This document shows positions 1 through 64,000 of a DNA stretch of 64,000 nt, in pieces. This stretch comes from Syntrophobacteraceae bacterium (GTDB taxonomy: Bacteria > Desulfobacterota > Syntrophobacteria > Syntrophobacterales > Syntrophobacteraceae): positions 52,564 to 116,563 of the forward strand of contig JALOOX010000002.1 in the NCBI GenBank assembly GCA_025454175.1, read 5' to 3'. How positions within the stretch are numbered: the stretch's first letter is position 1; each line of letters begins with the position of its first letter. The notes below the pieces were generated by a model that was not told where the DNA came from, searched no databases, and saw nothing but the letters and a program-made list of their open reading frames with translations. Made by a program: the position numbers and the translations under genes.

Positions 1-1
1 C

Positions 2-256
2 TGTACCCTGGAGGACGCCATCGAGAACATCGACATCGGCGGGCCCACCCTGATACGCGCGGCGGCGAAGAACTGGCGTCACGTGGCCGTGGTGACCGAT
101 CCGGCGGACTACAAGGTCATTCTGGAGGAAATGCGGGAGAGCGGTGGCAAGGTGAGCCGTGAGACGAGCCTTCTGCTGGCCAGGAAAGCTTTCTGCCTGA
201 CCCACACCTATGACGGGAACATCTGTGAATACCTGGAGAAGGTCACCCGGAGCTGA
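2..256 (+). CDS. purH: IMP cyclohydrolase domain protein (N-terminal, MGS-like half of PurH), 3' end only
   Basis: Frame 2 reads [30 protein letters not shown]...[28 protein letters not shown], then TGA at 254-256. These are PurH IMP-cyclohydrolase motifs. The 5' end lies outside the window. Confidence 0.7.
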
Positions 257-316
257 CCCGGGTCGCCGACTCCGGAATTCACTCGCGGTGTTGCCGAGAA
301 TTGGAGCTCATGGCTC

Positions 317-1612
317 ATGAAGGTGCTCGTCATCGGAAGCGGTGGGCGCGACCATTCCATCGCCTGGAAGTTCACCCGGAGTCCACGGGTCGGGAAGGTT
401 TTCGTGGCCCATGGCAACGGGGGCATCGCCCGGACCGCCACCTGCGTCAATTTGAAGACCATCGAGGAAATGGCGGACTTTGCCGAGCGGGAGCGCATCG
501 ACCTGACTTTCGTTGGACCTGAGAAGCCCCTGTCATCGGGCATTGTGGATCTGTTCGAGGGCCGGGGGCTCAACATCATCGGGCCGAGTCAGCGGGCGAG
601 TCGCCTGGAGTCGAGCAAGTGCGACACCAAGGTCATGCTGCGGGAGCTGGGAATTCCCGTTCCTGAATTTGCCGTGTTTTCCGAGCCCGAGCCGGCGCGA
701 CGGTATGTCAGACAGGTGGGGCATCCCGTGGTGGTGAAAGCCGATGGATTGGCCGCGGGCAAGGGATCCCTCGTTTGCTCGACGGTCGATGAAGGCGAGA
801 AGGCTGTCCATGAAATCATGGAGCAGCGCGTGTTCGGTGATGCCGGCAACCGGGTGGACATCGAGAAGCGGCTTTATGGGCGGGAGCTGTCCTTCTTCTG
901 CTTTACGGACGGCACCTCCATCGTTCCCATGGTGGCAGCCCAGGACTACAAGCGGGCCCGGGACAATGACGAAGGCAAGAACACCGGCGGCATGGGCTCC
1001 TACTCCCCGCACCCCTGGCTGGATGAGCATCTGGTCGGGACCATCATGACGCGCGTGGCGGAGCCGCTCATCCGAGGAGTCCGCGAGAAATATGGATTCG
1101 TTTACCGAGGGATTCTTTATCTCGGCCTCATGCTGGTGGACGAGGGCTCGGAAATCGTCCCGTATGTGCTGGAGATCAACATCCGGCTGGGGGACCCCGA
1201 GGCCCAGGTCATACTGCCTCGGCTGGAGACCGACCTGGTGGACATTTGCGAGGCCATCCTCACGGGGCGACTCCAGGATATCCAGCCGGTCTGGGACCCG
1301 AGATTTCGGCTGTGTCTCATTGCGACCAGCGGGCCCGTCAAGGGGAAGAAAGGCTGGTACAAGGGCTACCCGGAACGCTATCGCATAGGCGCTCCCATTG
1401 ACGGGCTCGAGCTCATCGACCCTGGTTGCCTGGTTTTCCATTCCGGCACCGATCTGGACGGCGACGGCCGATGGATCACCACGGGAGGAAGGGTGCTCTG
1501 CATCGTCAGTACCGGCGACACATTGGCGGCGGCCCGGGAAATCGCGTACACCGAGATGGGGAAGATTTCCTTCGAAGGGCTTTACTATCGGAGTGACATC
1601 GGAAAAGAGTGA
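317..1612 (+). CDS. purD: phosphoribosylamine--glycine ligase
   Basis: 431-aa ORF with N-terminus MKVLVIGSGGRDHSIAWKF and an ATP-grasp core. It sits between the purH-like gene and purE. Confidence 0.95.
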   Translation: MKVLVIGSGGRDHSIAWKFTRSPRVGKVFVAHGNGGIARTATCVNLKTIEEMADFAERERIDLTFVGPEKPLSSGIVDLFEGRGLNIIGPSQRASRLESSKCDTKVMLRELGIPVPEFAVFSEPEPARRYVRQVGHPVVVKADGLAAGKGSLVCSTVDEGEKAVHEIMEQRVFGDAGNRVDIEKRLYGRELSFFCFTDGTSIVPMVAAQDYKRARDNDEGKNTGGMGSYSPHPWLDEHLVGTIMTRVAEPLIRGVREKYGFVYRGILYLGLMLVDEGSEIVPYVLEINIRLGDPEAQVILPRLETDLVDICEAILTGRLQDIQPVWDPRFRLCLIATSGPVKGKKGWYKGYPERYRIGAPIDGLELIDPGCLVFHSGTDLDGDGRWITTGGRVLCIVSTGDTLAAAREIAYTEMGKISFEGLYYRSDIGKE

Positions 1613-1661
1613 CACGACTGGATGATTCCGGCACTACTCCCGGGATGGGGGAGATGGGATC

Positions 1662-2210
1662 ATGGGGAGGAAGAGCATGGCGGGCGAGGCAAGGGAGCCG
1701 CTGGTAGGCATTCTCATGGGGAGCGACTCGGACCTTCCGGTGATGGAGGAAGCCCTGGGGGTCTTTGACGCCCATGGGGTGGACTGTGAGGTGAGGATTC
1801 TTTCGGCCCACCGGTGTCCCGAGGAGACATCCCGATACGCCGCGGAAGCGGCCGGGAGGGGAATCCAGGTCCTCATCGCCGGGGCCGGATGGGCGGCCCA
1901 CCTGGCCGGTGTTGTGGCGTCCAAGACCACCCTGCCGGTCATTGGCGTTCCCATCGACTCTTCGCCGTTGAATGGTATGGACGCCCTGCTTTCCACCGTC
2001 CAGATGCCGCCCGGCATTCCCGTGGCCACCATGGCCATCGGGAAAGGGGGTGCCCGAAATGCCGCCATTTTTGCTCTTCAGATCCTGGCTCTCCGCGATC
2101 CGGCCCTGGCCGAAAAGCTGAGAAAAAGCAAGAAAGACATGGCGGATGACGTTGTCATCCGCAGGAACCAGAAGCTTCAGGAGTACCTGGCTTCGAGGGG
2201 TGCTCGCTGA
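1662..2210 (+). CDS. purE: 5-(carboxyamino)imidazole ribonucleotide mutase
   Basis: 182-aa ORF with PurE motifs GILMGSDSDLPVM, IAGAGWAAHLAGVVAS and PVIGVP. A purine-rich SD-like GGGGGAG lies upstream. Confidence 0.93.
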   Translation: MGRKSMAGEAREPLVGILMGSDSDLPVMEEALGVFDAHGVDCEVRILSAHRCPEETSRYAAEAAGRGIQVLIAGAGWAAHLAGVVASKTTLPVIGVPIDSSPLNGMDALLSTVQMPPGIPVATMAIGKGGARNAAIFALQILALRDPALAEKLRKSKKDMADDVVIRRNQKLQEYLASRGAR

Positions 2211-2340
2211 AGTTTTCGCCCGGGAACATTCACTTCGACGGGCAGGGAGGCGACGGGGCTGCATTGCGCGGGTCCCGCGGCAGGGCCGGCTGCGGGCCTC
2301 GATGAGCGATTGTTCGCCTTTTGCCTGACAAGAGCCGATA

Positions 2341-2958
2341 TTGGATTCCTTCTCGATTTGCGACCCCGAAATCAGGAAAGCCGTCTCCATTCTGGCCAAT
2401 GGGGGGATCGCCGTATACCCGACGGAGACCTTCTACGCCCTGGGGGGGGATCCTTACAACGACTCCGCCGTGAACCGGATATTCGACCTCAAGGGAAGAG
2501 ACCTCGCCAAACCGCTGCCGCTCATCGCATCGGATCGCTGGTCCATACTCCGCGCGGTATCCCAATGGCCCGGGTCGGCAGAGGCTCTGGCCAAGGTTTT
2601 CTGGCCTGGCCCTCTCACCCTGCTGCTCCCGGCGTCCCCGTCCATGTCTCCATTGCTTCACGCGCATACCGGTCGGCTCGCCGTCAGGATTTCACCTCAT
2701 CCGGTGGCCCGGCATCTGGCGGAAGCTCTGGGTGGCCTCATCATCTCGACCAGCGCCAATCTTTCGGGGGAGCCGGCCGGCCGAAGCCTTGGGGAGATTT
2801 CCCGGGTGCTGCTCGATGGGGTGGACGTGGTTGTTTCCGGGGGTGAGCTCGAAGGGCGTCAGCCTTCGACCATCGTGGATTTGACCGTAATCCCTCCGCG
2901 GCCGGTGCGGGAGGGAGCCATCCCGTGGGAGGAGATTCGTCGAGCCCTGGGCTCTTGA
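2341..2958 (+). CDS. tsaC: L-threonylcarbamoyladenylate synthase family protein (YrdC/Sua5 domain)
   Basis: 205-aa ORF with a TTG start. Motifs: GGIAVYPTETFYALGGD, KGRDLAKPLPLI, STSANLSGEP. TsaC cannot be separated from the YciO subfamily by eye. Confidence 0.75.
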   Translation: MDSFSICDPEIRKAVSILANGGIAVYPTETFYALGGDPYNDSAVNRIFDLKGRDLAKPLPLIASDRWSILRAVSQWPGSAEALAKVFWPGPLTLLLPASPSMSPLLHAHTGRLAVRISPHPVARHLAEALGGLIISTSANLSGEPAGRSLGEISRVLLDGVDVVVSGGELEGRQPSTIVDLTVIPPRPVREGAIPWEEIRRALGS

Positions 2959-2997
2959 AAACCGGCCTCGGGTGCATCTATATGGAATCAACGGGGG

Positions 2998-5178
2998 ATG
3001 CCTCTCTTGCTGAGCAGCATGTTTGTCATATTGGCCATCGTTGTCTCGGTCTTGCTTGTGGCGCTGATCCTCCTGAAGAGGAGATGGCGCTCCCTCTCGA
3101 TGAGGGAATGCCGCGTCATGCTTTCGGGCGGGGGCACGGGGGGCCACGTGAACCCGGCCCTCGCCATTGCCGAGGGAATCCGCAGACGCGAGCCCCAGGC
3201 CCGATTCTGCTACCTGGGCGTCCGGGGCAAGGCCGAGGCCGTCATAGTCCGGCGAGCGGGATATCCGCTTCACTTCGTCTCTTCCACTGGTTTTCCCGGA
3301 CTCCGGCCGTCGTTTCGAACGCTCCGTTTTCTGGTCAAACTGACGGTGGGCGTTCTCCAGTCCGCGGGGCTGCTCTTGTGGTTCTGCCCCCGCTGGGTGG
3401 TGGCGACCGGGGGATATGTGAGTGCCCCCGTGATCATCGCCGCCCTTGTGCTGCGCGCCATGGGCATCGCCCACACCCGTGTTTTCCTTCACGAACAGAA
3501 CAGCATCCCCGGCCAGATGAACGGCCTGCTCGGTCGTTGGGTGGACCGGGTCCTCCTCACTTTTCCTCAAACCCTTTCCTTTTTTCCCGGGAACGGGAGC
3601 GTGGTCGGATATCCCATCCGCCATTCCATCGTTGAAAAATCGCGGGAAGAGGCTGCCGCGAACCTTTCCTTCGCGATCCCCGAGGGGAGATGGGTGGTGT
3701 TTGCCTTCGGCGGCTCCCAGGGGGCCCGGACCATCAACCGCGCCGTGGTGGACGCTCTGCGCCACCTCCTGCCTTACAGGGACCGGCTGTTCATCATTCA
3801 CGGCACCGGCCTGGCTCGGTCGGACAGGTACGACCCCGCGGCCGATACCGAAAGCCGGGTTCAGAAGGTGCTCGATGCCGAGGAGCGGGCTCTGCTGGAT
3901 GGGTTCTACTACCGGCAGGACTATTTTCACAACATCGCCGACGTGTATGCCGTGAGCGACCTCATTGTCTGCCGCAGCGGGGCCGGCAGTCTCAACGAGA
4001 TATCGAGCCTCGGCAAGCCGGCGCTGCTGATTCCCAAGGCAAACCTTCCCGGCGACCACCAGGTCATGAACGCGCGGGCCATGAAGCATGGTGGAGCGGC
4101 GGAAGTGATCTTCGAGGACACCGTGGTCGAAGAGGGGCAGGTGCTTGAGATCTTGAAGGGAAAAGTGCTTGCCCAGCGCATTCTGAAGCTCATGAACGAT
4201 CCAAGACGCCTGGAGGAGATGAGGAGCCGGAGCAGGCAGTTTCTGCGCCGGCGGGCCAACGAGAGGATCCTGTCGGAGCTTTTTCAGGACAACAGCTACA
4301 ACAACGGCATCGGGGCCCACGGGCTGCCTTTCAGGCCGCTCATGAGCAACCAGGGGCTGCTGCAGGTCCTGGCGGCGGCTTACGCCGGGTCTCCTTCCGC
4401 CTATGATCCCCTGAACGTCATCAATGACGAGGACGACCTGGTCTATTACAGGCACCGGGCGGCCGGCCTGCTCACACACGACAGCTGGCAGGATCGGAAC
4501 GTCGGCGTTAAGCTCATCGGGTACACCCGGTATCATGAGAAGACCCCCGCCCTCCTCCACATGCTGGTGGATCGAACGCCTGCTCCGTGGGTCAAGAGGC
4601 TCTTCGGGGGCGATTTCAAGGAAGTGGGGTTCATCCGCCGGAACATCGTCCACGCCATCCAGGTGATGAACCGCTACGATCCCGAGATTGAGCGGCATCT
4701 GCTCACCGCTGCCGAAGATCCCTATTTCGAGGTCCGCTCCCAGGTGTGCCGGGCCTTTGCGTTCTTTGGCTCCCGCGTCTACGAGTCGGAGCCCGTGTTT
4801 GAGGCCGTTGTCCGGGGACTGAGTGACGATTGCTTCGAGGTTGCCATCGAGGCGGCGACGGCCGTTGGCGAAGTGGGAAAGGACCACCGGGCCCTCGAGA
4901 CCCTCCTTCGGCTGCGGGAGAACCACTACTGGCAGGTGAGGGATGCCGGGCTGAGAAGCATCCATCGCTTGCTCGAGCGGGGCATCGTTCCCCCTACCGA
5001 TTCCCTGACCGCCGAAATCGGGAGCTTCATCCTCACGGCGACGGATTTCCGCCCTCACTTTCCCATCAAGGAATCGTACAAGGTGGTTCAGACTTCATGC
5101 CGCGACCGACTCGCGGACGGAAAAGGCCTGTGCGAGGAGGCTCCGCTCATCGGCGAGGCGGCCGCAAGGAAGCGTTGA
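2998..5178 (+). CDS. MurG-like GT28 glycosyltransferase with N-terminal TM helix and C-terminal HEAT-repeat extension
   Basis: 726-aa ORF. Hydrophobic N-terminus (MFVILAIVVSVLLVALILL), then the MurG signature LSGGGTGGHVNPALAIAEGI and the C-domain motif GAGSLNEISSLGKPALLIP. About 350 further residues carry HEAT-like repeats (DPYFEVRSQVCRAF, DDCFEVAIEAATAVG, HYWQVRDAGLRSI). Its stop lies 1 nt before the mraY ATG. Confidence 0.75.
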   Translation: MPLLLSSMFVILAIVVSVLLVALILLKRRWRSLSMRECRVMLSGGGTGGHVNPALAIAEGIRRREPQARFCYLGVRGKAEAVIVRRAGYPLHFVSSTGFPGLRPSFRTLRFLVKLTVGVLQSAGLLLWFCPRWVVATGGYVSAPVIIAALVLRAMGIAHTRVFLHEQNSIPGQMNGLLGRWVDRVLLTFPQTLSFFPGNGSVVGYPIRHSIVEKSREEAAANLSFAIPEGRWVVFAFGGSQGARTINRAVVDALRHLLPYRDRLFIIHGTGLARSDRYDPAADTESRVQKVLDAEERALLDGFYYRQDYFHNIADVYAVSDLIVCRSGAGSLNEISSLGKPALLIPKANLPGDHQVMNARAMKHGGAAEVIFEDTVVEEGQVLEILKGKVLAQRILKLMNDPRRLEEMRSRSRQFLRRRANERILSELFQDNSYNNGIGAHGLPFRPLMSNQGLLQVLAAAYAGSPSAYDPLNVINDEDDLVYYRHRAAGLLTHDSWQDRNVGVKLIGYTRYHEKTPALLHMLVDRTPAPWVKRLFGGDFKEVGFIRRNIVHAIQVMNRYDPEIERHLLTAAEDPYFEVRSQVCRAFAFFGSRVYESEPVFEAVVRGLSDDCFEVAIEAATAVGEVGKDHRALETLLRLRENHYWQVRDAGLRSIHRLLERGIVPPTDSLTAEIGSFILTATDFRPHFPIKESYKVVQTSCRDRLADGKGLCEEAPLIGEAAARKR

Positions 5179-5179
5179 A

Positions 5180-6289
5180 ATGATCTACGAAATAAGCAAT
5201 CTGCTCATGGCCACGTCGGATTTCTTCTCGTTTTTCCGCCTGGTGAACTACATCACCTTTCGGGCCATCATGGCGGCCCTGACGGCGGTGATCTTCATCT
5301 TTCTTTTCAGCAAGCCGTTCATTCTCTACATGCACAGGCGCTGCCTCCTGGATCAGGTTCGGGACACCGGGGTTCGGTCGGCATTCGACAAGAGCGGGAC
5401 TCCCACCATGGGGGGCGTTTTGATCATCGGGGCGGTTCTGAGCTCCATGGCCATCTGGGGCAACTGGCGCAACCCGTTCCTGGCGGCTTCCATGGCGGGG
5501 ATGCTCTGGTTCGGAGCCCTGGGCTTCTGGGATGACCTCTCCAAGGTGAGGCGCCACAGTGGCGACAGGGGCCTGTCGGAGCGAACGAAGCTGGTCCTCC
5601 AGGGCCTCTTCGGCCTGGTATTTGCCTGGGTGTGCGTGGGACCCTGGGCTCCCGTGGGGCCGGAGCTGGCGAGCAAGCTTTACGTGCCGTTTTACAAATA
5701 CCCGCTGCTGGACCTGGGCCCTTATTTTTACGGGGTTTTCATCTTCCTTTTTGTGATCTTCGTTTCCAATGCCGTTAACATCACCGACGGGCTGGACGGG
5801 CTGGCCATAACGCCATCCCTGTTCGTCATGGCGGTGCTGGGGATCTTCGCTTACGTCGAGGGGAACCGCATCTACTCCAGCTACCTCTATTATCCGTTCC
5901 TGAGGAATGCCGGTGAGCTGACCATTTTCGGGGCGGCCTTCGTGGGGGCGGGGCTCGGGTTTCTCTGGTACAATGCCTATCCAGCGCAAATTTTCATGGG
6001 CGACACCGGATCCCTGGCCATCGGGGGGACCATGGCGGTGGTCTCGGTGCTGCTCAAGCAGGAGATGCTCTTTCCCCTCCTGGGGGGACTCTTCATCATC
6101 GAGGCCCTGACCAGCCAGATTCAGGATAAGATCGGTGTCCAGTGGCTGGGAAGACGCATCTTCTTCCGCGCCCCCCTTCACCACGACCTTCAGTACAAGG
6201 GGATCGCCGAGACCAAGGTGGTGATCAGGCTGTGGATTCTCTCGGGCATCCTGGCCCTCATCGCCCTCGCCACCCTGAAGCTGCGCTAG
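5180..6289 (+). CDS. mraY: phospho-N-acetylmuramoyl-pentapeptide transferase
   Basis: 369-aa polytopic ORF that appears similar along its whole length to E. coli MraY as I recall it: GTPTMGG, NAVNITDGLDGLA, GFLWYNAYPAQIFMGDTGSLAIGG, C-terminal LATLKLR. Confidence 0.95.
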   Translation: MIYEISNLLMATSDFFSFFRLVNYITFRAIMAALTAVIFIFLFSKPFILYMHRRCLLDQVRDTGVRSAFDKSGTPTMGGVLIIGAVLSSMAIWGNWRNPFLAASMAGMLWFGALGFWDDLSKVRRHSGDRGLSERTKLVLQGLFGLVFAWVCVGPWAPVGPELASKLYVPFYKYPLLDLGPYFYGVFIFLFVIFVSNAVNITDGLDGLAITPSLFVMAVLGIFAYVEGNRIYSSYLYYPFLRNAGELTIFGAAFVGAGLGFLWYNAYPAQIFMGDTGSLAIGGTMAVVSVLLKQEMLFPLLGGLFIIEALTSQIQDKIGVQWLGRRIFFRAPLHHDLQYKGIAETKVVIRLWILSGILALIALATLKLR

Positions 6290-6340
6290 GAGGCTGTCCG
6301 AGAACGGGTACACAGAAGCCAGAAACTTTTAAGAGAAGCT

Positions 6341-7843
6341 TCACCGGATGCGGCTTCGCCATCGCGATACGATGTCATGGGGGTGAATGGAGCCCAGCCC
6401 GTTGACCGTGAAGAACTCGTCGATTTCATATTGGTTGCCCTGTCTCCACCAGTCCTTCAATATGTCGCCCGTCTCTCGCCTGAACATCCATTCCTCCCCC
6501 AGGGAGCGGCTGAGATGACGCTGCAGGTTGGCCTCGGCGGTCCAGGAAATGACATAATCGAGGGCGTAGAGCTCAGGGGCCAGGTCAAAAAGGTGCGTCT
6601 CGGGTTTGTAGGAGAAACCGGTGTACTGCTGGAGACGGTCCGCATAGATCTGGCCGTTGGCGAGATCCTTCGACTGAAACATTTGGATTTCGCTCAGGAA
6701 CTTGGCTCCGTAGCGGCGGTAGAAGGCCAGGTCCTTCAGTGCCTTGTAATGGAGCAGGGTGTCGATCTCCTTGGGTTTCAGACGTAGAAATCTCTCCAGG
6801 AAGGGTGGCGTGAAGCACATGTTCTGAAGCAGGAAGGCGTAGGTTTCCGACAGGGTGGACGATGTGTTGAAATCCTTCAGCGCGGGGGCCAGGTCGGCGC
6901 GGGTGTGGACGATGCTCAGGGCATGGCCCATCTCGTGGAACAGCGTTTCGAGGTCGATCCAGCCGCCCGAGGGATTCATCACCACGTGCGCTTCTCCAGG
7001 AATGTGCAGCGCGAAGGTCAGTCCCTGGTGGCCCTTCTGGCGCGACGACTCCAGGTGGAGATGAAGGCCGGGGATTGCAGACGCTTCGATTCCCCAGCTT
7101 TCGAAGAACCGCGGCAGTTCCCGGAGGGCGATGGAATCCGGATACAGCGCGTCGAACTGACCCAGTCCGACAAGGTAGATGGCGTCGAAGCGATTGGATT
7201 CGGAAAGCGGCAGTCCCAGGGTTTCCCTGGCCCATGCATCCATGGCGCTGAAGTACAGGTCCGATGTCTCGTCCATGAGCGTCTCGACCCACCGCGAGTA
7301 TCGGCCGTAGTCCAGGCTCTTCTTGTCGGCGCAGTAAGCCACGTAGTCGGGATAGTGGAGCTCGTCCTCCAGGATTTCCAGAACGGCGCTCCATGGGGCC
7401 AGGGCGAAAGGCTTGAGGAATTTCGAGAGGCTGCTGGTTTCCTTTTCCATGATCAGCCTCTTGGGAACGTCGCTGTTCTTCTGGCACCAGGTGTGAATCT
7501 CCCTCAGGTAGACCTTTTCGCCGTTGACGGCGGCCGAGGCTCCCCGGGCCCACTGGGAAAGCTCGTTTTCGTAGGGCATGGCCTGGAACTGAAGGTAGTG
7601 CGAGAGGAGAGTGTGATAGAGTCGTTTCCCCTCCCTGGACACCGAATTGAGGGAAGACAGGGTCCTGAGATATCCCGGTTGGAGGAGGCTTTCGAGGCCG
7701 TCGTAGATGTCGCCGTCGTGGGTCGGCGCCTGTCCTCCGAGAGCGCCTCGCAGGGCTCTTGAGGTGATTCGGGTGTTGAGCTCGAGCAGCGAGTGCTCCA
7801 GTTCGCGCGTGCGCTCCGGGCCGGTCTCCGGGGGGGTCTCCAT
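6341..7843 (-). CDS. zinc metallopeptidase (HEXXH; M3/oligoendopeptidase-F-like)
   Basis: 500-aa ORF with an LFHEMGHAL zinc-binding motif in the C-terminal third. The family assignment is by general resemblance only. Confidence 0.65.
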   Translation of the reverse strand: METPPETGPERTRELEHSLLELNTRITSRALRGALGGQAPTHDGDIYDGLESLLQPGYLRTLSSLNSVSREGKRLYHTLLSHYLQFQAMPYENELSQWARGASAAVNGEKVYLREIHTWCQKNSDVPKRLIMEKETSSLSKFLKPFALAPWSAVLEILEDELHYPDYVAYCADKKSLDYGRYSRWVETLMDETSDLYFSAMDAWARETLGLPLSESNRFDAIYLVGLGQFDALYPDSIALRELPRFFESWGIEASAIPGLHLHLESSRQKGHQGLTFALHIPGEAHVVMNPSGGWIDLETLFHEMGHALSIVHTRADLAPALKDFNTSSTLSETYAFLLQNMCFTPPFLERFLRLKPKEIDTLLHYKALKDLAFYRRYGAKFLSEIQMFQSKDLANGQIYADRLQQYTGFSYKPETHLFDLAPELYALDYVISWTAEANLQRHLSRSLGEEWMFRRETGDILKDWWRQGNQYEIDEFFTVNGLGSIHPHDIVSRWRSRIR

Positions 7844-8167
7844 GTCTGCATCCTTGAGATGGGGAGGTCATTGCATTAAGGTTCAAGTGGACAGGGAGCT
7901 CCACGGGAGCACAGGTGGATGCCGGTGGGAATCTCCCGCCAGGTCTTGAAGGCTCCTCATCACTTCTAAAATCCTCAGGGTCAACTGTCCATGGCCTTGA
8001 ATCATTTTACCTGATGCGGGGAATCTTGACAGGGACTGGCTTTTGTTGCGCTTAAGGGGCCTCTCTGTCCGCATCGGGCTGGAGCTGGCTCAGCCGTTTT
8101 TCTTGAAAAGAATCGAACGTTCCAGGGTAAAACCGGCGGGGCCCGGGAGCCTGAGAGCGGTAATCTT

Positions 8168-9034
8168 ATGGAGACCACGATGCAGAATCATGACAGGAGA
8201 TCCATCCTTTGCCCCAACTGCCGGCGGCTGGTCAGCGTGGATGAAGCAAAGTGCCCCTACTGCGGCATGGCGCGTCCGGCCTCGTTGAGCTGGACCAGGT
8301 CCCTTGGCGGACTGTTCTCGGATCCCGAAAGGACCGTCCGAGTGATCATCATCGCCAACGCGGTGATGTTCATTCTTTCGCTGCTGCTGCACCCTTCAAG
8401 GGCCGGGCTGTCGATGAACCCCTTCGGGCTCCTCTCTCCGGACCACCGGAGCCTGGTTCTGCTGGGGGAGACGGGGGCCATCCCCGTCGGGCAGCTGGGG
8501 CGCTGGTGGACCCTCATCACCGCCAATTACCTCCACGGGGGAATCCTGCACATTCTTTTCAACATGATGGCATTGAGGCAGATCGCTCCGCTCATTTACC
8601 ATGAATACGGATTCCCGCGGATGTCGGCCATCTATACCCTGGGCGGAGTGCTGGGGTTCTACATTTCGGTCCTGGCGGGAATTCCCTTCACCCTGGGAGC
8701 TTCGGCGGCCGTCTGCAGCCTCATCGGGGCCGCGCTTTACTACGGCAAGAGCCGAGGCGGGGCCTACGGGGAAGCTGTTTATCGGCAGCTCGGCGGCTGG
8801 GTCCTGGGGATCTTTGCATTTGGCTTCCTGATGCCGGGTATCAACAACTGGGGGCACGGCGGAGGGCTTCTTGGCGGCATCATCCTGGGTTTCCTTCTCG
8901 GATACCGGGAAAGGAGTCCCGAAACCATCGTTCACGTCGTCCTCGGGTGGCTCTGCGTCGTGGGAACGGCTGCCGCCCTCGTCTGGGGAACGTTTTCCGG
9001 GTTGCTTCTGTATTTTTTCGTCATGGGCCGATGA
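8168..9034 (+). CDS. rhomboid family intramembrane serine protease with N-terminal zinc ribbon
   Basis: N-terminal CPNCRR...CPYCG. Rhomboid motifs WWTLITANYLHGGILHILFNMMAL, catalytic GASAAVCSLIGA and WGHGGGLLGG. Multiple TM segments. Confidence 0.82.
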   Translation: METTMQNHDRRSILCPNCRRLVSVDEAKCPYCGMARPASLSWTRSLGGLFSDPERTVRVIIIANAVMFILSLLLHPSRAGLSMNPFGLLSPDHRSLVLLGETGAIPVGQLGRWWTLITANYLHGGILHILFNMMALRQIAPLIYHEYGFPRMSAIYTLGGVLGFYISVLAGIPFTLGASAAVCSLIGAALYYGKSRGGAYGEAVYRQLGGWVLGIFAFGFLMPGINNWGHGGGLLGGIILGFLLGYRERSPETIVHVVLGWLCVVGTAAALVWGTFSGLLLYFFVMGR

Positions 9035-9050
9035 GGCAGGGAGGATTCTC

Positions 9051-11645
9051 ATGCTCAAATTCCTGGACATGTTTCGCCGAAGCCGGGTCTTCGTTAACGA
9101 TTCGCCGGAGAAGGCAGCGTTTCAAAACAAGTATCGCCATTTCCAGAACCTCCTGGCGGGCAACAACAAGGCCCTCGTGACCATGACCGAGCTGGAGCAG
9201 GTCTGCTACGGTCCAAAGCCCTTCACCCTCGATTACATCACGCGCCAGGCCGAACGGCTCATTTCAGGCGTTTACGACATAGCCGAGGATCTCAATGCGC
9301 TCTCGAGCGGCCGTTATGAGCCGCTGTTCGAGTCGGTTGAGCGGATTGGCGTGGGAATTCTTCAGGAGCTGGTTCGCAAAAGACGGGTCGAGAGGACCAG
9401 CCTGACCGTACCCCTCCAGCACTTGAGCCTCGAACGCGCCTCTGAGGTGGGAGGGAAGGCGGCCAGCCTTGGAGAGATCACAAACCGTGTGCATCTTCCG
9501 GTGCCTCGCGGGTTTGCCGTGACCGCTTATGCCTGCCAGCATTTCCTGGAATCCAATCACCTGCTGGAAAAGGCCGACAACATCCTCAAGGGGCTGGACA
9601 TCGACGACACGGAGAAGCTGGTCAACAGCAGCCGCGAGATTCATTCCCTCATCCTTCATGCGCCGCTGCCGCCGGACCTCGAGGCCGGCCTGATGGAGCA
9701 GATGGAAGACATCATCAAGGATCGGGGCCCCGAGGTCCAGATGGCCATGCGCAGCAGCGCCACCAGCGAGGACTCGGAAGCGAGCTTCGCCGGCCAGCAC
9801 TCCTCGTTTCTCGGGGTGACGCGGGACCGGGTGGTGGAGGCTTACAAGCGGACGGTGGCCAGCACTTTCAACCCTCGAGCCATATACTATCGGCGGAGCA
9901 AGGGCTATCCGGACGACCACGTCATCATGAGTGCGCTGTGCATCGAAATGGTGGATGCCCGGACGGCCGGCGTCATGTACACGCGGGACCCCAACGACAA
10001 CCGGCGGAACGTGGTGATGGTGAACGCCGTCTGGGGCCTGGGCGTGGGGGCGGTGAGCGGCTCCACGGCCGCCGACTTCTATGAGGTGGAAAAAGAGGGG
10101 CGAATTCCCACGGTCATCCAAACGGCCCACAAGCCCACACAAATCGCGCTGGATGAGCGCAAAGCCCTGGTGGAGCTCACCGTACCCGAGGAGATGCGCG
10201 ATCAGGCCTGTCTGACCCGGGATCAACTGTCAAAATTGGTGGAGTACGGGTTGGCTCTCGAGGAGCACTATCGGGTCCCCCTGGACATCGAGTGGGCGAT
10301 GAACAGGCGGGGTCGTCTGGTGCTGTTGCAGGCCCGTCCCCTCAACCTGGATTTCAGGACCGTCCGAAAGAACGAAGTTGAGTCGGGAAAGGACATGGAG
10401 GCCCTCAGGGCGGAATTCCCGGATCATCCGGTCCTGCTCAAGGCCGGAATGACCGCCTCCCGCGGGAAAGCCAGTGGACTGGCTTATGTGCTGACCTCGG
10501 ACCACAATCTGCTGAACATTCCCGAAGCCTCCATCCTCATCGCCCCTCAGACCTCCCCGCGCTACGTGGCCATCCTGGGGAGAGTTCAGGCCATCGTGAC
10601 CGATGTGGGCAGCGTGACCGGCCACATGGCTTCGGTGGCCCGCGAGTTCTCCATCCCTGCGCTGGTGGGGACGGGCAATGCCACGAAAATCATACCCCAT
10701 GGCGAGGAGATCACGGTGGACGCCACCAATGGGGTGGTGTTCCGGGGGCGGGTGGAGTCGATTCTCGAGCGGAAGAAGCCCGTGAACCCCATGAAGGGGA
10801 GCCCCACTTACAAGAAGGCCCACTCGGTCCTCAAGCGGATCGCTGTCCTCAACCTCCTGGACCCCACGAGCGAGAACTTCTCTCCCGAGGGTTGCGAGAC
10901 CATGCACGACATCATCCGTTTCGCCCACGAGATGTCCATGCGCGAGATGTTCCGCATCAGCGACGATATCGAGGTGAGCGAGCGTTTTGCGGTGCACCTC
11001 AAGGTGCCCCTGCCCATGAAGATATACGCCGTGGACCTGGGGGGAGGGCTGCGGATCCCCCCCGATGCCCGCGTGGCCAGGGCCGATGATGTGGTCTCGG
11101 TTCCCTTCAAGGCCGTACTGCGCGGCATGACCCATCCGGGGGTCGAGTGGCTGGGAAGCGTCGGCATCGACTGGAAGGGTTTCGCCTCCATCCTGACCGA
11201 GTCCATTCTGAGCGACCCGACGTTGGACGACCGCATGGGCGGACCCAACTACGTGGTGGTGTCGAGGGAATACCTGAATTTCAACTCGCGACTGGGCTAC
11301 CATTTCGCCGTGGTGGATGCCTACTGCGGCTCCCAGGTCAATGACAATTACATCACCTTCTCCTTCAAGGGGGGTGCGGCGGACATCGGTCGGCGCTCGC
11401 GGCGGGCGACCCTCATCGCCCAGATCCTGAAGCGGCTGGAGCTCAAAACGGAGATCAAGGGGGACATGGTTCGGGGCGAGATCAAGAAATACGACAGCCA
11501 CCTCATGGAGGAGAAGCTCGATATGATCGGTCGTCTCCTGGGGGCGGTCCGACTGCTGGACATGGTGCTCTCGGACGACGGGCACATCGAATGGTATGTC
11601 GATCAGTTTTTCAAGGGCAATTATACGTTCAAGCGGTCGGCGTAA
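9051..11645 (+). CDS. PEP-utilising enzyme family protein (pyruvate, water dikinase-like)
   Basis: N-terminal PEP/pyruvate-binding ATP-grasp (GGKAASLGEI) and a central phosphohistidine swivel domain (GSVTGHMASVAREFSIPALVG). The roughly 250-aa C-terminal domain does not look like the canonical PpsA C-domain. The track ORF starts at 8871 inside the rhomboid gene, so I use ATG 9051 (MLKFLDMF). Confidence 0.8.
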   Translation: MLKFLDMFRRSRVFVNDSPEKAAFQNKYRHFQNLLAGNNKALVTMTELEQVCYGPKPFTLDYITRQAERLISGVYDIAEDLNALSSGRYEPLFESVERIGVGILQELVRKRRVERTSLTVPLQHLSLERASEVGGKAASLGEITNRVHLPVPRGFAVTAYACQHFLESNHLLEKADNILKGLDIDDTEKLVNSSREIHSLILHAPLPPDLEAGLMEQMEDIIKDRGPEVQMAMRSSATSEDSEASFAGQHSSFLGVTRDRVVEAYKRTVASTFNPRAIYYRRSKGYPDDHVIMSALCIEMVDARTAGVMYTRDPNDNRRNVVMVNAVWGLGVGAVSGSTAADFYEVEKEGRIPTVIQTAHKPTQIALDERKALVELTVPEEMRDQACLTRDQLSKLVEYGLALEEHYRVPLDIEWAMNRRGRLVLLQARPLNLDFRTVRKNEVESGKDMEALRAEFPDHPVLLKAGMTASRGKASGLAYVLTSDHNLLNIPEASILIAPQTSPRYVAILGRVQAIVTDVGSVTGHMASVAREFSIPALVGTGNATKIIPHGEEITVDATNGVVFRGRVESILERKKPVNPMKGSPTYKKAHSVLKRIAVLNLLDPTSENFSPEGCETMHDIIRFAHEMSMREMFRISDDIEVSERFAVHLKVPLPMKIYAVDLGGGLRIPPDARVARADDVVSVPFKAVLRGMTHPGVEWLGSVGIDWKGFASILTESILSDPTLDDRMGGPNYVVVSREYLNFNSRLGYHFAVVDAYCGSQVNDNYITFSFKGGAADIGRRSRRATLIAQILKRLELKTEIKGDMVRGEIKKYDSHLMEEKLDMIGRLLGAVRLLDMVLSDDGHIEWYVDQFFKGNYTFKRSA

Positions 11646-11667
11646 GGTTTTTCGCGGAGGATTCTGA

Positions 11668-13324
<1,657 letters not shown>

Positions 13325-13350
<26 letters not shown>

Positions 13351-14245
13351 TTCCGATGACGGGAACGCCCGAGCGGTCGACGGTCACCTGCCGGGCGGAC
13401 GCGGCGGGATCGTCGGTGTCGAGGAGCAGGGCATGGAGCAACTGGCTTTCCTGGCCCACGTTGAAAGAGGGTGTGGCGCCGAAGGATTCCATCACGCGGC
13501 CGGACATCCAGGGGGATTCGTGGATGTGCCCATGGAACGAAGCCCGAAGCCTGCCCGTGGCCGACCAAAGCTCGATGAACCGACGCACGGCTGTACTGCC
13601 CACGTGGGTATGCATGGAGGTCAGGTCCAGGGCTGTGCCCCGGGGCGGGCAGTGGCTGACGAAAAGGAAATCATGGAGCTCCCACCGGGAGCTCCGCAGC
13701 GATCCGGAAAGCAGATCGAGATCGTCTTCCATGGTCCCGGACGCCGGGTCCAGCGCTACGCTCCTGTCAGTACCCGAGACCGTCGCCGCGCCCTCTCTCC
13801 GCACCCCCGTCACGTCAAGCCCGGTCCAGTCCCTGCAATCCGGTTTTTCACGGTCCTTGATGAGGAAAGGAGTGGGGTTCACGGTCATGTAACCCACCAG
13901 GGCCAGCCGGGGGCCTACTTCGGCCACTCTCATGTGGAGCAGCTCGAAATCTTTCCCGTCCCTCGCTTCCAGCAGGGGGGCGGCGGCGGCGAGATCATCG
14001 TTTCCGAGGTCCAGGAAGATGCGGGTCCCGGGAAATGAGCCGTGGAATCTTTGCAGGGACGGCAGGAGCTTCTCCCGCACCCAGGCCCGATGGGACGGGA
14101 TGGATTCCCGGATGGTTCGCCGCCAGTCCGGGATGAGGTCGCCTCCGAGCACCATGAGCTCGGGACGAAGCTCGGCCGCGGCCTTCAGGAGGCGGGTCAG
14201 GTGACCGGGCAGGACGTGGGTATCCGAGGTGAAGAGCATCTTCAT
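13325..14245 (-). CDS. metallophosphoesterase (calcineurin-like)
   Basis: MKMLFTSDTHV, LGGDLIP, LGNDD and SFHGHIHES motifs. ATG 14245 is preceded by GGAGG, whereas the track start at 14350 has no SD. The 3' end overlaps the ettA 3' end by 26 nt (convergent). Confidence 0.72.
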
Positions 14246-14410
14246 GGGGGTGCCTCCAAACCCTGTGGGCGGCCGAAACGGTGAGCTGGAGTCTTCAGCC
14301 GGCAAAGCGGACACAAGATCGTTTCGTGCCTGCCAGCTGAACGGACACAATCGCCGCCATCCTAATTCAACCCGCGGCGTCGGGGCAACCGTTTACGCCG
14401 GAGACACGGA

Positions 14411-15667
14411 TCAGATCAGGCGTCCCATGCCGAGGGCGTTGCGGCTGATGCTCATCCCGATGTCGTTCTGGATGAGCTCGGTGCCTTTGGGCTCGAAGGG
14501 AAAGAAGACGAGCTGCGAATCGATGTACTTGAACCTCAGCCCGGCGATCTTGGGCAGGTAGGTCTTTTTGGGCACGGCCATGGACCCCACCAGGATGGGA
14601 AGGGTTTCCAATGCCTCGGCCAGGGGCAGGGTCACGGGGTGGAGGGGGGATTTGGGGAGCTCCCGGGTGAGCCCGCGGGCAGGCTGCCCGAGCGTGAAAG
14701 AGCGCGCCAGGCGGAGGAACAGCTGGGGATGCACCTTGAAGGCCGCAACATAATAATCGAGGTTCCGCGCGCTCATGTCCTGGTGGACCACCCTCGGCAC
14801 GTTGGCCAGTCGAATGAGGTCGCCCTGGGTCTCCAGCTGTAGATCCGGGGCCGAGGCCCGTATCTTCCAGAACGGCAGGTGGAGGTCTCCCTTTCCCTTG
14901 CTTCCTGACGAGCTCACGCCAAAAGGCAGCCGGCTCAGCCGTCCCTCTCCCGAATCCCAGATGCTGTGGCAGTTCCTGCAGACGGGAGCCAGGGTGTCCT
15001 TTTCCCCGGCCAGGTCCCATCCGCATGTGGGACAAATCATGGGGAGGAATCGAATGGATTTTCCTGCTGACCGGTCCCGGGCCAGCCGGCTCAAAGCCGC
15101 GGCGTCGGCTTTCACGAGGGGGCGGCGGAGGATGGGGTCCCAGAACCCGTCGTCCGTATGGAGAACCGGCGAATGAATGAGATGCACCGTCTCGCCGACG
15201 AGCGCCTCGAAGGCTCTCCCGCTCCGCGGGTCGCCGGCGCCGTCGAATTGCCCCGGGACTGATCCGTTGGTGCTCGCGCGCACCTGCTCGAAGGAGAGCT
15301 CGGGCTTCAGGAACTGGTTTCCCTTTTCGGCGGTCATGGGCTTGAGCCTCAGCACCTGGGGGCGGAAGCCCAGTGTCGGCGGCAGGCCCGAAGCCCTTAT
15401 GGCCAGATGTGAATGGTCGGCCACCCGATGTCGGATCTCCAGGCCCTCAACGGAGAATTCCATGCCCCGGTAACGCCAGTAGGGGACGTACAATAGACCT
15501 GATTCGGGAAGGTCAGGCGTGGTGAGGCGGTAGCTCGCCGTGCCCTGGAAGGCCAGGCAAAGGCGAACCCGGCAAAAGCCGCAGCTCAGGATTCGGTCGG
15601 TTTCCTCGAGAATGACCGGAGCGCCGCACTGGGGGCAGCCGAGCTCAACGGGAATCTGCAGGGTCAT
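14411..15667 (-). CDS. hypothetical protein with two zinc-ribbon modules (internal duplication)
   Basis: 418-aa ORF. CPQCGAPV...CGFCRVRL followed by YVPYWRYRG, and again CPTCGWDL...CRNCHSIW followed by HLPFWKIRA. Its ATG overlaps the stop of the upstream SPFH gene (ATGA at 15664-15667). Confidence 0.6.
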   Translation of the reverse strand: MTLQIPVELGCPQCGAPVILEETDRILSCGFCRVRLCLAFQGTASYRLTTPDLPESGLLYVPYWRYRGMEFSVEGLEIRHRVADHSHLAIRASGLPPTLGFRPQVLRLKPMTAEKGNQFLKPELSFEQVRASTNGSVPGQFDGAGDPRSGRAFEALVGETVHLIHSPVLHTDDGFWDPILRRPLVKADAAALSRLARDRSAGKSIRFLPMICPTCGWDLAGEKDTLAPVCRNCHSIWDSGEGRLSRLPFGVSSSGSKGKGDLHLPFWKIRASAPDLQLETQGDLIRLANVPRVVHQDMSARNLDYYVAAFKVHPQLFLRLARSFTLGQPARGLTRELPKSPLHPVTLPLAEALETLPILVGSMAVPKKTYLPKIAGLRFKYIDSQLVFFPFEPKGTELIQNDIGMSISRNALGMGRLI

Positions 15668-16791
15668 GGTTGAAGACGCTCACCGCATTGGTTGCAGAAA
15701 ACGGATTCCGGCAGGTTTTCGGTACCGCACTGCGAGCATTGCCTCGGCTGCGGTTTCAGCTCGACAGCCTGTCCGCATCGTGAACAAAACCGGGCGTGAG
15801 GCGGCAGGTTTTTGCCGCACTGGCTGCAGCGGCCGAGCACGAGGAGCTGGTGTCCACAGTGGAGGCAGAATCGAGACTCGCCGGGAACAGGCTGTCCGCA
15901 CTCCGGGCAGGCGGAAGCCGCCCCTGACGGCATGGCCGATGCGCCCTGGGTCATCCACTGGCTCACCATGGAGGGCATGAGGAGACCCATGCCCATGCCC
16001 AACCCTGCTCCAGCCTCTCCCTGGGCTGAAGACGCATTTTCGACGGCCATGGCCATCTTCATCTGCATGAGCCGATTGAGGTCGTCGAAGACGGCCAGCC
16101 GGCTCTTGTCGTCGATGGCCTGCTGCACCTCCGGGGGCGGCGTGATGGAGTTGATGTAGAGCTGCGAGAGCTCCAGGCCGAAGTGGCTGAAGTCCTCCTT
16201 CAACCGCCCGGCCATCCCGGTGGAAAGGTCATCGTACCGCCCGGGAAGGTCGAAGAGTGAATCCAGCTTTTCGCCAAGATAGTCGTTGAAGCGGGAAACG
16301 ATGACCCGGTTGAGATATTCCTCGATCTCTTCCGTCGTGTAGAATCCCTGGGTCCCCACCAGGCTGTTGATGAGCAGAATGGGCTGAGCCACCCGCACGT
16401 TGAAGACCCCGAAGGCGCGCAGACGGATGAGGCCGAGTCGGGAATCCTTGAAGGCCACGGGGTCCCGGGTACCCCATTTGAGGTTCGTGAACACCTTGAG
16501 GTTGACGAAGTACACCTCGGCCCGGAGCGGACTCGTCATGGCCCAGGGGAGGCTCAGGACCTTGGTGAGCAGGGGAATGTTGGCGGTCTTCAGGGTGTGG
16601 CGGCCGCTCCCGAAGGCTCCGTAAGCCTTTCCGTTGTAAAAGAATACGGCGGCCTGGCTTTCGCGGACCACGAGCTGCGCGCCGTATTTGATCTCACCGG
16701 AGCCCTCCTCGGGGATTCGGTGCACGATGGCTTTTCCCGTAGGGTCCAGCCACTCGATGACTTCCAGGAAAACAACGTTGTTGGTGCCCAT
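15664..16791 (-). CDS. SPFH/band-7 domain protein with C-terminal multiple zinc ribbons (COG4260 / B. subtilis YdjI-like)
   Basis: N-terminus VFLEVIEWLDPTGKAIVHRIPEEGSGEIKYGAQLVVRESQAAVFFYNGK is typical of the virion-core-like SPFH family. The C-terminus holds three CxxC...CxxC double zinc ribbons. Confidence 0.8.
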   Translation of the reverse strand: MGTNNVVFLEVIEWLDPTGKAIVHRIPEEGSGEIKYGAQLVVRESQAAVFFYNGKAYGAFGSGRHTLKTANIPLLTKVLSLPWAMTSPLRAEVYFVNLKVFTNLKWGTRDPVAFKDSRLGLIRLRAFGVFNVRVAQPILLINSLVGTQGFYTTEEIEEYLNRVIVSRFNDYLGEKLDSLFDLPGRYDDLSTGMAGRLKEDFSHFGLELSQLYINSITPPPEVQQAIDDKSRLAVFDDLNRLMQMKMAMAVENASSAQGEAGAGLGMGMGLLMPSMVSQWMTQGASAMPSGAASACPECGQPVPGESRFCLHCGHQLLVLGRCSQCGKNLPPHARFCSRCGQAVELKPQPRQCSQCGTENLPESVFCNQCGERLQP

Positions 16792-16823
16792 GGGGGTTCA
16801 CCTTTCTGCTACTAGAAGTTCAT

Positions 16824-16844
16824 GGTTTCCGGTTCCTGGTTCCT
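16824..16844 (-). repeat. heptanucleotide tandem array, 3 units (sense AGGAACC AGGAACC GGAAACC)
   Basis: The plus strand reads ggtttcc ggttcct ggttcct. The array lies 32 nt upstream of the SPFH start codon, in sense orientation. Confidence 0.85.
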
Positions 16845-17085
16845 GGCTGAAGCCCCTGTTGATCGTCGAGGGTCTGTCGAAGGGGCATTGGGGACCTTAA
16901 ACAAAAATCGTTCCAATACTCGGGCCGGCAGAGCAGAAGTCATGGAATTTCACCGCCGGCCGGTATACCCGGCGGCCAATGCGGGTGGCTGAATTGAACC
17001 CCTCGAGCTTCACCGTGTATAAACGCCTGGAACGGCGGGTTTGGCCCGCTCCCCGCCCGACAGGATTCAAGCCCAGGAGGCGATT

Positions 17086-18609
17086 GTGAACAGTCGAGAT
17101 GCTTATGAGTGGCTGGCCGAGCACAGCAGGGAGACGGCGCTTTTCGACTCCATCCGGAGCCTGCTCGTCTGGGACCAGAGGACCGTCATCCCATCCAAAG
17201 GCCATGCCCACCGCGCGGAGCAGTCGGCGGCGCTCACGCGGCTCCTCCATTCCCGGCGGACGGACCCCCGCATCGGGGAAAAACTGGCTGTTGTTGAAGG
17301 GGCGGACCTGGTGAGCGATCCAATCTCACCGGAGTCCGTCAATGTTCGGGAATGGAGGCGTGCCTACGACAAGGCTGTTCGGATTCCTGAACGACTTGCG
17401 GTCCAACTGGCCCGGGCCGCTTCCGAAGGGCAGACGTGCTGGCAGCGGGCGCGACCTCGGAACGACTGGGAAACGTTCAGGCCCTTTCTCGAGCGCATCG
17501 TCGAGCTCAAGCGGGAGGAGGCCGAGCACCTGGAGTACATCCATGAACCCTACGATGCGCTGCTCGACCGGTACGAGCCCGGGGAAACGGCGGAGGGACT
17601 GGAGCTGCTCTTCTCGTCACTCCGCGGTCACCTCGTGGAGCTGCTTCACCGCATCATGGGCAGCGGACGGCAGCCCGATTCCAGGGTGCTCCGCTCCCAC
17701 TTCCCCGTTGACCGGCAGGAAGCCTTTGCTCGCAACGTCCTGGAGTGCATCGGTTATGATTTCCAGGGCGGTCGGCTGGATCCCACGGCTCATCCTTTCA
17801 CGGTGGGCATAGGGCCGGGGGATGTGCGCATCACCGCCAGGTACAGCACGTCATCTTTCGGACAGGGGCTTTTCGGGGCGATTCACGAGGCCGGGCATGC
17901 CCTGTACGATGCCGGCCTGCCGACCGGGCACTGGGGGACGCCCATGGGAGAGACCGTTTCGCTGGGGATTCATGAGTCCCAGTCCCGCATGTGGGAGAAC
18001 ATGGTTTCCCGATGCCAGGGTTTTTGGGAATTCTTCTATCCCGAAGCGATCCGGCAGTTCGACGCCCTGGTTGGGGTGCCGCTGCGGGAGTTTCAATTCG
18101 CGATCAATGAGGTTCGCCCCACCCTCATCCGCACCGAAGCCGACGAGGTGACCTACAATCTGCATGTGCTCCTGCGCTTCGAGATCGAACGGGACCTGAT
18201 GCGCAATACCGTTGCGGTCCAGGATCTGCCCGAACTGTGGAACGAAAAGATGAGGAGTACCCTTGGGCTCACTCCGCCTGACCATTCCAGCGGAGTCATG
18301 CAGGACATCCACTGGTCATCGGGGGCCATCGGGTACTTCCCGACCTACACGCTGGGGAACCTCTACGCCGCGCAGTTCTATCGCCAGGCGGAAGGGGAGC
18401 TGGGGGGCTTGCGGGAATACTTTCGCATGGGGGATTTCGAGCCCCTGCTTCAATGGCTGCGCCGAAACATTCACAGCCAGGGAAGCCGCTTTCACCCCAG
18501 GGATCTCCTGCGCCGCGTGACCGGCCAGGATCCTGACCCTCAATACCTTCTGAGCTACCTGGAGGGAAAATACGCCAAACTGTACGGTCTCGCCGGCCAG
18601 AACCACTGA
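17086..18609 (+). CDS. carboxypeptidase Taq-type metallopeptidase (M32)
   Basis: M32 signatures HEAGHALYD, HESQSRMWEN and IRTEADEVTYNLH. I prefer GTG 17086, preceded by AGGAGG, over the track start at 17041. Confidence 0.88.
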   Translation: MNSRDAYEWLAEHSRETALFDSIRSLLVWDQRTVIPSKGHAHRAEQSAALTRLLHSRRTDPRIGEKLAVVEGADLVSDPISPESVNVREWRRAYDKAVRIPERLAVQLARAASEGQTCWQRARPRNDWETFRPFLERIVELKREEAEHLEYIHEPYDALLDRYEPGETAEGLELLFSSLRGHLVELLHRIMGSGRQPDSRVLRSHFPVDRQEAFARNVLECIGYDFQGGRLDPTAHPFTVGIGPGDVRITARYSTSSFGQGLFGAIHEAGHALYDAGLPTGHWGTPMGETVSLGIHESQSRMWENMVSRCQGFWEFFYPEAIRQFDALVGVPLREFQFAINEVRPTLIRTEADEVTYNLHVLLRFEIERDLMRNTVAVQDLPELWNEKMRSTLGLTPPDHSSGVMQDIHWSSGAIGYFPTYTLGNLYAAQFYRQAEGELGGLREYFRMGDFEPLLQWLRRNIHSQGSRFHPRDLLRRVTGQDPDPQYLLSYLEGKYAKLYGLAGQNH

Positions 18610-18622
18610 TGCCCGTGGCTGT

Positions 18623-19069
18623 TTAAAGTTGAGATGTGCAGTTGGGACAGCGGGTGGCCGGGATGGGGATGGCCGTATGGCAGAAGGGGCAGTCCCTGGT
18701 GGTGGGCTCCTCCGCCGGCGCCGCCTGCTCCCGCCGCAGTCGGTTCATCCCCTTGATGAGCATGAACAGCGCGAAGGCCACGATGACAAAGCTGATGATC
18801 GCGTTAATGAAGAGGCCGAGATTGAGGGAGACCGCGCCAGCCGCCTGAGCCTCGGCCAGGGTGTTGTACGGGCCGGGCTTCGCCCCTTCCTTCAGGAGCA
18901 GGAAAAAGTCGGAGAAATCCACCCCTCCAAGCAGGAGGCCGATGGGCGGCATGAGAACATTGTCCACCAGGCTCTTGACAATGGTCCCGAAGGCCCCGCC
19001 GATGATGATGCCCACCGCCATGTCCACCACGTTGCCCTTCATGGCGAATTCTTTGAACTCTTTGAACAT
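18623..19069 (-). CDS. mscL: large-conductance mechanosensitive channel with C-terminal zinc-ribbon tail
   Basis: [31 protein letters not shown] is a canonical MscL N-terminus. ATG 19069 is preceded by GGGAGGAA. The tail reads [18 protein letters not shown]. Confidence 0.9.
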
Positions 19070-19187
19070 TTCCGTTCCTCCCTTGCGATTCGAAGACTGC
19101 CGTGAAGTGACGAAAGGGAACTGACTTATTTGCTGTTGAGCTGTAGACGGTCCTTTTGCTGCTTTGCCCTTACTGCCAAAACGCGAA

Positions 19188-20558
19188 TCATTCAAGCAGA
19201 AGTTGAAGCAGTTTCTGCTTGGTGCGCGTGTAGGGCGGATATTTGAGAAAGGGCTCGAACCAGCAGGGTTTGTCGAGGATGCTCTTGAAATGACTGAAGG
19301 TCCGGAATCCGGCCTCGCCGTGACAGCTGCCGATGCCGCTCTGACCCACTCCTCCGAAGGGCAGGTGGGGATTGGTGAAATGGAGGACCGTGTCGTTCAC
19401 CGCTCCACCCCCGAAAGGGACTTCCGTCAAGATTTTGTCGATGGTCCGACGACACCGGGAGAATACGTAAAGGGCCAGGGGCCTGGGGCGCGACTTGATG
19501 TGCTCCATGGGCTCCTCAATGTCTTCGAACGTGAGCACCGGCAGGATGGGGCCGAATAACTCGTCCTCCAGGACTGGGTCCTCCGGGGTGACACCCCTGA
19601 GGACGGTCGGCTGGATGAAGCGCTCCTCGCGCTCCACCCGGCCGCCGACAAACACCTTTTCGGGATCGATGAGGGCAGCCAGTCGATCCACGTGCTTGTC
19701 GGAGATGATCCGCACATAATTTTCTCGGCTGCTCCAGTTCTCTCCGAAGAGTCGCTGAATCCATGACCGAAGCTGGCTCAGAAGCTCATCTTCGAGGGAG
19801 CGATGCACCCAGACGTGATTGGGGGCCACGCAGGACTGGCCTGCATTCAGGAACTTTCCCCAGGTGATCCGACGGGCGGCCATGGGCAGCGCGCAGTCCT
19901 GGAGCACGATGGCCGGGTTCTGGCCGCCGAGCTCCAGCGTGACCGGCGTCAGGTGCCGGGCCGCGGCCTGGTAGACGATGCGGCCGACGGATGTGCTGCC
20001 CGTGAAGAAGACCTTGTCGAAACGCTCATCGAGGAGCTGCGTGGTCTCGGGAGCTCCCCCCTCCACCACGCGGATCACGGCCGGGTCCATGGCCTCGTTG
20101 ATCAATTCCGCCATGGCGTGGGAAGCATTGGACGACAGTTCGCTCGGCTTCACGATGACGGTGCAGCCGGCCGCGATGGCTGAGATGGCGGGGATGAGGG
20201 AAAGCTGGTAGGGAAAATTCCAGGCGCCGATCACCAGGGTGTTTCCGAGAGGCTCCGGGATGATGAAGCTCCGGGCCGGGAAATTGGCGAGGTTCGTCGG
20301 CACCCTCCGCTTCCTGGACCAGTAGGGCAGGTTCCGTATGGCCAGATTGATCTCGCCATGGATCAGGGCGAGCTCCGTCATGCAGGTTTCGAATCGGGAT
20401 TTTCCGAAGTCGAGCTGGATGGCCTCGTAAAGGGCCGTTTCATGTCTCCTGAGGATTTCCCCGAGCCGCTTCAGCTGGGAAACCCTGAAGGGTATGCTCC
20501 GGGTGCCGTTGGACTTGAAAAAATCCCTTTGCCTTCGAAGAGCTTCCCGGTGGCCCAT
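19188..20558 (-). CDS. NAD(P)-dependent aldehyde dehydrogenase (ALDH3-like)
   Basis: 456-aa ORF with [13 protein letters not shown] and the catalytic [10 protein letters not shown]. Length and layout match class-3 and fatty aldehyde dehydrogenases. Confidence 0.9.
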
Positions 20559-20561
20559 GGC

Positions 20562-21509
20562 TCACTCCGCCGTTTTCCCGGTGAATTCATCCATGGTCGA
20601 GTGCACGCGGAGCGCCCTTCCCACGACAAAGTCAAAAAGCCTCAGCGGCAATATGCCCCTCACGAAGGGCAGCAGGTTGACGATGAAAGGCATTCGAACG
20701 AAAATCCTGTCTCTCTCGATACCCCTGAGGATCCTTCGGGCCGCCACCTGCGGTTTGATGATCGGGATCAGCGACTTGACCCCGGCGAACATCCCAGTAT
20801 CGATGTAGTAGGGGGCCACCGTGGTGACCTTGATGCCCGGGCTCAGACGCTCCATCTCCAGGCGAAGGGAATCGGACCAGCCGATGACGCCCCACTTGCT
20901 GGCGCAGTAGGCCGACATCCTTGGGTTGGCGACCATCCCCGCCGCGGAGGCGATGTTGACGATGTGCCCGGTCCCTTTGTGCAGCATCCGGGGCAGGAAT
21001 TCCAGCACGATGTGCATCGGGGCCAGCGTGTTGATGGTCATGGTCCGATCGATATCTTCATGGGTGTGCTCGTGGAAGTACTTCCCCACGACAATGCCGG
21101 CGTTGTTGATGAGGATGTCCACTCCGCCGAATGACTTCCACACCTCCCCGGAAGCCCGGGCGACGTCCTCGGTCCTGGCCACATCCACCGTGATTCCGTG
21201 GACTTCCGGATGCACCCCGCGCAGTTCCGCGACTGCGGCATCCAGTCCGCTGGAATCGATATCCCAGAGGATGAGTTTGCGGGCACCCTTTTCGAGCACC
21301 ATGGCCGCCATGATCCGGCCGATGCCCGAAGCGCCGCCCGTGATCAGAACCGTCCGCCCCTCGATGAGACTCATGCTTCCATCTCCGTTCAAAGCCCGGT
21401 CAATTCCGGCCCATGCTTCTTGATCGCTGTTGTATGAGAGGGTCTGCTCACAAAAATATATGATGAAAGGAACCGCTATGAAAGCAAAAGTAACAAAGCG
21501 GGGCCTCAA
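20562..21509 (-). CDS. short-chain dehydrogenase/reductase with hydrophobic N-terminal segment
   Basis: TGGASGIGR Rossmann motif, NNAG, and SAYCASK (the YxxxK region). N-terminal FVTFAFIAVPFIIYF looks like a membrane anchor. The start codon is uncertain. The stop lies 3 nt before the ALDH start. Confidence 0.85.
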   Translation of the reverse strand: MRPRFVTFAFIAVPFIIYFCEQTLSYNSDQEAWAGIDRALNGDGSMSLIEGRTVLITGGASGIGRIMAAMVLEKGARKLILWDIDSSGLDAAVAELRGVHPEVHGITVDVARTEDVARASGEVWKSFGGVDILINNAGIVVGKYFHEHTHEDIDRTMTINTLAPMHIVLEFLPRMLHKGTGHIVNIASAAGMVANPRMSAYCASKWGVIGWSDSLRLEMERLSPGIKVTTVAPYYIDTGMFAGVKSLIPIIKPQVAARRILRGIERDRIFVRMPFIVNLLPFVRGILPLRLFDFVVGRALRVHSTMDEFTGKTAE

Positions 21510-21576
21510 TCCCCAAAAAGATGCCGGCAGGTGTGGAGGAAGTGGAAATTCGAAAGGAAGCTGAAGAGGACGGAGC

Positions 21577-21635
21577 TTTTAAAAATAAGGAAAGCCTTCC
21601 AGATCAATCGGAAACCTGGAATTCAGGAAGGCTTT
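21577..21635 (-). terminator. candidate intrinsic terminator of the small Cys-rich gene
   Basis: Perfect 10-bp arms AAAGCCTTCC (21591-21600) and GGAAGGCTTT (21626-21635) with an inner TTCCAG/CTGGAA pairing. On the minus strand the hairpin is followed by CCTTATTTTTAAAAG. Confidence 0.4.
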
Positions 21636-21723
21636 GTTCGAGATCTGGCCTTGCGACCAGCCGGTCCGGGAGATCCTGAAAAGAGAACCGCCGGGCTTGT
21701 GAGAGCCCTTTTGCATACGGGCA

Positions 21724-22143
21724 TCACTCGTGGGGCCTGTTTTCCCAGAGGAGCATCAGGTGAGCCAGGGAACCTTCGGGCAGTCGGATGGTCTCGCCGT
21801 CGATGCCGTCCTCCAGCCTGCCATAAGTCCGTGGGTTCCGTGCCGGCATTTCGGAAATCCGGACATCACCTCGATTCCGGTCTGGATCGGCTGGCCTTCG
21901 CCTGCGGACTTTGGGCTGAGGAGCAAAAAGCCGCGCGAGAAGCAGCCGGCATCGTCCGGCCTGTTCCTTCCAGTGCTCCAGATCGCCGGGCGGCTCCAGA
22001 TCGTACCGCTCGCACTGCTCACAGGAGAATCCCTGCCAACCCCTTTGGATGGCGAGGTCCAGGCAATGGGAATAGTGCCGACATAAGACGTTGCGGGGTA
22101 TATTGGCTGCACTGGTGACTTGTGGGGCCATCGTTGGATTCAT
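21724..22143 (-). CDS. hypothetical small Cys-rich protein
   Basis: Contains CRHYSHCLDLAIQRGWQGFSCEQC (a four-Cys pattern). ATG 22143 is preceded by GAGGAGAAG, and a terminator-like hairpin lies downstream. No family recognised. Confidence 0.45.
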   Translation of the reverse strand: MNPTMAPQVTSAANIPRNVLCRHYSHCLDLAIQRGWQGFSCEQCERYDLEPPGDLEHWKEQAGRCRLLLARLFAPQPKVRRRRPADPDRNRGDVRISEMPARNPRTYGRLEDGIDGETIRLPEGSLAHLMLLWENRPHE

Positions 22144-22639
22144 TGAGGCTTCTCCTCGATGCTGGTATTCCAGTCTCACTGCACACCATTCACGAAAGCA
22201 GGATCATGCCGGGGTCTCGCTGCCTCGATCTCCTGGTGTTGGGAAAGCAATATTCAGGCCAGTCTGAAATCGAGATGAGGGTCGGTTTGTATCCGGCCGC
22301 CCCGAAACGACACCCTCAGGTAAAGGATCGGTTCAAACGGGCTCATGTCTTGACTGAAATCCTGCCTATGCGGGTCAAGACAGGACTCCGGATCTCCAGG
22401 TTGGAATTCCATTATGAACAGGTCGATGGTGCCGAGGGAAACCCGGGAGAAGTTGCTATTGCGAAATGGACCTCCCCTTGGTATGAGGCCGGGAAAGGGT
22501 TTGGATGCGGCATCCGGCGGCGATGCGGGCGGGGAGCTCTCGCGCTGGAGTGCGAAGTCGGAACGGGCAGATCCATGAGAAGGACATCAGAGGACTGACG
22601 GGCCCGTTTTTCAGGGACCAGTCGGACGGGGAGGAAGTC

Positions 22640-23608
22640 ATGAGAACATCCAGGGCTGTTTTGTGTCTGGGGGTTTTGATCGGCTTTGCGTCGGCGGGAT
22701 GGGCCACCGAGGGGAAGAAGATCACCATAGGCATTTCTCAGATCGTCGAGCATCCCGCCCTCGATGCCGCGCGCCAGGGATTCATCGATGCCCTCCAGGA
22801 TGCCGGCTACGTTGAGGGTCGGAACGTCGTCTTCGACGTGCAGATCGCGCAGGGCAACATGGCTACGGCCAACAGCATCGCCAAAGCTCTCGTGGGCCGG
22901 AATGTGGACCTCATCCACAGCATCGCCACTCCCACCTCCCAGGCCTGCGTCAACGCCACCCAGAAGATTCCCATCGTCATATCATCGGTCACCGACCCCG
23001 TGGGCGCAGGGCTCGTCAAAAGCCTGGAGCAGCCCGGCGGGAATGTGACGGGGACCACGGACCGAAGCCCCGTGGATCGCCAGCTTGAGCTCATGCGTGA
23101 GATTCAGCCCAGGATCGTCAAGCTGGGATTCATCTACAACGCCGGTGAAGACAACTCCGTATCCTCCCTGAAGCAGTTGCGGGATGAGACCGTCAGGCAC
23201 GGGATCGAAGTGGTGGAGGCGACCGTCAGCAACTCGAGCGGGGTGCTGATGGCTGCCAGGAGCCTCGTCGGAAAAGTCGATGCCATAACCATCCCCACCG
23301 ACAACACGGTGGTTTCGGCGTTCGAGGCCGTCGTCAAGGTTTGCGAGGAGAGCCGGATTCCGCTTTATGCGGCGGACATCGATTCGGTCCCCCGGGGCGC
23401 CATCGCGGCTTTGGCCATCGACTACTACCGGCTTGGCCGCCAGAGCGGGGACATGGCCGTTCGGATCCTCAGGGGGGCTCAGCCCGGAACGATGCCGGTC
23501 GAGACGCTCAAGGATCTCAAGCTGGTGGTGAGCCCGAAGGCCGCCGAGAAGATGGGGGTCACGCTGCCCGACGCCGTGCTGAAGCGAGCCGACAAAGTAC
23601 TGGAATGA
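22640..23608 (+). CDS. ABC transporter substrate-binding protein (ABC_sub_bind/PF04392-like)
   Basis: Signal peptide MRTSRAVLCLGVLIGFASAGWA, then KKITIGISQIVEHPALDAARQGF. GGAGGAAG precedes ATG 22640. The track start at 22505 gives an implausible N-terminus. Confidence 0.8.
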   Translation: MRTSRAVLCLGVLIGFASAGWATEGKKITIGISQIVEHPALDAARQGFIDALQDAGYVEGRNVVFDVQIAQGNMATANSIAKALVGRNVDLIHSIATPTSQACVNATQKIPIVISSVTDPVGAGLVKSLEQPGGNVTGTTDRSPVDRQLELMREIQPRIVKLGFIYNAGEDNSVSSLKQLRDETVRHGIEVVEATVSNSSGVLMAARSLVGKVDAITIPTDNTVVSAFEAVVKVCEESRIPLYAADIDSVPRGAIAALAIDYYRLGRQSGDMAVRILRGAQPGTMPVETLKDLKLVVSPKAAEKMGVTLPDAVLKRADKVLE

Positions 23609-24498
23609 CATTTTACAGCTTCATTGGATCACTGGAGCAGGGGCTGGTCTTCGCCCTCATGGTCCTCGGGGTTTACCTGACCTTTCGGGTTCTGGACTTT
23701 CCCGATCTCACGGTGGATGGGTCTCTGCCGCTGGGGGCCGCCGTCTCGGCCACCCTCGTCATCGGCGGCATGGATCCTTTCCTCAGCCTTCTGTTCGCCA
23801 TGGTGGCGGGAGCTTTGGCCGGATGCGCGACGGCGCTGCTTTCGACCAAGCTGCGCATCATGAGTCTCCTGGCCAGCATCATCACCATGACGGCGCTCTA
23901 TTCCATCAATCTCCGCATCATGGGACGGCCCAACCTGCCGCTCCTGGGGCAGCCGACCATCTTCGATGCACTCACGCCCGCGGGGATGCCCAGGCATCTC
24001 CTGATCCCCCTGGTCTTCCTGGTCATAGCCCTGGCCTGGAAGCTCATCCTGGACTGGTTCCTCCACACCCAGGTCGGCATGGCGCTCCGGGCCACGGGGG
24101 ACAACCCCCAGATGATTCGGGCCCAGGGGGTCGATACCGACAGCATGATCATCCTGGGTGTGAGCCTTTCCAACGGTCTCGTGGCCCTGGCCGGCGGCCT
24201 GGTGGCTCAAAGCCAGGGGTTCGCCGACGTGGGCATGGGGATCGGGACCATCGTGGCCGGCCTGGCTTCGGTCATTCTGGGAGAGAGCCTTCTGGGGGGG
24301 CGAACGGTCGCATGGCAGACGTTGAGCGCTCTGTGTGGCTCCCTCGTCTACCGGCTGACCATAACCCTCGCCTTGTCGGCGCATTTCGGCTTCCTGCGCC
24401 TGACGCCCAGTGATCTGAATCTCATCACGGCCGTCCTGGTGGTGATCTGCCTGACGGTTCCCCTGCTGAAGGAGCGCTGGAGGGTCGGGAGACGCTGA
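23605..24498 (+). CDS. ABC transporter permease
   Basis: Polytopic hydrophobic ORF. ATG 23605 overlaps the stop of the binding-protein gene (ATGA). The upstream part of the track ORF (from 23341) is the wrong-frame overlap. Confidence 0.8.
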   Translation: MTFYSFIGSLEQGLVFALMVLGVYLTFRVLDFPDLTVDGSLPLGAAVSATLVIGGMDPFLSLLFAMVAGALAGCATALLSTKLRIMSLLASIITMTALYSINLRIMGRPNLPLLGQPTIFDALTPAGMPRHLLIPLVFLVIALAWKLILDWFLHTQVGMALRATGDNPQMIRAQGVDTDSMIILGVSLSNGLVALAGGLVAQSQGFADVGMGIGTIVAGLASVILGESLLGGRTVAWQTLSALCGSLVYRLTITLALSAHFGFLRLTPSDLNLITAVLVVICLTVPLLKERWRVGRR

Positions 24499-24543
24499 AG
24501 AGCGGTTTCACCGGACCATTGGAAACGAGGATCGAGGACTCCG

Positions 24544-25341
24544 TTGATCGAAATCAGGAACCTGACCAAGGTGTTCAACCCCGGGACCATCAACGAGGTA
24601 ACGGCCATCAGCGGCCTGAGCTGCACCGTCGCCGACCGCCAGTTCGTCACCATCATCGGGAGCAACGGGGCCGGCAAGTCCACGCTCCTCAACCTGATCT
24701 CCGGACGGTTTCCGCTGGACGAGGGTGAGATCATCTTCGGAGGGGTGAATGTAACACGGTGGCCCGAGCATCGGAGGGCCGCCCATGTGGGCCGGGTGTT
24801 TCAGAATCCGCGATCGGGAACCTGCGCTTCCATGACCATCGAAGAGAACTTCGCTCTGGCCAACAGCCGCGGCCTGAAGCCGGGATTGCGCTGGGGCGTG
24901 AGTCAGCGGGAGCGGGAGCTTTTCCGCGACAAACTGGCCCTCCTCGGGCTCGGCCTTGAAAACAGGCTCAAAGACAAGGTGGGACTGCTTTCAGGCGGCC
25001 AGCGCCAGTCGCTCACGCTGCTCATGGCCACCCTCCGGCCCCCCCAGCTGCTTCTGCTCGACGAGCACACCGCCGCCCTCGACCCGCGAACGGCGGAGCA
25101 GGTGCTGGCCCTCACCCGCCAGATCGTCGAGGAGATGCATCTCTCCACCCTCATGGTCACCCACAACATGAAGCATGCCATCGAGCTGGGAGACCGCCTG
25201 ATCATGATGCACCAGGGAAGGATTGTTCTGGATGTGGAAGGCGAGAGGAAGCGAAGCCTCACCATCCAGGACCTCATGAATGAGTTCGCCGCCCTCAGGG
25301 TCGGCGAGATGGCGGACGACAAGATGCTCCTGGTCTGCTGA
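24544..25341 (+). CDS. ABC transporter ATP-binding protein
   Basis: Walker A GSNGAGKST, signature LSGGQRQSL, Walker B LLLLDEHTAALD. TTG start. Confidence 0.9.
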   Translation: MIEIRNLTKVFNPGTINEVTAISGLSCTVADRQFVTIIGSNGAGKSTLLNLISGRFPLDEGEIIFGGVNVTRWPEHRRAAHVGRVFQNPRSGTCASMTIEENFALANSRGLKPGLRWGVSQRERELFRDKLALLGLGLENRLKDKVGLLSGGQRQSLTLLMATLRPPQLLLLDEHTAALDPRTAEQVLALTRQIVEEMHLSTLMVTHNMKHAIELGDRLIMMHQGRIVLDVEGERKRSLTIQDLMNEFAALRVGEMADDKMLLVC

Positions 25342-25382
25342 CGATCCCGCCGGAAGCCCGGTGATCCCGGCCCTCGCCAACC

Positions 25383-25976
25383 TCACCACAGGGAGTACCG
25401 ATAGCTCTTCATGGCTTTCCGGAGCTGGATCAAGGTGACGACGCCTCGCTCCGAGAGGTGCAGGAGCTGTTTCTGGAAAATCTGGGCGGAAAAAAAGGCG
25501 TCGGCCAGGGCGTTGTGGCGGTAGCTTTCCCTGAGCTCATAGCGGTCCATCATGGCCTCGAAGCTCAAATCCATGCAAAGCTTTCCGGCCTTGTGGCAGA
25601 GCCACTTTTCCACCTGGACGATGTCGATGGTCTCCCGCTCGATCTTGACATTCACCTCCCTGAAAAGCCTCTGCAGGATTCGGTAGTCGAAATCCACCGA
25701 GTGGCCGACGAGAATGCCGTCCATGGCCTCGAGGATGGATTCCGAAGCCTCGGCGAAGCTGGGAGCCGAATCGAGGTCGTGACCGCCGATCCCGTGGTAT
25801 TTCATGCCGGCCATTTTGTACTCGGCAGGCCGGACGAGGGTGTAGGTGGACTTCCCGGCGAGAATCCTCTTGCCCTGCATCGGTACCGAAGCGAAGGCGA
25901 CGATTTCGTCATGCCGGATGTCGAGCCCCGTGGATTCGACGTCGACGGAGCGGAACGCAGCTTCTTCCAGGTCCAT
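25383..25976 (-). CDS. DEDD-family 3'-5' exonuclease (DnaQ/epsilon-like)
   Basis: ExoI VDVESTGLD, ExoII GHSVDFDYRIL, ExoIII YRHNALADAF. I use ATG 25976 (MDLEEAAF), because the track start at 26123 would overlap the upstream gene. Confidence 0.8.
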   Translation of the reverse strand: MDLEEAAFRSVDVESTGLDIRHDEIVAFASVPMQGKRILAGKSTYTLVRPAEYKMAGMKYHGIGGHDLDSAPSFAEASESILEAMDGILVGHSVDFDYRILQRLFREVNVKIERETIDIVQVEKWLCHKAGKLCMDLSFEAMMDRYELRESYRHNALADAFFSAQIFQKQLLHLSERGVVTLIQLRKAMKSYRYSLW

Positions 25977-26094
25977 GGAACGTTGTCTTCCCAAGAAACA
26001 ACAGCGCGATTCGGTGCCACGATCTCTGAACGAGGCTCCCGCATCGGGCTCCTCGCTCGGCCATGATGAATGGAATGCTTCATGCCACGATGCG

Positions 26095-27906
26095 TCACCT
26101 GTAGTAAGCGTCCCGGGCCACATTGTACTTCTTCATCAGCATCTTCTGAAAGGAGGCTATCACTTTCAGGGATTCCTTCAGGACGAGGAGGTCCACCGGC
26201 GGGAGCTCCCTGCTCCTGATCCTGCTGTCGGGCTTCGAGTGGTTCAGTATGGCCCTGGCCTGCTGGCGGAGGCGGAGGTCCTGGATGACGCCGAAAGCCT
26301 CCAGGAGGTCATTGTGGAGGGTGCTCTCGATGGCGCCGCTGGCGAGGAGGGCGTCCAGGCGGTCCTTGGTGTTGGTGACTTCCACCAGCCCCTCTTCGAC
26401 GGCCAGGACCCGGACGCCGTTCACGATGGGATAAATCCCGTAGGTTTTGAGATCCACCTCCTTGTGGCGGGAGATGATCCCGAACATGCCGAGGGGCGGC
26501 TCGATCTGGACGGCGTCACTGGCCATGAGACGGATGGCCTTTGAGCTGACGCGTGCCCGAACGGTGTCCATGAGCTGCCGGTACAGCTTGAAATTGCCAT
26601 GAACAGGCCTCGCGTCGAGGAAGACCGTGAGGTACCGCACGTGGTTGGGCTCCGGGTTTTCAAACCATGAGACGAAGGACTCCTCCCAGCCCGTAAGTGG
26701 TTGGCTCCACATGGGATTCGAGGCCATGTAGCCGCCCGGACATCTCGGCATCCCCATGCGATGAAGGGTCTCGGTGACGGCATTGGCCCATGGGGTCGCC
26801 TGGTCGGAAGTGGTGATGAGTCCATTGTCCTGGTCGGCGGCGATGATCTGCTCCCTGCGGCCCGAGCTTCCCATGTGAATCCACACGGCATCTTCCAACC
26901 GGGCCTGGCCCCCCGCGAGCTCGATGACCTTGGAGACGATCCGGTCATGGACCGCCGTGACGAGCCGGCTGATGTCGTAAAAATTGAGCTCCAGCAGGGC
27001 CAGCATGGCTATGGCATGGTGGATCCTGGAGAAAAGGATGCCCAGCTGTTCAAGGGAGGTGGCCTTGAGGATCCCCCGGTGGAGGGCAAAAACCGATGTG
27101 GCGGGCTCCAGGTGCACCTCGACATCCCGCCTTGTCAGCACTCCGACCACCTGGTGGTTGCGGACCAGCACCAGGTACTTGATCCCCGTTCTGGCAAGCT
27201 GGGTCAGTGCGTCGAAGATGGTGGCGCCGGCAGGGATCGTCACCACGGGCCTCGACATGAAGGCGGCGACTTTCTCGTCGCGGCTTCCATGGAGAATGAC
27301 CCTTCTGAGGTCGGCCTGGGTCAGGATTCCCAGGGCGTGACCCTGCTCGTCGGTGACCACGATGGAGCTGACCTGCTCCCGATCCATTCGAGCCACGGCT
27401 TCGTAGACGGTGGCCCCCTCCCGGCAGGTCACGGGGTCTCTGGACACCATCCCATCGATGCTCAGGAGGAGCGTCGCTTCCCTGAAGAGCCGCTTGTCCT
27501 TGGCCATTGACCTGAAGGACCGCAGCTTTCGTCCCATGAAGGAGGCGAAGAAGGTGGAGAAACGCTCGTTCAGCTCCATGACCTCCCGAAAGCTGGTGGA
27601 GGGGATCAGGTAGCAGACGGTCTCCTCGACGGCTCTTGCCGTCAGGAGATGGCGCTCGCCCTGAAAGCTCAGTGCTCCGAAGACTTCGCCCCGGGAGAAG
27701 TAGTCCAGCGGGGTCTCCCCGTCGAAAAGACCCACCAGCCCGGAATAGATCATATAAACGTGAGTGCGCTGCCGGCCTTTTTCGAAGATCACCTTTCCCT
27801 TGGGATAGAGGTCGACTTCAAGACCGGACATGAGGGCGTTCATTTCCTCGTCCGAGAGAAATGAAAACGGGCTGATCTTTTTCATGAATTCCTTGGGCGG
27901 AATCAT
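26095..27906 (-). CDS. cNMP-binding / CBS-pair / DUF294 nucleotidyltransferase protein
   Basis: N-terminal cyclic-nucleotide-binding fold, tandem CBS domains, then GSSGRREQIIAADQDNGLI (Pol-beta-type NTase, DUF294) and a DUF294_C-like tail. ATG 27906 is preceded by AGGAGA. Confidence 0.85.
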   Translation of the reverse strand: MIPPKEFMKKISPFSFLSDEEMNALMSGLEVDLYPKGKVIFEKGRQRTHVYMIYSGLVGLFDGETPLDYFSRGEVFGALSFQGERHLLTARAVEETVCYLIPSTSFREVMELNERFSTFFASFMGRKLRSFRSMAKDKRLFREATLLLSIDGMVSRDPVTCREGATVYEAVARMDREQVSSIVVTDEQGHALGILTQADLRRVILHGSRDEKVAAFMSRPVVTIPAGATIFDALTQLARTGIKYLVLVRNHQVVGVLTRRDVEVHLEPATSVFALHRGILKATSLEQLGILFSRIHHAIAMLALLELNFYDISRLVTAVHDRIVSKVIELAGGQARLEDAVWIHMGSSGRREQIIAADQDNGLITTSDQATPWANAVTETLHRMGMPRCPGGYMASNPMWSQPLTGWEESFVSWFENPEPNHVRYLTVFLDARPVHGNFKLYRQLMDTVRARVSSKAIRLMASDAVQIEPPLGMFGIISRHKEVDLKTYGIYPIVNGVRVLAVEEGLVEVTNTKDRLDALLASGAIESTLHNDLLEAFGVIQDLRLRQQARAILNHSKPDSRIRSRELPPVDLLVLKESLKVIASFQKMLMKKYNVARDAYYR

Positions 27907-28214
27907 ATCGCTCTCCTGGCGCGGACTGGCTTCCCGTTCTCTTGGTGGAGCATTCAAACAGCGAGTGAAGCCGCGGGCTATTCGTGAAATTTGGTATACA
28001 ATAAATAGGAGGCGGGTTGAAGCCATCGATGCGAGACCCTCGGGATAAACGATCTGTTGGGACGGCAGTCAACCTGGAACGCCGAGCCAGGAGATCACGG
28101 CATGTATCGCAATTCGAGGTTCATGCCGCAGCCCGGCTCTGCTATGATGCCCGCCATGATCGGGAAAGGAATGAACCTCCCAACAGAACATCCAGAACAA
28201 AGGAGCTTCTCGAA

Positions 28215-28784
28215 ATGAAGCAGTCGCTTGGCGCCAAAACCCTGGTGTTTCCGACTCCGGTCTGGTGTGTGGGCTCCTATGACCAGAACGGCAAGCCCAA
28301 CGTCATGACCATCGCCTGGGGCGGGATCTGCTGCTCGAAGCCGCCCTGCGTGACCATCTCCCTCCGGAAGGCCACTTATACTTACGACTGCATCATGCAG
28401 CGCAAGGCTTACACCATCAGCGTACCTGGCGAAAGATATGCCCGTGAGGCGGACTATTTCGGCATGGCCAGCGGTCGGAATACCGACAAGTTCGCCGTCA
28501 CCGGTCTCACGCCCGCCAGGAGCGACCTGGTGGATGCCCCCTACGTCCAGGAGTTCCCCATGGTGATCGAGTGCCGATTGGTCCACACTTTGGAGCTGGG
28601 GCTCCACACGCAGTTCGTGGGAGAGATCGTGGACGTCAAGGTGGACGAAAGCGTGCTGGATGACCAGGGCCTTCCGGATGCCCGGAGGATCGCCCCCATT
28701 GTCTTCGCTCCCGAGGCGCGAAAATATTACGGGCTTGGCGATTTCGTCGGCGAAGCATTTTCCATGGGTAAATCCCTGGGCTGA
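28215..28784 (+). CDS. flavin reductase-like FMN-binding protein
   Basis: FPTPVWCVGSYDQNGKPNVMTIAWGG is the split-barrel flavin reductase signature. AAAGGAG precedes ATG 28215. Confidence 0.8.
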   Translation: MKQSLGAKTLVFPTPVWCVGSYDQNGKPNVMTIAWGGICCSKPPCVTISLRKATYTYDCIMQRKAYTISVPGERYAREADYFGMASGRNTDKFAVTGLTPARSDLVDAPYVQEFPMVIECRLVHTLELGLHTQFVGEIVDVKVDESVLDDQGLPDARRIAPIVFAPEARKYYGLGDFVGEAFSMGKSLG

Positions 28785-28832
28785 CACCCCGGTTGACCCT
28801 CGGTTTTCCATTTGGCTCCAGGAGGTTGAGTC

Positions 28833-29405
28833 ATGAGTGGCGGCAAGCAGAGCCTTGGAAGCAATGCCTTTCTTTATCCCATGCCGGTGGTCCTGGTGGG
28901 GACCTTGGTGGATGGCAAGCCCAATTTTATGACGGTGGGCTGGGTGAGCCGCGTCAACTTCAAGCCCCCGCTCCTGGCCATAGCCGTGAACCATGCCCAT
29001 CACACGGCCGCGGGAGTCCGGCAGTCCGGGACGTTCAGCGTGAACATCCCCAGCATGGACATGATCGAGGCTACCGACTACTGCGGGCTGGTATCCGGGC
29101 GAAGCACCGACAAGTCGGCACTTTTCGAGGTGTTCTACGGCGCCACTGAAAGCGCCCCCATGATCGCCCAGTGCCCTTTGAACATTGAATGCCGTCTGCA
29201 CCAGACCGTCGACCTTCCCAGCAATCACCTTTTCATCGGCGAAATCATCGAAGCCTACGCCGAGCCTCGTTTCCTCAAGGACGGAAGACCCGACATCAAG
29301 ACCATGAATCCTTTCGTGCTGACCATGCCCGACAACGGCTACTGGGCGGTCGGCGAACGACTGGCCCAGGCCTGGTCCGTCGGAAAGCAGCTCAAGAAGG
29401 CTTAA
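28833..29405 (+). CDS. flavin reductase-like FMN-binding protein (paralog)
   Basis: YPMPVVLVGTLVDGKPNFMTVGWVS, the same fold as the preceding gene. Confidence 0.8.
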   Translation: MSGGKQSLGSNAFLYPMPVVLVGTLVDGKPNFMTVGWVSRVNFKPPLLAIAVNHAHHTAAGVRQSGTFSVNIPSMDMIEATDYCGLVSGRSTDKSALFEVFYGATESAPMIAQCPLNIECRLHQTVDLPSNHLFIGEIIEAYAEPRFLKDGRPDIKTMNPFVLTMPDNGYWAVGERLAQAWSVGKQLKKA

Positions 29406-29446
29406 GTGTGCCTTGTTGCAGGGCCCGTCAATGGAAGGGAGAAACC

Positions 29447-30373
29447 ATGGAGACGCAAGTAGAGTACCGGGTCATCACATGGAGAGAGTTGGAGGAGTGG
29501 CTCGAGGAAAAGCGGGATCTGATCATCGTCGACACCCTTACCGAGGAGCAGTTCCGAAGAATCCATCTCCCCCGAGCTGTAAACGCCTGCGTGTACCAGG
29601 TGACCTTCCTGGAACGGATGGCATCCCTCGTGCCGGACCATGGTCGCACGGTGGTGGTGTACGGCTCCAGCGAACGTTCCCTGGATGCGCTTGTTGCAGC
29701 GGAGAAGCTGGTCAGGGCGGGATACCGGCACGTGTTTGCCATGGCTGGGGGACTGCGGTCATGGCGTGAAATGGGAGGCCGGGTGGAAGGGGAAGCTCCC
29801 GAGACGGGAATGGAGTCTCCCGGTCTCTTTCTCGAGAATCGCCTTTACCAGGTGGATTTGGACGAGAGCCTCATTGAATGGGCCGGGCGCAACCCCAACA
29901 CGCGGCATTTCGGAACCCTTCGCCTCTCCGAGGGCTCCATCAGTTTTCATGACGGCAGCTTCACGGGGTCCTTCATCGTGGACATGCGCTCCATCGTCAA
30001 CAGGAGCCTGGCCGGAGATCCCCTCAAGAAAGTCCTCGAGGCCCATCTGGCGTCGGATGATTTCTTCTTCGTGGAACGGTTCCCTACGGCCCGGTTTGTC
30101 ATCGAATCGGCCAGGATTGTCGACCTTCCGACCTTGAGCGCCCCAAACTTTTCGGTGAATGGTGTTCTCGATCTTCACGGACTGAAGAAGGACATTGGCT
30201 TCGACGCGACCCTGAACAACCTGGAAGGCGGGGGCATCGTGGCCGAGGCCCATTTCGACATCGACCGCACCCGCTGGGACATCATCTACGGGTCCAGCCG
30301 TTTCTTCGAGCACCTGGGCATGCACCTGGTTTTCGATCTCATCAGCATCCAGATGCGCATCGTGGCCAGGTGA
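29447..30373 (+). CDS. rhodanese-homology domain fused to YceI-like domain
   Basis: N-terminal rhodanese fold (IIVDTLTEEQFRRIHLPRAVN...VVVYGSSERS...GGLRSWRE). C-terminal YceI-like motifs (FTGSFIVDMRSI..., VNGVLDLHGLKKDIGFDATL). ATG 29447. Confidence 0.72.
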   Translation: METQVEYRVITWRELEEWLEEKRDLIIVDTLTEEQFRRIHLPRAVNACVYQVTFLERMASLVPDHGRTVVVYGSSERSLDALVAAEKLVRAGYRHVFAMAGGLRSWREMGGRVEGEAPETGMESPGLFLENRLYQVDLDESLIEWAGRNPNTRHFGTLRLSEGSISFHDGSFTGSFIVDMRSIVNRSLAGDPLKKVLEAHLASDDFFFVERFPTARFVIESARIVDLPTLSAPNFSVNGVLDLHGLKKDIGFDATLNNLEGGGIVAEAHFDIDRTRWDIIYGSSRFFEHLGMHLVFDLISIQMRIVAR

Positions 30374-30635
30374 GGGGCACTGAGACGTTTCGAGCTTCTG
30401 GTTTCGAGTTGAAGACCAGTGCCGGCGGGAGCGTTTTCATCGGTTGGGACGGCCCGGAGGGACATGGGGGCCTGCACAGGGGTGTGGGGGTGACCCGGAA
30501 GACTCGCACGCGGACTTCGTTTCGAGTCATGGCTGATGCGTCGCCCCGTGCCGAATCCCGTTGACAAGTCCATCCCTTTTGTGGTCAGGTGACTTCCTGA
30601 CGATGGTGCGTCCATCGTTATTAATGCTTCAATGA

Positions 30636-30745
30636 ACATCGAACATCGGCTCTCCGATTCTCCTGTCCTAAGGCGTGAGCTATGGCGGGCGGAACTGCAG
30701 GGTGTGGCGGGAAACGGCCACGCCTCCCATCGCGGAAAGGGGAGC
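30636..30745 (+). promoter_or_regulatory. candidate molybdenum/tungsten cofactor (Moco RNA motif) riboswitch
   Basis: CUCCGA (30651-30657 region) and, about 70 nt later, GCCUCCC-N6-GGAAAGG (30719-30741). These resemble the two conserved blocks of the Moco RNA motif as I remember them. The element sits in the leader of a tungstate/molybdate transporter operon. Boundaries are approximate. Confidence 0.45.
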
Positions 30746-30765
30746 GCATCGGACCGGGTATGCCG

Positions 30766-30807
30766 GCCGGGGCCTGCTTCGCTTCTCCAGGGGTCCCGGC
30801 TTTTTTT
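30766..30807 (+). terminator. intrinsic terminator (possible riboswitch expression platform)
   Basis: GCCGGGGCCTG ... CAGGGGTCCCGGC stem (about 10 bp including wobbles), followed directly by TTTTTTT (30801-30807). It lies about 200 nt upstream of tupA. Confidence 0.6.
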
Positions 30808-31014
30808 GTTTATGGTCCGGGGACGCAATGGGAACCACCCCGGCGAGTTTCAATGCAGGTTCGCTCGATCCGTGCGGTGGGAGCCAGGGCCGAGTTTTCA
30901 ACGGGAAGGGGGTGAGGCAGGAAGGAATCCGCTGCTGAGCGTCTCTTGCGGCGCTGAGCGGCCATCGGCAGGAAGGAAGACCCCCCACGGAAATCTTCAT
31001 GAAAGGATCCCGAC

Positions 31015-31866
31015 ATGAACAATTCGCGCATCCGTTTCTTTGTCTGTTGCCTGTTTTCCCTCGCGGCTTTCGCCGGCGTCTTGTCCGCACAGGGCAAAGC
31101 CCTGGCCGCGGATCAGAAGGACCTGATCCTCTCCACCACGACGTCCACGGTGGACACGGGTCTGCTCGACGTTCTCGTTCCCATCTTCGAAAAGCAGACC
31201 GGCTTCCGGGTGAAGACCATTTCGGTCGGCACCGGGCAGGCGCTCGCCATGGGAGAGAGGGGCGAGGCCGACGTGCTGCTGGTCCATGCCCCCGAAGCCG
31301 AAAAGAAGCTCATCGACGCCGGGGTGGGGATCAACTATCAGCTGGTCATGCACAATGACTTCATCCTGGTCGGCCCGGCCGCCGATCCCGCCGGCGCCAG
31401 GGGCAAGCCGGCCCCCGAGGCCGTGAAGGCCATCGCAGGGAAGGAAGCCCTGTTCATCTCCCGTGGAGATGACTCGGGCACGCACAAGAAGGAGCTCTCC
31501 CTCTGGAAAAAGGCCGACGTGGCTCCCCAGGGCGCCAAGTGGTACCAGGAATCCGGCCAGGGCATGGGAGCGACCCTTCTCATGGCCTCCGAAAAGCAGG
31601 GCTACACGCTCACGGATCGGGGCACCTTTCTGGCCCAGAAATCCAACATCAGGCTCGATATCATTTCCGAGGGGGATCAGGCGCTTCTGAACATCTATCA
31701 CGTGATGCAGGTGAACCCGGAGAAGTTCAGCCGGGTGAACGCGGCGGGAGGCAAGGCCTTCGTGGAATTCATGGTGGCTCCAGAGACCCAGAAGATCATC
31801 GGCGAGTTCGGCAAGGACAAGTACGGGTCACCGCTCTTCTTCCCGGATGCCGGCAAGAAGATGTAA
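31015..31866 (+). CDS. tupA: tungstate/molybdate ABC transporter substrate-binding protein (TupA-like)
   Basis: Signal peptide, then LILSTTTSTVDTGLLDVLVPIFE (the TTTS motif recalled for TupA) and a PBP_like_2 fold. Confidence 0.75.
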   Translation: MNNSRIRFFVCCLFSLAAFAGVLSAQGKALAADQKDLILSTTTSTVDTGLLDVLVPIFEKQTGFRVKTISVGTGQALAMGERGEADVLLVHAPEAEKKLIDAGVGINYQLVMHNDFILVGPAADPAGARGKPAPEAVKAIAGKEALFISRGDDSGTHKKELSLWKKADVAPQGAKWYQESGQGMGATLLMASEKQGYTLTDRGTFLAQKSNIRLDIISEGDQALLNIYHVMQVNPEKFSRVNAAGGKAFVEFMVAPETQKIIGEFGKDKYGSPLFFPDAGKKM

Positions 31867-31896
31867 TTCCCTGATGGATGACGCGGAGGCCGGCCC

Positions 31897-32595
31897 GTGA
31901 ACGTGATGCTGGAGGGAATCCAGGAAGCTTTTCGGCTGCTCGTGACGCTCGATCCGGACGTTGTGGACATCACGCTGCGGACCGTCCAGGTGTCCTGCAC
32001 AGCGACCTTCATCAGCGTCCTCATCGGGATTCCCGTCGGGACCTCCCTCGCGTTGATACGTTTCACGGGACGCGGCTTTCTCGTCAGTCTGGTCAACTTC
32101 GGCATGGGGCTGCCTCCCGTGGTTGTGGGGCTGGGCACCTGGCTCTGCCTCACACGGTATGGCCCCCTCGGGTTCCTGGGACTGCTCTATACGCCGACGG
32201 CCATGGTGATCGCCCAGGCGGTGATCGCCTCCCCGCTTGTCGCGGGCTTCACCATCGCCGCCATTCAATCGGTGAACCCCAAGATGCGGCTGCAGATCCT
32301 CTCGCTCGGAACAAACCGTATACAGTATCTGGCCCTTTTGCTCTGGCAGGCCCGGCTTGGCGTCCTGGCCGCGGTGATCGCCGGGTTTGGGGGGGTGATC
32401 AGCGAGGTGGGAGCCTCCATGATGGTGGGAGGAAATGTGAGAGGGTACACCCGGGTTCTGACAACGGCCACGGTGCTCGAAGTCTCCAAGGGGAGATTCG
32501 AGCTGGCCACGGCCCTCAGCTTGATCCTCCTGCTTCTCACCTTCTGCATTGTCGCGGTGCTGAGCGCCCTGCAGCAGGGGCGGGGACGAACATGA
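31897..32595 (+). CDS. tupB: tungstate/molybdate ABC transporter permease (TupB-like)
   Basis: 232-aa polytopic ORF with a GTG start preceded by GCGGAGG. Its stop overlaps the next ATG (ATGA). Confidence 0.75.
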   Translation: MNVMLEGIQEAFRLLVTLDPDVVDITLRTVQVSCTATFISVLIGIPVGTSLALIRFTGRGFLVSLVNFGMGLPPVVVGLGTWLCLTRYGPLGFLGLLYTPTAMVIAQAVIASPLVAGFTIAAIQSVNPKMRLQILSLGTNRIQYLALLLWQARLGVLAAVIAGFGGVISEVGASMMVGGNVRGYTRVLTTATVLEVSKGRFELATALSLILLLLTFCIVAVLSALQQGRGRT

Positions 32596-33314
32596 CCGGA
32601 CCGATGCTTCAGGCCGAGAATCTCAGGTGGACCGAGGGCGGCCGTGACATCGTCTCGGTTCGGGAGCTGGTCCTTGCCAAGGGGGAGGTGCTGGCCGTCG
32701 TCGGGCCCAACGGCGCAGGCAAGTCGAGCCTGCTTCTCATGCTGGCTTTGCTGCAGAAACCCACGGAGGGTACCATCCGCATCGACGGAGAACCGACGCA
32801 CAACGGCAATCGACTGGATCTGCGGCGACGCATGGCGACCGTTTTCCAGGAGTCGCTCCTGCTAGACTGCTCCGTGCAACACAACATTTCGTGGGCGCTC
32901 CGGATACGGGGCGTGAGTCGCCGTGAGGCAGACCGGCGGACGGCGGAGTGGCTGGAGAGGTTCGGCATTGGTCACCTGGCCCGGCGGGCGGCGCGGCATC
33001 TTTCCGGAGGCGAAGCCCAGCGTACCAGTCTCGCGCGCGCCTTTGCCCTTGAACCGGACATCCTCTTTCTCGACGAGCCCTTTTCGGCCCTCGACTACCC
33101 GACGCGTAACCAGCTCATCGAGGAGCTCGGAGTGTTTCTCCGGGAGACCGGGACGACAACCTTCTTCGTGACCCACGATTTCAGCGAGATCCCGCGACTG
33201 GCCGGACGGGTGGTCGTCCTGTACGAAGGAAAGCCGGTACGGGAAGGGACCGTTCGGGAGATTTTCGGGGAGGAAGGGCTCAAGTGGAGCGCCTGGGTTC
33301 CGTGGCGGTTCTAG
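32592..33314 (+). CDS. tupC: tungstate/molybdate ABC transporter ATP-binding protein (TupC-like)
   Basis: Walker A GPNGAGKSS, signature LSGGEAQRTSL, Walker B ILFLDEPFSALD. The real start is ATG 32592 (MTGPMLQAENL). The rest of the 478-aa track ORF is an out-of-frame overlap of tupB. Confidence 0.82.
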   Translation: MTGPMLQAENLRWTEGGRDIVSVRELVLAKGEVLAVVGPNGAGKSSLLLMLALLQKPTEGTIRIDGEPTHNGNRLDLRRRMATVFQESLLLDCSVQHNISWALRIRGVSRREADRRTAEWLERFGIGHLARRAARHLSGGEAQRTSLARAFALEPDILFLDEPFSALDYPTRNQLIEELGVFLRETGTTTFFVTHDFSEIPRLAGRVVVLYEGKPVREGTVREIFGEEGLKWSAWVPWRF

Positions 33315-33371
33315 CAGTTTCTCATGCCCCTCCGGGCCACCCGAGACCATGAATAGGCTCCCGGTGGGGCT

Positions 33372-33406
33372 GGTTTTCAACTCGAAGCCCGAAGCTCGAA
33401 ACCCGA
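33372..33406. repeat. period-7 tandem array, second family (plus strand ggttttc aactcga agcccga agctcga aacccga)
   Basis: Directly visible 7-nt periodicity in the convergent spacer between tupC and the HD-GYP gene. Confidence 0.7.
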
Positions 33407-33408
33407 AG

Positions 33409-34650
33409 CTATTCAGAGCTGGTGTTCGCTACTGGATCAGGTGACGGCAGGGAAGGGTTGATCCCGTCATTTCCCGGCCCATGGCAAGGTTCGCCGGCCT
33501 TCGGAGCGACAATCCGCAGGAAATTCTCGACAAGTATGGGATTGAAGGTCGTTCCCTTCTCCTTGTTCAGGATGTTGATGATTTGGTCCATCGGTTTGGG
33601 CTCACTGTAGGAGCGCCGGCTTCGCAGGGCGTCGAACACGTCCGCGATGGAGATGAGCTGCGCCACCATGTTGGGCTTCCAGCCGGGCTTCACGGCCGGG
33701 TAACCCGTGCCGTCGAAACGAAGGTGGTGCTCCATGGCGGCCAGCACCGCGATTTTGGGAATGCCTTCCACTTCCATCAGATAACGCCCCCCTTTGACGG
33801 GATGGGTCTCGATGATGGCCCGCTCGTCGCTGGTGAGCCTGCCGGGCTTGCTCAGGATCTCCTCGGGTATGAACGTTTTTCCCACGTCGTGGAGCAGCGA
33901 GGCCATGCCGATGTCGTAGAGCTGCTTTTCGCCGAAGCCGAGCCTCTGGGCCTGGATGAGCGTCAGGATGCACACGTTGACGACGTGGGTGAAGGTGTAC
34001 TCGTCATTGTGCTTCACCGTTGCGAGCAGGCTGAGGGGGTTCATGTTCCTGCGGATCTCCAAGATCAGCTTCCGCACCGAGTCGTCGACACCCCGAATGC
34101 TTAGCTGCTTGCGCTCCTCGGCCAGAAGATAAAGCTCCCTCATCCTTGTGATGTCTCTTTCATCCATGCTGCTCAGGACGCTCATGACCTCCCTGGCTTC
34201 CGTGGACACGTCCTGGCTGTCGGAGGACGGTGCGTCGGACTTGACCCGGATCTCGACATGGCCGAGCTTGATGGAGGGCCACGAGCGAACGGCCGGGACC
34301 TCCTTGGACGCCAGATCCTGGATGAGCTCCTCGAATTCCGCCGGGGACAATCCCTTCAGGAAGGTGATGCGCTCCACGCCCTTTTCCCGTATGACCCGCA
34401 CGAATCTTTCGACGGTATGGCCCGCTGCCACAAGGGAGTGGTTGTCGAGGATGAGCTCGTCTCCAACCGTGAAGACCGTGACGCTGCCTTTGAGATCGAG
34501 GATCTCCGAGAGATCCCGGTGTGCCCTGCCCACATGCTGAGTGACCAGCGCGTGTGACTGGGAATACAGCCGAAGGTTGGTGATGGCGGCGGTGAACTGG
34601 GAGATGACTCTGAGCATCTTGTTGTGAATCACGGACTCTTTCATGACCAT
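33409..34650 (-). CDS. HD-GYP domain phosphohydrolase (c-di-GMP phosphodiesterase family)
   Basis: HDVGKTFIP ... HHLRFDGTGYP in the C-terminal half. The N-terminal roughly 130 aa resemble the N-terminus of the upstream 791-aa protein. Confidence 0.85.
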   Translation of the reverse strand: MVMKESVIHNKMLRVISQFTAAITNLRLYSQSHALVTQHVGRAHRDLSEILDLKGSVTVFTVGDELILDNHSLVAAGHTVERFVRVIREKGVERITFLKGLSPAEFEELIQDLASKEVPAVRSWPSIKLGHVEIRVKSDAPSSDSQDVSTEAREVMSVLSSMDERDITRMRELYLLAEERKQLSIRGVDDSVRKLILEIRRNMNPLSLLATVKHNDEYTFTHVVNVCILTLIQAQRLGFGEKQLYDIGMASLLHDVGKTFIPEEILSKPGRLTSDERAIIETHPVKGGRYLMEVEGIPKIAVLAAMEHHLRFDGTGYPAVKPGWKPNMVAQLISIADVFDALRSRRSYSEPKPMDQIINILNKEKGTTFNPILVENFLRIVAPKAGEPCHGPGNDGINPSLPSPDPVANTSSE

Positions 34651-34692
34651 CCAATCCAGCGACGGGGAGGGCGGGCATGGCGCGGGGCCTGC

Positions 34693-37068
34693 TCAGGCGG
34701 GAGGTCGCGGCATGCCTTTGAGCTCCAGTCGATCGCATATTCTCTGAATCCGGATGTCCCCGGATTTTCCGCCGATCTCAATGAGCCTGTGCAGAGATTC
34801 CGTCGGATAGCCCGCAAGGGACTCGAAGAGCATGAGCTTCACAATCCCGAGCCGCCTGGGGGACAGGGTCCAAGATCTTGCGGCAGTCCCTTCCAGCAGG
34901 GGGACGACCCGCACATCGCCGATTCTCCCGAGGGTCCTGAGGATTTCCTCGTTCAATCGAAGGGATGCCTGGCTGATGAAGCGAGTTTTGATCCGACGGG
35001 CGAGATCCTCGGAGACTTCGGCGACCCGGTAATACCCTGCAAGACCGATGGCGCGAAAGGATTCTTCCGGGTCCGGGGACAGGATCACCTGGCGCAGGAA
35101 GGTGGCGGCGTAAGGGTCTTTGAGCTCAAGCAGGGTGACGAGCGCATCCATGCTCACCAGGCGGTTCTCATGGGAGAGAAGACGTCGGATTGCAGCCGTG
35201 CCGTCGGTCTTCCCGATGGCCTGGACGACCGCCAGCAGATTTCTCAGGACGTTGGCCGGCGCGTTGTCGAATTGATTGTAAACCTCCTCGATGGTCCTCT
35301 CCCCGAAACCGGTCAGAAGCTCGAGGAGTGCATGCTTGGGGCTTGGGTACTCATGACCGGCGTAAGCCCGGATGAGCTCGGGAATGCAGGGACTGCCGAT
35401 CTCGGCAAGGAGGCTCAACACCTTTTTACGTTGCTCGTCGGTGCAGCTGTCGAGTGCCGCTACCGCCGCGGAAATGATGTCCGGGTCCTTGAATGCCTGC
35501 AATGAAGATTCGGCCAGTTGGGAGAGGGGCTGCGGTTTTTCTCCGGTGTGCCTTCTGAAGACCTCGAGGATTTCGTGAGCCAGCTCGACCTCCCCGAGGC
35601 GCAGATGGTCTGGGACGCTCTCCATGATTTTACGGCTGAAGACGAGGTAATCGTCGGAATCGATGGCCTTGTCCATCAGAGCCAGCATCATCTGGGTGAG
35701 GCGCAGATCCAGCTCGTGCTCGTCGATTGAGCTCTGATAGCGATTCCGGGGATGAGCCGAGCCCTCGGACCGGGCCGCTCCCCGGGCTGCCCCGCCTGCC
35801 GGCGCTCCCGAGGACGGGCCGCTCTCGTCTCCACCATCCGCTGCGGCAGTTCGCGTGATGAGGTCCTTCAGCAGGGCCTGGTAATCCGAATCGACATAGG
35901 TCTCGTAGGATTCGCGCTGGAGAAGGTCCTTGACGTTCTCCCTCGAAAGGCGCCCCGAGGAATCGGCTCCGGATGCGGTTTGAGGCTTCTGGCGGCGTTC
36001 TTCGGGCCGGGCAATCCGGAGCTGGGAAATCCGCTCGAGCAGGGCGATCAGGGTCGGAGAGATCTCCTTCCCCTCTTCGTTGGCCTGCTGGATCATCTCG
36101 ACCACGACGTCATCGGGGAAGCAGTTGAGCACGGTTTCGTCGCCGTGCTCCGCCATGTGGTCGAATGTCACCGACAGAAACTGCCCCCTCAGGTGCGGAT
36201 TGAGGTCTTTCAGGAGGGAGATGAAGCTCTCGAGGGGCTGATTTCCGGTTGTGTCGCGAACGTATTTGGCGATGGTGGCTTCATAGCTTTCGATCGCCTT
36301 TTTCAGATTGAGAAGACCACCATTCAGGAGATGTGCAATCTCTGAAGGTCTCAGCTTCTTGTTTTTAGCGAGGTGCTCGAGCTGGCCTTGGGCATCCAGC
36401 TGCCCCGAGAGAAGATTCGCCACGAATGACCGCCAGACATGGCTGTTGAGATCGATCTTTCCCTTGCCCCTGGCTGCCGGGATCTCCTGCTCCTCGGTGA
36501 GGTGAAGCCCCGAAAAGTCGATGGGCTGGACCCGAATATGGCTGAGGGATGCTTCCTTCGCCACCTCCTGGATTCCGCCCGACTCACGGATCTCGAAGGT
36601 GTCCCGTGTCAGGATGGCGCAGAAATGGTGAATGTGCTCCCTGGAAAGCCCCGGCAAAAAGGAGACGGCGGCGATGTCCCGCGCATGGAGGGCCATGGAG
36701 AAGTCTTTGAAAACGAGGTTCTTGCGATCCAGATAGCTGTCGCCAACGAAGAGGCAGTCCCTGGCCACGCCCACGGTGATCTCTGGCGAGGTTTCCAGGA
36801 GACGGCTCAAGACGCCGTGGGCACGCTCGATGCTGCGTTCGAGCTGTGCATGACCGACCGGATAGATCGAGAAGTTTTTGCGGGCGATGTTGAGCTCGAT
36901 GATGGCCTGACCGAGGAGCTTGGTGTCCAGAGCCTTCTCAGTAGACCCTGCCGGCTTCTCCACGGACGGATATACCGGTGGGTTTTCGCTCGGCGCCATG
37001 GCTCCCGGCCGGCTGTCTCCTGGCGTTGCCTCTCGTGCCCTGTCCGTGGTCATTGTGTCATGATTCAT
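34693..37068 (-). CDS. large HEAT/ARM-like repeat protein, function unknown
   Basis: 791-aa ORF, helical-repeat-like throughout, 42 nt upstream of the HD-GYP gene. The exact start (37068 or a downstream Met) is uncertain. Confidence 0.7.
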   Translation of the reverse strand: MNHDTMTTDRAREATPGDSRPGAMAPSENPPVYPSVEKPAGSTEKALDTKLLGQAIIELNIARKNFSIYPVGHAQLERSIERAHGVLSRLLETSPEITVGVARDCLFVGDSYLDRKNLVFKDFSMALHARDIAAVSFLPGLSREHIHHFCAILTRDTFEIRESGGIQEVAKEASLSHIRVQPIDFSGLHLTEEQEIPAARGKGKIDLNSHVWRSFVANLLSGQLDAQGQLEHLAKNKKLRPSEIAHLLNGGLLNLKKAIESYEATIAKYVRDTTGNQPLESFISLLKDLNPHLRGQFLSVTFDHMAEHGDETVLNCFPDDVVVEMIQQANEEGKEISPTLIALLERISQLRIARPEERRQKPQTASGADSSGRLSRENVKDLLQRESYETYVDSDYQALLKDLITRTAAADGGDESGPSSGAPAGGAARGAARSEGSAHPRNRYQSSIDEHELDLRLTQMMLALMDKAIDSDDYLVFSRKIMESVPDHLRLGEVELAHEILEVFRRHTGEKPQPLSQLAESSLQAFKDPDIISAAVAALDSCTDEQRKKVLSLLAEIGSPCIPELIRAYAGHEYPSPKHALLELLTGFGERTIEEVYNQFDNAPANVLRNLLAVVQAIGKTDGTAAIRRLLSHENRLVSMDALVTLLELKDPYAATFLRQVILSPDPEESFRAIGLAGYYRVAEVSEDLARRIKTRFISQASLRLNEEILRTLGRIGDVRVVPLLEGTAARSWTLSPRRLGIVKLMLFESLAGYPTESLHRLIEIGGKSGDIRIQRICDRLELKGMPRPPA

Positions 37069-37250
37069 CGAAGACTTCCCTGCGGGGCGCCATGGTTTTC
37101 GTCGTCTTTTCTCCTGGAGCCACCGGATGGCGGCATCGCCGCGGACTCCACTATGTTGAGGCTTTCGGAAGACGACGCACGGTCACCCGGTTCCCCGTCC
37201 GTACTTCCCCGTATAAACGGCACATACGTCGTTGCATCTGAGAGCTTTTT

Positions 37251-37267
37251 CGCAAGTCCGGCTCCAG
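37251..37267 (-). promoter_or_regulatory. candidate sigma-54 promoter for the HEAT/HD-GYP operon
   Basis: The minus strand reads CTGGAGC-CGGAC-TTGCG. This has the invariant GG and GC with canonical spacing (consensus TGGCAC-N5-TTGC), about 185 nt upstream of the ORF start. Confidence 0.35.
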
Positions 37268-37575
37268 GCGGGCTCCCAGCGGCTGACGCGGACAGGCGTT
37301 TCATGTGGCGGCCGCTCATGCCACGCGGAACACGCCTTTCGGCGCACGCCGGCCTGGTGTCAGCCTGCCGTCGAGACCCTTTTTCAACCTGGAGGTTGTC
37401 GGAGCCACGGCGCCGGAGCCTGCTTCCTCCTCAAGAGATGTCTCTCTCTTGCCGACTGACTGGTGGGCGCTTCGGCAATCCTCGCGTCGAGAACATTGAC
37501 CCTGGCGCCACGACGTGACCTGGGGCTCGGCACGATTTCGACCATTTGCATTGAATATGAATGGAGGATTCAACC

Positions 37576-37794
37576 GTGAAGATCATTGCTCTCCTGCAAA
37601 AACTTGGGATTTTGCGCTTCGGGGCCAAGGCGGCCGTTTATCGTGATGGCACCGGGCGGCCTGTGGAATTCATGATGGACGACGTTTTCAATGCCGAGAA
37701 GGACCTGGCTTACCAGAAATCGGCGGACTCCAAGGCTCCCCCGAAGAAGCGGTCGAGCAAGCACTCCGACCATTCCAGTTTTTCCCTGGATTGA
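37576..37794 (+). CDS. hypothetical small protein (72 aa)
   Basis: GGAGG lies 8 nt before GTG 37576. The sequence VKIIALLQKLGILRFGAKAAVYRDGTGRPVEFMMDDVF... shows codon third positions that look coding-like. No family recognised. Confidence 0.4.
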   Translation: MKIIALLQKLGILRFGAKAAVYRDGTGRPVEFMMDDVFNAEKDLAYQKSADSKAPPKKRSSKHSDHSSFSLD

Positions 37795-38169
37795 TGCTGA
37801 AAAAAGCCATTGCAGGGCAGCCGGAAAAGATGCTGACTCAGAGTGGCATCGGTTCTGTCAGTCCACCGGGATGACCCGCAGCTCGCCCCCCATCGAGCAA
37901 GGGGCGGGCGGGGTCGGTCTCCAGCCGGTCCTCCTTCGAAAACACACCGATCACAGCTCACGGGCGCCTCTCCCAGTTCAAATCCAATTCGAGATTCACG
38001 AGGCTCACGCGGACCACGAGTGCCAAGACGGGGGAATCCGTTCTCTGCGGGCCGCGGAGCGTACGCCATTCGCGGATTTCGATCCGTTGGGGAACTGTGG
38101 TAGTGTGGCGTTCAGCGGGCGATTCGAGCTTATCCGCCTGTGCTGGCCCACGGTTCACGGAGGACGGAG

Positions 38170-38571
38170 ATGATGAAGACCCTGGTGGAGGAGATTGCCA
38201 TCAGCAGCGATGCGCGCGGTTGCGTATTCGAACCGCTTTCGGGCGAGGCTCTGCGGCGCCAGGGGAATGTGCATGTGGTTGTCACTCTCCCCGGCCAGGC
38301 GCGCGGCAACCACTACCACGTGAAGGGGATCGAAATTCTCGTTGTCCGCGGCCCCGCCCTGGTCCGGCATCGGGATGAAGCGGAGGTCACGGAGACAGTG
38401 GTTCCCGAGGGGTGCGTGGTGAGGTTTTCGTTTCCTCCAGGTGTTCCCCACGCCATCCGGTGCACGGGAAGTCAACCGGGGCTGCTGGTCGCGTTCAACA
38501 GTGAGGCTCATGACCCTTCGCGCCCGGATACGGTCCCGTTTCCATTGTTCGAGGAGTCGGGTCTGCCGTGA
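38170..38571 (+). CDS. cupin-fold sugar epimerase/isomerase-like protein (RmlC/WxcM-like)
   Basis: SSDARGCVFEPL ... PGQARGNHYHVKGIEILVV pattern. Its stop overlaps the next start (GTGA). Confidence 0.6.
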   Translation: MMKTLVEEIAISSDARGCVFEPLSGEALRRQGNVHVVVTLPGQARGNHYHVKGIEILVVRGPALVRHRDEAEVTETVVPEGCVVRFSFPPGVPHAIRCTGSQPGLLVAFNSEAHDPSRPDTVPFPLFEESGLP

Positions 38572-39248
38572 AGGTCATACTCGTTTTTGTTCGATATCCC
38601 GAGCCCGGCCGGGTCAAAACCCGACTCGCCGCCACCGTGGGCGATGCGGTTGCGGCTGACATTTACCGGGCCTTCGTGGAGGACCTTCTCAAGGTATGTC
38701 ATTCGACATCCAATCCGGTGACCGTCATGGTGTCGGAGGAGGAGGATCTGGAGAAGACTCGAGGGTGGCTGGTCGAGGTGCTCGGTGGAGTTTTCGCCTG
38801 CGAGGCCCAGCAGGGACATGATCTTGGGGAGCGCATGAGCAGGGCTTTCGAAAGAGTCTTCGAGCGGGGCTTCGAACAGGCAATCCTCATTGGAAGCGAC
38901 ATTCCCGACCTGCCGGCGGACATCATCCGCAAGGGTTTCGATGCGCTCAGGTCGAAAGATGTTGTCATCGGCCCATGCCGAGACGGTGGTTATTACCTCA
39001 TCGGCTTCCGCTCTCCCGGGTTCCGCCGTGCCGTCTTCGAAGGGGTGGAGTGGAGCACTCCTTCTGTTTTTTCGAGAACCCGCGGGCTCGTGGCTGAAAA
39101 CAGACTGAGCTGCGAAATCCTTCCCCAATGGGATGATGTGGATACTTTCGATGACCTGGAGCGGCTTTTCGATCGTGTGAAAACGACGGACGGGGCGCCA
39201 CGCACGCTGGTGGCGTGTCGGAAGCAGGTGCTCCGTGAGGATCGCTGA
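38568..39248 (+). CDS. DUF2064 / TIGR04282-like glycosyltransferase family protein
   Basis: N-terminus KVILVFVRYPEPGRVKTRLA is characteristic of DUF2064. Confidence 0.75.
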   Translation: MKVILVFVRYPEPGRVKTRLAATVGDAVAADIYRAFVEDLLKVCHSTSNPVTVMVSEEEDLEKTRGWLVEVLGGVFACEAQQGHDLGERMSRAFERVFERGFEQAILIGSDIPDLPADIIRKGFDALRSKDVVIGPCRDGGYYLIGFRSPGFRRAVFEGVEWSTPSVFSRTRGLVAENRLSCEILPQWDDVDTFDDLERLFDRVKTTDGAPRTLVACRKQVLREDR

Positions 39249-40713
39249 GCGACCCCGGCTCGCCTTCGGGTTTGTCCTGGCTTACCTCGCGGCGTGGGTC
39301 GCCTTGAGATTCCTGCTTCTGGCCTTTCCCATCGCTTTCGGCCTGGCGGCCATCGGCGCCATCTGCCTTTTATACCTCGTCTTCGTCTTCTTCGTCAGGT
39401 CCCGCGCACCGTGGAACGATCGTCGCCTTCTCTGGTGCTTTCTCCTGGTGGCCGCCGTCAGCCGGCTGATCCTCTTCGACGTCCCCCCCGAAACGCTTTC
39501 GGATGATGTGTATCGTTACGTGTGGGACGGCAAGGTTCAACTGCGGGGCATCAACCCCTATCGCTTCGCGCCGGATGCCGAGGAGCTCATCCCGCTGAGG
39601 GAGCCCTTTCATGCGAAAATCAACCACCCATCGCACCAGACCATTTACCCGCCCGTGGCGCAGATTCTGTTCGCCATCGCTTACCTGCTCGCGGGCAGCA
39701 ATCTCGTGGGGCTCAGATTGATTTACCTGATCCTGGATCTGCTCGCTGCCTGGTGGATTGTGCAGATCATCGGTGAAGGCAGGGATTCGGGTTTTGATCC
39801 GAGGAGCACGAGCCAAAAAACCTTTGCCGTCGATGGAGTGGGGGCTTGCTCCCAGCCTGGGCCGCCGCCCACCGCGAGATCGGATGAAGGATCTCGATGC
39901 GGCATCTCCCCGGGAGGCATCTGGGAGAGGGTGGGTGCTTGTCGCGGGGCGCTCTTCATCTACCTGCTTTCGCCTCTCGTGGTGATCGAGACTTATGTCG
40001 GCATGCATGTTGACGTGGCGGGCATGGCCTTCCTGGTGGGAGCGTATCGCCAGGTCGGAAGCCGTGCTCCATATCGCGCCCTGGCTCTTCTGGTGGCGGC
40101 GGTTCTTGTCAAGTACATCGCCGTGGCGGCAGCGCCCGTTCTGATCCTGCTGCTCGTGCGGAGCCGGCGCGGGGCCGGTGCGGGCGCCCTCGTCCCCGAT
40201 CTCCTGAGGTGGGGCGCCTGGTCCCTGGGGGTGGCTGCCGTACTCTTCGTCCCTTACGTCTCGGCCGGCCCAGCCATGTTCCAATCCCTGGTGGACTATT
40301 CCCTGCACTGGGATTTCAATGGCCCCATCCACTGGATCCTCGTCAGCCTGTCGGGGAGCCTTGCCCCCATAGCGCGAGCCATTGTATTCCTGGGTTTGTT
40401 GGGGTACATTCTATCCAGCCGGGTCGGCCCGGCCGTGCGGATTGGCTGGGCTGTCATGGCTCTCGTTCTGACCGGCCCGGCCGTGTTTCCATGGTACCTG
40501 GTCACCCTGGCTCCCTTCCTGGCTCTCGATGTGACCCTGGGTGGGCTGGCCATGACCACGCTCCCATTCCTTTCCTACCTGGTGCTCATCGACTTCCAGG
40601 CGTCGGGGGTCTGGAGGGAGAGCCCCTGGGTCCGTTTCGTGGAGTATCTCCCCGTGATGGCCTGTTTGGCCATGGATGTCTGGAGGCGTCGGTGTATCGG
40701 GGAAAGAAGTTAG
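39235..40713 (+). CDS. polytopic membrane glycosyltransferase (DUF2029/GT87-like)
   Basis: Multiple TM segments and an extracytoplasmic loop motif SDDVYRYVWDGKVQLRGINPYRF. GTG start overlapping the previous gene by 14 nt. Confidence 0.65.
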   Translation: MRIAERPRLAFGFVLAYLAAWVALRFLLLAFPIAFGLAAIGAICLLYLVFVFFVRSRAPWNDRRLLWCFLLVAAVSRLILFDVPPETLSDDVYRYVWDGKVQLRGINPYRFAPDAEELIPLREPFHAKINHPSHQTIYPPVAQILFAIAYLLAGSNLVGLRLIYLILDLLAAWWIVQIIGEGRDSGFDPRSTSQKTFAVDGVGACSQPGPPPTARSDEGSRCGISPGGIWERVGACRGALFIYLLSPLVVIETYVGMHVDVAGMAFLVGAYRQVGSRAPYRALALLVAAVLVKYIAVAAAPVLILLLVRSRRGAGAGALVPDLLRWGAWSLGVAAVLFVPYVSAGPAMFQSLVDYSLHWDFNGPIHWILVSLSGSLAPIARAIVFLGLLGYILSSRVGPAVRIGWAVMALVLTGPAVFPWYLVTLAPFLALDVTLGGLAMTTLPFLSYLVLIDFQASGVWRESPWVRFVEYLPVMACLAMDVWRRRCIGERS

Positions 40714-41414
40714 CGGTCCTCATTCCCGCCCTCAACGAAGCCGAGTCCCTGCCCCTGGTCCTGAAAGACATCCCCCCTTTCGTGGATCGCGTCATTGTCT
40801 GCGACAACGGCTCCACGGACGGAACCTTCGAGATTGCAGCTTCTCAGGCCCACCACCCCAACGTCCTGGCGGTCCGGGAGATGAGGCGCGGATACGGCAG
40901 CGCATGTCTCAAGGCCATGTCGGCCCTGACGGATGAGGATCTCGTGGTCTTTCTGGATGCCGACGGGAGCGACCATGCCGAGCTCATGGGCCGCCTCCTG
41001 GACCCGCTGCTGGACGGGGCTGATCTGTGCCTATCGAACCGTTTCACCCCGCGTCTCCATCCGGGAGCCCTGTCCCTCCCCCAGGTTTTCGGAAACAAGC
41101 TGGCTGTCCTCCTGGTGCGGCTGCTCTGGGGGTTCGAATATCGGGATCTGGGGCCCTTCCGGGCCGTCAGGCGCACAGCGCTGGAGCGACTGAGCATGCG
41201 CGACGCCACGTTCGGCTGGACCATCGAAATGCAGGTGAAGGCGCTCGATGCCGGACTGCGCATCGCCCAGGTCGACTTGCCGTATCGAGGTCGTGCCGGC
41301 GGGAAATCCAAAATCAGCGGCACTTTTTCGGGGGTGGTCCGGGCCGGAGTCAAGATCATTGCCACCATCCTCGCGTATCGGGTGGCTATGGATTTGGCTG
41401 ACCCCCCGCATTGA
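40692..41414 (+). CDS. family 2 glycosyltransferase (polyprenol-phosphate sugar synthase-like)
   Basis: LAVLIPALNEAESLP, VCDNGSTDGT, FLDADGSD (DxD). GTG 40692 is preceded by TGGAGG. The track ORF start at 40209 is an out-of-frame overlap of the previous gene. Confidence 0.8.
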   Translation: MYRGKKLAVLIPALNEAESLPLVLKDIPPFVDRVIVCDNGSTDGTFEIAASQAHHPNVLAVREMRRGYGSACLKAMSALTDEDLVVFLDADGSDHAELMGRLLDPLLDGADLCLSNRFTPRLHPGALSLPQVFGNKLAVLLVRLLWGFEYRDLGPFRAVRRTALERLSMRDATFGWTIEMQVKALDAGLRIAQVDLPYRGRAGGKSKISGTFSGVVRAGVKIIATILAYRVAMDLADPPH

Positions 41415-41428
41415 TATGGAGGAAGCCA

Positions 41429-42913
41429 ATGGCGAATTTTGACTATGACGTGGGAATCATTGGAGGAGGGGCCGCGGGCCTGACGGTCGCGGCCGGCGTG
41501 AGCCAGCTCGGGGCCAGGACGCTCCTCATCGAAAGAGAGGGTCGCCTGGGAGGGGACTGCCTGCACTATGGGTGCGTGCCGAGCAAGACCTTGATCAAAT
41601 CGGCCCAAGTCTATCACATGATGAGCCATGCGGACCGTTATGGGCTACCGGATATTCAGCCGGGCCCGGTTGATTTCCGCAGAGTGTCCTCGAGGATTCG
41701 GGGGGTGATCGACCGGATTCAGGAACATGACTCGGTGGAGCGTTTCTGCAGCCTGGGAGTCAAGGTGGAGCTCGGTGACGCGACTTTCATGGATGAGTAT
41801 ACCGTTGCCGTCAATGGACAACGTGTCACGGCGGCCCGCTGGGTCATAGCGACGGGGTCCTCGCCTGCCGTTCCGGAGATACCCGGCCTCGATGAAACGC
41901 CGTTTCTGACCAACAGGGACATCTTTTACATGGACTCCCTGCCCAAATCACTGGTTGTCCTGGGAGCTGGTCCCGTCGGCATCGAGATGGCTCAGGCTTT
42001 TGGCCGGCTTGGGAGCAACGTCACGGTGATCCAGCGCGCGGGGCAGATTCTCGTCCGCGAGGACCGGGATATGGCCGATGCGGTCATGGCCCATCTCGTT
42101 GACGAGGGTGTGACGGTTCACCTCAACGCCGCCGTCATGAGGGTTCGCGATCTGGGTCATGCTCGGGAAGTGGTGGTCGAGGACGGCGACGGGTTCGAGC
42201 ACACCCTGGAGACCGAGGCGATCCTGGTGGCCCTGGGCAGGTCGGTCAATGTGGAAGGGCTGGGGCTTTTGAACGCGGGGGTCGACTACAGTGCCGGGGG
42301 CATCGAGGTCGACGCGAGGCTCAGGACCTCCCAGAAGCACATCTTCGCGGCAGGAGACGTGACGGGCAAGTACCAGTTCACCCACGCCGCCGGCTACGAG
42401 GGCGGCATCATCGTGGTCAACGCCGTGCTGCGTCTTCCCCGCAGGACGGACTACACCTGGTTTCCGCACGCCACATACTGCGACCCGGAGCTGGCGTCCA
42501 TCGGCATGAACGAAACGGCCGCCGGGAAAGCCGAAGTCGAGGTCAAGGTCTGGAAGGAGGAATTCAGAGGCAACGATCGCTCACTGGCCGAAGGCCACGA
42601 CACGGGGTTTCTCAAGATGCTGGTCGATAAGCGGGAGAACGTTATGGGCATTCAAATCCTCGGGCCCCACGCCGGGGATCTCATCAGCGAATGGGTCGCG
42701 GTGCTCAATGGGAAAGTCAAGCTTTCGACCCTTGCGGGCGCGGTTCATCCCTATCCCACCCTGGGTGAGATCAACAAACGGGTGGCGGGAAGCTTGCTGG
42801 CGCCCAAGCTCTTCTCCGAGTCTGTCCGCAGGAAGCTCAAGTTCTTTTTCAACCTGAAGGGCCGCGCATGCGAGCCGAGTGCTGCTTCTTCGACCATCAC
42901 GACTGAAAGGTGA
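41429..42913 (+). CDS. pyridine nucleotide-disulfide oxidoreductase (dihydrolipoyl dehydrogenase/MerA-like, class I)
   Basis: [12 protein letters not shown] motif, redox-active [13 protein letters not shown], a second Rossmann [11 protein letters not shown], and a C-terminal dimerisation domain with HPYPTLGE. Confidence 0.85.
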
Positions 42914-42957
42914 ATTTCGGGCATGCATGTGGACGGACAGCGGGAGGTGCGAGGGAG

Positions 42958-45057
42958 ATGACAACGAAGGCTGATCTGGATCAGCTCTGCATCAACACCA
43001 TACGATTTCTGGCCGCGGATGCGGTGCAGAAGGCGCGATCCGGTCATCCCGGGGCGCCCATGGGGGCGGCTCCCATGGCCCACGTGCTTTGGGACCGGAT
43101 TCTCAAGCACAACCCCGCCAATCCCAAATGGTCTGACCGGGATCGGTTCGTTTTGTCGGCGGGCCATGCCTCCATGCTGCTCTACGCCCTGCTGCACCTT
43201 ACGGGATACGCTCTTCCCCTGGCGGGGCTCCGGAGTTTCCGGCAATGGGAGAGTCGAACGCCGGGGCATCCGGAATACGGTCCAACCCCCGGGGTGGAAG
43301 TCACCACGGGACCCCTGGGGCAGGGGCTCGCCCATGCCGTGGGAATGGCCCTGGCGGAGCGCTGGCTCGCTCAGCGCTACAACAGGCCGGGTCTCGAGAT
43401 CGTGGACCACCACACATACGCGCTCGTTTCCGACGGGGACCTTCAGGAGGGGGTGGCCGCCGAGGCGGCAAGCCTGGCGGGCACACTGGGCCTGGGGAAG
43501 CTCATTGCCCTCTATGACGACAACGGCATCCAGATCGAAGGCTCCACCGACCTGGCCTTTCGGGAAGATGTGGCTCGACGGTTCGAGGCCTACGGATGGA
43601 CGGTTCTGGGTCCCGTGGACGGCCTGGACCTCGTGGGAATCGAAGCTGCGCTGGTCGAGGCCCGGGCGGACAGCCGGCGACCATCCCTTGTCATTTGCAG
43701 GACGGTCATCGGGTACGGAAGCCCCCAGCAGGGCACTGCCAAGGTTCACGGAGAGCCTCTTGGCGAGGCCGGCCTCGACGCGGCCAAGGAGGTGCTGGGC
43801 TGGCCCCGGAAGCCCCGCTTCCTTGTCCCCGAGGTCGTGGCCGCCCATATGCGGCTGGCCCTGGAGCGCGGTCGGGCGGCCGAGCGGGAATGGGAGGAGC
43901 GGTTCAATCGCTACCGGAGTGCGTACCCAGTGGAGGCCGAGTCCTATCAAAGGGAGTTTGTGGGCGAGCTTCCCCGGGACTGGGATGCGGACCTCGCGGG
44001 TCTCTTCCCGCCCGATGCCGGGCCCATGGCGACCCGGGTCAGCTCGGGCCTGGTGCTGAATGCACTGGCCCGCCGTGTGGAATCGCTCTTCGGCGGATCG
44101 GCGGACCTGGCGCCGAGCACCAAGACGCTTCTGGCCGGCTACGGCGATTTCGACTCCAATGCCGGCGGTGGACGCAACCTGCATTTCGGGGTCCGCGAGC
44201 ACGCCATGGGGGCCGTGGCGGGAGGCATGGCCCTTCACGGGGGCGTGATCCCCTACACGGCCACCTTTCTCACCTTTTCGGATTACATGCGCCCCCCCAT
44301 TCGACTGGCCGCCATGATGGGGATCCGGGTCATCTACGTGTTCACCCACGACAGCATCGGCCTGGGCGAGGACGGCCCCACCCACCAGCCCGTCGAACAG
44401 CTTATGGGGCTGCGGAGCGTGCCGGGGCTCACGGTCATCCGTCCGGCCGATGCTGCGGAAACGGCGGAGGCATGGCGGGCGGCTCTCGTCCGTGCGTCGG
44501 GTCCGACGGCCCTGGTCCTCACTCGCCAGGATGTGCCCCTTCTGGATCGCAGCACGTGTGCCCCCGCCGAAGGCCTTCATGGCGGCGCATATGTCCTGTG
44601 GGAGTCTTTCTCGCCCATCGGTGGTGCCCGAGGCGGCGAAGAGGGATCTGAGCTCAAGGGCTTGAACGCTGGAGCCGGGAGCCCTTCAACGTCGACCGGC
44701 GATCAGCTGCCGGACCTGATCCTCATCGGCACGGGCTCCGAGGTCTCCGTGGCGTTGGATGCGGGTCGGAGACTGGCCGCCGAGGGTTTGCGCGTGAGGG
44801 TGGTTTCCATGCCCAGCTGGGAGCTCTTCGATGCTCAGCCCCCCGAGGTGCGCGAGAGGGTGCTGCCCTCGGCCGTGGAGGCCCGCGTGGCCGTGGAAGC
44901 TGGAATGCGGCTGGGGTGGGAGCACTATGTGGGACTCAGGGGGAGTGTGGTGGGTATGGACGGGTTCGGAGCCAGTGCTCCGGCCGAAGTACTCTTCGAG
45001 AAATTCGGCATCACCGCCGATGCGGTGGCTCATGCCGCCAGGCGGCTTCTGACCTGA
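42958..45057 (+). CDS. tkt: transketolase
   Basis: [31 protein letters not shown] and [13 protein letters not shown] motifs. ATG 42958 is preceded by GAGGGAG. Confidence 0.93.
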
Positions 45058-45067
45058 GGATGCGCCG

Positions 45068-45760
45068 TTGAGCGAGGATGTGGGTCTTTTCAAGAAGGCG
45101 GCGGCGCAGCATGCCCTCCGCTTCCTGGAGTCGGGCATGGTGGTGGGGCTCGGGCATGGGACCACCGCCGTCTTTGCGGTGGAAGGTCTGGCCTCGCTCC
45201 TCAATTCGGGGGATCTCGAGGGCATCGTCGGCATCCCGTGCTCCCGACAGACGAGGACGATGGCCGAGAGCCTCGGCATTATCGTATCCTCTCTCGATCA
45301 GCATCCCGTTATCGACGTCACCATCGACGGGGCCGACGAGGTGGACCCGCGGCTGAACCTCATCAAGGGGGGAGGCGGCGCCCTGCTGCGCGAGAAGATC
45401 GTCGCCCAGGCCAGCCGCCGCGAGGTCATCATTGTCGATGGGAGCAAACTGTCACCGACCCTGGGCCACAGGCGCACGGTGCCGGTGGAAGTCATCCCGT
45501 TCGGGTGGCGCCAACAGGCGGAGTACCTCGAGGCGCTCGGCGCCCGGGTGACCGTGCGCAAGGCGGAAGGCGGCTCCCTTTTCATCACCCAGCAGGGGAA
45601 CGTCATTCTGGACTGTGGCTTCGGCCCCCTGTCCGACCCCGAAGGGCTGGCCGAGGCCATCAAGCGAAGGACCGGGGTCGTGGAGCACGGACTCTTCGTC
45701 GGGCTGGCGACGGACGTCATTGTTTCGGGACCCGACGGCATCCGGCACCTGAGAAAGTGA
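45068..45760 (+). CDS. rpiA: ribose-5-phosphate isomerase A
   Basis: VGLGHGTTA, IDGADEVD and LIKGGGGALLREKIV motifs. 230 aa, TTG start. Confidence 0.9.
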   Translation: MSEDVGLFKKAAAQHALRFLESGMVVGLGHGTTAVFAVEGLASLLNSGDLEGIVGIPCSRQTRTMAESLGIIVSSLDQHPVIDVTIDGADEVDPRLNLIKGGGGALLREKIVAQASRREVIIVDGSKLSPTLGHRRTVPVEVIPFGWRQQAEYLEALGARVTVRKAEGGSLFITQQGNVILDCGFGPLSDPEGLAEAIKRRTGVVEHGLFVGLATDVIVSGPDGIRHLRK

Positions 45761-45764
45761 GGCC

Positions 45765-47345
45765 ATGGAGGTCACGACGGAAAAATTGCCCGGCGGCGCT
45801 GCTTCGGAGCCCGTTGAACGGGCGACGGCGCTTTGCGAAACGACGGACCTGGGGCTTTCGAGGCGCCAGTGCATCAGCCCCGAACCGCTGGATCCCTGCA
45901 CCATCGTGATCTTCGGGGCTTCCGGCGATCTCGCGGCCCGCAAGCTCATTCCCGCGCTCTTCAACCTGTTCCTGAACGGAGGTCTTCCGGATCGCCTGCG
46001 CATCGTGGGGTGTGCCCGAACGCCGATGGAGGAGGATGCATTCCGGGACAGGATGCGCCCGGCGGCCGGGGTCCCGGCCCGGGAAGACGGATCGCGCTGG
46101 GAGAGCTTCGCCGCGATGCTCCACTATCAGGCCGTGGATTACACGGACCCCTCGACTTTCGATGAGCTGGCCGGTTTTCTGCGCCGACTGGAAGGCGATG
46201 CCCGAGCCGGCGGCAACCGCATTTTCTACCTGGCTGTTCCTCCCGTTCTTTATGAGCTGGTGGCCCGGCGCATCGGGGAGGCCGGCCTTGCGGAAGAAAA
46301 CGCCGACGGGAACGGTTGGTCGCGCATTGTCGTGGAGAAGCCTTTCGGACACGATCTCCCGACGGCCATGGCCCTGGATCGCTCTCTCCACGAAAGCTTC
46401 AGGGAGCATCAGGTCTTCCGGATCGACCACTATCTGGCCAAGGAAACGGTCCAGAACGTGCTCATCTTCCGTTTTGCCAACGCCATCTTCGAGCCCGTGT
46501 GGAACCGGCGCTACGTCAGCCGGGTGCGCATCCTGGCCGCTGAGACCCTCGGGATCGAGCACCGGGCCGGCTACTACGAGGCGGCGGGCGTGCTTCGGGA
46601 CATGTTCCAGAACCACATGATGCAGCTCCTGGCACTCATTGCCATGGAGCCGCCTCCCCGTTTCGAGACCGACTGGGTCATGGACGAGAAGACCAAGGTC
46701 TTCCGGGCGCTCAGGCCCTTTCCCGTGGAAAACCCTTATGAAAACCTGATTCTTGGCCAGTATGGACGGGGGGCCATCGACGGCGCGGCGGTTCCCGGAT
46801 ACCGTGAAGAACCGGGGGTTCGGAGCGATTCCCTCACCCCCACCTTCGCCTCCATGAAGCTCCACATCGACAACTGGCGCTGGCAGGGCGTCCCTTTCCT
46901 CCTGACGTCGGGCAAGCGGCTGGACAGGAAGGTGACGGAGATCAACATCGAGTTCCGGGAAGTGCCCCATTCGATCTTCCGTAACATTCTCGGGGAAAGG
47001 GTGGAAGCCAACCGGCTCACCCTGGGGATCTACCCCGAGGAGAAGATCAGCCTCATCTTTCAGACCAAGAATCCCGGCGCCGCCCTGCGACTGCGGTCCG
47101 TCACCATGGACTTCCACTACAGTCAGAGCTACGGCGGGCCTGTGCTGGATGCCTACGAAAAGGTGCTCATCGACTGTATCCGCGGCGATCGGATGCTCTT
47201 CTGGAGGCAGGACGGGGTCGAGCTGAGCTGGTCGTTCCTCTCACCCATCCTTGAGCGTTGCGAGGAGTGTGAAAACCGCAGCCGGATGCTGCACCTTTAT
47301 GAAGCCGGCAGCATGGGGCCGGCGGATGCTCTTGACCTGAGTTAA
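45765..47345 (+). CDS. zwf: glucose-6-phosphate 1-dehydrogenase
   Basis: IFGASGDLAARKLIPALF, RIDHYLAKE and EKPFGHDL motifs. Confidence 0.93.
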   Translation: MEVTTEKLPGGAASEPVERATALCETTDLGLSRRQCISPEPLDPCTIVIFGASGDLAARKLIPALFNLFLNGGLPDRLRIVGCARTPMEEDAFRDRMRPAAGVPAREDGSRWESFAAMLHYQAVDYTDPSTFDELAGFLRRLEGDARAGGNRIFYLAVPPVLYELVARRIGEAGLAEENADGNGWSRIVVEKPFGHDLPTAMALDRSLHESFREHQVFRIDHYLAKETVQNVLIFRFANAIFEPVWNRRYVSRVRILAAETLGIEHRAGYYEAAGVLRDMFQNHMMQLLALIAMEPPPRFETDWVMDEKTKVFRALRPFPVENPYENLILGQYGRGAIDGAAVPGYREEPGVRSDSLTPTFASMKLHIDNWRWQGVPFLLTSGKRLDRKVTEINIEFREVPHSIFRNILGERVEANRLTLGIYPEEKISLIFQTKNPGAALRLRSVTMDFHYSQSYGGPVLDAYEKVLIDCIRGDRMLFWRQDGVELSWSFLSPILERCEECENRSRMLHLYEAGSMGPADALDLS

Positions 47346-47485
47346 AAGAGGAGAATCTCGATCGTGCTGACTGGAGCCTCAATGAATGACCGACGCGACG
47401 TCCCGGGGTCTTGTCCTCTCGGGTGGGCGGGGCGTTGATCCCCGCCGTCGCCGGGGATGTTCCGGGTGAGGATGGAAGGATCGAT

Positions 47486-48193
47486 ATGGGCATGGAGCGC
47501 GGAGCCATCCAGAAAGCAGCCGTTGTCCTGGGAATCGGGATACTCATCGGGCTTTTCATCCTGCTGGACCTGGATCGATATCTCACGCTGAGCTTCCTCA
47601 AGGAATCCAGGGATTCCTTCGTGGCAACCTATGAACGGAGTCCCGCCCTGGTCATCGGGACCTATTTTCTGATTTACACCCTGGTCGCGGCGTTCTCGGT
47701 GCCGGGAGCCGTCGTCATGACCCTGGCGGGAGGGGCTCTCCTGGGGCTTTTCGTGGGGACGGTGGTGGTGTCCTTCGCCAGCACCATCGGAGCCACCCTG
47801 GCGTGCTTCATTTCCAGGTTTCTTCTCAGGGACTGGGTTCAGGGCAGGTTTGGCGACAAGCTCCAGTCCATCAACCGCGGCATCGAGGGAGAGGGGGCAT
47901 TCTATCTTTTTACGCTGAGGCTGGTCCCCATCTTCCCTTTCTTTGTGGTCAACCTTGCCATGGGGCTCACCCGGATGCCCCTGCCGACTTATTACTGGGT
48001 TTCGCAGCTCGGGATGTTCCCGGCTACCCTGGTGTACGTGAATGCGGGAAGGGAGCTGGGGAGGATCGACTCCCCGGCGGGCATCCTGTCGCCAGGCCTC
48101 CTGATCTCGCTGGCCATCCTGGGGCTTTTCCCCATCGGGGTCAAAAAGACCCTCGCCTGGTACCGGGCCAGGAGCCCCGCTGGTGACCCTTGA
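47486..48193 (+). CDS. TVP38/TMEM64 (DedA-superfamily) membrane protein
   Basis: LRLVPIFPFFVVNLAMGLTRMPL signature with several TM helices. Start chosen at ATG 47486. Confidence 0.8.
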   Translation: MGMERGAIQKAAVVLGIGILIGLFILLDLDRYLTLSFLKESRDSFVATYERSPALVIGTYFLIYTLVAAFSVPGAVVMTLAGGALLGLFVGTVVVSFASTIGATLACFISRFLLRDWVQGRFGDKLQSINRGIEGEGAFYLFTLRLVPIFPFFVVNLAMGLTRMPLPTYYWVSQLGMFPATLVYVNAGRELGRIDSPAGILSPGLLISLAILGLFPIGVKKTLAWYRARSPAGDP

Positions 48194-48303
48194 CCCTCTT
48201 TCAAAATCGGCATGGACCGGGACCCGGGGTCCCGGCGCGCTCCGGTCCCGCCGGGGTCGGGTCGCCGTTGGCCCTGGGTGGTGGGCGATCATTCCTGTAT
48301 TCG

Positions 48304-48897
48304 ATGATGAGCGGGAGGCGCACGAAAGTGGAGCATTCAGAGCTTTGGGAACGCGACCTGGATTCAGTGTGGGGGAAGGCTTCGACGGAAGGGAAGCTGG
48401 TGCTTCTGGACTTCTTCAACCCCGAATGAGGGGGTTGCCGTCGAATGGATGCGGTCACGTATCCAGCGGATGAAGTCATGGATTGGCTGAACCGGAGGCT
48501 GGTTCCGGTGCGCGTGAGTCATGACCATGAGCCCCTGGCCGAGGATTTCGGCGTGGTGCGGACACCCTGTCTCGTTCTTCTCGACAGGCCCGGCAGGGAG
48601 CTCCATCGCAGCGAGGGTTTCCTGTCTCCCGAGGATTTCCTGGCCTTCGTTCAGCTCGGCATGGCCAAGATGAAATATGAGCGGGCCGAATTCGAGTCGG
48701 CCATGGACCTCCTTCAGGGGCTTTTCAAGAATCATCCCGAAAGCCCGTCGCTGGCCGAGGCTGTTGTGGTGCGGGGCCGATGCCGGTACAAGTACACGCA
48801 CGACCCTCGGCACCTGAAGGAAGCCCACGAGCAGCTCCGTTCCGACTTTCCGGGGAGCGGATGGGTGCGCCGCACCCTCCAGTATCGCCTCCTGTAG
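48304..48897 (+). CDS. thioredoxin-fold protein with in-frame UGA in the redox box (selenoprotein candidate, U-G-G-C)
   Basis: Track ORFs 48190-48429 and 48445-48897 share one frame and are separated only by TGA 48427-48429. Read-through gives KLVLLDFFNPE-U-GGCRRMDAVTYPADEVMDWLNRRLVPVRV...VVRTPCLVLLD, a Thioredoxin_7-like layout with Sec at the first CxxC position. A hairpin follows. The start codon is uncertain. Confidence 0.65.
48438..48469 (+). promoter_or_regulatory. candidate bacterial SECIS hairpin
   Basis: Core stem GGATGCG/CGTATCC (48447-48464) with apical loop GTCA (GGUC context), extendable by CCG/CGG. The stem base begins 18 nt after the UGA. Confidence 0.5.
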
Positions 48898-48920
48898 CGT
48901 CGACCTCCAGCTCGGAGCCC

Positions 48921-48955
48921 ATCAACCATCAACCAGGAACCAGAAACCAGAAACC
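48921..48955 (+). repeat. heptanucleotide tandem array, 5 units (ATCAACC x2, AGGAACC, AGAAACC x2)
   Basis: Exact 7-nt phasing from 48921. The array ends 18 nt upstream of the GH15 start codon, in sense orientation. Confidence 0.9.
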
Positions 48956-48973
48956 CCAAGACAAGGTCTTTCC

Positions 48974-51016
48974 ATGCCGCGCGACGTCCCCCTTGGAAAC
49001 GGCAGGCTCCTGCTTTGCTTCGACAGTGATTCTTCCGTCCGTGACCTCTATTTTCCCCATGTGGGCCAGGAAAACCATCTGAGCGGCAATGCCTGCCGCA
49101 TGGGAGTCTTTGTGGACTCGGTTTTTTCCTGGATCGGGGATGGATGGAGGAGGGAGCTCCTCTACGAGGAGGACACGCTGGTGTCCCGGGCGGACCTGTA
49201 TCACTGGGGGATGGGCCTTCTCATCACCTGTCTTGGGGTGGTGGATTTTCACGAGAACGCCCACGTGCGGGAGATCCTGGTGGAGAATCTCCGGCCCGAG
49301 CGCCGCCAGGTGAGGCTGTTTTTTTCTCAGGATTTCAACATATCGGGCAACAGCATCGGGGATACCGCCGCATTCGACCCCGGCACCCACGGAATCGTTC
49401 ACTACAAGGGAAATCGCTACTTCCTGGTGAACGGCATGACCGACCAGTCGGAGACGCTTTCCCAGTATGCCGTGGGGGTCAAGGGCGTGGGGGGCAGGGA
49501 GGGGACATTTCGGGATGCCGAGGACGGCCAACTGTCGGGGAACCCCATCGCCCAGGGGTCCGTCGATTCGGTGATCGGTCTGCACCTGGAGCTGGAAGCC
49601 CATGCGTCCGGCTCGGCTTTCTACTGGATTTGCGCGGGTGAGAACTGGGAGGCCGTTCGCCACCTGGATGGCCTGGTCCGTCACAAGCATCCGAGGGCGC
49701 TCATCAAGCGGACCGCCGACTTCTGGACGCTCTGGGTGCGCAAGGAGCCGCTGCCCGATGGCCACCTCTCCGGGAGAATCCAGGAGCAGTACCGGCGGAG
49801 CCTTCTCATCCTGAGCACACAGCTCGACTGGCGGGGAGGCATCCTGGCGGGAAACGACTCGGACGTCATCCAGTACAACCGGGACACCTATTCGTACGTG
49901 TGGCCCCGGGACGGGGCTTTGGTGGCCAATGCCCTGGACCTGGCCGGCTATCCGGCCGACGCCCGGAGGTTTTTCGATTTCGCGGCGTCGGTCCTGGACG
50001 AGGAAGGCTACTTCCTGCACAAGTACAACCCCGACGGGAGCCTGGCCTCCTCCTGGCACCCGTGGGTCGAGGGAGGGGAGCGCCAGCTTCCGATCCAGGA
50101 GGACGAGACGGCTCTGGTGCTATGGGCATTGTGGCAGCATTTCGTGCTCTACCGCGACATCGACTTCATCAAGCCCCTGTATCGCTCCCTCATCAAGCGG
50201 GCGGCGGACTTCATGGTGTCCTACCGGGATGTCGAGACCGGCCTCCCCGGTCCGTCCTACGACCTCTGGGAGGAGCGGCGGGGCATCCCGAGCTTCACCG
50301 TGGCGGCGGTTTTCGGGGGACTGACGGCGGCGTCCCTCTTCTGTGAGATCTTCGGCGAGGATGACCAGGCCCGCGTCTACAGGAAGGCGGCCTCACAGGT
50401 CCGGGACGGCGCATCCAGCCACTTGTGGCGGGAGGATCTGGGTCGCTTCTGCCGCATGATCTCCCGGCGGCGGGATGGGACCCTGGAGGTGGACGGGACC
50501 TGTGATGCGAGCCTCTGGGGGCTCTTCAGCTTCGGGGTGTACAGGCCGGACGACCCCCGCATCACGGCCACCATGACGGCCCTGCGCGAGAAGCTTTGGG
50601 TGGGCGGAGCCACGGGGGGAATGGCACGCTACGAAAACGACGATTATCATCGGGCCGGCCGCGAGGCCACGGGGAATCCGTGGTTCATCTCGACCCTCTG
50701 GCTGGCGGACCATCTCGTCGCCACCGCCCGGACCCTCGAGGACCTGCGGGGGGCCGAGGAGCTCCTCGAGTGGGCCTGCCGTCACACGCTGCCTTCGGGA
50801 GTCATGGCCGAGCAGATCCACCCACACAGCGGGCAGCCGCTTTCGGTTTCGCCCCTCACCTGGAGCCACGCCACCTTCGTGACCACCACCCAGCGGTTCA
50901 TCCTGAGAGTCGCCGAGATCGAGTCCGAGGTCACCCCGCCCCGGCGCGACGACTGGATCGGCCGCCTTTTTGCCGAAACCTGCAACGCCATCCACGGTTC
51001 CTGCAAGGTCAGGTGA
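48974..51016 (+). CDS. glycoside hydrolase family 15 (glucoamylase/glucodextranase-like)
   Basis: 680-aa ORF. N-terminus PLGNGRLLLCFDSDSSVRDLYFPHVG and a C-terminal (alpha/alpha)6-type region (WPRDGALVANAL, YDLWEER, NPWFISTLW). Confidence 0.85.
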   Translation: MPRDVPLGNGRLLLCFDSDSSVRDLYFPHVGQENHLSGNACRMGVFVDSVFSWIGDGWRRELLYEEDTLVSRADLYHWGMGLLITCLGVVDFHENAHVREILVENLRPERRQVRLFFSQDFNISGNSIGDTAAFDPGTHGIVHYKGNRYFLVNGMTDQSETLSQYAVGVKGVGGREGTFRDAEDGQLSGNPIAQGSVDSVIGLHLELEAHASGSAFYWICAGENWEAVRHLDGLVRHKHPRALIKRTADFWTLWVRKEPLPDGHLSGRIQEQYRRSLLILSTQLDWRGGILAGNDSDVIQYNRDTYSYVWPRDGALVANALDLAGYPADARRFFDFAASVLDEEGYFLHKYNPDGSLASSWHPWVEGGERQLPIQEDETALVLWALWQHFVLYRDIDFIKPLYRSLIKRAADFMVSYRDVETGLPGPSYDLWEERRGIPSFTVAAVFGGLTAASLFCEIFGEDDQARVYRKAASQVRDGASSHLWREDLGRFCRMISRRRDGTLEVDGTCDASLWGLFSFGVYRPDDPRITATMTALREKLWVGGATGGMARYENDDYHRAGREATGNPWFISTLWLADHLVATARTLEDLRGAEELLEWACRHTLPSGVMAEQIHPHSGQPLSVSPLTWSHATFVTTTQRFILRVAEIESEVTPPRRDDWIGRLFAETCNAIHGSCKVR

Positions 51017-51249
51017 GCCCGCCGCAACGTGCCGTGATTCTCAACCCCGATCACCCTCGAACCGAAAGCTCGCATCCCCATCGCTGCTCCCGCCCCGAAT
51101 GTTCTTGGAGCATTCTCCTTTCCCGGTTTATCTTTTTCCGGAATTGCGCTTGAATGGCGGGGTGCGATGCATGCCCTGGTGGTTTTTTTCATGAAGACCA
51201 TAGCCGATGAAGGACGTAACGCGGCCGGCGGGCCGGAAAGGAGGAGGGG

Positions 51250-52326
51250 ATGAGCAGGTGCCTGATGGTGGACATTGGGGCCGGGACCATGGACGTTCTC
51301 TGCCACGACGACGAGACGGGACTGCATGTCAAGGCCGTGGCTCGATCTCCCGTCCTCGAGATCTCCGAGCGGGCCTCGGAGCTTCCGGGCAACCTGCTGG
51401 TCACGGGAAAGGAGATGGGGGGCGGGGCTCTTGCGCGAATCCTGGCGAAACGGGCCGAAACCTCCGAGGTGGTGATGACCGGTTCGGCTTCCATGACCGT
51501 TCACCATGATGTCGACCGGGTTCGGTCCATGGGCATCCGGGTGGTGGACGACGCAGAGGCCGAGGAGCTCACGGCCACCGGCAGGCACAGTCACCTTCAC
51601 CTGGAAGACCTGAGCCGGGATCGTCTCGAGAGGCTCGTTACGAGCCTGGGCATCCCTTTCGATTTCGACGTCATGGGAGTCTGCGCCCAGGATCATGGAA
51701 CGCCTCCCCGCGGAGTGTCACACCTGGACTATCGGCACAGGCTCTTCCAGGACGTACTGGACGGCGAGGCGCTGCCCCATGCCCTGCTCTTTGCGGACCA
51801 TGAGGTTCCGTCGACGTTCAATCGGCTCTGCTCCATCGCCGAAAGCGCCGAGGAGTTTCCCGCCTCGGAGGTCTATGTCATGGACAGCGGCATGGCGGCC
51901 ATCCTGGGGGCGGCCATGGACCCGGAAGCCCAGGCTTCCGAGCGGTTCATGGTCCTGGACATAGCGACGTCGCACACGGTGGGGGCTGCCCTCATTGGCC
52001 TCGAGATCGCCGGATTCTTCGAGTACCACACCAACGACATCACCCTCGACAGGCTCGAAGCGCTCCTGGTGGATCTCGCCGAGGGGCGCCTTTCCCACCA
52101 GCAGATCCTGTCCGAAGGCGGCCACGGCGCCTATGTGCGCAGGCGTATCGGTTACAAGTCCGTCGAGTGCATCGTGGCGACCGGCCCTCGGCGATTTCTG
52201 GTCTCGCCCTCGGGGCTTCCCATCGTGTGGGGGGCACCCTTCGGAGACAATCTGATGACGGGCACCGTGGGGCTGCTCCAGGCCATTCGGATCCGAAAGG
52301 GCCTGGAGCCGATCTTTGTCGTTTGA
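51250..52326 (+). CDS. DUF1786-like ASKHA (actin-fold ATPase) family protein
   Basis: N-terminal phosphate-1-like LMVDIGAGTMDVL. Strong GGAAAGGAGG SD. The family is recalled from memory only. Confidence 0.55.
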   Translation: MSRCLMVDIGAGTMDVLCHDDETGLHVKAVARSPVLEISERASELPGNLLVTGKEMGGGALARILAKRAETSEVVMTGSASMTVHHDVDRVRSMGIRVVDDAEAEELTATGRHSHLHLEDLSRDRLERLVTSLGIPFDFDVMGVCAQDHGTPPRGVSHLDYRHRLFQDVLDGEALPHALLFADHEVPSTFNRLCSIAESAEEFPASEVYVMDSGMAAILGAAMDPEAQASERFMVLDIATSHTVGAALIGLEIAGFFEYHTNDITLDRLEALLVDLAEGRLSHQQILSEGGHGAYVRRRIGYKSVECIVATGPRRFLVSPSGLPIVWGAPFGDNLMTGTVGLLQAIRIRKGLEPIFVV

Positions 52327-52664
52327 CGGATCGCCGGCGGGATCGTTCCATAAGAAGCCCATGGCGGCAACGACGGAAGGCACCTCTCACGCTGGTCATG
52401 CCCGCCAGAGGCGGCATCCCATTGTTTTGACCGAAATGCCGCTTCACGGGCTCGGCAGGGTTGTTTTTCTTGCCTGTCGGGCAAAATCGGGCTTGCTTTT
52501 TGACCGCAAAGGACTAAAGTAAGCAAAAGTCAGATTGGTTCGGTATTTTGAGCTGCATCGAGGATCGGTCTTTCGCCGCAGTGTGAAACGGTTCGGAAGT
52601 TGCCCCAAAGTAGCGCGCCAGTAAGCTAAACCAAAACAGATAGAACAAGAAAGGGAACAGAAGC

Positions 52665-52865
52665 ATGGCGGAAGGTCGAGTGAAATGGTTCAATGACAGC
52701 AAGGGCTATGGATTCATCGAAAGTGACAGCGGACATGACGTTTTCGTCCACTACAGCGCCATTGAGGGCAGCGGCTTCAAGTCACTGGCCGAAGGCGACC
52801 GCGTGATGTTTGATGAGGAAAACGGAGCCAAGGGGCCCCAGGCCGCCAAGGTGAGAAAGCTCTAA
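52665..52865 (+). CDS. cold-shock protein (CspA family)
   Basis: [15 protein letters not shown] (RNP1) and VFVHYSAI (RNP2). 66 aa. Confidence 0.93.
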
Positions 52866-52940
52866 ACGGCCAGCAACATCTCGAAATGACAGATGCGATG
52901 CATCGGCATCGATGCTGCTCGATGGGTTTATGATCTGAAA

Positions 52941-52968
52941 AGCCGGAGACAATCTCCGGCTTTTTTTT
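52941..52968 (+). terminator. intrinsic terminator of the csp gene
   Basis: AGCCGGAGA-caa-TCTCCGGCT stem followed by TTTTTTTT. Confidence 0.85.
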
Positions 52969-53107
52969 GTGGTCGCCTCTGGTCAGCCCCGGTGCACGGG
53001 CTTGTGCGAAGAAGCAGGGCAGTGATTATGGTGTAGCCGTGGCCATGAAACGCTCAATGGCGTTTCTGGATTACGGTTCAATGGTATTGCAGCCAGGAGG
53101 TTACACC

Positions 53108-53311
53108 ATGAAGCACAATGTCTGTGGATTGGAGAAATATATCCGTATGATCATCGGCGTGGCCATCATTTCGGCCGGTTTGTTCTACGGGAGCTGGCTT
53201 GGGGCCATCGGTCTCATCCCCCTCGTGACCGCCTTCGTGGGTTATTGCCCCGTGACCCATGCCCTGCGTCTTTCGAGCTGCCCCGTGGGCGAGTCGCCTT
53301 CGTCGTCCTGA
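53108..53311 (+). CDS. DUF2892 (YgaP C-terminal-like) small membrane protein
   Basis: RMIIGVAIISAGLFYGSWLGAIGLIPLVTAFVGYCPV. AGGAGG precedes ATG 53108. The upstream part of the track ORF overlaps the csp terminator. Confidence 0.7.
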   Translation: MKHNVCGLEKYIRMIIGVAIISAGLFYGSWLGAIGLIPLVTAFVGYCPVTHALRLSSCPVGESPSSS

Positions 53312-53408
53312 CCCCGCGGTTCAGGGCTGTGCCGTCGAGGCGGAAGCGCATTTCTGTGGTGGCTCCGTGATTTGATTGGTGCGCAGCCCTCCCTGAAGTC
53401 CAAAGGCT

Positions 53409-53450
53409 CCGAGGATCGCTCCCTTGATGTTCCGGGAGCGAGATCCTCGG
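53409..53450. terminator. strong hairpin between convergent DUF2892 and nifB genes (candidate bidirectional terminator)
   Basis: CCGAGGATCGCTCCC ... GGGAGCGAGATCCTCGG, about 15 bp with a 2-nt bulge. There is only a weak U-tract on either strand. Confidence 0.5.
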
Positions 53451-53490
53451 GACTGATGATTTGATCGTGGATTCGAGTTGAATACAGCCA

Positions 53491-54750
53491 TCACCCGCAT
53501 CCGGTGCCGCCGCCGCTGCATCCGGAGCCGCACTTGGTGCGCCGCTTCCTGAAGACGGCCACGTTCATGTCCCCGTGGACGGCTTCGAGACCCTCCTGGA
53601 TGAATCCGCTCATTTCCACCGGGACGATGCCGGCCCGGGCCAGCACGGCCCGCGGGTTGTCCCCGATGCCGCTGACCAGCACGGCCCGGCAGTCCTTGAG
53701 CCGTTCAGCCAGGTCCATCCATCGCCGCACGCCCCCGCCCGGCTCCGGGGCTTCCCTTTCCTCGACCATCCGGAACCCGTCGCCGTTCTTCTCCCAGATC
53801 TGCAGGCGGTGCGCTTCGCCCAGGTGCTGGTTGACCAGCATGCCCTCGAGGGTGGCCACGGCCACGTACGGGCGCTCCGACGGGAAGCATCGCTCCATCG
53901 AGCAATTCACCATGGTATCGCGGAATTCGGCGGTGCGGTCGTCCTCGAGGAGACCCACGGCGTCGGCCCGGCAGCGGGTGCAGTGGTGCATCTGGGGCAG
54001 GAGCTCTCCGGCGGCGCTCCGGATAGCCGTCATCTGGTCATGGGTCGGCTCCGGGACGTTTTCGAAAGGTGTGTCCGCGTTGGGATAGACCGGCATGCAG
54101 TTGAGAATGTCCACCCCGAGGTCCGCCATGGCCCGGGCCACTTCCACCACGTGGTCGTCGTTGATCCCCGGGATCACGATGGTATTCACCTTGACCATGA
54201 TTCCCCGGGCCTTGAGGGCTCTCACGGCCTCCATCTGGCGATCGAGGAGGACCTCGGCGGCCCGGGCTCCCCGATAGATGACCTTTCCGTCCCGCACCCA
54301 GCTGGTGATTTTCCGGCCGACAGCGGGGTCCACGGCATTGATCGTCACCGTGACATGGGTGACGCCAAGATCGGCCAGCTCGTCCACGTGGGCCGGGAGT
54401 CCCAGGCCGTTGCTCGCCAGGCAGAAGAGCATGCTCGGAAATCGAGACCGCACCAGCCGCAGGGTCTCGATGGTCTGCTCGGCATTGGCCATGGGGTCCC
54501 CCGGTCCGGCGATGCCCACCACCGTAATGGAGGGCTCTTTCTCCATGACCCGTCCGAGGTAGCTCAAGGCCTGCTCCGGGGTCAGAACGGCGCTGGTGAC
54601 TCCCGGGCGGCTCTCGTTCACGCAGTCGGTCTTTCGGTTGCAGTAGTTGCACTTGATGTTGCACGCCGGCGCCACGGGGAGGTGGACGCGTCCGCATTCC
54701 CCCTTGACCTCGACATTGAAGCATGGATGGCGATCGATTTCGAGCCTCAT
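53491..54750 (-). CDS. nifB: nitrogenase cofactor biosynthesis radical-SAM protein NifB (with C-terminal NifX-like domain)
   Basis: CNIKCNYCNRK radical-SAM box and HVTVTINAVDP. C-terminal NifX/NafY-like region (VAVATLEGMLVNQHLGEA...VLVSGIGDNP). Cys/Gly tail CGSGCSGGGTGCG. GGAGG SD. Confidence 0.93.
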   Translation of the reverse strand: MRLEIDRHPCFNVEVKGECGRVHLPVAPACNIKCNYCNRKTDCVNESRPGVTSAVLTPEQALSYLGRVMEKEPSITVVGIAGPGDPMANAEQTIETLRLVRSRFPSMLFCLASNGLGLPAHVDELADLGVTHVTVTINAVDPAVGRKITSWVRDGKVIYRGARAAEVLLDRQMEAVRALKARGIMVKVNTIVIPGINDDHVVEVARAMADLGVDILNCMPVYPNADTPFENVPEPTHDQMTAIRSAAGELLPQMHHCTRCRADAVGLLEDDRTAEFRDTMVNCSMERCFPSERPYVAVATLEGMLVNQHLGEAHRLQIWEKNGDGFRMVEEREAPEPGGGVRRWMDLAERLKDCRAVLVSGIGDNPRAVLARAGIVPVEMSGFIQEGLEAVHGDMNVAVFRKRRTKCGSGCSGGGTGCG

Positions 54751-54777
54751 GGTGTCACCTCCGCGGGGATCGATGCG

Positions 54778-56226
54778 CTACAGGTAGGTGTAGCCGACGG
54801 GAGAGTCTTCCTGTTTGCGTTCCAGCAGTTCATTGATGAGCCGGTCCAGCAGCGCAAGGGCCCCCCGGTAGCCCAGGTGCAGCGTCCGCTGTCCGCCGAA
54901 CCGGTCGTGGATGGGAAATCCCACCCGGATCAGCGGGATGTTCCAGCGGCGCGCCAGGTGATAGCCCTTGCTGTGCCCCACCAGGATGTCGGGGGAGAGC
55001 CCCCGGGCTTCTTCGGCGATCTCGTGGAAGTCCACTCCCTCGCGCACTTCCGGCGGTTCGAACAGGATGTCCCGGGTCACGGCCTCGATGGCCTCCCGAA
55101 AGCCGTTGCCGGTTCCGCCCGACGCGCAGAGCACGGGCTTCACGCCGATCTCGCAGAGGAAGGCCGTGAGGCCCACCACGAGGTCCTCCTCGCCGTAGAC
55201 CACGGCGCGCTTGCCGAACACGACTTTGTGCCCGTCCACCAAGGCGTCCAGAAGCCGGCCACGCTCGAGGGCGTGCTTTTCCGGCATGCAGATCCCGGCC
55301 ACATCCTGCAGGACCTCGAAAAACCGGTCGCTCTCGCGGAGACCGATGGGCATTCCGAGTCCATGGAGGGGTACCCCGAACCTGGCTTCCAGAAGCCCAC
55401 CGGCCGTGTCGAGCCCCCGAACCATCACGGTAGGGCCGGGTTGCGTCCCGGCCCTACGCCTTGCCGACAGGGTTCGCCCGAGCTCGATGGTTGCCCTGGA
55501 GCCACCCATGCTGACCAGGTCTCGAACTGGGGTCCCGCCGCGGGGGATCTTTTCGTAGTCCTCGAGGGCCGGTCCATCCAGGGTGTCGGAATAGTCGGGA
55601 AGCAGGATGGTCCGCAGGCCGAAGTCCGCCGTGATCTCCTTCAGGTATCGGAGGTCCGCGGGCGAGACGAAGCCGGGCAGCAGGTTGACACCATCGTGCT
55701 GCTCCGTTCCCCCCGCCAGCTGGTCCACCATGGCCCGGACGGCGGCGTGGAAGCCTTCCATGTGAGTCCCGGAGTAGCTCGGCGTCGAGACGTTCACCAG
55801 GAGGGGCAGCTCGGGGCTCCCCTCCCGGGAGGCCCATTCCTGCCGGAACGCCTTGAGGATCATGGGGACATCATCCCCGATGGTTTCGGTGAGACAGGTG
55901 GTGGCGATGCCCACGAGACCCGCACCATACTTATTCATGACGTTCACCAGCCCCTGCCTGAGGTTGGCCTCGCCGCCGTAGACGGCGTGCTTCTCTCCGA
56001 GGGAGGACGAGGCGATGTCCATGGGCTCCCGGAAGTGGCTGATGATGTAGCGCCGCATGTAGGTGGCGCAGCCCTGGGACCCGTGCAGGAAGGGGATGGC
56101 CCCCTCGATGCCTCGAAAGGCCAGGCAGGCTCCCATGGGCTTGCAGAGCTTGCATGCGTTGGTGGTCGAGACATAGGGAGAGACGGGCTGCTTCGTCGTG
56201 ATCGTCGTGGTCGGATTCGTTTCCAT
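54778..56226 (-). CDS. nifN: nitrogenase MoFe cofactor biosynthesis protein NifN
   Basis: NACKLCKPMGACLAFRGIEGAIPFLHGSQGCATYMRR is NifN/NifK-like. It follows nifE. Confidence 0.9.
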   Translation of the reverse strand: METNPTTTITTKQPVSPYVSTTNACKLCKPMGACLAFRGIEGAIPFLHGSQGCATYMRRYIISHFREPMDIASSSLGEKHAVYGGEANLRQGLVNVMNKYGAGLVGIATTCLTETIGDDVPMILKAFRQEWASREGSPELPLLVNVSTPSYSGTHMEGFHAAVRAMVDQLAGGTEQHDGVNLLPGFVSPADLRYLKEITADFGLRTILLPDYSDTLDGPALEDYEKIPRGGTPVRDLVSMGGSRATIELGRTLSARRRAGTQPGPTVMVRGLDTAGGLLEARFGVPLHGLGMPIGLRESDRFFEVLQDVAGICMPEKHALERGRLLDALVDGHKVVFGKRAVVYGEEDLVVGLTAFLCEIGVKPVLCASGGTGNGFREAIEAVTRDILFEPPEVREGVDFHEIAEEARGLSPDILVGHSKGYHLARRWNIPLIRVGFPIHDRFGGQRTLHLGYRGALALLDRLINELLERKQEDSPVGYTYL

Positions 56227-56238
56227 GGCGTGGATTCC

Positions 56239-56266
56239 GGTTTCTAGTTTCTGGTTTCTGGTTTCT
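56239..56266 (-). repeat. heptanucleotide tandem array, 4 units (sense AGAAACC AGAAACC AGAAACT AGAAACC)
   Basis: The array occupies most of the 54-nt nifE-nifN spacer and ends 12 nt upstream of the nifN ATG. Confidence 0.9.
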
Positions 56267-56280
56267 GATTGCAGCTCGCT

Positions 56281-57696
56281 TCAGGCCGACAGTCCGGCCA
56301 GCCGGGTGCACCCGCCCATGGCTTTCGACGACAGCTCGCCGCCGGAGTGGGATGACTTTCTCGGCACGAAGCGCCACACGGGGCTCATGACCGAAGTGTA
56401 GATCTCGTGGGCGAAGTGAAGCATGCCCACGAATCCCTCGAGGGGCTCCTTGCGCTCGTGGTTGTGGTCGCAGAAGCCCACTCCCAGCTTGTAGGCGATG
56501 GGCCGCTCCTTGACGCCGCCCACGAAGACGTCCACGTCCTTTTCCTTGAGGAAGGATGAAAGCTCGAGGGGGTTGGAGTCGTCCACGATGATGGTGCCCT
56601 CGTCGGTGATGTCGTGGAGCTCCTGGTAGTCCTCCTCGGTGCCGGTCTGGGAGCCCACGAGAACCACCCGCATGCCGATCAGCCGAAACGCCTTGATGAG
56701 CGAGAAGGCTTTGAAGGCTCCCCCCACGTAAATGGCCGCCTTTTTGCCCTGGAGGGCCTTTCGGTACTCCTGTAGCTTCGGGTAGAGCGTGGAAAGCTCT
56801 TCTCGGACGAGGTCCCGGGCCCGCTCCATGATGCGCGGGTCCCTGTCCTCGAAGAATCGGGCCACGCTGTAGAGGGCCTCGGCCATGTCCTCCACCCCGA
56901 AGTAGGAAACGCGGATGAAAGGGGTGCCGAAGGATTCCTGCATCATCCTGGCGAGGTCGATGGTGGCCCCGGAGCACTGGACCACGTTGAGGGCCGCGCC
57001 GTGGGCCCGCTGGAGGTCGGCCACCCGACCGTCCCCCGTGATGTTGGCCACCACCTCGATGCCCATCTTCTGGAAATAGTCTCGAATGATCCAGATCTCG
57101 CCCGCCAGGTTGAAGTCCCCGAGAATGTTGATGCTGAGAGGGGAGATGGAGTCGGTCGCGCCGGTCCCCATGAGCTGGAACATGGCCCGGCAGGCCGCGT
57201 TGTATCCCGCCCGCTTGTTGCCCTTGAAGCCCTCGGACTCGACGGGAATCACCGGGATGGACTTCTCCTCGCTCACCTTGCGGCAGACCGACTTGAGGTC
57301 GTCTCCGATGAGTCCCACGATGCAGGTCGAGTAGACGAAGGCTGCCCTGGGCTGGTGCCGGTCGATGAGCTCCGTCAGGGCTCGATGGAGCTTCTCCTCG
57401 CCGCCGAAGATGACGTCCTTCTCCTGGAGGTCCGTGGAGAAGCTCAGCCGGTGCAGCTCCGGCCCCGAGGACAGTGCCCCACGGATATCCCACGTGTAGG
57501 CGGCGCAACCGATGGGGCCGTGAACGAGGTGCACGGCGTCGGCGATGGGGTACAATACCACCCGGGAGCCGCAGAAAACGCAGGCCCGCTGGCTCACTGC
57601 CCCCGCCAGGCTGTCCCGGTCGCACGACATCTGGTAAGGCTTTTCGCCCTTGCGGTGAATCTGGTCGGCCCGCTCTTCGAATATGAGGTTTTCCAT
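56281..57696 (-). CDS. nifE: nitrogenase MoFe cofactor biosynthesis protein NifE
   Basis: CVFCGSRVVLYPIADAVHLVHGPIGCAAYTWDIRG is a NifE/NifD-like core. I use ATG 57696 (MENLIFEER), preceded by GGGAG. Confidence 0.9.
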   Translation of the reverse strand: MENLIFEERADQIHRKGEKPYQMSCDRDSLAGAVSQRACVFCGSRVVLYPIADAVHLVHGPIGCAAYTWDIRGALSSGPELHRLSFSTDLQEKDVIFGGEEKLHRALTELIDRHQPRAAFVYSTCIVGLIGDDLKSVCRKVSEEKSIPVIPVESEGFKGNKRAGYNAACRAMFQLMGTGATDSISPLSINILGDFNLAGEIWIIRDYFQKMGIEVVANITGDGRVADLQRAHGAALNVVQCSGATIDLARMMQESFGTPFIRVSYFGVEDMAEALYSVARFFEDRDPRIMERARDLVREELSTLYPKLQEYRKALQGKKAAIYVGGAFKAFSLIKAFRLIGMRVVLVGSQTGTEEDYQELHDITDEGTIIVDDSNPLELSSFLKEKDVDVFVGGVKERPIAYKLGVGFCDHNHERKEPLEGFVGMLHFAHEIYTSVMSPVWRFVPRKSSHSGGELSSKAMGGCTRLAGLSA

Positions 57697-57717
57697 GGGG
57701 AGCTCCCTGGTAAGGAC

Positions 57718-57787
57718 GGTTTCAAGTTTCAAGTTCCTGGTCTCTAGTTTCTGGTTCCTGGTTTCTGGTTCCTGGTTTCTGGTTGCG
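57718..57787 (-). repeat. heptanucleotide tandem array, 10 units
   Basis: The plus strand reads ggtttca agtttca agttcct ggtctct agtttct ggttcct ggtttct ggttcct ggtttct ggttgcg. The array ends 21 nt upstream of the nifE ATG. Confidence 0.92.
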
Positions 57788-57861
57788 GATCCATGGTCGG
57801 TGGGCTCAAGCCTCCATGTCCCGGGAATACTCCTCGGAGCCCCCGGCGCATGAGGGGGTAG

Positions 57862-57881
57862 GGCCGGGCTGCGTCCCGGCC
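57862..57881 (-). other. GC hairpin just downstream of the ferredoxin stop codon
   Basis: GGCCGGG-ctgcgt-CCCGGCC (7-bp stem) with no U-tract. It could be an RNA stability or processing element rather than a terminator. Confidence 0.4.
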
Positions 57882-57888
57882 TGTGAGG

Positions 57889-58194
57889 TCAAGCCAGAAG
57901 GTATTGCTTGGCGGGGCCGCCTCCGTTTTCCAGGGAATCCAGGATGGCGTCCATGGCCTCCTCGCCGGCGATGCCCTTGTACCAGTGGCCCTGGGGGTAG
58001 ACGATGACGATGGGGCCCTCTTCGCAGAGCTTGAGGCAGCCGGTCGTCGACACCATGGCGTCGATGCCCCGGTCGGCGAGCTCCTCCTCGAGGTAGGACA
58101 CGAGCTGCATGGAGTCCTTCTTGATGCATTTCCCCCTGGCTTCGGTTCCCCTGAAGCTGGCGCAGACGAACAGGTGATAGTCGGGCTTGTGCAT
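57889..58194 (-). CDS. thioredoxin-like [2Fe-2S] ferredoxin
   Basis: 101 aa. Cys pattern HLFVCASFR...GKC...TGCLKLCEEGP is typical of (2Fe-2S) ferredoxin domain proteins found in nif clusters. Confidence 0.85.
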   Translation of the reverse strand: MHKPDYHLFVCASFRGTEARGKCIKKDSMQLVSYLEEELADRGIDAMVSTTGCLKLCEEGPIVIVYPQGHWYKGIAGEEAMDAILDSLENGGGPAKQYLLA

Positions 58195-58216
58195 GGGATG
58201 TTCCTTTGATATGGGC

Positions 58217-58237
58217 GGTTTCTGGTTTTCAGTTGTC
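58217..58237 (-). repeat. heptanucleotide array, 3 degenerate units
   Basis: The plus strand reads ggtttct ggttttc agttgtc. The array lies in the 49-nt nifK-fdx spacer, 22 nt upstream of the fdx ATG. Confidence 0.7.
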
Positions 58238-58243
58238 CTTCGG

Positions 58244-59620
58244 CTACATGACCAGCTCGAAGCTCTCCTCCGGGGCGTCGCGATCGATGCGGTCCAGGAT
58301 GGCGTCCAGGATTTTCTCCAGGAGCCGCAGGCCGCCCCGGTAGCCCACCGTCGGCATGTAGCTGTGGCCGACCCGGTCGAGGATGGGGAAGCCGAGCCTC
58401 ACGAACGGGATGTCCTCGTCCCTGGCGATGTACTTCAGATACGTGTTCCCCATCAGGAGGTCCACCGGGTCATTTCGCAGCCACTGGTGAAACAGGAACA
58501 TGTCCCCTGCGCCGCGCACGTTGACGGGGTGCGGCACCGACCGGGTGATCTCCCGGATCCGCTTTTCGAACTTCTTGCCCGGCGTTCCCGTGACGATGTG
58601 AATGGGCCACATGTCGATGGAAACCAGGAATTCCGCGAGGACGATGAGCTGATCCGGGTCCCCCACCAGGCCGACCTTTTTGCCGTAAAAGTACTGGTGC
58701 ATGTCGGCCATCACGTCCAGGAGCTGGCCCCGCTCGATGTTGAGAGAATCGGGCACGGGCACCCCCCCCATCTTGCGCAGGTGGTCGATGAAGGTGTCGG
58801 TTGCATGGAGTCCGATGGGGAGATCCAGGATCTCGCACGGGACCTTGCACCGGGCGTCCAGGGCGCGGGCCGCCGCCCCCGAGGCTGTTTCACCCAGGGC
58901 GATGGTGCCGATGGCCGCTCCCGTTCGCAGGAGCTCCTGGATCGTGACCCCGCCTTTCGGGAACATCTCGAACCTTCCCGTCTGTGGCGCATTCAGCACG
59001 TTGGAGGTGTCCGGGAAGACCGTGGCGGGAATGCCCAGCTCACCGGCGATCCTCTTGATTTCAGCCATGTCCGACGGTTCCACGTAGCCGGGAATGATGT
59101 TGATCCGATGCTCCCGGTGCGTGTCCGGCGTGGCGAAATAGTCAGCCATGGCCCTGGTCATGTTGGAGAACCCCGTCACATGGGAGCCGACAAAGCTGGG
59201 CGTGTTCGCATGGATCACATACTTCCCGGCGGGGATTCTCCCCTCGTCGGCCGCCTTTGAGGCGATCTGGGGAATGTCGTCCCCGATGGTCTCCGAAAGG
59301 CACGTGGTGTGGACGGCGATGACGTCCGGGTTGTAGATGGTGAAAATGTTGTGGATGGCCTGGATCAGGTTCGCCTGACCGCCGAAGACCGAGGAGCCCT
59401 CGGTGAAGGAGCTCGTTCCGGCCATGACCGGCTCCCTGTAATGGCGCGTCAGGGTGCTGCGGTGATAGGCGCAGCATCCCTGGGAGCCGTGGCTGTGGGG
59501 CAGGCATCGGTGGATGCCGAGGGCCGCGTACATGGCTCCTATGGGCTGGCAGGTCTTGGCCGGGTTGATGGCCAGGGCCTGGCGTTCGACAACTTCATCC
59601 GGTGTGTGTCTCAGCAGCAT
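58244..59620 (-). CDS. nifK: nitrogenase molybdenum-iron protein beta chain
   Basis: CQPIGAMYAALGIHRCLPHSHGSQGCCAYHR and the remaining NifK core. The track start (TTG 59662) lies inside the heptad array. I prefer ATG 59620 (MLLRHTPDEV), with GAGGA 7 nt upstream. Confidence 0.92.
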   Translation of the reverse strand: MLLRHTPDEVVERQALAINPAKTCQPIGAMYAALGIHRCLPHSHGSQGCCAYHRSTLTRHYREPVMAGTSSFTEGSSVFGGQANLIQAIHNIFTIYNPDVIAVHTTCLSETIGDDIPQIASKAADEGRIPAGKYVIHANTPSFVGSHVTGFSNMTRAMADYFATPDTHREHRINIIPGYVEPSDMAEIKRIAGELGIPATVFPDTSNVLNAPQTGRFEMFPKGGVTIQELLRTGAAIGTIALGETASGAAARALDARCKVPCEILDLPIGLHATDTFIDHLRKMGGVPVPDSLNIERGQLLDVMADMHQYFYGKKVGLVGDPDQLIVLAEFLVSIDMWPIHIVTGTPGKKFEKRIREITRSVPHPVNVRGAGDMFLFHQWLRNDPVDLLMGNTYLKYIARDEDIPFVRLGFPILDRVGHSYMPTVGYRGGLRLLEKILDAILDRIDRDAPEESFELVM

Positions 59621-59647
59621 GGTTTTATCCTCGGTCCCTGTGGGAAC

Positions 59648-59696
59648 GGTTTCAGGTTTCAAGTTTCAGGTTTCAAGTTTCTGGTTTCTGGTTATG
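59648..59696 (-). repeat. heptanucleotide tandem array, 7 units (sense TGAAACC/TGAAACT/AGAAACC)
   Basis: The plus strand reads ggtttca ggtttca agtttca ggtttca agtttct ggtttct ggttatg. The array ends 27 nt upstream of the nifK ATG. Confidence 0.92.
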
Positions 59697-59703
59697 GATT
59701 ATT

Positions 59704-59724
59704 GACTTCCGACTTCCGACTTTC
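59704..59724 (-). repeat. second heptamer array, 3 units (sense GAAAGTC GGAAGTC GGAAGTC)
   Basis: The plus strand reads gacttcc gacttcc gactttc. The last unit overlaps the nifD stop codon (59723-59725). Confidence 0.85.
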
Positions 59725-61378
59725 AGTCGACGCCGTAGGTGGCCGTGATCTCGGGGTTTTCCTGCCAGGGGGCCTTGAGGTAGCTCCAGACCCTGCTGTT
59801 CACCATGCGGTCGATCTCTTTGTAGAAATTGACTGCGCCGCCGAACCCCGCGTACGGTCCCCCCGAGTCGTAGCTGTGGAGCTGTTTCATGGGTGTGCCG
59901 CTCTTCTGCACGGCGAATTTCTCCTTGATGCCCGCGCAGACGAGGTCCGGCTTGTAGATCTCGATGAGCTTCTCGGTTTCGAACTGGCTGATGTCGTCGA
60001 TGACCAGTCTGCCCTCGTCCATGTCCGGCATCATGCCCTCGTAGTCATGGAGGGTGAAGCCGCATGCTTCGAGCCGTTCGAGCTCCTCGGCCGACTTTCG
60101 GGGCCGGTAGCGATGCTCGTCGGGATGGACCTCGAGCTCCTCGATGTTGCGGCTGTCGGCGTCCACCTTGATGGTGGGCAGCACCCGGCGCCCCTCGTAA
60201 TCGTCGCGGTGGGCGAACTCGTACCCGGCCGAGAGCACCTTCATGCCCATCTCCTTGAACAGCTCCTGGTAGTGGTGGGCCCGGGAGCCTCCCACGAAGA
60301 GCATCACCGTTTTGCCCTCAGTCCGGGGCCTGATCTCCGCCAGGGCCTCCTCCACGGCGAACATCTCTTTGGCGATGACTTCCTCCACCCGCTCCATGAG
60401 CTTCGGGTCCCCGAAATACTGGGCGATCTTGCGGAGGGACTTGGCCGAGGCCTTGGCCCCGATGAAGTTCACCTTGATCCAGGGGATGCCGAATTTCGTC
60501 TCCATCATCTCGGCCACGTAGTTGATGGAGCGGTGGCACATGATGCAGTTGAGATCCGCCGTGTGGGCGTTGGCGAAGGCGTCGATGCTCGAATTGCCGC
60601 TGAAGGTCGAAACCAGCGTGATGCCGCATTCCTCGAGGAGGCCCTCGATGACGAAGGCGTCTCCCCCGATGTTGTACTCGCCGAGCAGGTTGATCTTGAA
60701 TTCACCGCCCCGGTCCGTGTCGTCCAGGCCCACCACGTGGGTGAAGATGCCGTTGTTGGCGATGTGATGACCGGCCGACTGGCTCACGCCCTTGTAGCCC
60801 TCGCAGCTGAAGGCGAAGATGTTCACGCCCAGCTTCTCCTTCATCTCGCGGGTCACCGCGTGGACGTCGTCTCCGATGAGCCCCACGGGACACGTCGAGA
60901 ACACGGCGATGGCCTTGGGGTGAAAGAGATCGTAGGCCTCCTGGATGGCGACCCGGAGCTTCTTCTCGCCGCCGAAGACGATCTGCTCCTCCTGCATGTC
61001 CGTCGAAAAGCAGTAGGTCATGTAGTTCTCGTCCGCATGGCTCGGCGGCCTGGTCTGGTTGCGGCGGGTCAGCCAGCTGTAGAACCCGCAGCCGATGGGT
61101 CCGTGGGTGATGTTCACGATGTCCCGGGTCGGCCCCAGGACGACACCCTTGCAGCCGGCGTAGGTGCAGCCGCGCTGGGTGATGATGCCCGGGATGGTCT
61201 TGACGTTGGCCTGAATTTCCGGCACGCAGCCGCCTTCATCCGTGGTGTTGATGATGATGGACTTGGCGCGCTTGCGGGCGACTTTCGTCGGGTACTTCTC
61301 GATGAGCTCGCCCTTCACCTCTTCCGGTGGGATTTCCTCCGGCAGCCGGCATTCCGCTGAATAAGGGATTTTGGTCAT
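59723..61378 (-). CDS. nifD: nitrogenase molybdenum-iron protein alpha chain (long, anaerobe-type with about 50-aa insertion)
   Basis: GCTYAGCKGVVLGPTRDIVNITHGPIGCGFYSW. 551 aa. The insertion LPTIKVDADSRNIEELEVHPDEHRYRPRKSAEELERLEACGF resembles the clostridial-type NifD insertion. AGGAGA SD. Confidence 0.94.
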   Translation of the reverse strand: MTKIPYSAECRLPEEIPPEEVKGELIEKYPTKVARKRAKSIIINTTDEGGCVPEIQANVKTIPGIITQRGCTYAGCKGVVLGPTRDIVNITHGPIGCGFYSWLTRRNQTRPPSHADENYMTYCFSTDMQEEQIVFGGEKKLRVAIQEAYDLFHPKAIAVFSTCPVGLIGDDVHAVTREMKEKLGVNIFAFSCEGYKGVSQSAGHHIANNGIFTHVVGLDDTDRGGEFKINLLGEYNIGGDAFVIEGLLEECGITLVSTFSGNSSIDAFANAHTADLNCIMCHRSINYVAEMMETKFGIPWIKVNFIGAKASAKSLRKIAQYFGDPKLMERVEEVIAKEMFAVEEALAEIRPRTEGKTVMLFVGGSRAHHYQELFKEMGMKVLSAGYEFAHRDDYEGRRVLPTIKVDADSRNIEELEVHPDEHRYRPRKSAEELERLEACGFTLHDYEGMMPDMDEGRLVIDDISQFETEKLIEIYKPDLVCAGIKEKFAVQKSGTPMKQLHSYDSGGPYAGFGGAVNFYKEIDRMVNSRVWSYLKAPWQENPEITATYGVD

Positions 61379-61512
61379 CTTGGGGCTTCTCCTGTCGAGG
61401 GCGCAGGACCCTCTGTCGTCATCCCCGTGAAAACGAGGAGTCTGGTGATGCGAGTGGTTCCAGGTTCCCGATCTTCCGGGAATGCTGATTTCAAGGCCTC
61501 GACGGCGGCTAC

Positions 61513-61893
61513 CTACAGGTCGTCCAGAACGGAGTCGCCGGCCTCGCCCGTCCGGACCCTGACGGCGTCCTGGACCGGCATGATGAAGATCTTTCCGTCG
61601 CCCGATTTGCCCGTCTGGTTGACCTGGATGATGGTCTTCACCGTTTTCAAGACCAGCTTGTCGGGGACGACGACGCTGAAAATTCGCTTGGGGATGAGCC
61701 GCTGGCTTTGACCGAGGTGGGCGATGGCCTCTTCGTAGCCTTTCTCGGCGCCTTCGAGCACCGTGAGGTCCACCAGACCCTTCCCGCGCCCCAGGGCGTC
61801 CCGGGCCGTCATGGAGGAAATGCCGGCATCGGCCAGGGCGCGCTTGGTCCTGTTCATCATGTTCATGCGTACGATGGCCATGACTTCTTTCAT
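61513..61893 (-). CDS. nifI2: PII-like nitrogenase regulator NifI2
   Basis: 126-aa GlnB-family ORF (GDGKIFIMPV) with an extended T-loop. It is the second PII gene after nifH and overlaps nifI1 by 4 nt. Confidence 0.88.
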   Translation of the reverse strand: MKEVMAIVRMNMMNRTKRALADAGISSMTARDALGRGKGLVDLTVLEGAEKGYEEAIAHLGQSQRLIPKRIFSVVVPDKLVLKTVKTIIQVNQTGKSGDGKIFIMPVQDAVRVRTGEAGDSVLDDL

Positions 61894-62246
61894 AGCTTCA
61901 CCTGTCCCGTTTCTCCGCCGGCCGTCTCCCTGATGCCGGAGCTTATGGTGTAGACTTCCTCGACAGGGGTGATGAAGATCTTGCCGTCGCCGAAGGCGCC
62001 CTTGTCGCCCGTGCGCGCCGCCTTCATGATGGTCTTGATGACGAAGTCCCTGTCACCGTCCTTCACGACGGTGAGCAGAAGCTCCTTGGGGATTTCGTCG
62101 TAGGTGACCTCGCCGATTTTGATGCCCCGCTGTTTTCCGCGTCCCACGACCGACATCTTGGTCACGGCCGGAAATCCGGCATCCATCAGCGCAGCCATGA
62201 CGCTGTCCACTTTTTCGGGTCTCACGATGGATCGAATCATGATCAT
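61890..62246 (-). CDS. nifI1: PII-like nitrogenase regulator NifI1
   Basis: 118-aa GlnB-family ORF (IVRPEKVDSVMAAL, GDGKIFITPV) directly downstream of nifH. AAGGAGAG SD. Confidence 0.88.
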   Translation of the reverse strand: MIMIRSIVRPEKVDSVMAALMDAGFPAVTKMSVVGRGKQRGIKIGEVTYDEIPKELLLTVVKDGDRDFVIKTIMKAARTGDKGAFGDGKIFITPVEEVYTISSGIRETAGGETGQVKL

Positions 62247-62324
62247 GGTTTCTTACTCTCCTTGAGGGACAATACCCTCGGCAGGGGTGCGGGTGGATCG
62301 GTGCAGCCGGGATGGGCTCGTCGG

Positions 62325-63337
<1,013 letters not shown>

Positions 63338-63424
63338 TTTTGTGGAATTTAGGTTTCTGGCGACGGAAGCCGCCAAGCGTCGACCAACACACCCGGGCGG
63401 GAACGACTGCCCGATAGGCTGGTT

Positions 63425-63458
63425 TGCCGGCTCCCAAGCTCGAGCTTGGGAGCCGGCA
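63425..63458. repeat. perfect 34-bp palindrome
   Basis: TGCCGGCTCCCAAGCTC|GAGCTTGGGAGCCGGCA. The two 17-nt halves are exact reverse complements. Confidence 0.95.
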
Positions 63459-63499
63459 GGCGGTTATACTGATTAAGGATTGGATCTTTCTTTGCTCTA

Positions 63500-63576
63500 T
63501 TCACCGCGAAGGCGCGAAGAACGCAAAGCAAGATAGAGATGGACCCTTTGCGACCTTTGCGCCTTGGCGGTGAGAA
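63500..63576. repeat. imperfect roughly 30-bp inverted repeat (REP/MITE-like hairpin element)
   Basis: Arm 1 is TTCACCGCGAAGGCGCGAAGAACGCAAAG (63500-63528). The reverse complement of arm 2 (63546-63576) is TTCTCACCGCCAAGGCGCAAAGGTCGCAAAG. The loop is about 17 nt. Confidence 0.7.
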
Positions 63577-63636
63577 AATGAAGGTTCTCAACCGGAACGA
63601 GTATAAGGACTGGCGCCCGGTGGGAGCAGGGGTTGG

Positions 63637-64000
63637 TCATGGCTGGAGCCAAAGGTTGGAAAGGTCGAATTCGAGCCTGGAAAACGGCTCGGCGCACACC
63701 TTGTCGTCTTCGAAGTAGACCCCGAGGACAATCCACCGGCCTGAATCATCCAGCTGAAAGACTTCCAGGGATTTGGCGGTTGGATCGATGAGCCACAGGT
63801 GCGGGACACCGCGCAGGGCGTAGATGCGCATCTTGTGGACACGGTCCTTCCGCATCGTGCCCGGCGACAGCAGCTCACAGACCCAGTCCGGCGATACCGA
63901 TATCCAGTTGTGGGGCTCCTCGACGGGAAACCGCTCTCTTTTCCACCCCGCGAGGTCCGGCACCAGCAGATCGTCCCCGAACATGATCTCCGGCTCAACC
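63637..64000 (-). CDS. Uma2 family (DUF820) endonuclease, 5' end outside window
   Basis: PDWVCELLSPGTMRKDRVHKMRIYALRGVPHLWLIDPTAKSLEVFQL matches the PD-(D/E)xK-like Uma2 core. The frame stays open to the window edge. Confidence 0.75.
   Translation of the reverse strand, partial: VEPEIMFGDDLLVPDLAGWKRERFPVEEPHNWISVSPDWVCELLSPGTMRKDRVHKMRIYALRGVPHLWLIDPTAKSLEVFQLDDSGRWIVLGVYFEDDKVCAEPFSRLEFDLSNLWLQP

Follow-up and report, generated by a model that had tools for sequence, protein, structure and literature searches.

Introduction

A selenoprotein family named "Thiol:disulfide interchange protein" was reportedly predicted by Kryukov and Gladyshev in 2004. Its members are assigned to the Thioredoxin_2 domain family (PF13098), carry a UxxC motif and are represented by WP_011366075.1 (PMC9312934, PMC13188914); they have been reported from Syntrophus aciditrophicus and from Geobacter species (PMC1794560). 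Domain and selenocysteine (Sec) motif are the criteria by which reviews name such families (PMC9312934, PMC13188914). The thioredoxin fold is common to other selenoproteins as well, among them Sec thioredoxin (Trx; PF00085, UxxC; for instance in Treponema denticola and Geobacter) and the Grx, DsbA-like and Prx-like proteins. In oxidoreductases of the Sec-Trx type, Sec takes the place of the N-terminal, nucleophilic Cys of CxxC, orthologs with Cys exist, and the SECIS element lies directly downstream within the open reading frame (ORF).

The protein described here shares the fold and each of these properties. It is encoded in a 64-kb stretch of DNA (the window) from a member of the Syntrophobacteraceae, whose lineage group has selenoproteomes that are known to be very large (PMC9312934; PMC1794560). 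Compared by domain and motif only, it is like the "Thiol:disulfide interchange protein" family in having PF13098 as its best domain and a UxxC box; both come from the same broad taxon (Deltaproteobacteria), and both are computational predictions. However, the accounts of that family in PMC9312934 and PMC13188914 make no mention of a C-terminal TPR-like domain or of a SECIS encoded by MDAVTYP. Neither Geobacter nor Syntrophus appeared among the named database matches of the window protein, and a new family of thioredoxin type is unmentioned in the deep-Sep paper. The protein differs from Sec-Trx in having about 70 additional residues that form a helical domain, and in its motif, N-P-E/G-U-x-G-C rather than W-C-G-P-C.

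Results

One reading frame across the TGA

Two ORFs in the same frame (48190 to 48429 and 48445 to 48897) are linked by an in-frame TGA at 48427-48429 and together encode a single protein of 189 aa. Their coordinates and frame bear out the fusion proposed in the initial annotation of this DNA, and the redox box described there, FFNPE-U-GGC, is present in the translation across the TGA (...LVLLDFFNPE-U-GGC-RRMDAVTYPADEV...).

48328 to 48897, + strand: complete coding sequence of a predicted thioredoxin-fold selenoprotein of 189 aa, with a GTG start, Sec as residue 34 and a TAG stop at 48895-48897 (ortholog starts, Pfam, dN/dS)
48313 to 48318, + strand: Shine-Dalgarno-like GGGAGG, 9 nt 5' of the GTG at 48328 (read from the sequence)

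The start codon had been placed at the ATG at 48304. The GTG at 48328 is more likely to be the start, because it aligned with ATG or GTG starts in all orthologs and because GGGAGG lies 9 nt upstream of it; inspection of the sequence found no comparable purine run 5' of the ATGs at 48304 and 48307. As had been anticipated, the gene is broken up by gene callers, whose output for the locus is a 33-aa ORF and a 150-aa ORF. For pairs of sequences that include the window's gene, dN/dS was 0.25-0.57 upstream of the TGA and 0.14-0.26 downstream. Since the ratio is about 0.25 on both sides, both flanks of the TGA are under purifying selection, in agreement with the coding conservation noted earlier.

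The same observations bear on the possibility that the gene is truly split, with the UGA stopping translation and a 150-aa protein that lacks Sec being made separately from the AUG at 48445. This AUG lies 15 nt past the TGA and is the start of every truncated database entry. A split at this point would nevertheless break the thioredoxin fold after strand 1, ahead of the active-site helix, with loss of the nucleophile, and the 33-codon upstream part is conserved in frame and under purifying selection. Forms of the protein with Cys are single polypeptides, and the AUG at 48445 has no Shine-Dalgarno sequence. The conserved AUG belongs to the region of the RNA hairpin described below (A18, U19, G20), and a split gene would leave unexplained why that hairpin is conserved specifically in the TGA forms. 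A split gene is consequently very unlikely.

TGA and cysteine at the same column

TGA occupied this column in 27 distinct related DNA sequences, the window's included, and in four members added later (L054, from Ca. Brocadia sinica, L055, L056 and L057); besides the window, there are 30 distinct carriers, ranging from Syntrophobacteraceae to Ca. Brocadia. TGC or TGT was found at the column in 12 distinct Cys-form DNA sequences. The expectation that homologs would have Cys here was also met at the protein level, in P0001 (CGDC) and P0002 (CGEC), both single polypeptides, and in the majority of 54 full-length representatives of two-domain clusters, which read CxxC. Exact truncation at the TGA column was seen in 45 of the best 150 cluster representatives, and about 45% of the closest clusters with two domains look like Sec forms. 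One of the two patterns used to search metagenomes, CR[RQE]MDAVT, selects the peptide encoded by the hairpin, which biases that sample toward conserved amino acids, but not toward conserved synonymous sites. On the aligned sequences, the recurrence of TGA at a single column exceeds chance.

The two closest relatives of the window's gene, L007 (90% aa identity) and L009 (82%), are nonetheless both Cys forms with TGC. The TGA could accordingly have arisen recently as a nonsense mutation, by a single base change from TGC, or reflect an error of sequencing or assembly, in a lineage that already uses Cys; the locus would then be a fresh pseudogene with a relic hairpin. Parsimony on the U/C states gave a tie, with two events required whether Sec was retained or TGC changed to TGA. 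The hairpin is intact in L007 in spite of its Cys, so the hairpin alone is no proof of Sec use. Sec machinery was not seen in the 64-kb window either: selA, selB and selD were absent from its approximately 40 Pfam-annotated genes, and ARAGORN found no tRNA of any kind, including tRNA-Sec (selC).

Several features of the gene itself oppose a mutation or an error. The window retains the ancestral U-G-G-C common to the Sec forms of the outgroup, whereas in both of its Cys relatives the second Gly of the redox box (position x2) has become Asp or Glu. It also has the shortest of the three branches, with 6 synonymous and 6 non-synonymous changes; the five amino-acid replacements along it are conservative, several of them agree with outgroups of the Sec form, and the gene contains no frameshifts or additional stops. 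The 30 other sequences with TGA at the same column give random error at this column a low prior. The L009 gene differs from the window's at a dS of about 0.4, while the flanking GH15 gene has 96% nucleotide identity; the L009 gene is so much more diverged than its neighbor that it is not the immediate ancestor allele. Taken together, these observations make a mutation or an error improbable.

In one relative, L017, a selD gene with an in-frame TGA of its own (AAG-U-AAKIG) is located 4.5 kb upstream of the ortholog on the same contig; this was the only direct link to Sec machinery in the analysis. A crude scan of the window for other in-frame TGAs amid coding-like sequence yielded only gene junctions and antisense shadows.

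A third explanation, that UGA encodes a standard amino acid (Trp or Gly) under a reassigned code, was suggested by the W at this column in the database proteins P0164, P0235, P0249, P0135 and P0143. The W of P0164 is TGA in the DNA, and translation with table 11 does not give the query, so this W was introduced artificially by gene calling under a code in which TGA is Trp. A Trp where CxxC has its catalytic Cys would moreover be non-functional. TGA is the stop of 31 of the 43 annotated genes of the window, and the code is therefore not reassigned; this usage of stop codons effectively refutes the explanation, which we consider to have a negligible chance of being correct.

A conserved hairpin downstream of the UGA

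48446 to 48465, + strand: predicted SECIS hairpin within the coding sequence, at the codons for M-D-A-V-T-Y-P (folding energy, pairing across 29 sequences, conservation in TGA forms)

The hairpin (UGGAUGCG-GUCA-CGUAUCCA) folded at -11.2 kcal/mol with a z-score of -4.8, and none of 200 shuffled sequences folded as well. Its conserved part is a 6-bp stem (48447-48452 with 48459-48464, GGAUGC/GUAUCC) around a loop region at 48453-48458 that reads GGUCAC in the window and NGUNAC in the family consensus. In the window's own form, two extra pairs (U48446-A48465 and G48453-C48458) extend the stem to 8 bp and reduce the loop to a GUCA tetraloop. The downstream stem-loop of the initial annotation is thus present, as is its GGUC (48453-48456), but the stem begins 16-17 nt past the A of the TGA and not 18. 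Further extensions of the lower stem were left out of the element, since they vary from lineage to lineage and are out of register.

The hairpin resembles the SECIS elements of E. coli fdhF and fdnG, and the bSECISearch model, in lying within the coding sequence a short distance 3' of the UGA and in its small loop with G-U; its sequence is unrelated to theirs and, at 6 bp, its conserved stem is shorter. The distance from the U of the UGA to the GGUC is 26 nt, compared with 21 nt in fdhF. The consensus for bacterial SECIS elements is one of structure and not of sequence (PMC13188914). It allows a loop of 3-9 nt, a stem of 4-16 bp and a minimum free energy of -7.5 kcal/mol or lower, with a G in the first two loop positions and 16-37 nt from UGA to loop (PMC13188914, Fig. 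2). The hairpin agrees with all four of its constraints (loop 4-6 nt, stem 6-8 bp, 23-24 nt from UGA to loop and 24 nt for the window's GUCA loop, -11.2 kcal/mol), and G followed by U stands at loop position 1 or 2, as the model demands; the earlier statement that the hairpin falls within the bacterial distance range accordingly holds under this model. No SECIS family of Rfam matched anywhere in the window at gathering thresholds, and only chance matches, none to a SECIS family, were obtained for 48380-48520 at E-values up to 10. Because the consensus is not one of sequence, this null result is uninformative.

Conservation of the hairpin followed the codon. The stem was intact in 26 of 27 TGA forms and in only 2 of the 12 Cys forms (Fisher p 1e-6, for sequences that are not phylogenetically independent); in L009, for example, it is broken by an A in place of C48464. 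Within the TGA forms, the third codon positions in the stem were conserved in 26/27, 27/27 and 26/27 sequences and those of the loop and flanks varied freely; in the Cys forms the stem positions also varied. Across 29 sequences, 98.9% of cells were paired. Compensatory changes were seen in distant members: an A-U pair was replaced by G-C in L054 and L055, a G.U pair by A-U in L054 and L056, and a U-A pair by C-G, together with a bulge, in L045. This covariation is modest, with two-sided change at one pair in 2 of the 29 sequences, and the stem is also under coding constraint. The M-D-A-V-T-Y-P peptide is nearly fixed in the Sec forms and variable in the Cys forms because the hairpin, lying within the coding sequence, dictates it.

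Domains and active site of the predicted protein

48427 to 48429, + strand: UGA read as Sec, first position of the U-G-G-C box, in the place of the N-terminal Cys of CxxC (comparison of TGA and Cys orthologs at this column; AlphaFold model of the Cys form)
48436 to 48438, + strand: TGC, second (C-terminal) Cys of UxxC, residue 37 (invariant in the seven-ortholog alignment A1 and present in every locus compared)
48565 to 48567, + strand: Pro80 codon in a T-P motif (VRTPC), at the place of the cis-proline loop of the thioredoxin fold (alignments A1 and A5)
48691 to 48891, + strand: all-helical TPR-like C-terminal domain, residues about 122-188 (AlphaFold helices, weak Pfam TPR matches, Foldseek)

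The protein was searched against Pfam with Cys substituted for U. Thioredoxin_2 (PF13098) was the best match (E 1.3e-9; 38.7 bits against a cut-off of 27), and Thioredoxin (PF00085) exceeded its cut-off by a small margin (24.9 against 23.5 bits). The initial annotation, which had called the protein Thioredoxin_7-like, was right about the fold; the Thioredoxin_7 assignment itself was not upheld (23.3 bits, cut-off 27). Generic Trx domain matches were all that the NCBIfam selenoprotein models TsoB (NF045694; 34.6 bits, cut-off 805) and VPGUxxT (NF041383; 12.7 bits, cut-off 275) returned. The C-terminal part matched TPR_14, TPR_6 and YfiO weakly, the TPR matches being below their cut-offs. T79 and P80 are both invariant in alignment A1, and P80 also in the 33-sequence alignment A5.

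An AlphaFold run with an alignment of mostly truncated sequences gave pLDDT values below 50 for residues 1-80; this model was discarded and a deeper alignment was used. The form modelled was a Cys protein 90% identical to that of the window (pLDDT 94.4, pTM 0.89). In this model, residues 34-37 (CxxC) sit just before or at the N-terminus of a helix (35-44), and four C-terminal helices (122-135, 141-157, 161-173 and 178-188) have pLDDT above 95. The top Foldseek matches were DsbD-gamma and thioredoxins, at a probability of 1.00, and a profile search of the PDB agreed; the Trx domain superposes on DsbD-gamma, the C-terminal domain of DsbD (PDB 2fwf, 1vrs), at 2.8-3.3 Å. The window protein is accordingly predicted to be small and to have two domains, a thioredoxin fold with the U-G-G-C box at the N-terminus and a TPR-like helical domain at the C-terminus.

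The YbbN/CnoX chaperedoxins (PDB 3qou, 3qdn) are a possible structural parallel, since they too join a thioredoxin fold at the N-terminus to a TPR-like bundle of helices at the C-terminus. The match to YbbN took in the whole length but was loose (192-194 Foldseek columns, TM 0.41-0.42, rmsd 11-12 Å, 11% identity), and with 189 aa the window protein is shorter than the approximately 284 aa of YbbN/CnoX. CnoX of E. coli is not known to carry a CxxC, whereas the window protein has the full UxxC.

Genomic context

47411 to 48193, + strand: upstream gene for a membrane protein of the VTT/DedA family (PF09335, E 4e-23)
41411 to 42913, + strand: FAD-dependent pyridine nucleotide-disulfide oxidoreductase with a CLHYGC redox disulfide (PF07992, PF02852; NCBIfam PRK06370-type, below cut-off)
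48974 to 51016, + strand: downstream GH15 glucoamylase-like gene (PF00723; syntenic in all close relatives)

The VTT/DedA gene is syntenic in all loci of the Syntrophobacteraceae type, and was found as a neighbor in L001, L003, L005, L007 and L011. A homolog of the flavoprotein disulfide oxidoreductase directly adjoins the VTT gene in L005 and L017, and the flavoprotein encoded at 41411 to 42913 is a candidate reductase of the selenoprotein. The DedA, GH15 and pentose-phosphate neighbors were not conserved beyond the Syntrophobacteraceae-type loci, so the context cannot define the function of the family. A scan for promoters and terminators over 47300-49100 gave nothing useful.

Discussion

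On the best account of these results, a true Sec codon is very probably what the in-frame TGA represents, in the active site of a small thioredoxin-like redox protein, with a conserved RNA hairpin that aids its decoding. Those checks proposed in the initial annotation that could be carried out all favored this account. It is highly probable, more specifically, that 48328-48897 encodes one 189-residue thiol/selenol-disulfide oxidoreductase with Sec as its first active-site residue (U-G-G-C) and that the UGA is decoded via the hairpin. As a class, the protein belongs among the ordinary Sec/Cys thiol oxidoreductases, and genes of this kind are well known.

From this reading we infer a dependence on SelB, a catalytic chemistry and a role for partner proteins. 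The product would be a cytoplasmic thioredoxin-fold protein during whose translation the UGA at 48427-48429 is not taken as a stop. The hairpin, with its 17-nt spacer, stem of 6-8 bp and conserved G-U in the loop, would act as a bacterial SECIS and bring SelB and Sec-tRNA(Sec) to the ribosome. The protein probably resembles thioredoxin or DsbD-gamma in its action: the selenolate would attack a substrate disulfide (or a sulfenate or selenenylsulfide) and Cys37 would resolve the intermediate, while the TPR-like C-terminal domain probably binds partners. Electrons might flow from NADPH, supplied by the adjacent pentose-phosphate genes, via the nearby flavoprotein disulfide reductase to the Sec protein.

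A broader reading, which we put forward tentatively as possible rather than probable, is that the two-domain Trx-TPR proteins form an uncatalogued and unusually Sec-rich selenoprotein family, and that its Syntrophobacteraceae form may act as the last thiol/selenol carrier in a conserved module. That module would combine a source of NADPH in the pentose-phosphate genes with a flavoprotein disulfide reductase, a DedA membrane protein and the Sec-Trx; in one lineage it adjoins selD and msrAB. The hallmarks of the family are the box N-P-x-U-x-G-C and a SECIS coded by M-D/G-A/T-V-T-Y-P, and its range extends from Syntrophobacteraceae to anammox Planctomycetes, where the protein has a signal peptide.

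What is known of how selenoproteins work is unchanged by this finding, and its main value lies in annotation. Public databases record the gene and hundreds of its relatives as fragments of 33 aa and 150 aa, or else show a Trp that is spurious. The names given to relatives are "hypothetical", "TolA-binding" or "YbgF family", with the redox-active N-terminus lost, and none of the source names seen for the family clusters carried a selenoprotein label. The family could be recovered by a rule of its own, a UxxC box followed 8 nt later by the RNA signature AUGGRURCNGUNACGUAYCC; the Brocadia-type form of the signature has U for A at its first position. The family also provides a clean natural illustration of a SECIS that constrains the peptide it encodes, and the apparent recent switches from Sec to Cys in close relatives could help to find out why Sec is retained or replaced.

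Reading frame and start of the gene

The TGA at window position 48427-48429 joins two ORFs that lie in the same frame, 48190..48429 and 48445..48897 (from ATG 48445), as the initial annotation had proposed. The read-through product is ...EGKLVLLDFFNPE-U-GGC-RRMDAVTYPADEVMDWL...RTPCLVLLD...TLQYRLL, where U is selenocysteine (Sec). The gene had been drawn from 48304, but its start is probably GTG 48328 rather than ATG 48304, because the orthologs all have an ATG or GTG start aligned with GTG 48328, which is preceded, 9 nt upstream, by GGGAGG. The product would then be 189 aa in length, without a signal peptide.

With Cys substituted for U, the read-through protein was scored against Pfam. It matched Thioredoxin_2 (PF13098; 38.7 bits, cut-off 27, E 1.3e-9) and Thioredoxin (PF00085; 24.9 bits, cut-off 23.5), whereas Thioredoxin_7, the family named earlier, fell below its cut-off (23.3 bits against 27). 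The C-terminal third gave weak TPR and YfiO matches. None of the NCBIfam models reached its cut-off; the best match was to the Trx-like end of TsoB, a selenoprotein (34.6 bits versus 805).

Relatives of the gene

Relatives were sought among 5.8 billion proteins. Two were full-length with Cys at the TGA column (Cys forms), as anticipated for homologs: P0001 (90% identity, FFNPE-C-GDC) and P0002 (82%, C-GEC). The same search returned seven 150-aa entries, every one beginning at MDAVTYP, and in their DNA the frame contains TGA at this column and is conserved upstream of it. These relatives are thus recorded in truncated form, from MDAVTYP with the TGA upstream, as the initial annotation expected of a standard gene caller.

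Among genomes sampled at one per species, the gene occurred only in Syntrophobacteraceae, Syntrophobacterales and Deltaproteobacteria MAGs, and a metagenome scan added 36 loci with identity down to 27%. Together with the other loci and the window, these gave 27 distinct TGA-form and 12 distinct Cys-form DNA sequences. One of the two metagenome patterns, CR[RQE]MDAVT, selects the hairpin-coding peptide, so amino-acid sampling is biased and synonymous sites are not. An unbiased HMMER search with P0001 of 1.84 billion cluster representatives yielded 5511 matches at E<=1e-3 and 351 at E<=1e-10.

Classes among the best 150 of the 5511 HMMER matches
~150-aa proteins whose first residue is the Met that follows the Sec column (M-D/G-A/T-V-T/S-Y-P): 45
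Two-domain proteins of full length, predominantly CxxC, a few SxxC or CxxS: 54
Long multidomain proteins with the Trx domain alone in common: 33
Fragments and others: 18

A profile search gave 206 clusters, mostly of 147-155 aa, with names including "hypothetical", "thioredoxin fold domain-containing", "TolA-binding" and "YbgF family"; the word selenoprotein appeared in none of those listed. Taxa in this search included Desulfobacterales, Syntrophorhabdaceae and Ca. Brocadia sinica, and the DNA of three distant members (L054, from Brocadia; L055; L056) has TGA at the same column. The L054 gene (GCA_016860665.1, 6806-7453) encodes an N-terminal signal-peptide-like segment (MLKYVLPCLILFVAPLAVSLAAE...) and a U-T-G-C box, which suggests that the version in this anammox planctomycete may be an exported selenoprotein subfamily.

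A candidate SECIS element

RNA 48446-48465 folds as UGGAUGCG-GUCA-CGUAUCCA at -11.2 kcal/mol (z-score -4.8; 0 of 200 shuffles folded equally well). The core common to the family is a 6-bp stem, GGAUGC/GUAUCC, with six loop-region bases, NGUNAC. The suggestion that this stem-loop is SECIS-like was upheld by comparison with the published bacterial consensus model and its structural constraints (PMC13188914 Fig. 2), all of which the hairpin satisfies.

Constraints of the bacterial SECIS model (PMC13188914) and values for the window hairpin
Apical loop: model 3-9 nt; window 4-6 nt
Upper stem: model 4-16 bp; window 6-8 bp
G in the first two loop positions, usually then G/U: required by the model; window G then U
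UGA-to-loop spacing: model 16-37 nt; window 23-24 nt
Minimum free energy: model <=-7.5 kcal/mol; window -11.2 kcal/mol

In the covariance-model check proposed earlier, no Rfam family matched the hairpin; this carries little weight, since the bacterial SECIS consensus is defined by structure and not by sequence.

The hairpin is encoded by ATG GAT GCN GTN ACG TAT CCN. In the 27 TGA forms, third-codon positions in the stem are conserved (26/27, 27/27 and 26/27), whereas those in the loop (G14/C13; C10/T4/G13) and just outside the stem vary. Third positions of the stem drift among the 12 Cys forms (GAC; ACC/ACA; TTT/CTG/TAC). All six pairs are intact in 26/27 TGA forms and 2/12 Cys forms (Fisher p ~1e-6, for sequences that are not independent). 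Pairing was also preserved through substitution: A-U became G-C in L054 and L055, where the codon change from Asp to Gly is accompanied by a synonymous TAT-to-TAC substitution; G.U became A-U in L054 and L056; and U-A became C-G, with a bulge, in the distant member L045. The L054 hairpin covaries as GGGUAC/GUACCC. Across a 29-sequence alignment 98.9% of cells are paired, compared with 25-65% after a shift of the 3' partners by 1-3 columns. Full-length Cys forms have a variable peptide at this site (QMDEL, KMAAM, QKLEDT and others), which makes the RNA, rather than the protein, the best explanation for the near-fixed MDAVTYP of Sec forms.

Status of the TGA in the window

TGA is the usual stop codon in the window, ending 31 of 43 genes; the code is therefore not reassigned, and a reading of TGA as Trp or Gly is all but refuted. 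Some database entries show W at the Sec column (P0164, P0235, P0249, P0135 and P0143). In P0164 (L057 190-759), the one of the five that was checked, the W is TGA in the DNA, so gene calling had used a code in which TGA=Trp; on this basis, such calling is an artefact that hides selenoproteins.

The nearest relatives of the window, L007 and L009, are Cys forms, and parsimony between U and C is tied. On sequence alone, a miscalled base or a nonsense mutation of very recent date is nonetheless very improbable, and four points favour retained Sec. The window shares its U-G-G-C box with the outgroup Sec forms; in L007 and L009 the second residue between U/C and C is D/E, on different codon backgrounds (GAC, GAA). 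The window branch is also the shortest (6 synonymous and 6 non-synonymous changes, the amino-acid changes being conservative), the gene has no other defects, and the conservation noted earlier across the stop is reflected in a dN/dS of ~0.25 on either side of it. The observation is thus confirmed and the selenoprotein interpretation supported.

In the GH15 gene (window 48974-51016) the window is nearest L009 (96.2% nt), then L007 (92.8%), whereas in the Trx gene (48328-48897) L007 is its nearest relative (dS 0.18) and L009 is distant (dS ~0.4). The Cys-form gene of L009 carries 23 amino-acid changes of its own, and its hairpin is broken. The discordance of the two trees implies recombination or unequal rates, and suggests that alleles were exchanged or that evolution accelerated after a Sec-to-Cys switch.

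Gene neighbourhood and Sec machinery

At Syntrophobacteraceae-type loci the Trx gene always lies between genes for a DedA/VTT membrane protein and GH15, with G6PD, RpiA, transketolase and a class-I flavoprotein disulfide reductase (CLHYGC site) upstream. This DedA/GH15/pentose-phosphate-type context is not present around L054-L056.

No tRNA was found in the 64-kb window, nor selA, selB or selD among its ~40 annotated genes. The order in the relatives L005 and L017 is selD, small ORF, msrAB, flavoprotein disulfide reductase, DedA, Sec-Trx gene, GH15. The L017 selD (selenophosphate synthetase; 4494-5540, +), 4.5 kb upstream of the Trx-Sec ortholog and followed by msrAB, has an in-frame TGA at the canonical active-site position (AAG-U-AAKIG). 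The selD ORF downstream of this TGA is just 314 aa, and the database entry for the L005 copy (1-440) gives a product of 293 aa. Within the same lineage, Syntrophobacter fumaroxidans has one of the largest selenoproteomes reported for a bacterium (PMC9312934, PMC1794560).

Other features were observed in the window. The heptamer CCAGRAA occurs in tandem (2-6 copies; 15 matches versus 0.11 expected), mostly on the coding strand ~8-30 nt upstream of a start codon. The genes behind the repeats are GH15, right after the selenoprotein gene, nifK-, nifE- and nifN-like genes, and SPFH/Band_7; the relatives L007, L008, L009 and L001 have CCAGRAA at the equivalent place.

CCAGRAA repeats
48933-48954 (+)
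56240-56268 (-)
57740-57782 (-)
59670-59691 (-)
16825-16846 (-)
6312-6326 (+), no identified start downstream

Further features
28005-28784 and 28830-29405: flavin-reductase-like genes
29189-30373 (+): one ORF with rhodanese and YceI-like domains, after the flavin-reductase-like genes and before the riboswitch
30640-30758 (+): molybdenum/tungsten cofactor riboswitch (Rfam RF01055, 57.4 bits, E 4e-11)
31003-31866: PBP_like_2 ABC substrate-binding protein gene, ~250 nt downstream of the riboswitch, probably a molybdate or tungstate transporter
53491-63308 (-): nitrogenase cluster with NifH-family, P-II, four Oxidored_nitro-family and radical-SAM NifB-like genes, which we read as nifH, P-II, nifD, nifK, nifE, nifN, nifB; it also adjoins the ortholog in L009

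Structure, proposed function and relation to known families

An AlphaFold model of P0001, built with a 33-sequence alignment (pLDDT 94.4, pTM 0.89), has a canonical thioredoxin fold at residues ~8-118, with C/U-x-x-C at the N-terminus of helix 35-44 and a T79-P80 loop, followed by a five-helix TPR-like domain. Foldseek and a PDB profile search placed the Trx domain nearest DsbD-gamma, thioredoxins and a Bacteroides "putative disulphide-isomerase"; YbbN/CnoX aligned loosely over the whole length in Foldseek (TM 0.41, rmsd 11-12 A). We infer a thioredoxin-like reductant or thiol-disulfide exchanger, in which Sec34 would attack as the nucleophile and Cys37 would act in resolution. A plausible, putative route for electrons would run from NADPH through the flavoprotein disulfide reductase to the Sec-Trx protein.

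Sec/Cys pairs in UxxC thioredoxin-fold proteins are textbook prokaryotic selenoproteins. A predicted "thiol:disulfide interchange protein" family with PF13098 and UxxC appears in two reviews (PMC9312934, PMC13188914), and this selenoprotein family has been reported from Geobacter and Syntrophus (PMC1794560). The window gene shares both features and, by those criteria alone, belongs to that family. What is new is, at most, the recognition of a two-domain family as very Sec-rich, the definition of a putative family-specific SECIS and the scale of the family's mis-annotation.

Follow-up and report, generated by a model that had tools for sequence, protein, structure and literature searches.

The 64 kb stretch of DNA analysed here (the window) comes from an uncultured diazotroph of ~62% GC and carries a nif cluster of the nifI1/nifI2 type (Table 1), whose products were identified with Pfam and NCBIfam as NifH, two P-II proteins (NifI1 and NifI2), NifD, NifK, a 2Fe-2S ferredoxin, NifE, NifN and NifB. 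Six tandem arrays of a heptanucleotide unit, YWGRAAC, are present in the window, four in spacers of the nif cluster and two ahead of unlinked genes. The unit variants are CAGAAAC, CTGAAAC, TTGAAAC and CAGGAAC, with TAGAGAC also occurring within arrays; on the minus strand the nifD/nifK array (59648-59696) reads CCATAAC CAGAAAC CAGAAAC TTGAAAC CTGAAAC TTGAAAC CTGAAAC. The four nif arrays had been proposed in an earlier sequence-only reading and were borne out by reading of the minus strand, with TRF calling all but the degenerate nifK/fdx remnant. The pattern GRAACNNGRAACNNGRAAC matches the window 12 times, and 100 dinucleotide shuffles put the chance expectation at 0.00. The arrays are identical in three independent assemblies of near-identical strains, which rules out an assembly artefact. 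Within the cluster, the region upstream of nifH and the nifH/nifI1 and nifN/nifB spacers are without arrays, and the nifI2/nifD spacer has just two degenerate units, GGGAACC TGGAACC (61457-61468).

Table 1. Heptamer arrays and associated features of the window.
Feature	Positions	Strand	Units or content	Basis	TRF period-7 call
nifH-nifI1-nifI2-nifD-nifK-fdx(2Fe-2S)-nifE-nifN-nifB cluster hosting arrays	53491..63148	-		Pfam, NCBIfam	
YWGRAAC array, nifD/nifK spacer	59648..59696	-	~7 units	sequence reading, TRF, pattern count	59648-59693
G-richer second heptamer, stop-proximal, overlapping nifD TGA	59704..59724	-	GAAAGTC GGAAGTC GGAAGTC		59704-59722
Degenerate YWGRAAC remnant, nifK/fdx spacer	58217..58237	-	2-3 units	sequence reading	no call
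YWGRAAC array, 3' half of fdx/nifE spacer	57718..57787	-	10 units	sequence reading, TRF, pattern count	57718-57784
Predicted stable hairpin domain, 5' half of fdx/nifE spacer	57803..57895	-		MFE and centroid agree	
YWGRAAC array, nifE/nifN spacer	56239..56266	-	4 units	sequence reading, TRF, pattern count	56231-56267
YWGRAAC array before SPFH/Band-7 zinc-ribbon gene	16824..16846	-	3 units, CCAGGAA CCAGGAA CCGGAAA		16818-16846
Array before GH15 glycosyl-hydrolase gene	48920..48955	+	CCATCAA x2 then CCAGRAA x3		48931-48955
Different heptamer just past HD-domain gene stop codon	33383..33409	-	CTTCGGG/TTTCGAG x4		

All six YWGRAAC arrays lie in the sense orientation and end 12-32 nt ahead of a start codon; under random placement in stranded intergenic DNA, the probability of finding 6/6 in sense and <=60 nt upstream of a start is 1.7e-6. 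The nif arrays end 27 nt from the nifK ATG (59620), 22 nt from the fdx start codon, 21 nt from the nifE ATG (57696) and 12 nt from the nifN ATG (56226), in agreement with the gaps of 12-27 nt given in the sequence-only reading. The two arrays that it had placed in the same sense before unlinked genes both exist, ending 32 nt 5' of the ATG (16791) of the SPFH/Band-7 gene (16791..15664, minus strand) and 18 nt short of the ATG (48974) of the GH15 gene (48974..51016, plus strand). Each array is followed, ahead of its start codon, by a normal Shine-Dalgarno (SD) motif, for example GAGGA before nifK and GGGAG before nifE. The arrays are start-proximal even within a 192-nt spacer, and stop-proximal positions bear other units. 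One of these is the second heptamer, GAAAGTC/GGAAGTC, which had been noted as overlapping the nifD stop codon and is indeed present there (2.7 copies, 100% match by TRF; G 38%). The CTTCGGG/TTTCGAG repeat is a second stop-proximal case, its unit being A-poor with more G and T.

The earlier description of the arrays as non-coding, strand-oriented, G-poor and A+C-rich agrees with their composition (A 48%, C 29%, G 16%, U 7%), and neither AUG nor GUG occurs in them. The further expectation that they are unstructured is consistent with predicted folding, in which the mean unpaired probability is 0.53-0.81 for the sense arrays (0.71 in nifD/nifK, 0.70 in fdx/nifE and 0.81 in nifE/nifN), 0.36-0.41 for random window segments and 0.25-0.52 for inverted arrays. 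In these predictions the strand present in the mRNA stays largely single-stranded, unlike its complement. The nifD/nifK spacer is predicted to fold more weakly than its shuffles (z = +1.0), and in the centroid structure of the fdx/nifE spacer the array half is open and the 5' half forms the hairpin domain, which includes GGCCGGG-ACGCAG-CCCGGCC and is followed by no U-run. Inversion of the arrays lowers predicted accessibility of the ribosome-binding site (RBS) in 3/6 cases. Replacement by random window filler, however, gave no significant drop in 5/6, the nifE/nifN spacer being the only one in which the array raises predicted accessibility (p about 0.02); an improvement in RBS accessibility is therefore not predicted as a general effect, and any benefit would derive from a single-stranded platform rather than from opening of the RBS. 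A search of the cluster for intrinsic terminators on the minus strand gave none, including after the fdx/nifE hairpin domain, and a promoter search of the same strand gave no convincing promoter-like sites, which suggests that transcription runs through the nif spacers.

In related nif loci with NifE identities to the window of 94% (L124/L125) and 91% (L126), YWGRAAC is retained at orthologous spacers with altered copy number: the unit counts in the window, L124 and L126, respectively, are 2/5/7 for nifK/fdx, 10/3/8 for fdx/nifE and 4/4/0 for nifE/nifN. The unit variants are homogenised within arrays among these relatives, and this together with the change in copy number is a signature of replication slippage. 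Spacer arrays in 80 related nif loci have a period of 7 in 40/54 cases, a period of 8 in 12 and periods of 6 and 9 in one each. Their G fraction is 0.17 when start-proximal and 0.32 when stop-proximal (p = 0.001). In more distant nif operons other heptamers occupy these spacers; the quite different G-poor heptamers that relatives have at the same positions are TTGAACY, CTGAAAG, AACTAAA and GTTCCCT. In locus L164, GTTCCCT, the complement of AGGGAAC, stands ahead of starts, indicating that the rule is a G-poor strand in the mRNA and not one motif. Many of the relatives' spacer arrays are inverted pairs that form long hairpins, and among the relatives start-proximal arrays show no significant reduction in pairing relative to stop-proximal arrays (0.41 versus 0.32, p = 0.23).

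The YWGRAAC unit is also found in many phyla, where it often abuts an ATG with no SD motif, and its orientation is biased there as well. Among the cross-phylum arrays, a long-ORF start lies <=20 nt downstream of 28/122 in sense against 8 in antisense, and <=40 nt downstream of 41 against 12, although only ~1/3 of the arrays are start-adjacent. An SD-like motif is absent in 36 of the 41 start-adjacent arrays and about half of the 41 end <=10 nt from the start codon. At such sites the initiation region has the array itself as its 5' portion.

The cyanobacterial STRR, the Xanthomonas and Nostoc repeats and the YWGRAAC arrays have in common that 7-nt units stand in tandem, that one unit per genome occurs in many dispersed intergenic copies and that spacers between co-oriented ORFs are preferred, operon-internal sites included; STRR are reportedly also present in Anabaena nif operons. 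The YWGRAAC arrays form a lineage-specific heptanucleotide family among simple-sequence repeats of this kind and add a fresh example to a class known from cyanobacteria, Xanthomonas and sulfur bacteria. They obey the same strand rule as the Xanthomonas GGGAATC and Nostoc GGGGAYT heptamers, which have the G-poor strand in the mRNA when <=~50 nt ahead of an ORF and the G-rich strand just past a stop codon, with operon-internal cases such as pecE-pecF (PMC4692102). Inverted pairs with hairpin potential are frequent in these systems, as among the nif spacer arrays of the relatives. Unlike them, the YWGRAAC unit is rich in A and lacks a G-tract and hence any G-quadruplex potential, and its host is neither a cyanobacterium nor a xanthomonad. 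TAACTGA direct repeats of marine Beggiatoaceae and some Cyanobacteria and Bacteroidetes likewise occur directly 5' of start codons and within operons, including Beggiatoaceae ribosomal-protein operons (MacGregor, 2015; PMC4679880). The operon-internal placement, which the sequence-only reading had not recognised as described, therefore has precedents in both systems. Both TAACTGA and YWGRAAC are scattered across phyla, and TAACTGA, like YWGRAAC, has 2-6 or more sense copies directly upstream of starts; in their closest rotation the two units are TGATAAC and TGAAACY. Canonical RBSs are rare near the TAACTGA repeats of BOGUAY, as near cross-phylum YWGRAAC arrays, in contrast to the window arrays with their normal SD motifs. 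TAACTGA always provides stops in every frame; CAGAAAC units provide none.

These observations tentatively favour heptamer repeats that arise by slippage and are retained as leaders free of structure or as standby platforms for ribosomes. If transcription of the nif cluster runs through the array spacers, the array RNA could serve as a structure-free leader with no need for sequence specificity. Being free of AUG and GUG, it would insulate the initiation region from upstream GC-rich coding RNA or stable hairpins and would provide 30S subunits with a single-stranded platform on which to land or stand by, probably through ribosomal protein S1, so that internal cistrons behind long spacers (nifK, nifE and nifN) could initiate independently. 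Selection would purge arrays of opposite orientation near start codons because their G/U-rich RNA would pair with its surroundings. Standby and enhancer leaders are represented by the standby model of de Smit and van Duin, by CA-repeat enhancers and by S1-dependent SD-less initiation. By analogy the arrays may resemble them in being single-stranded, A/C-rich, G-poor and immediately 5' of the RBS, although these leaders are neither a tandem-repeat family nor a dispersed genome-wide unit. A role based on composition alone does not account for the recurrence of one unit at six loci here and of similar units across phyla.

Alternatively, but with rather low probability, the arrays could be a sequence-specific platform for a protein reading single-stranded RNA in a 7-nt register, which would coordinate post-transcriptional control of every array-bearing gene; candidates are cold-shock-domain (Csp) proteins (~7 nt per domain), the multi-OB-fold S1 and small RRM proteins. 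One unit family is present at six loci in 64 kb and closely similar units lie beside start codons in many phyla, which is not easily explained by composition alone. For the TAACTGA repeats, also proposed to be translational, MacGregor suggested S1, Csp or CsrA and pointed to the binding of CspB at one protein per heptamer (PMC4679880). The GGA core of CsrA sites is present in CAGGAAC units. The window has a Csp gene 630 nt past nifB (52665-52865); Csp genes are ubiquitous and this adjacency is therefore uninformative. However, the unit is loose within an array, relatives have quite different G-poor heptamers at equivalent positions, and the Csp preference is for U-rich RNA, whereas U makes up 7% of the window arrays.

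It is similarly doubtful that the arrays are near-neutral by-products of replication slippage favouring 7-nt units and have no positive function, in which case the orientation bias would be a residue of purifying selection against G-rich transcribed arrays near the RBS. Heptamers are the most abundant long class of simple-sequence repeats in prokaryotes, with slippage proposed as their origin (Mrazek, 2007, as cited in PMC4679880), and the account accommodates the fast turnover, total loss in some relatives (as in the nifE/nifN spacer of L126), the occupation of equivalent spacers by differing units, the majority of cross-phylum arrays away from starts and the RBS accessibility predicted to be no better than with random filler. 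A pure filter would nevertheless permit G-poor arrays at any spacer position, whereas those in the window are without exception immediately start-proximal, and in many phyla arrays replace the SD region itself.

Loading of Rho on a rut-like, unstructured C>G tract, or an RNase processing or stability spacer, would set polarity or segmental decay of nifHDK-fdx versus nifEN. The predicted lack of structure, the excess of C over G and the 70-nt fdx/nifE array, which follows a stable hairpin domain able to protect the upstream segment, are compatible with this reading, but most arrays (21-35 nt) are below the length of a rut site and arrays also lie ahead of genes that look monocistronic and, across phyla, directly against start codons, making it quite improbable. 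RNase E favours uridines, and CAGAAAC units have none.

Slipped-strand gain or loss of units, altering spacer length or structure and so tuning the stoichiometry of the nif cistrons, is very improbable as a rheostat or form of phase variation. Copy number does vary among relatives at every spacer and a precedent exists in the (ATCTTTC)n repeat of Haemophilus influenzae hmw1A/hmw2A, likewise a heptamer repeat transcribed within a gene leader (5'-UTR), which has length-dependent expression and is the sole compared heptamer system with a demonstrated RNA-level mechanism (PMC12721329). However, that repeat forms a long hairpin with a G-rich arm, is cut by RNase III and is hypervariable within populations, whereas for the window arrays neither a G-rich partner arm nor a hairpin is predicted, and the tuning suggested by the sequence-only reading gains no support as a rapid process: the arrays show not a single unit change between the window and another three sequences (99.86-99.9% identity) that carry 7-15 substitutions each. 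Genes of nitrogenase assembly would also be atypical contingency loci.

Transcription-factor sites or promoter elements in the DNA are known to consist of heptamer direct repeats (the TTTTGAT heptads of the ctxAB promoter and the SARP repeats) and promoter elements would likewise be oriented relative to the gene, but this explanation is extremely unlikely: the 12-32 nt between array and start codon, with the SD motif in the gap, leave no space for a downstream core promoter and leader, established sites come in a fixed copy number with helical phasing instead of 3-10 contiguous variable copies, no sigma-70-like or sigma-54-like match adjoins a YWGRAAC array, and the region's two promoter-like matches, of which the single sigma-70-like one on the minus strand (59726-59698) coincides with the stop-proximal GGAAGTC repeat of nifD, are at chance level.

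TTG triplets inside the arrays give rise to spurious ORF starts, that of nifK at 59662, as recognised in the sequence-only reading, and that of nifE at 57732.

Direct reading of the minus strand between 56100 and 59900 agrees almost base for base with the array layout described in the sequence-only reading, and TRF called the period-7 arrays of the window independently. Searches against Pfam and NCBIfam give the gene order nifH-nifI1-nifI2-nifD-nifK-(2Fe-2S ferredoxin)-nifE-nifN-nifB. The nifD|nifK spacer holds GAAAGTC GGAAGTC GGAAGTC over the nifD TGA, followed by an 8-nt gap and a main array of seven units (CCATAAC, CAGAAAC, CAGAAAC, TTGAAAC, CTGAAAC, TTGAAAC and CTGAAAC), which ends 27 nt before the nifK ATG with a GAGGA Shine-Dalgarno (SD) motif inside this interval. 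Ten units (CAGAAAC, CAGGAAC, TAGAGAC and TTGAAAC) form the 3' end of the fdx|nifE spacer, four lie in the nifE|nifN spacer and the nifK|fdx spacer holds only a decayed remnant of 2-3 units. By eye, no conserved non-repeat flanks of a MITE-like mobile element are present in the window or its relatives, only decayed units at the 5' edges.

The pattern GRAACNNGRAACNNGRAAC has 12 matches in the window versus 0.00 expected from shuffles, and period-7 GRAAC chains of at least three units occur at six loci only (five minus-strand, one plus-strand). All six are intergenic or intercistronic; the two outside the nif cluster precede genes for an SPFH/Band-7 zinc-ribbon protein and a GH15 hydrolase (Pfam/NCBIfam). 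Every chain is in the sense orientation relative to the next gene. When 52 genes of the window are mapped, the zone that reaches 60 nt upstream of a start, counted in that orientation, takes up only 11% of the stranded intergenic positions, and the placement of all six arrays in it has a p-value of about 1.7 × 10−6. The strand orientation noticed from the sequence is borne out as a bias of orientation and position. Stop-proximal heptamers in the window (CTTCGGG/TTTCGAG and GGAAGTC; see the table) are poorer in A and richer in G and T than the start-proximal arrays, with a G content of 38% for GGAAGTC at the nifD stop versus 16% in arrays before starts, so that the window arrays obey a polarity rule: G-poor before starts and G-richer at stops. 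TTG codons within TTGAAAC units lengthen mechanical ORF calls, which confirms the spurious start described for nifK and adds a second one for nifE. The artefact recurs across phyla (at distance −7, among the matches listed), making TTG in such arrays a systematic hazard for start-codon annotation and a source of spuriously long ORF calls.

Positions of repeat-associated and neighbouring features in the window and, where named, in other loci
Feature	Sequence	Position	Strand	Context
Moco riboswitch aptamer	window	30640-30758	+	upstream of a plus-strand gene
Plus-strand gene	window	31015-31866	+	downstream of the Moco aptamer
CTTCGGG/TTTCGAG, 4 units	window	33383-33409	−	right after the stop of an HD-domain gene
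CspE/CspA-like cold-shock-domain gene	window	52665-52865	+	630 nt beyond nifB, opposite strand
TTG codon in TTGAAAC unit	window	57732	−	lengthens the nifE call by 12 codons
101-aa protein gene	window	57889-58194	−	between nifK and nifE
TTG codon in TTGAAAC unit	window	59662	−	lengthens the nifK call by 14 codons
GGAAGTC, 3 units	window	59704-59724	−	at the nifD stop
Inverted period-9 arrays	window	63500-63575	−	between the Uma2 gene and nifH
sigma-54 activator with GAF domains	L001	551-2467
Very long YWGRAAC array	L013	7534-7693		Flavobacterium azizsancarii
Facing antisense and sense arrays	L126	1435-1652		nifK|fdx spacer

NifK is identical in three independent assemblies (GCA_025490995.1 and two JGI metagenome contigs), which match the window at 99.86-99.9% identity over 7-10.5 kb, without indels and with zero substitutions in the arrays. 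The arrays are therefore not assembly artefacts and, in this small sample, do not seem hypervariable at the strain level; compared as assemblies, these four sequences show no copy-number change in any array.

A metagenome scan with NifE produced 80 syntenic nif loci with NifE identities of 73-94%. In the closest of these, L124 and L125 (94%) and L126 (91%), YWGRAAC is kept at the same spacers, and both the copy number and the dominant variant differ. Counted in the window, L124/L125 and L126, respectively, the nifK|fdx spacer has two, five and seven units, the fdx|nifE spacer ten, three and eight (all YAGGAAC in L126) and the nifE|nifN spacer four, four and none; nifD|nifK has seven in the window and five or more in L126, and lies outside the coverage of L124/L125. 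Unit counts at orthologous spacers, a comparison raised with the sequence-only reading, thus differ among relatives. Position persists, length shifts and units are homogenized within each array, a combination that indicates slippage-driven simple-sequence evolution.

In more distant loci the same spacers hold other units, including GGTCTTC and TTGAACY (L139/L166), RAGAACT (L149), CAGTGAT and its relatives (L136, L144, L145 and L151), CTGAAAG (L144 and L166), TTGAACT (L144 and L146), CTGGAAA (L156), GTTCCCT (L164) and a few octamers. Across all evaluable nif spacers the array period is 7 in 40 cases, 8 in 12, and 6 and 9 in one each, with none of 5, 10 or 11. Comparable positions in the fdx|nifE spacer of L145 and the nifN|nifB spacer of L160 hold octamer arrays (GGGATTGA; GCTGAAAC). 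With duplicate spacers removed, the mean G content in the relatives is 0.17 for start-proximal versus 0.32 for stop-proximal arrays (p = 0.001). In L164 it is GTTCCCT, the complement of AGGGAAC, that stands before start codons, so the rule concerns transcription of the G-poor strand near the start and not the GRAAC motif.

The mRNA strand of the window arrays is 48% A, 29% C, 16% G and 7% U within a window of 62% G+C, in agreement with the G-poor, A+C-rich character first described, and is free of AUG and GUG. Partition-function folding in the native context (from 120 nt upstream to 60 nt inside the next gene) gives the sense arrays mean unpaired probabilities of 0.53-0.81, versus 0.36-0.41 for random window segments at the same positions and 0.25-0.52 for the arrays inverted in place. 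These predictions favour the earlier suggestion that the array RNA is unstructured and tie this property to orientation. For five of the six arrays, predicted accessibility of the SD and start is not significantly above that obtained with random filler, and inversion reduces it in three of six. An RBS-opening version of the proposal was consequently dropped in favour of a single-stranded platform: as modelled, the arrays supply an unpaired tract beside the RBS rather than an opened RBS. A bipartite layout is predicted for the fdx|nifE spacer, with a stable hairpin domain in its 5' half and an open array in its 3' half, and the nifD|nifK spacer is less strongly folded than its own shuffles (z = +1.0).

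Inverted array pairs produce long predicted hairpins in many relatives, among them the nifK|fdx spacer of L126 and spacers of L135, L144 and L156. In the L126 case the sense array before fdx is faced by an antisense array, GTTCCTGGTTTCTGGTTCCGGGTTTCTGG, placed directly behind the nifK stop, and the same unit that is predicted to be single-stranded in the window is folded into a long hairpin. As classes, start- and stop-proximal arrays of the relatives do not differ significantly in pairing (unpaired 0.41 versus 0.32, p = 0.23) because many are inverted pairs. On these models the unstructured state belongs to solitary sense arrays, as in the window, and not to all such repeats.

An intrinsic terminator scan of the nif cluster identified no terminator-like site on the nif (minus) strand. 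This strand has one sigma-70-like match, located on the GGAAGTC repeat of the nifD stop; a regional total of two such matches is what chance would give. Consensus scans of the cluster for sigma-70 and sigma-54 gave no convincing promoter beside the arrays or elsewhere on the minus strand, and no sigma-54 site (TGGCAC-N5-TTGC, at least 9/12) was found upstream of nifH (63149-63640, minus strand) or in the nif cluster. Given the lack of such signals, the arrays are most simply read as transcribed intercistronic RNA. No array matched Rfam 15 at the gathering threshold or at E ≤ 5. Nearby, locus L001 encodes a GAF-domain sigma-54 activator.

Beyond the window and its relatives, the four-unit pattern GRAACYWGRAACYWGRAACYWGRAAC occurs in at least 120 stretches, with one genome searched per species and about 0.3 expected by chance in the whole collection by our estimate. 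Carriers among the matches listed include Flavobacterium and other Bacteroidota, Pyrinomonadaceae and other Acidobacteriota, Planctomycetota, Verrucomicrobiota, Desulfobacterales (including Desulfonema magnum), Syntrophorhabdus, Bifidobacterium and others. For 122 arrays among the matches listed, distances were counted to the ATG or GTG of long ORFs, using crude ORF calls. A start lies within 20 nt downstream of 28 of the 122 in the sense orientation versus eight antisense, within 40 nt of 41 versus 12 and within 60 nt of 44 versus 16 (binomial p = 4 × 10−4). Two-strand loci mostly have the minus-strand array on the left and the plus-strand array on the right, as divergent genes predict; the exceptions, again among the matches listed, are close inverted pairs that form hairpins. 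In this set an SD-like motif accompanies only five of the 41 start-adjacent arrays, about half of which leave no more than 10 nt before the start codon (e.g. ...CTGAAACT ATG and ...CAGAAACT ATG). In genes of this kind the 5' half of the initiation region consists of the array itself. Other layouts, with long arrays or inverted pairs, occur in L034, L046 and L110, and the YWGRAAC family is not exclusively a leader element.

A sequence-nonspecific role in cis, as a structure-free standby or S1 tract, is tentatively preferred. The transcribed G-poor arrays would form an unfolded stretch without AUG or GUG, which would set each internal initiation region apart from the GC-rich RNA upstream and could serve as a standby platform or as one on which S1 lands. 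The arrays would keep their orientation because RNA of the complementary strand, rich in G and U, would pair with its surroundings. The proposal presumes that transcription runs through the spacers, that ribosomes or S1 engage the tract and that some fitness benefit follows.

The two main alternatives are both rather unlikely. A specific RNA-binding protein that reads the arrays in a 7-nt register would better explain why one unit dominates the genome and recurs across phyla; the polarity rule holds in the relatives across quite different units. The arrays might instead be near-neutral products of slippage filtered by purifying selection, a view that the rapid turnover and the lack of a predicted RBS benefit favour. 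Less probable still is a sequence-specific, SD-independent initiation element shared across phyla, in which (YWGRAAC)n would be read in its 7-nt register by a ribosome-associated single-strand binder of the S1, cold-shock-domain or RRM type. If this were true, recurrence of the unit in Bacteroidota, Acidobacteriota, Planctomycetota, Desulfobacterota and others would reflect shared recognition and not convergent slippage.

Weaker candidates than the two main alternatives are a phase-variation rheostat, elements for Rho or RNase and transcription-factor sites at the DNA level. Judged against rut-site criteria (about 60-80 nt, C >> G), the arrays have a C/G ratio of about 1.8 and are predicted to be unstructured, with only that of fdx|nifE (70 nt) nearing the length, and no hmw-type complementary hairpin arm is seen beside the arrays, which are predicted to be 53-81% unpaired. 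Inspection eliminates a CsrA motif, GGA being present in only some units, and an Hfq (ARN) motif, since a period of 7 is unable to hold the triplet register.

At least three head-to-tail 7-nt copies occur far above chance, one unit is dispersed over six intergenic or intercistronic loci within 64 kb, copy number and unit variants shift between the window, L124/L125 and L126, and in the window and relatives alike the G-poor strand precedes starts and the G-richer strand follows stops (cf. PMC4692102). The arrays therefore very probably belong to an STRR-like family of heptanucleotide repeats. Strict STRR1-3 units are CCCCAGT, TTGGTCA or CAACAGT and belong to heterocystous cyanobacteria; the YWGRAAC unit rules out this assignment, and the 62% G+C content and nifI1/nifI2 cluster are presumably not cyanobacterial either. 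STRR repeats reportedly occur in Anabaena nif operons. The related nif locus L151 carries AACAGTG.

The differing unit likewise rules out the TAACTGA repeat (MacGregor, 2015), which shares its position and orientation behaviour with YWGRAAC. TAACTGA repeats lie mostly a few nucleotides upstream of starts where a canonical RBS is rare, some inside ribosomal-protein operons, and some Cyanobacteria and Bacteroidetes have them too; a regulatory role in translation, mediated by S1, Csp or CsrA, has been proposed for them (PMC4679880). The Xanthomonas GGGAATC and Nostoc GGGGAYT repeats follow the same polarity rule as YWGRAAC and the arrays of its relatives: they lie mostly between co-oriented ORFs, with the G-rich strand as the non-coding one up to 50 bp ahead of an ORF and as the coding one immediately past stops, with frequent inverted pairs and one operon-internal example, pecE-pecF (Rehm et al., PMC4692102). 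A Nostoc preprint links heptamer repeats near starts to recF and recO expression, without a mechanism, and Geobacter metallireducens has annotated heptamer families. The only mechanistically resolved case among those compared is the (ATCTTTC)n leader of H. influenzae hmw, an RNase III-cut hairpin that varies within populations (PMC12721329); neither feature is seen in the window arrays. In the statement cited from Mrazek (2007) in PMC4679880, heptanucleotides are the most abundant class of long simple-sequence repeats in prokaryotes, perhaps through polymerase slippage.

Among the papers searched, none names YWGRAAC-type heptamers as repeat units; one match was a PCR primer, and the other titles listed did not concern bacterial repeats. 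The observation made in the sequence-only reading stands and its interpretation is partly supported, and the novelty that it implied is overstated, heptamers upstream of starts and in operons having been described before (PMC4679880; PMC4692102). What is new is the unit, the host lineage and the location inside an anaerobe-type nif operon, the kind of repeat being already known.

The function of heptamer repeats has been a long-standing question since STRR were described in 1990, with almost no experimental handle. The present loci form a natural series, with four spacers of one essential operon and orthologous spacers that hold 0-10 units or wholly different ones, and the general rule indicated across independent units is that the G-poor strand, rather than a given motif, faces the RBS. 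Members of many phyla, cultivable Flavobacterium and Desulfonema among them, carry the YTGAAAC/CAGAAAC unit, often at the SD position of SD-less genes, so that a simple reporter test is feasible; together with the G-poor-strand rule, this makes heptamer-repeat function approachable experimentally in cultivable bacteria.

Several further features were observed. Back-to-back inverted YTGAAAC/TAGRAAC arrays in L034 (Desulfonema magnum CP061800), L046, L110 and L035 form perfect long hairpins, a second architecture of the same unit that is possibly terminator-like or stabilizer-like. Very long arrays of ten to more than 20 units are present in L013, L030 (Desulfobacterales HSG2), L040, L095 and L115; the location of some at contig ends or beside N runs suggests that assemblies are broken by them. 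The inverted period-9 arrays upstream of nifH, GCGCAAAGGTCGCAAAGG ... CTTTGCGTTCTTCGCGCCTTCGCG, could form a hairpin, and similar inverted GCAAAG/CTTGGCG arrays fill the nifD|nifK spacers of L129, L143 and L156. The CspE/CspA-like gene (E = 3 × 10−28) adjoins the nif cluster, probably by coincidence; Csp proteins have been proposed to bind heptamer repeats (MacGregor, PMC4679880). The 101-aa protein has no Pfam match and scores below the curated cut-off with the NCBIfam Clostridium-type 2Fe-2S ferredoxin NF041612 (E = 3 × 10−21); it is kept at the same position in almost all 80 related loci. The molybdenum/tungsten cofactor (Moco) riboswitch aptamer scores 57.4 bits against a gathering score of 36.
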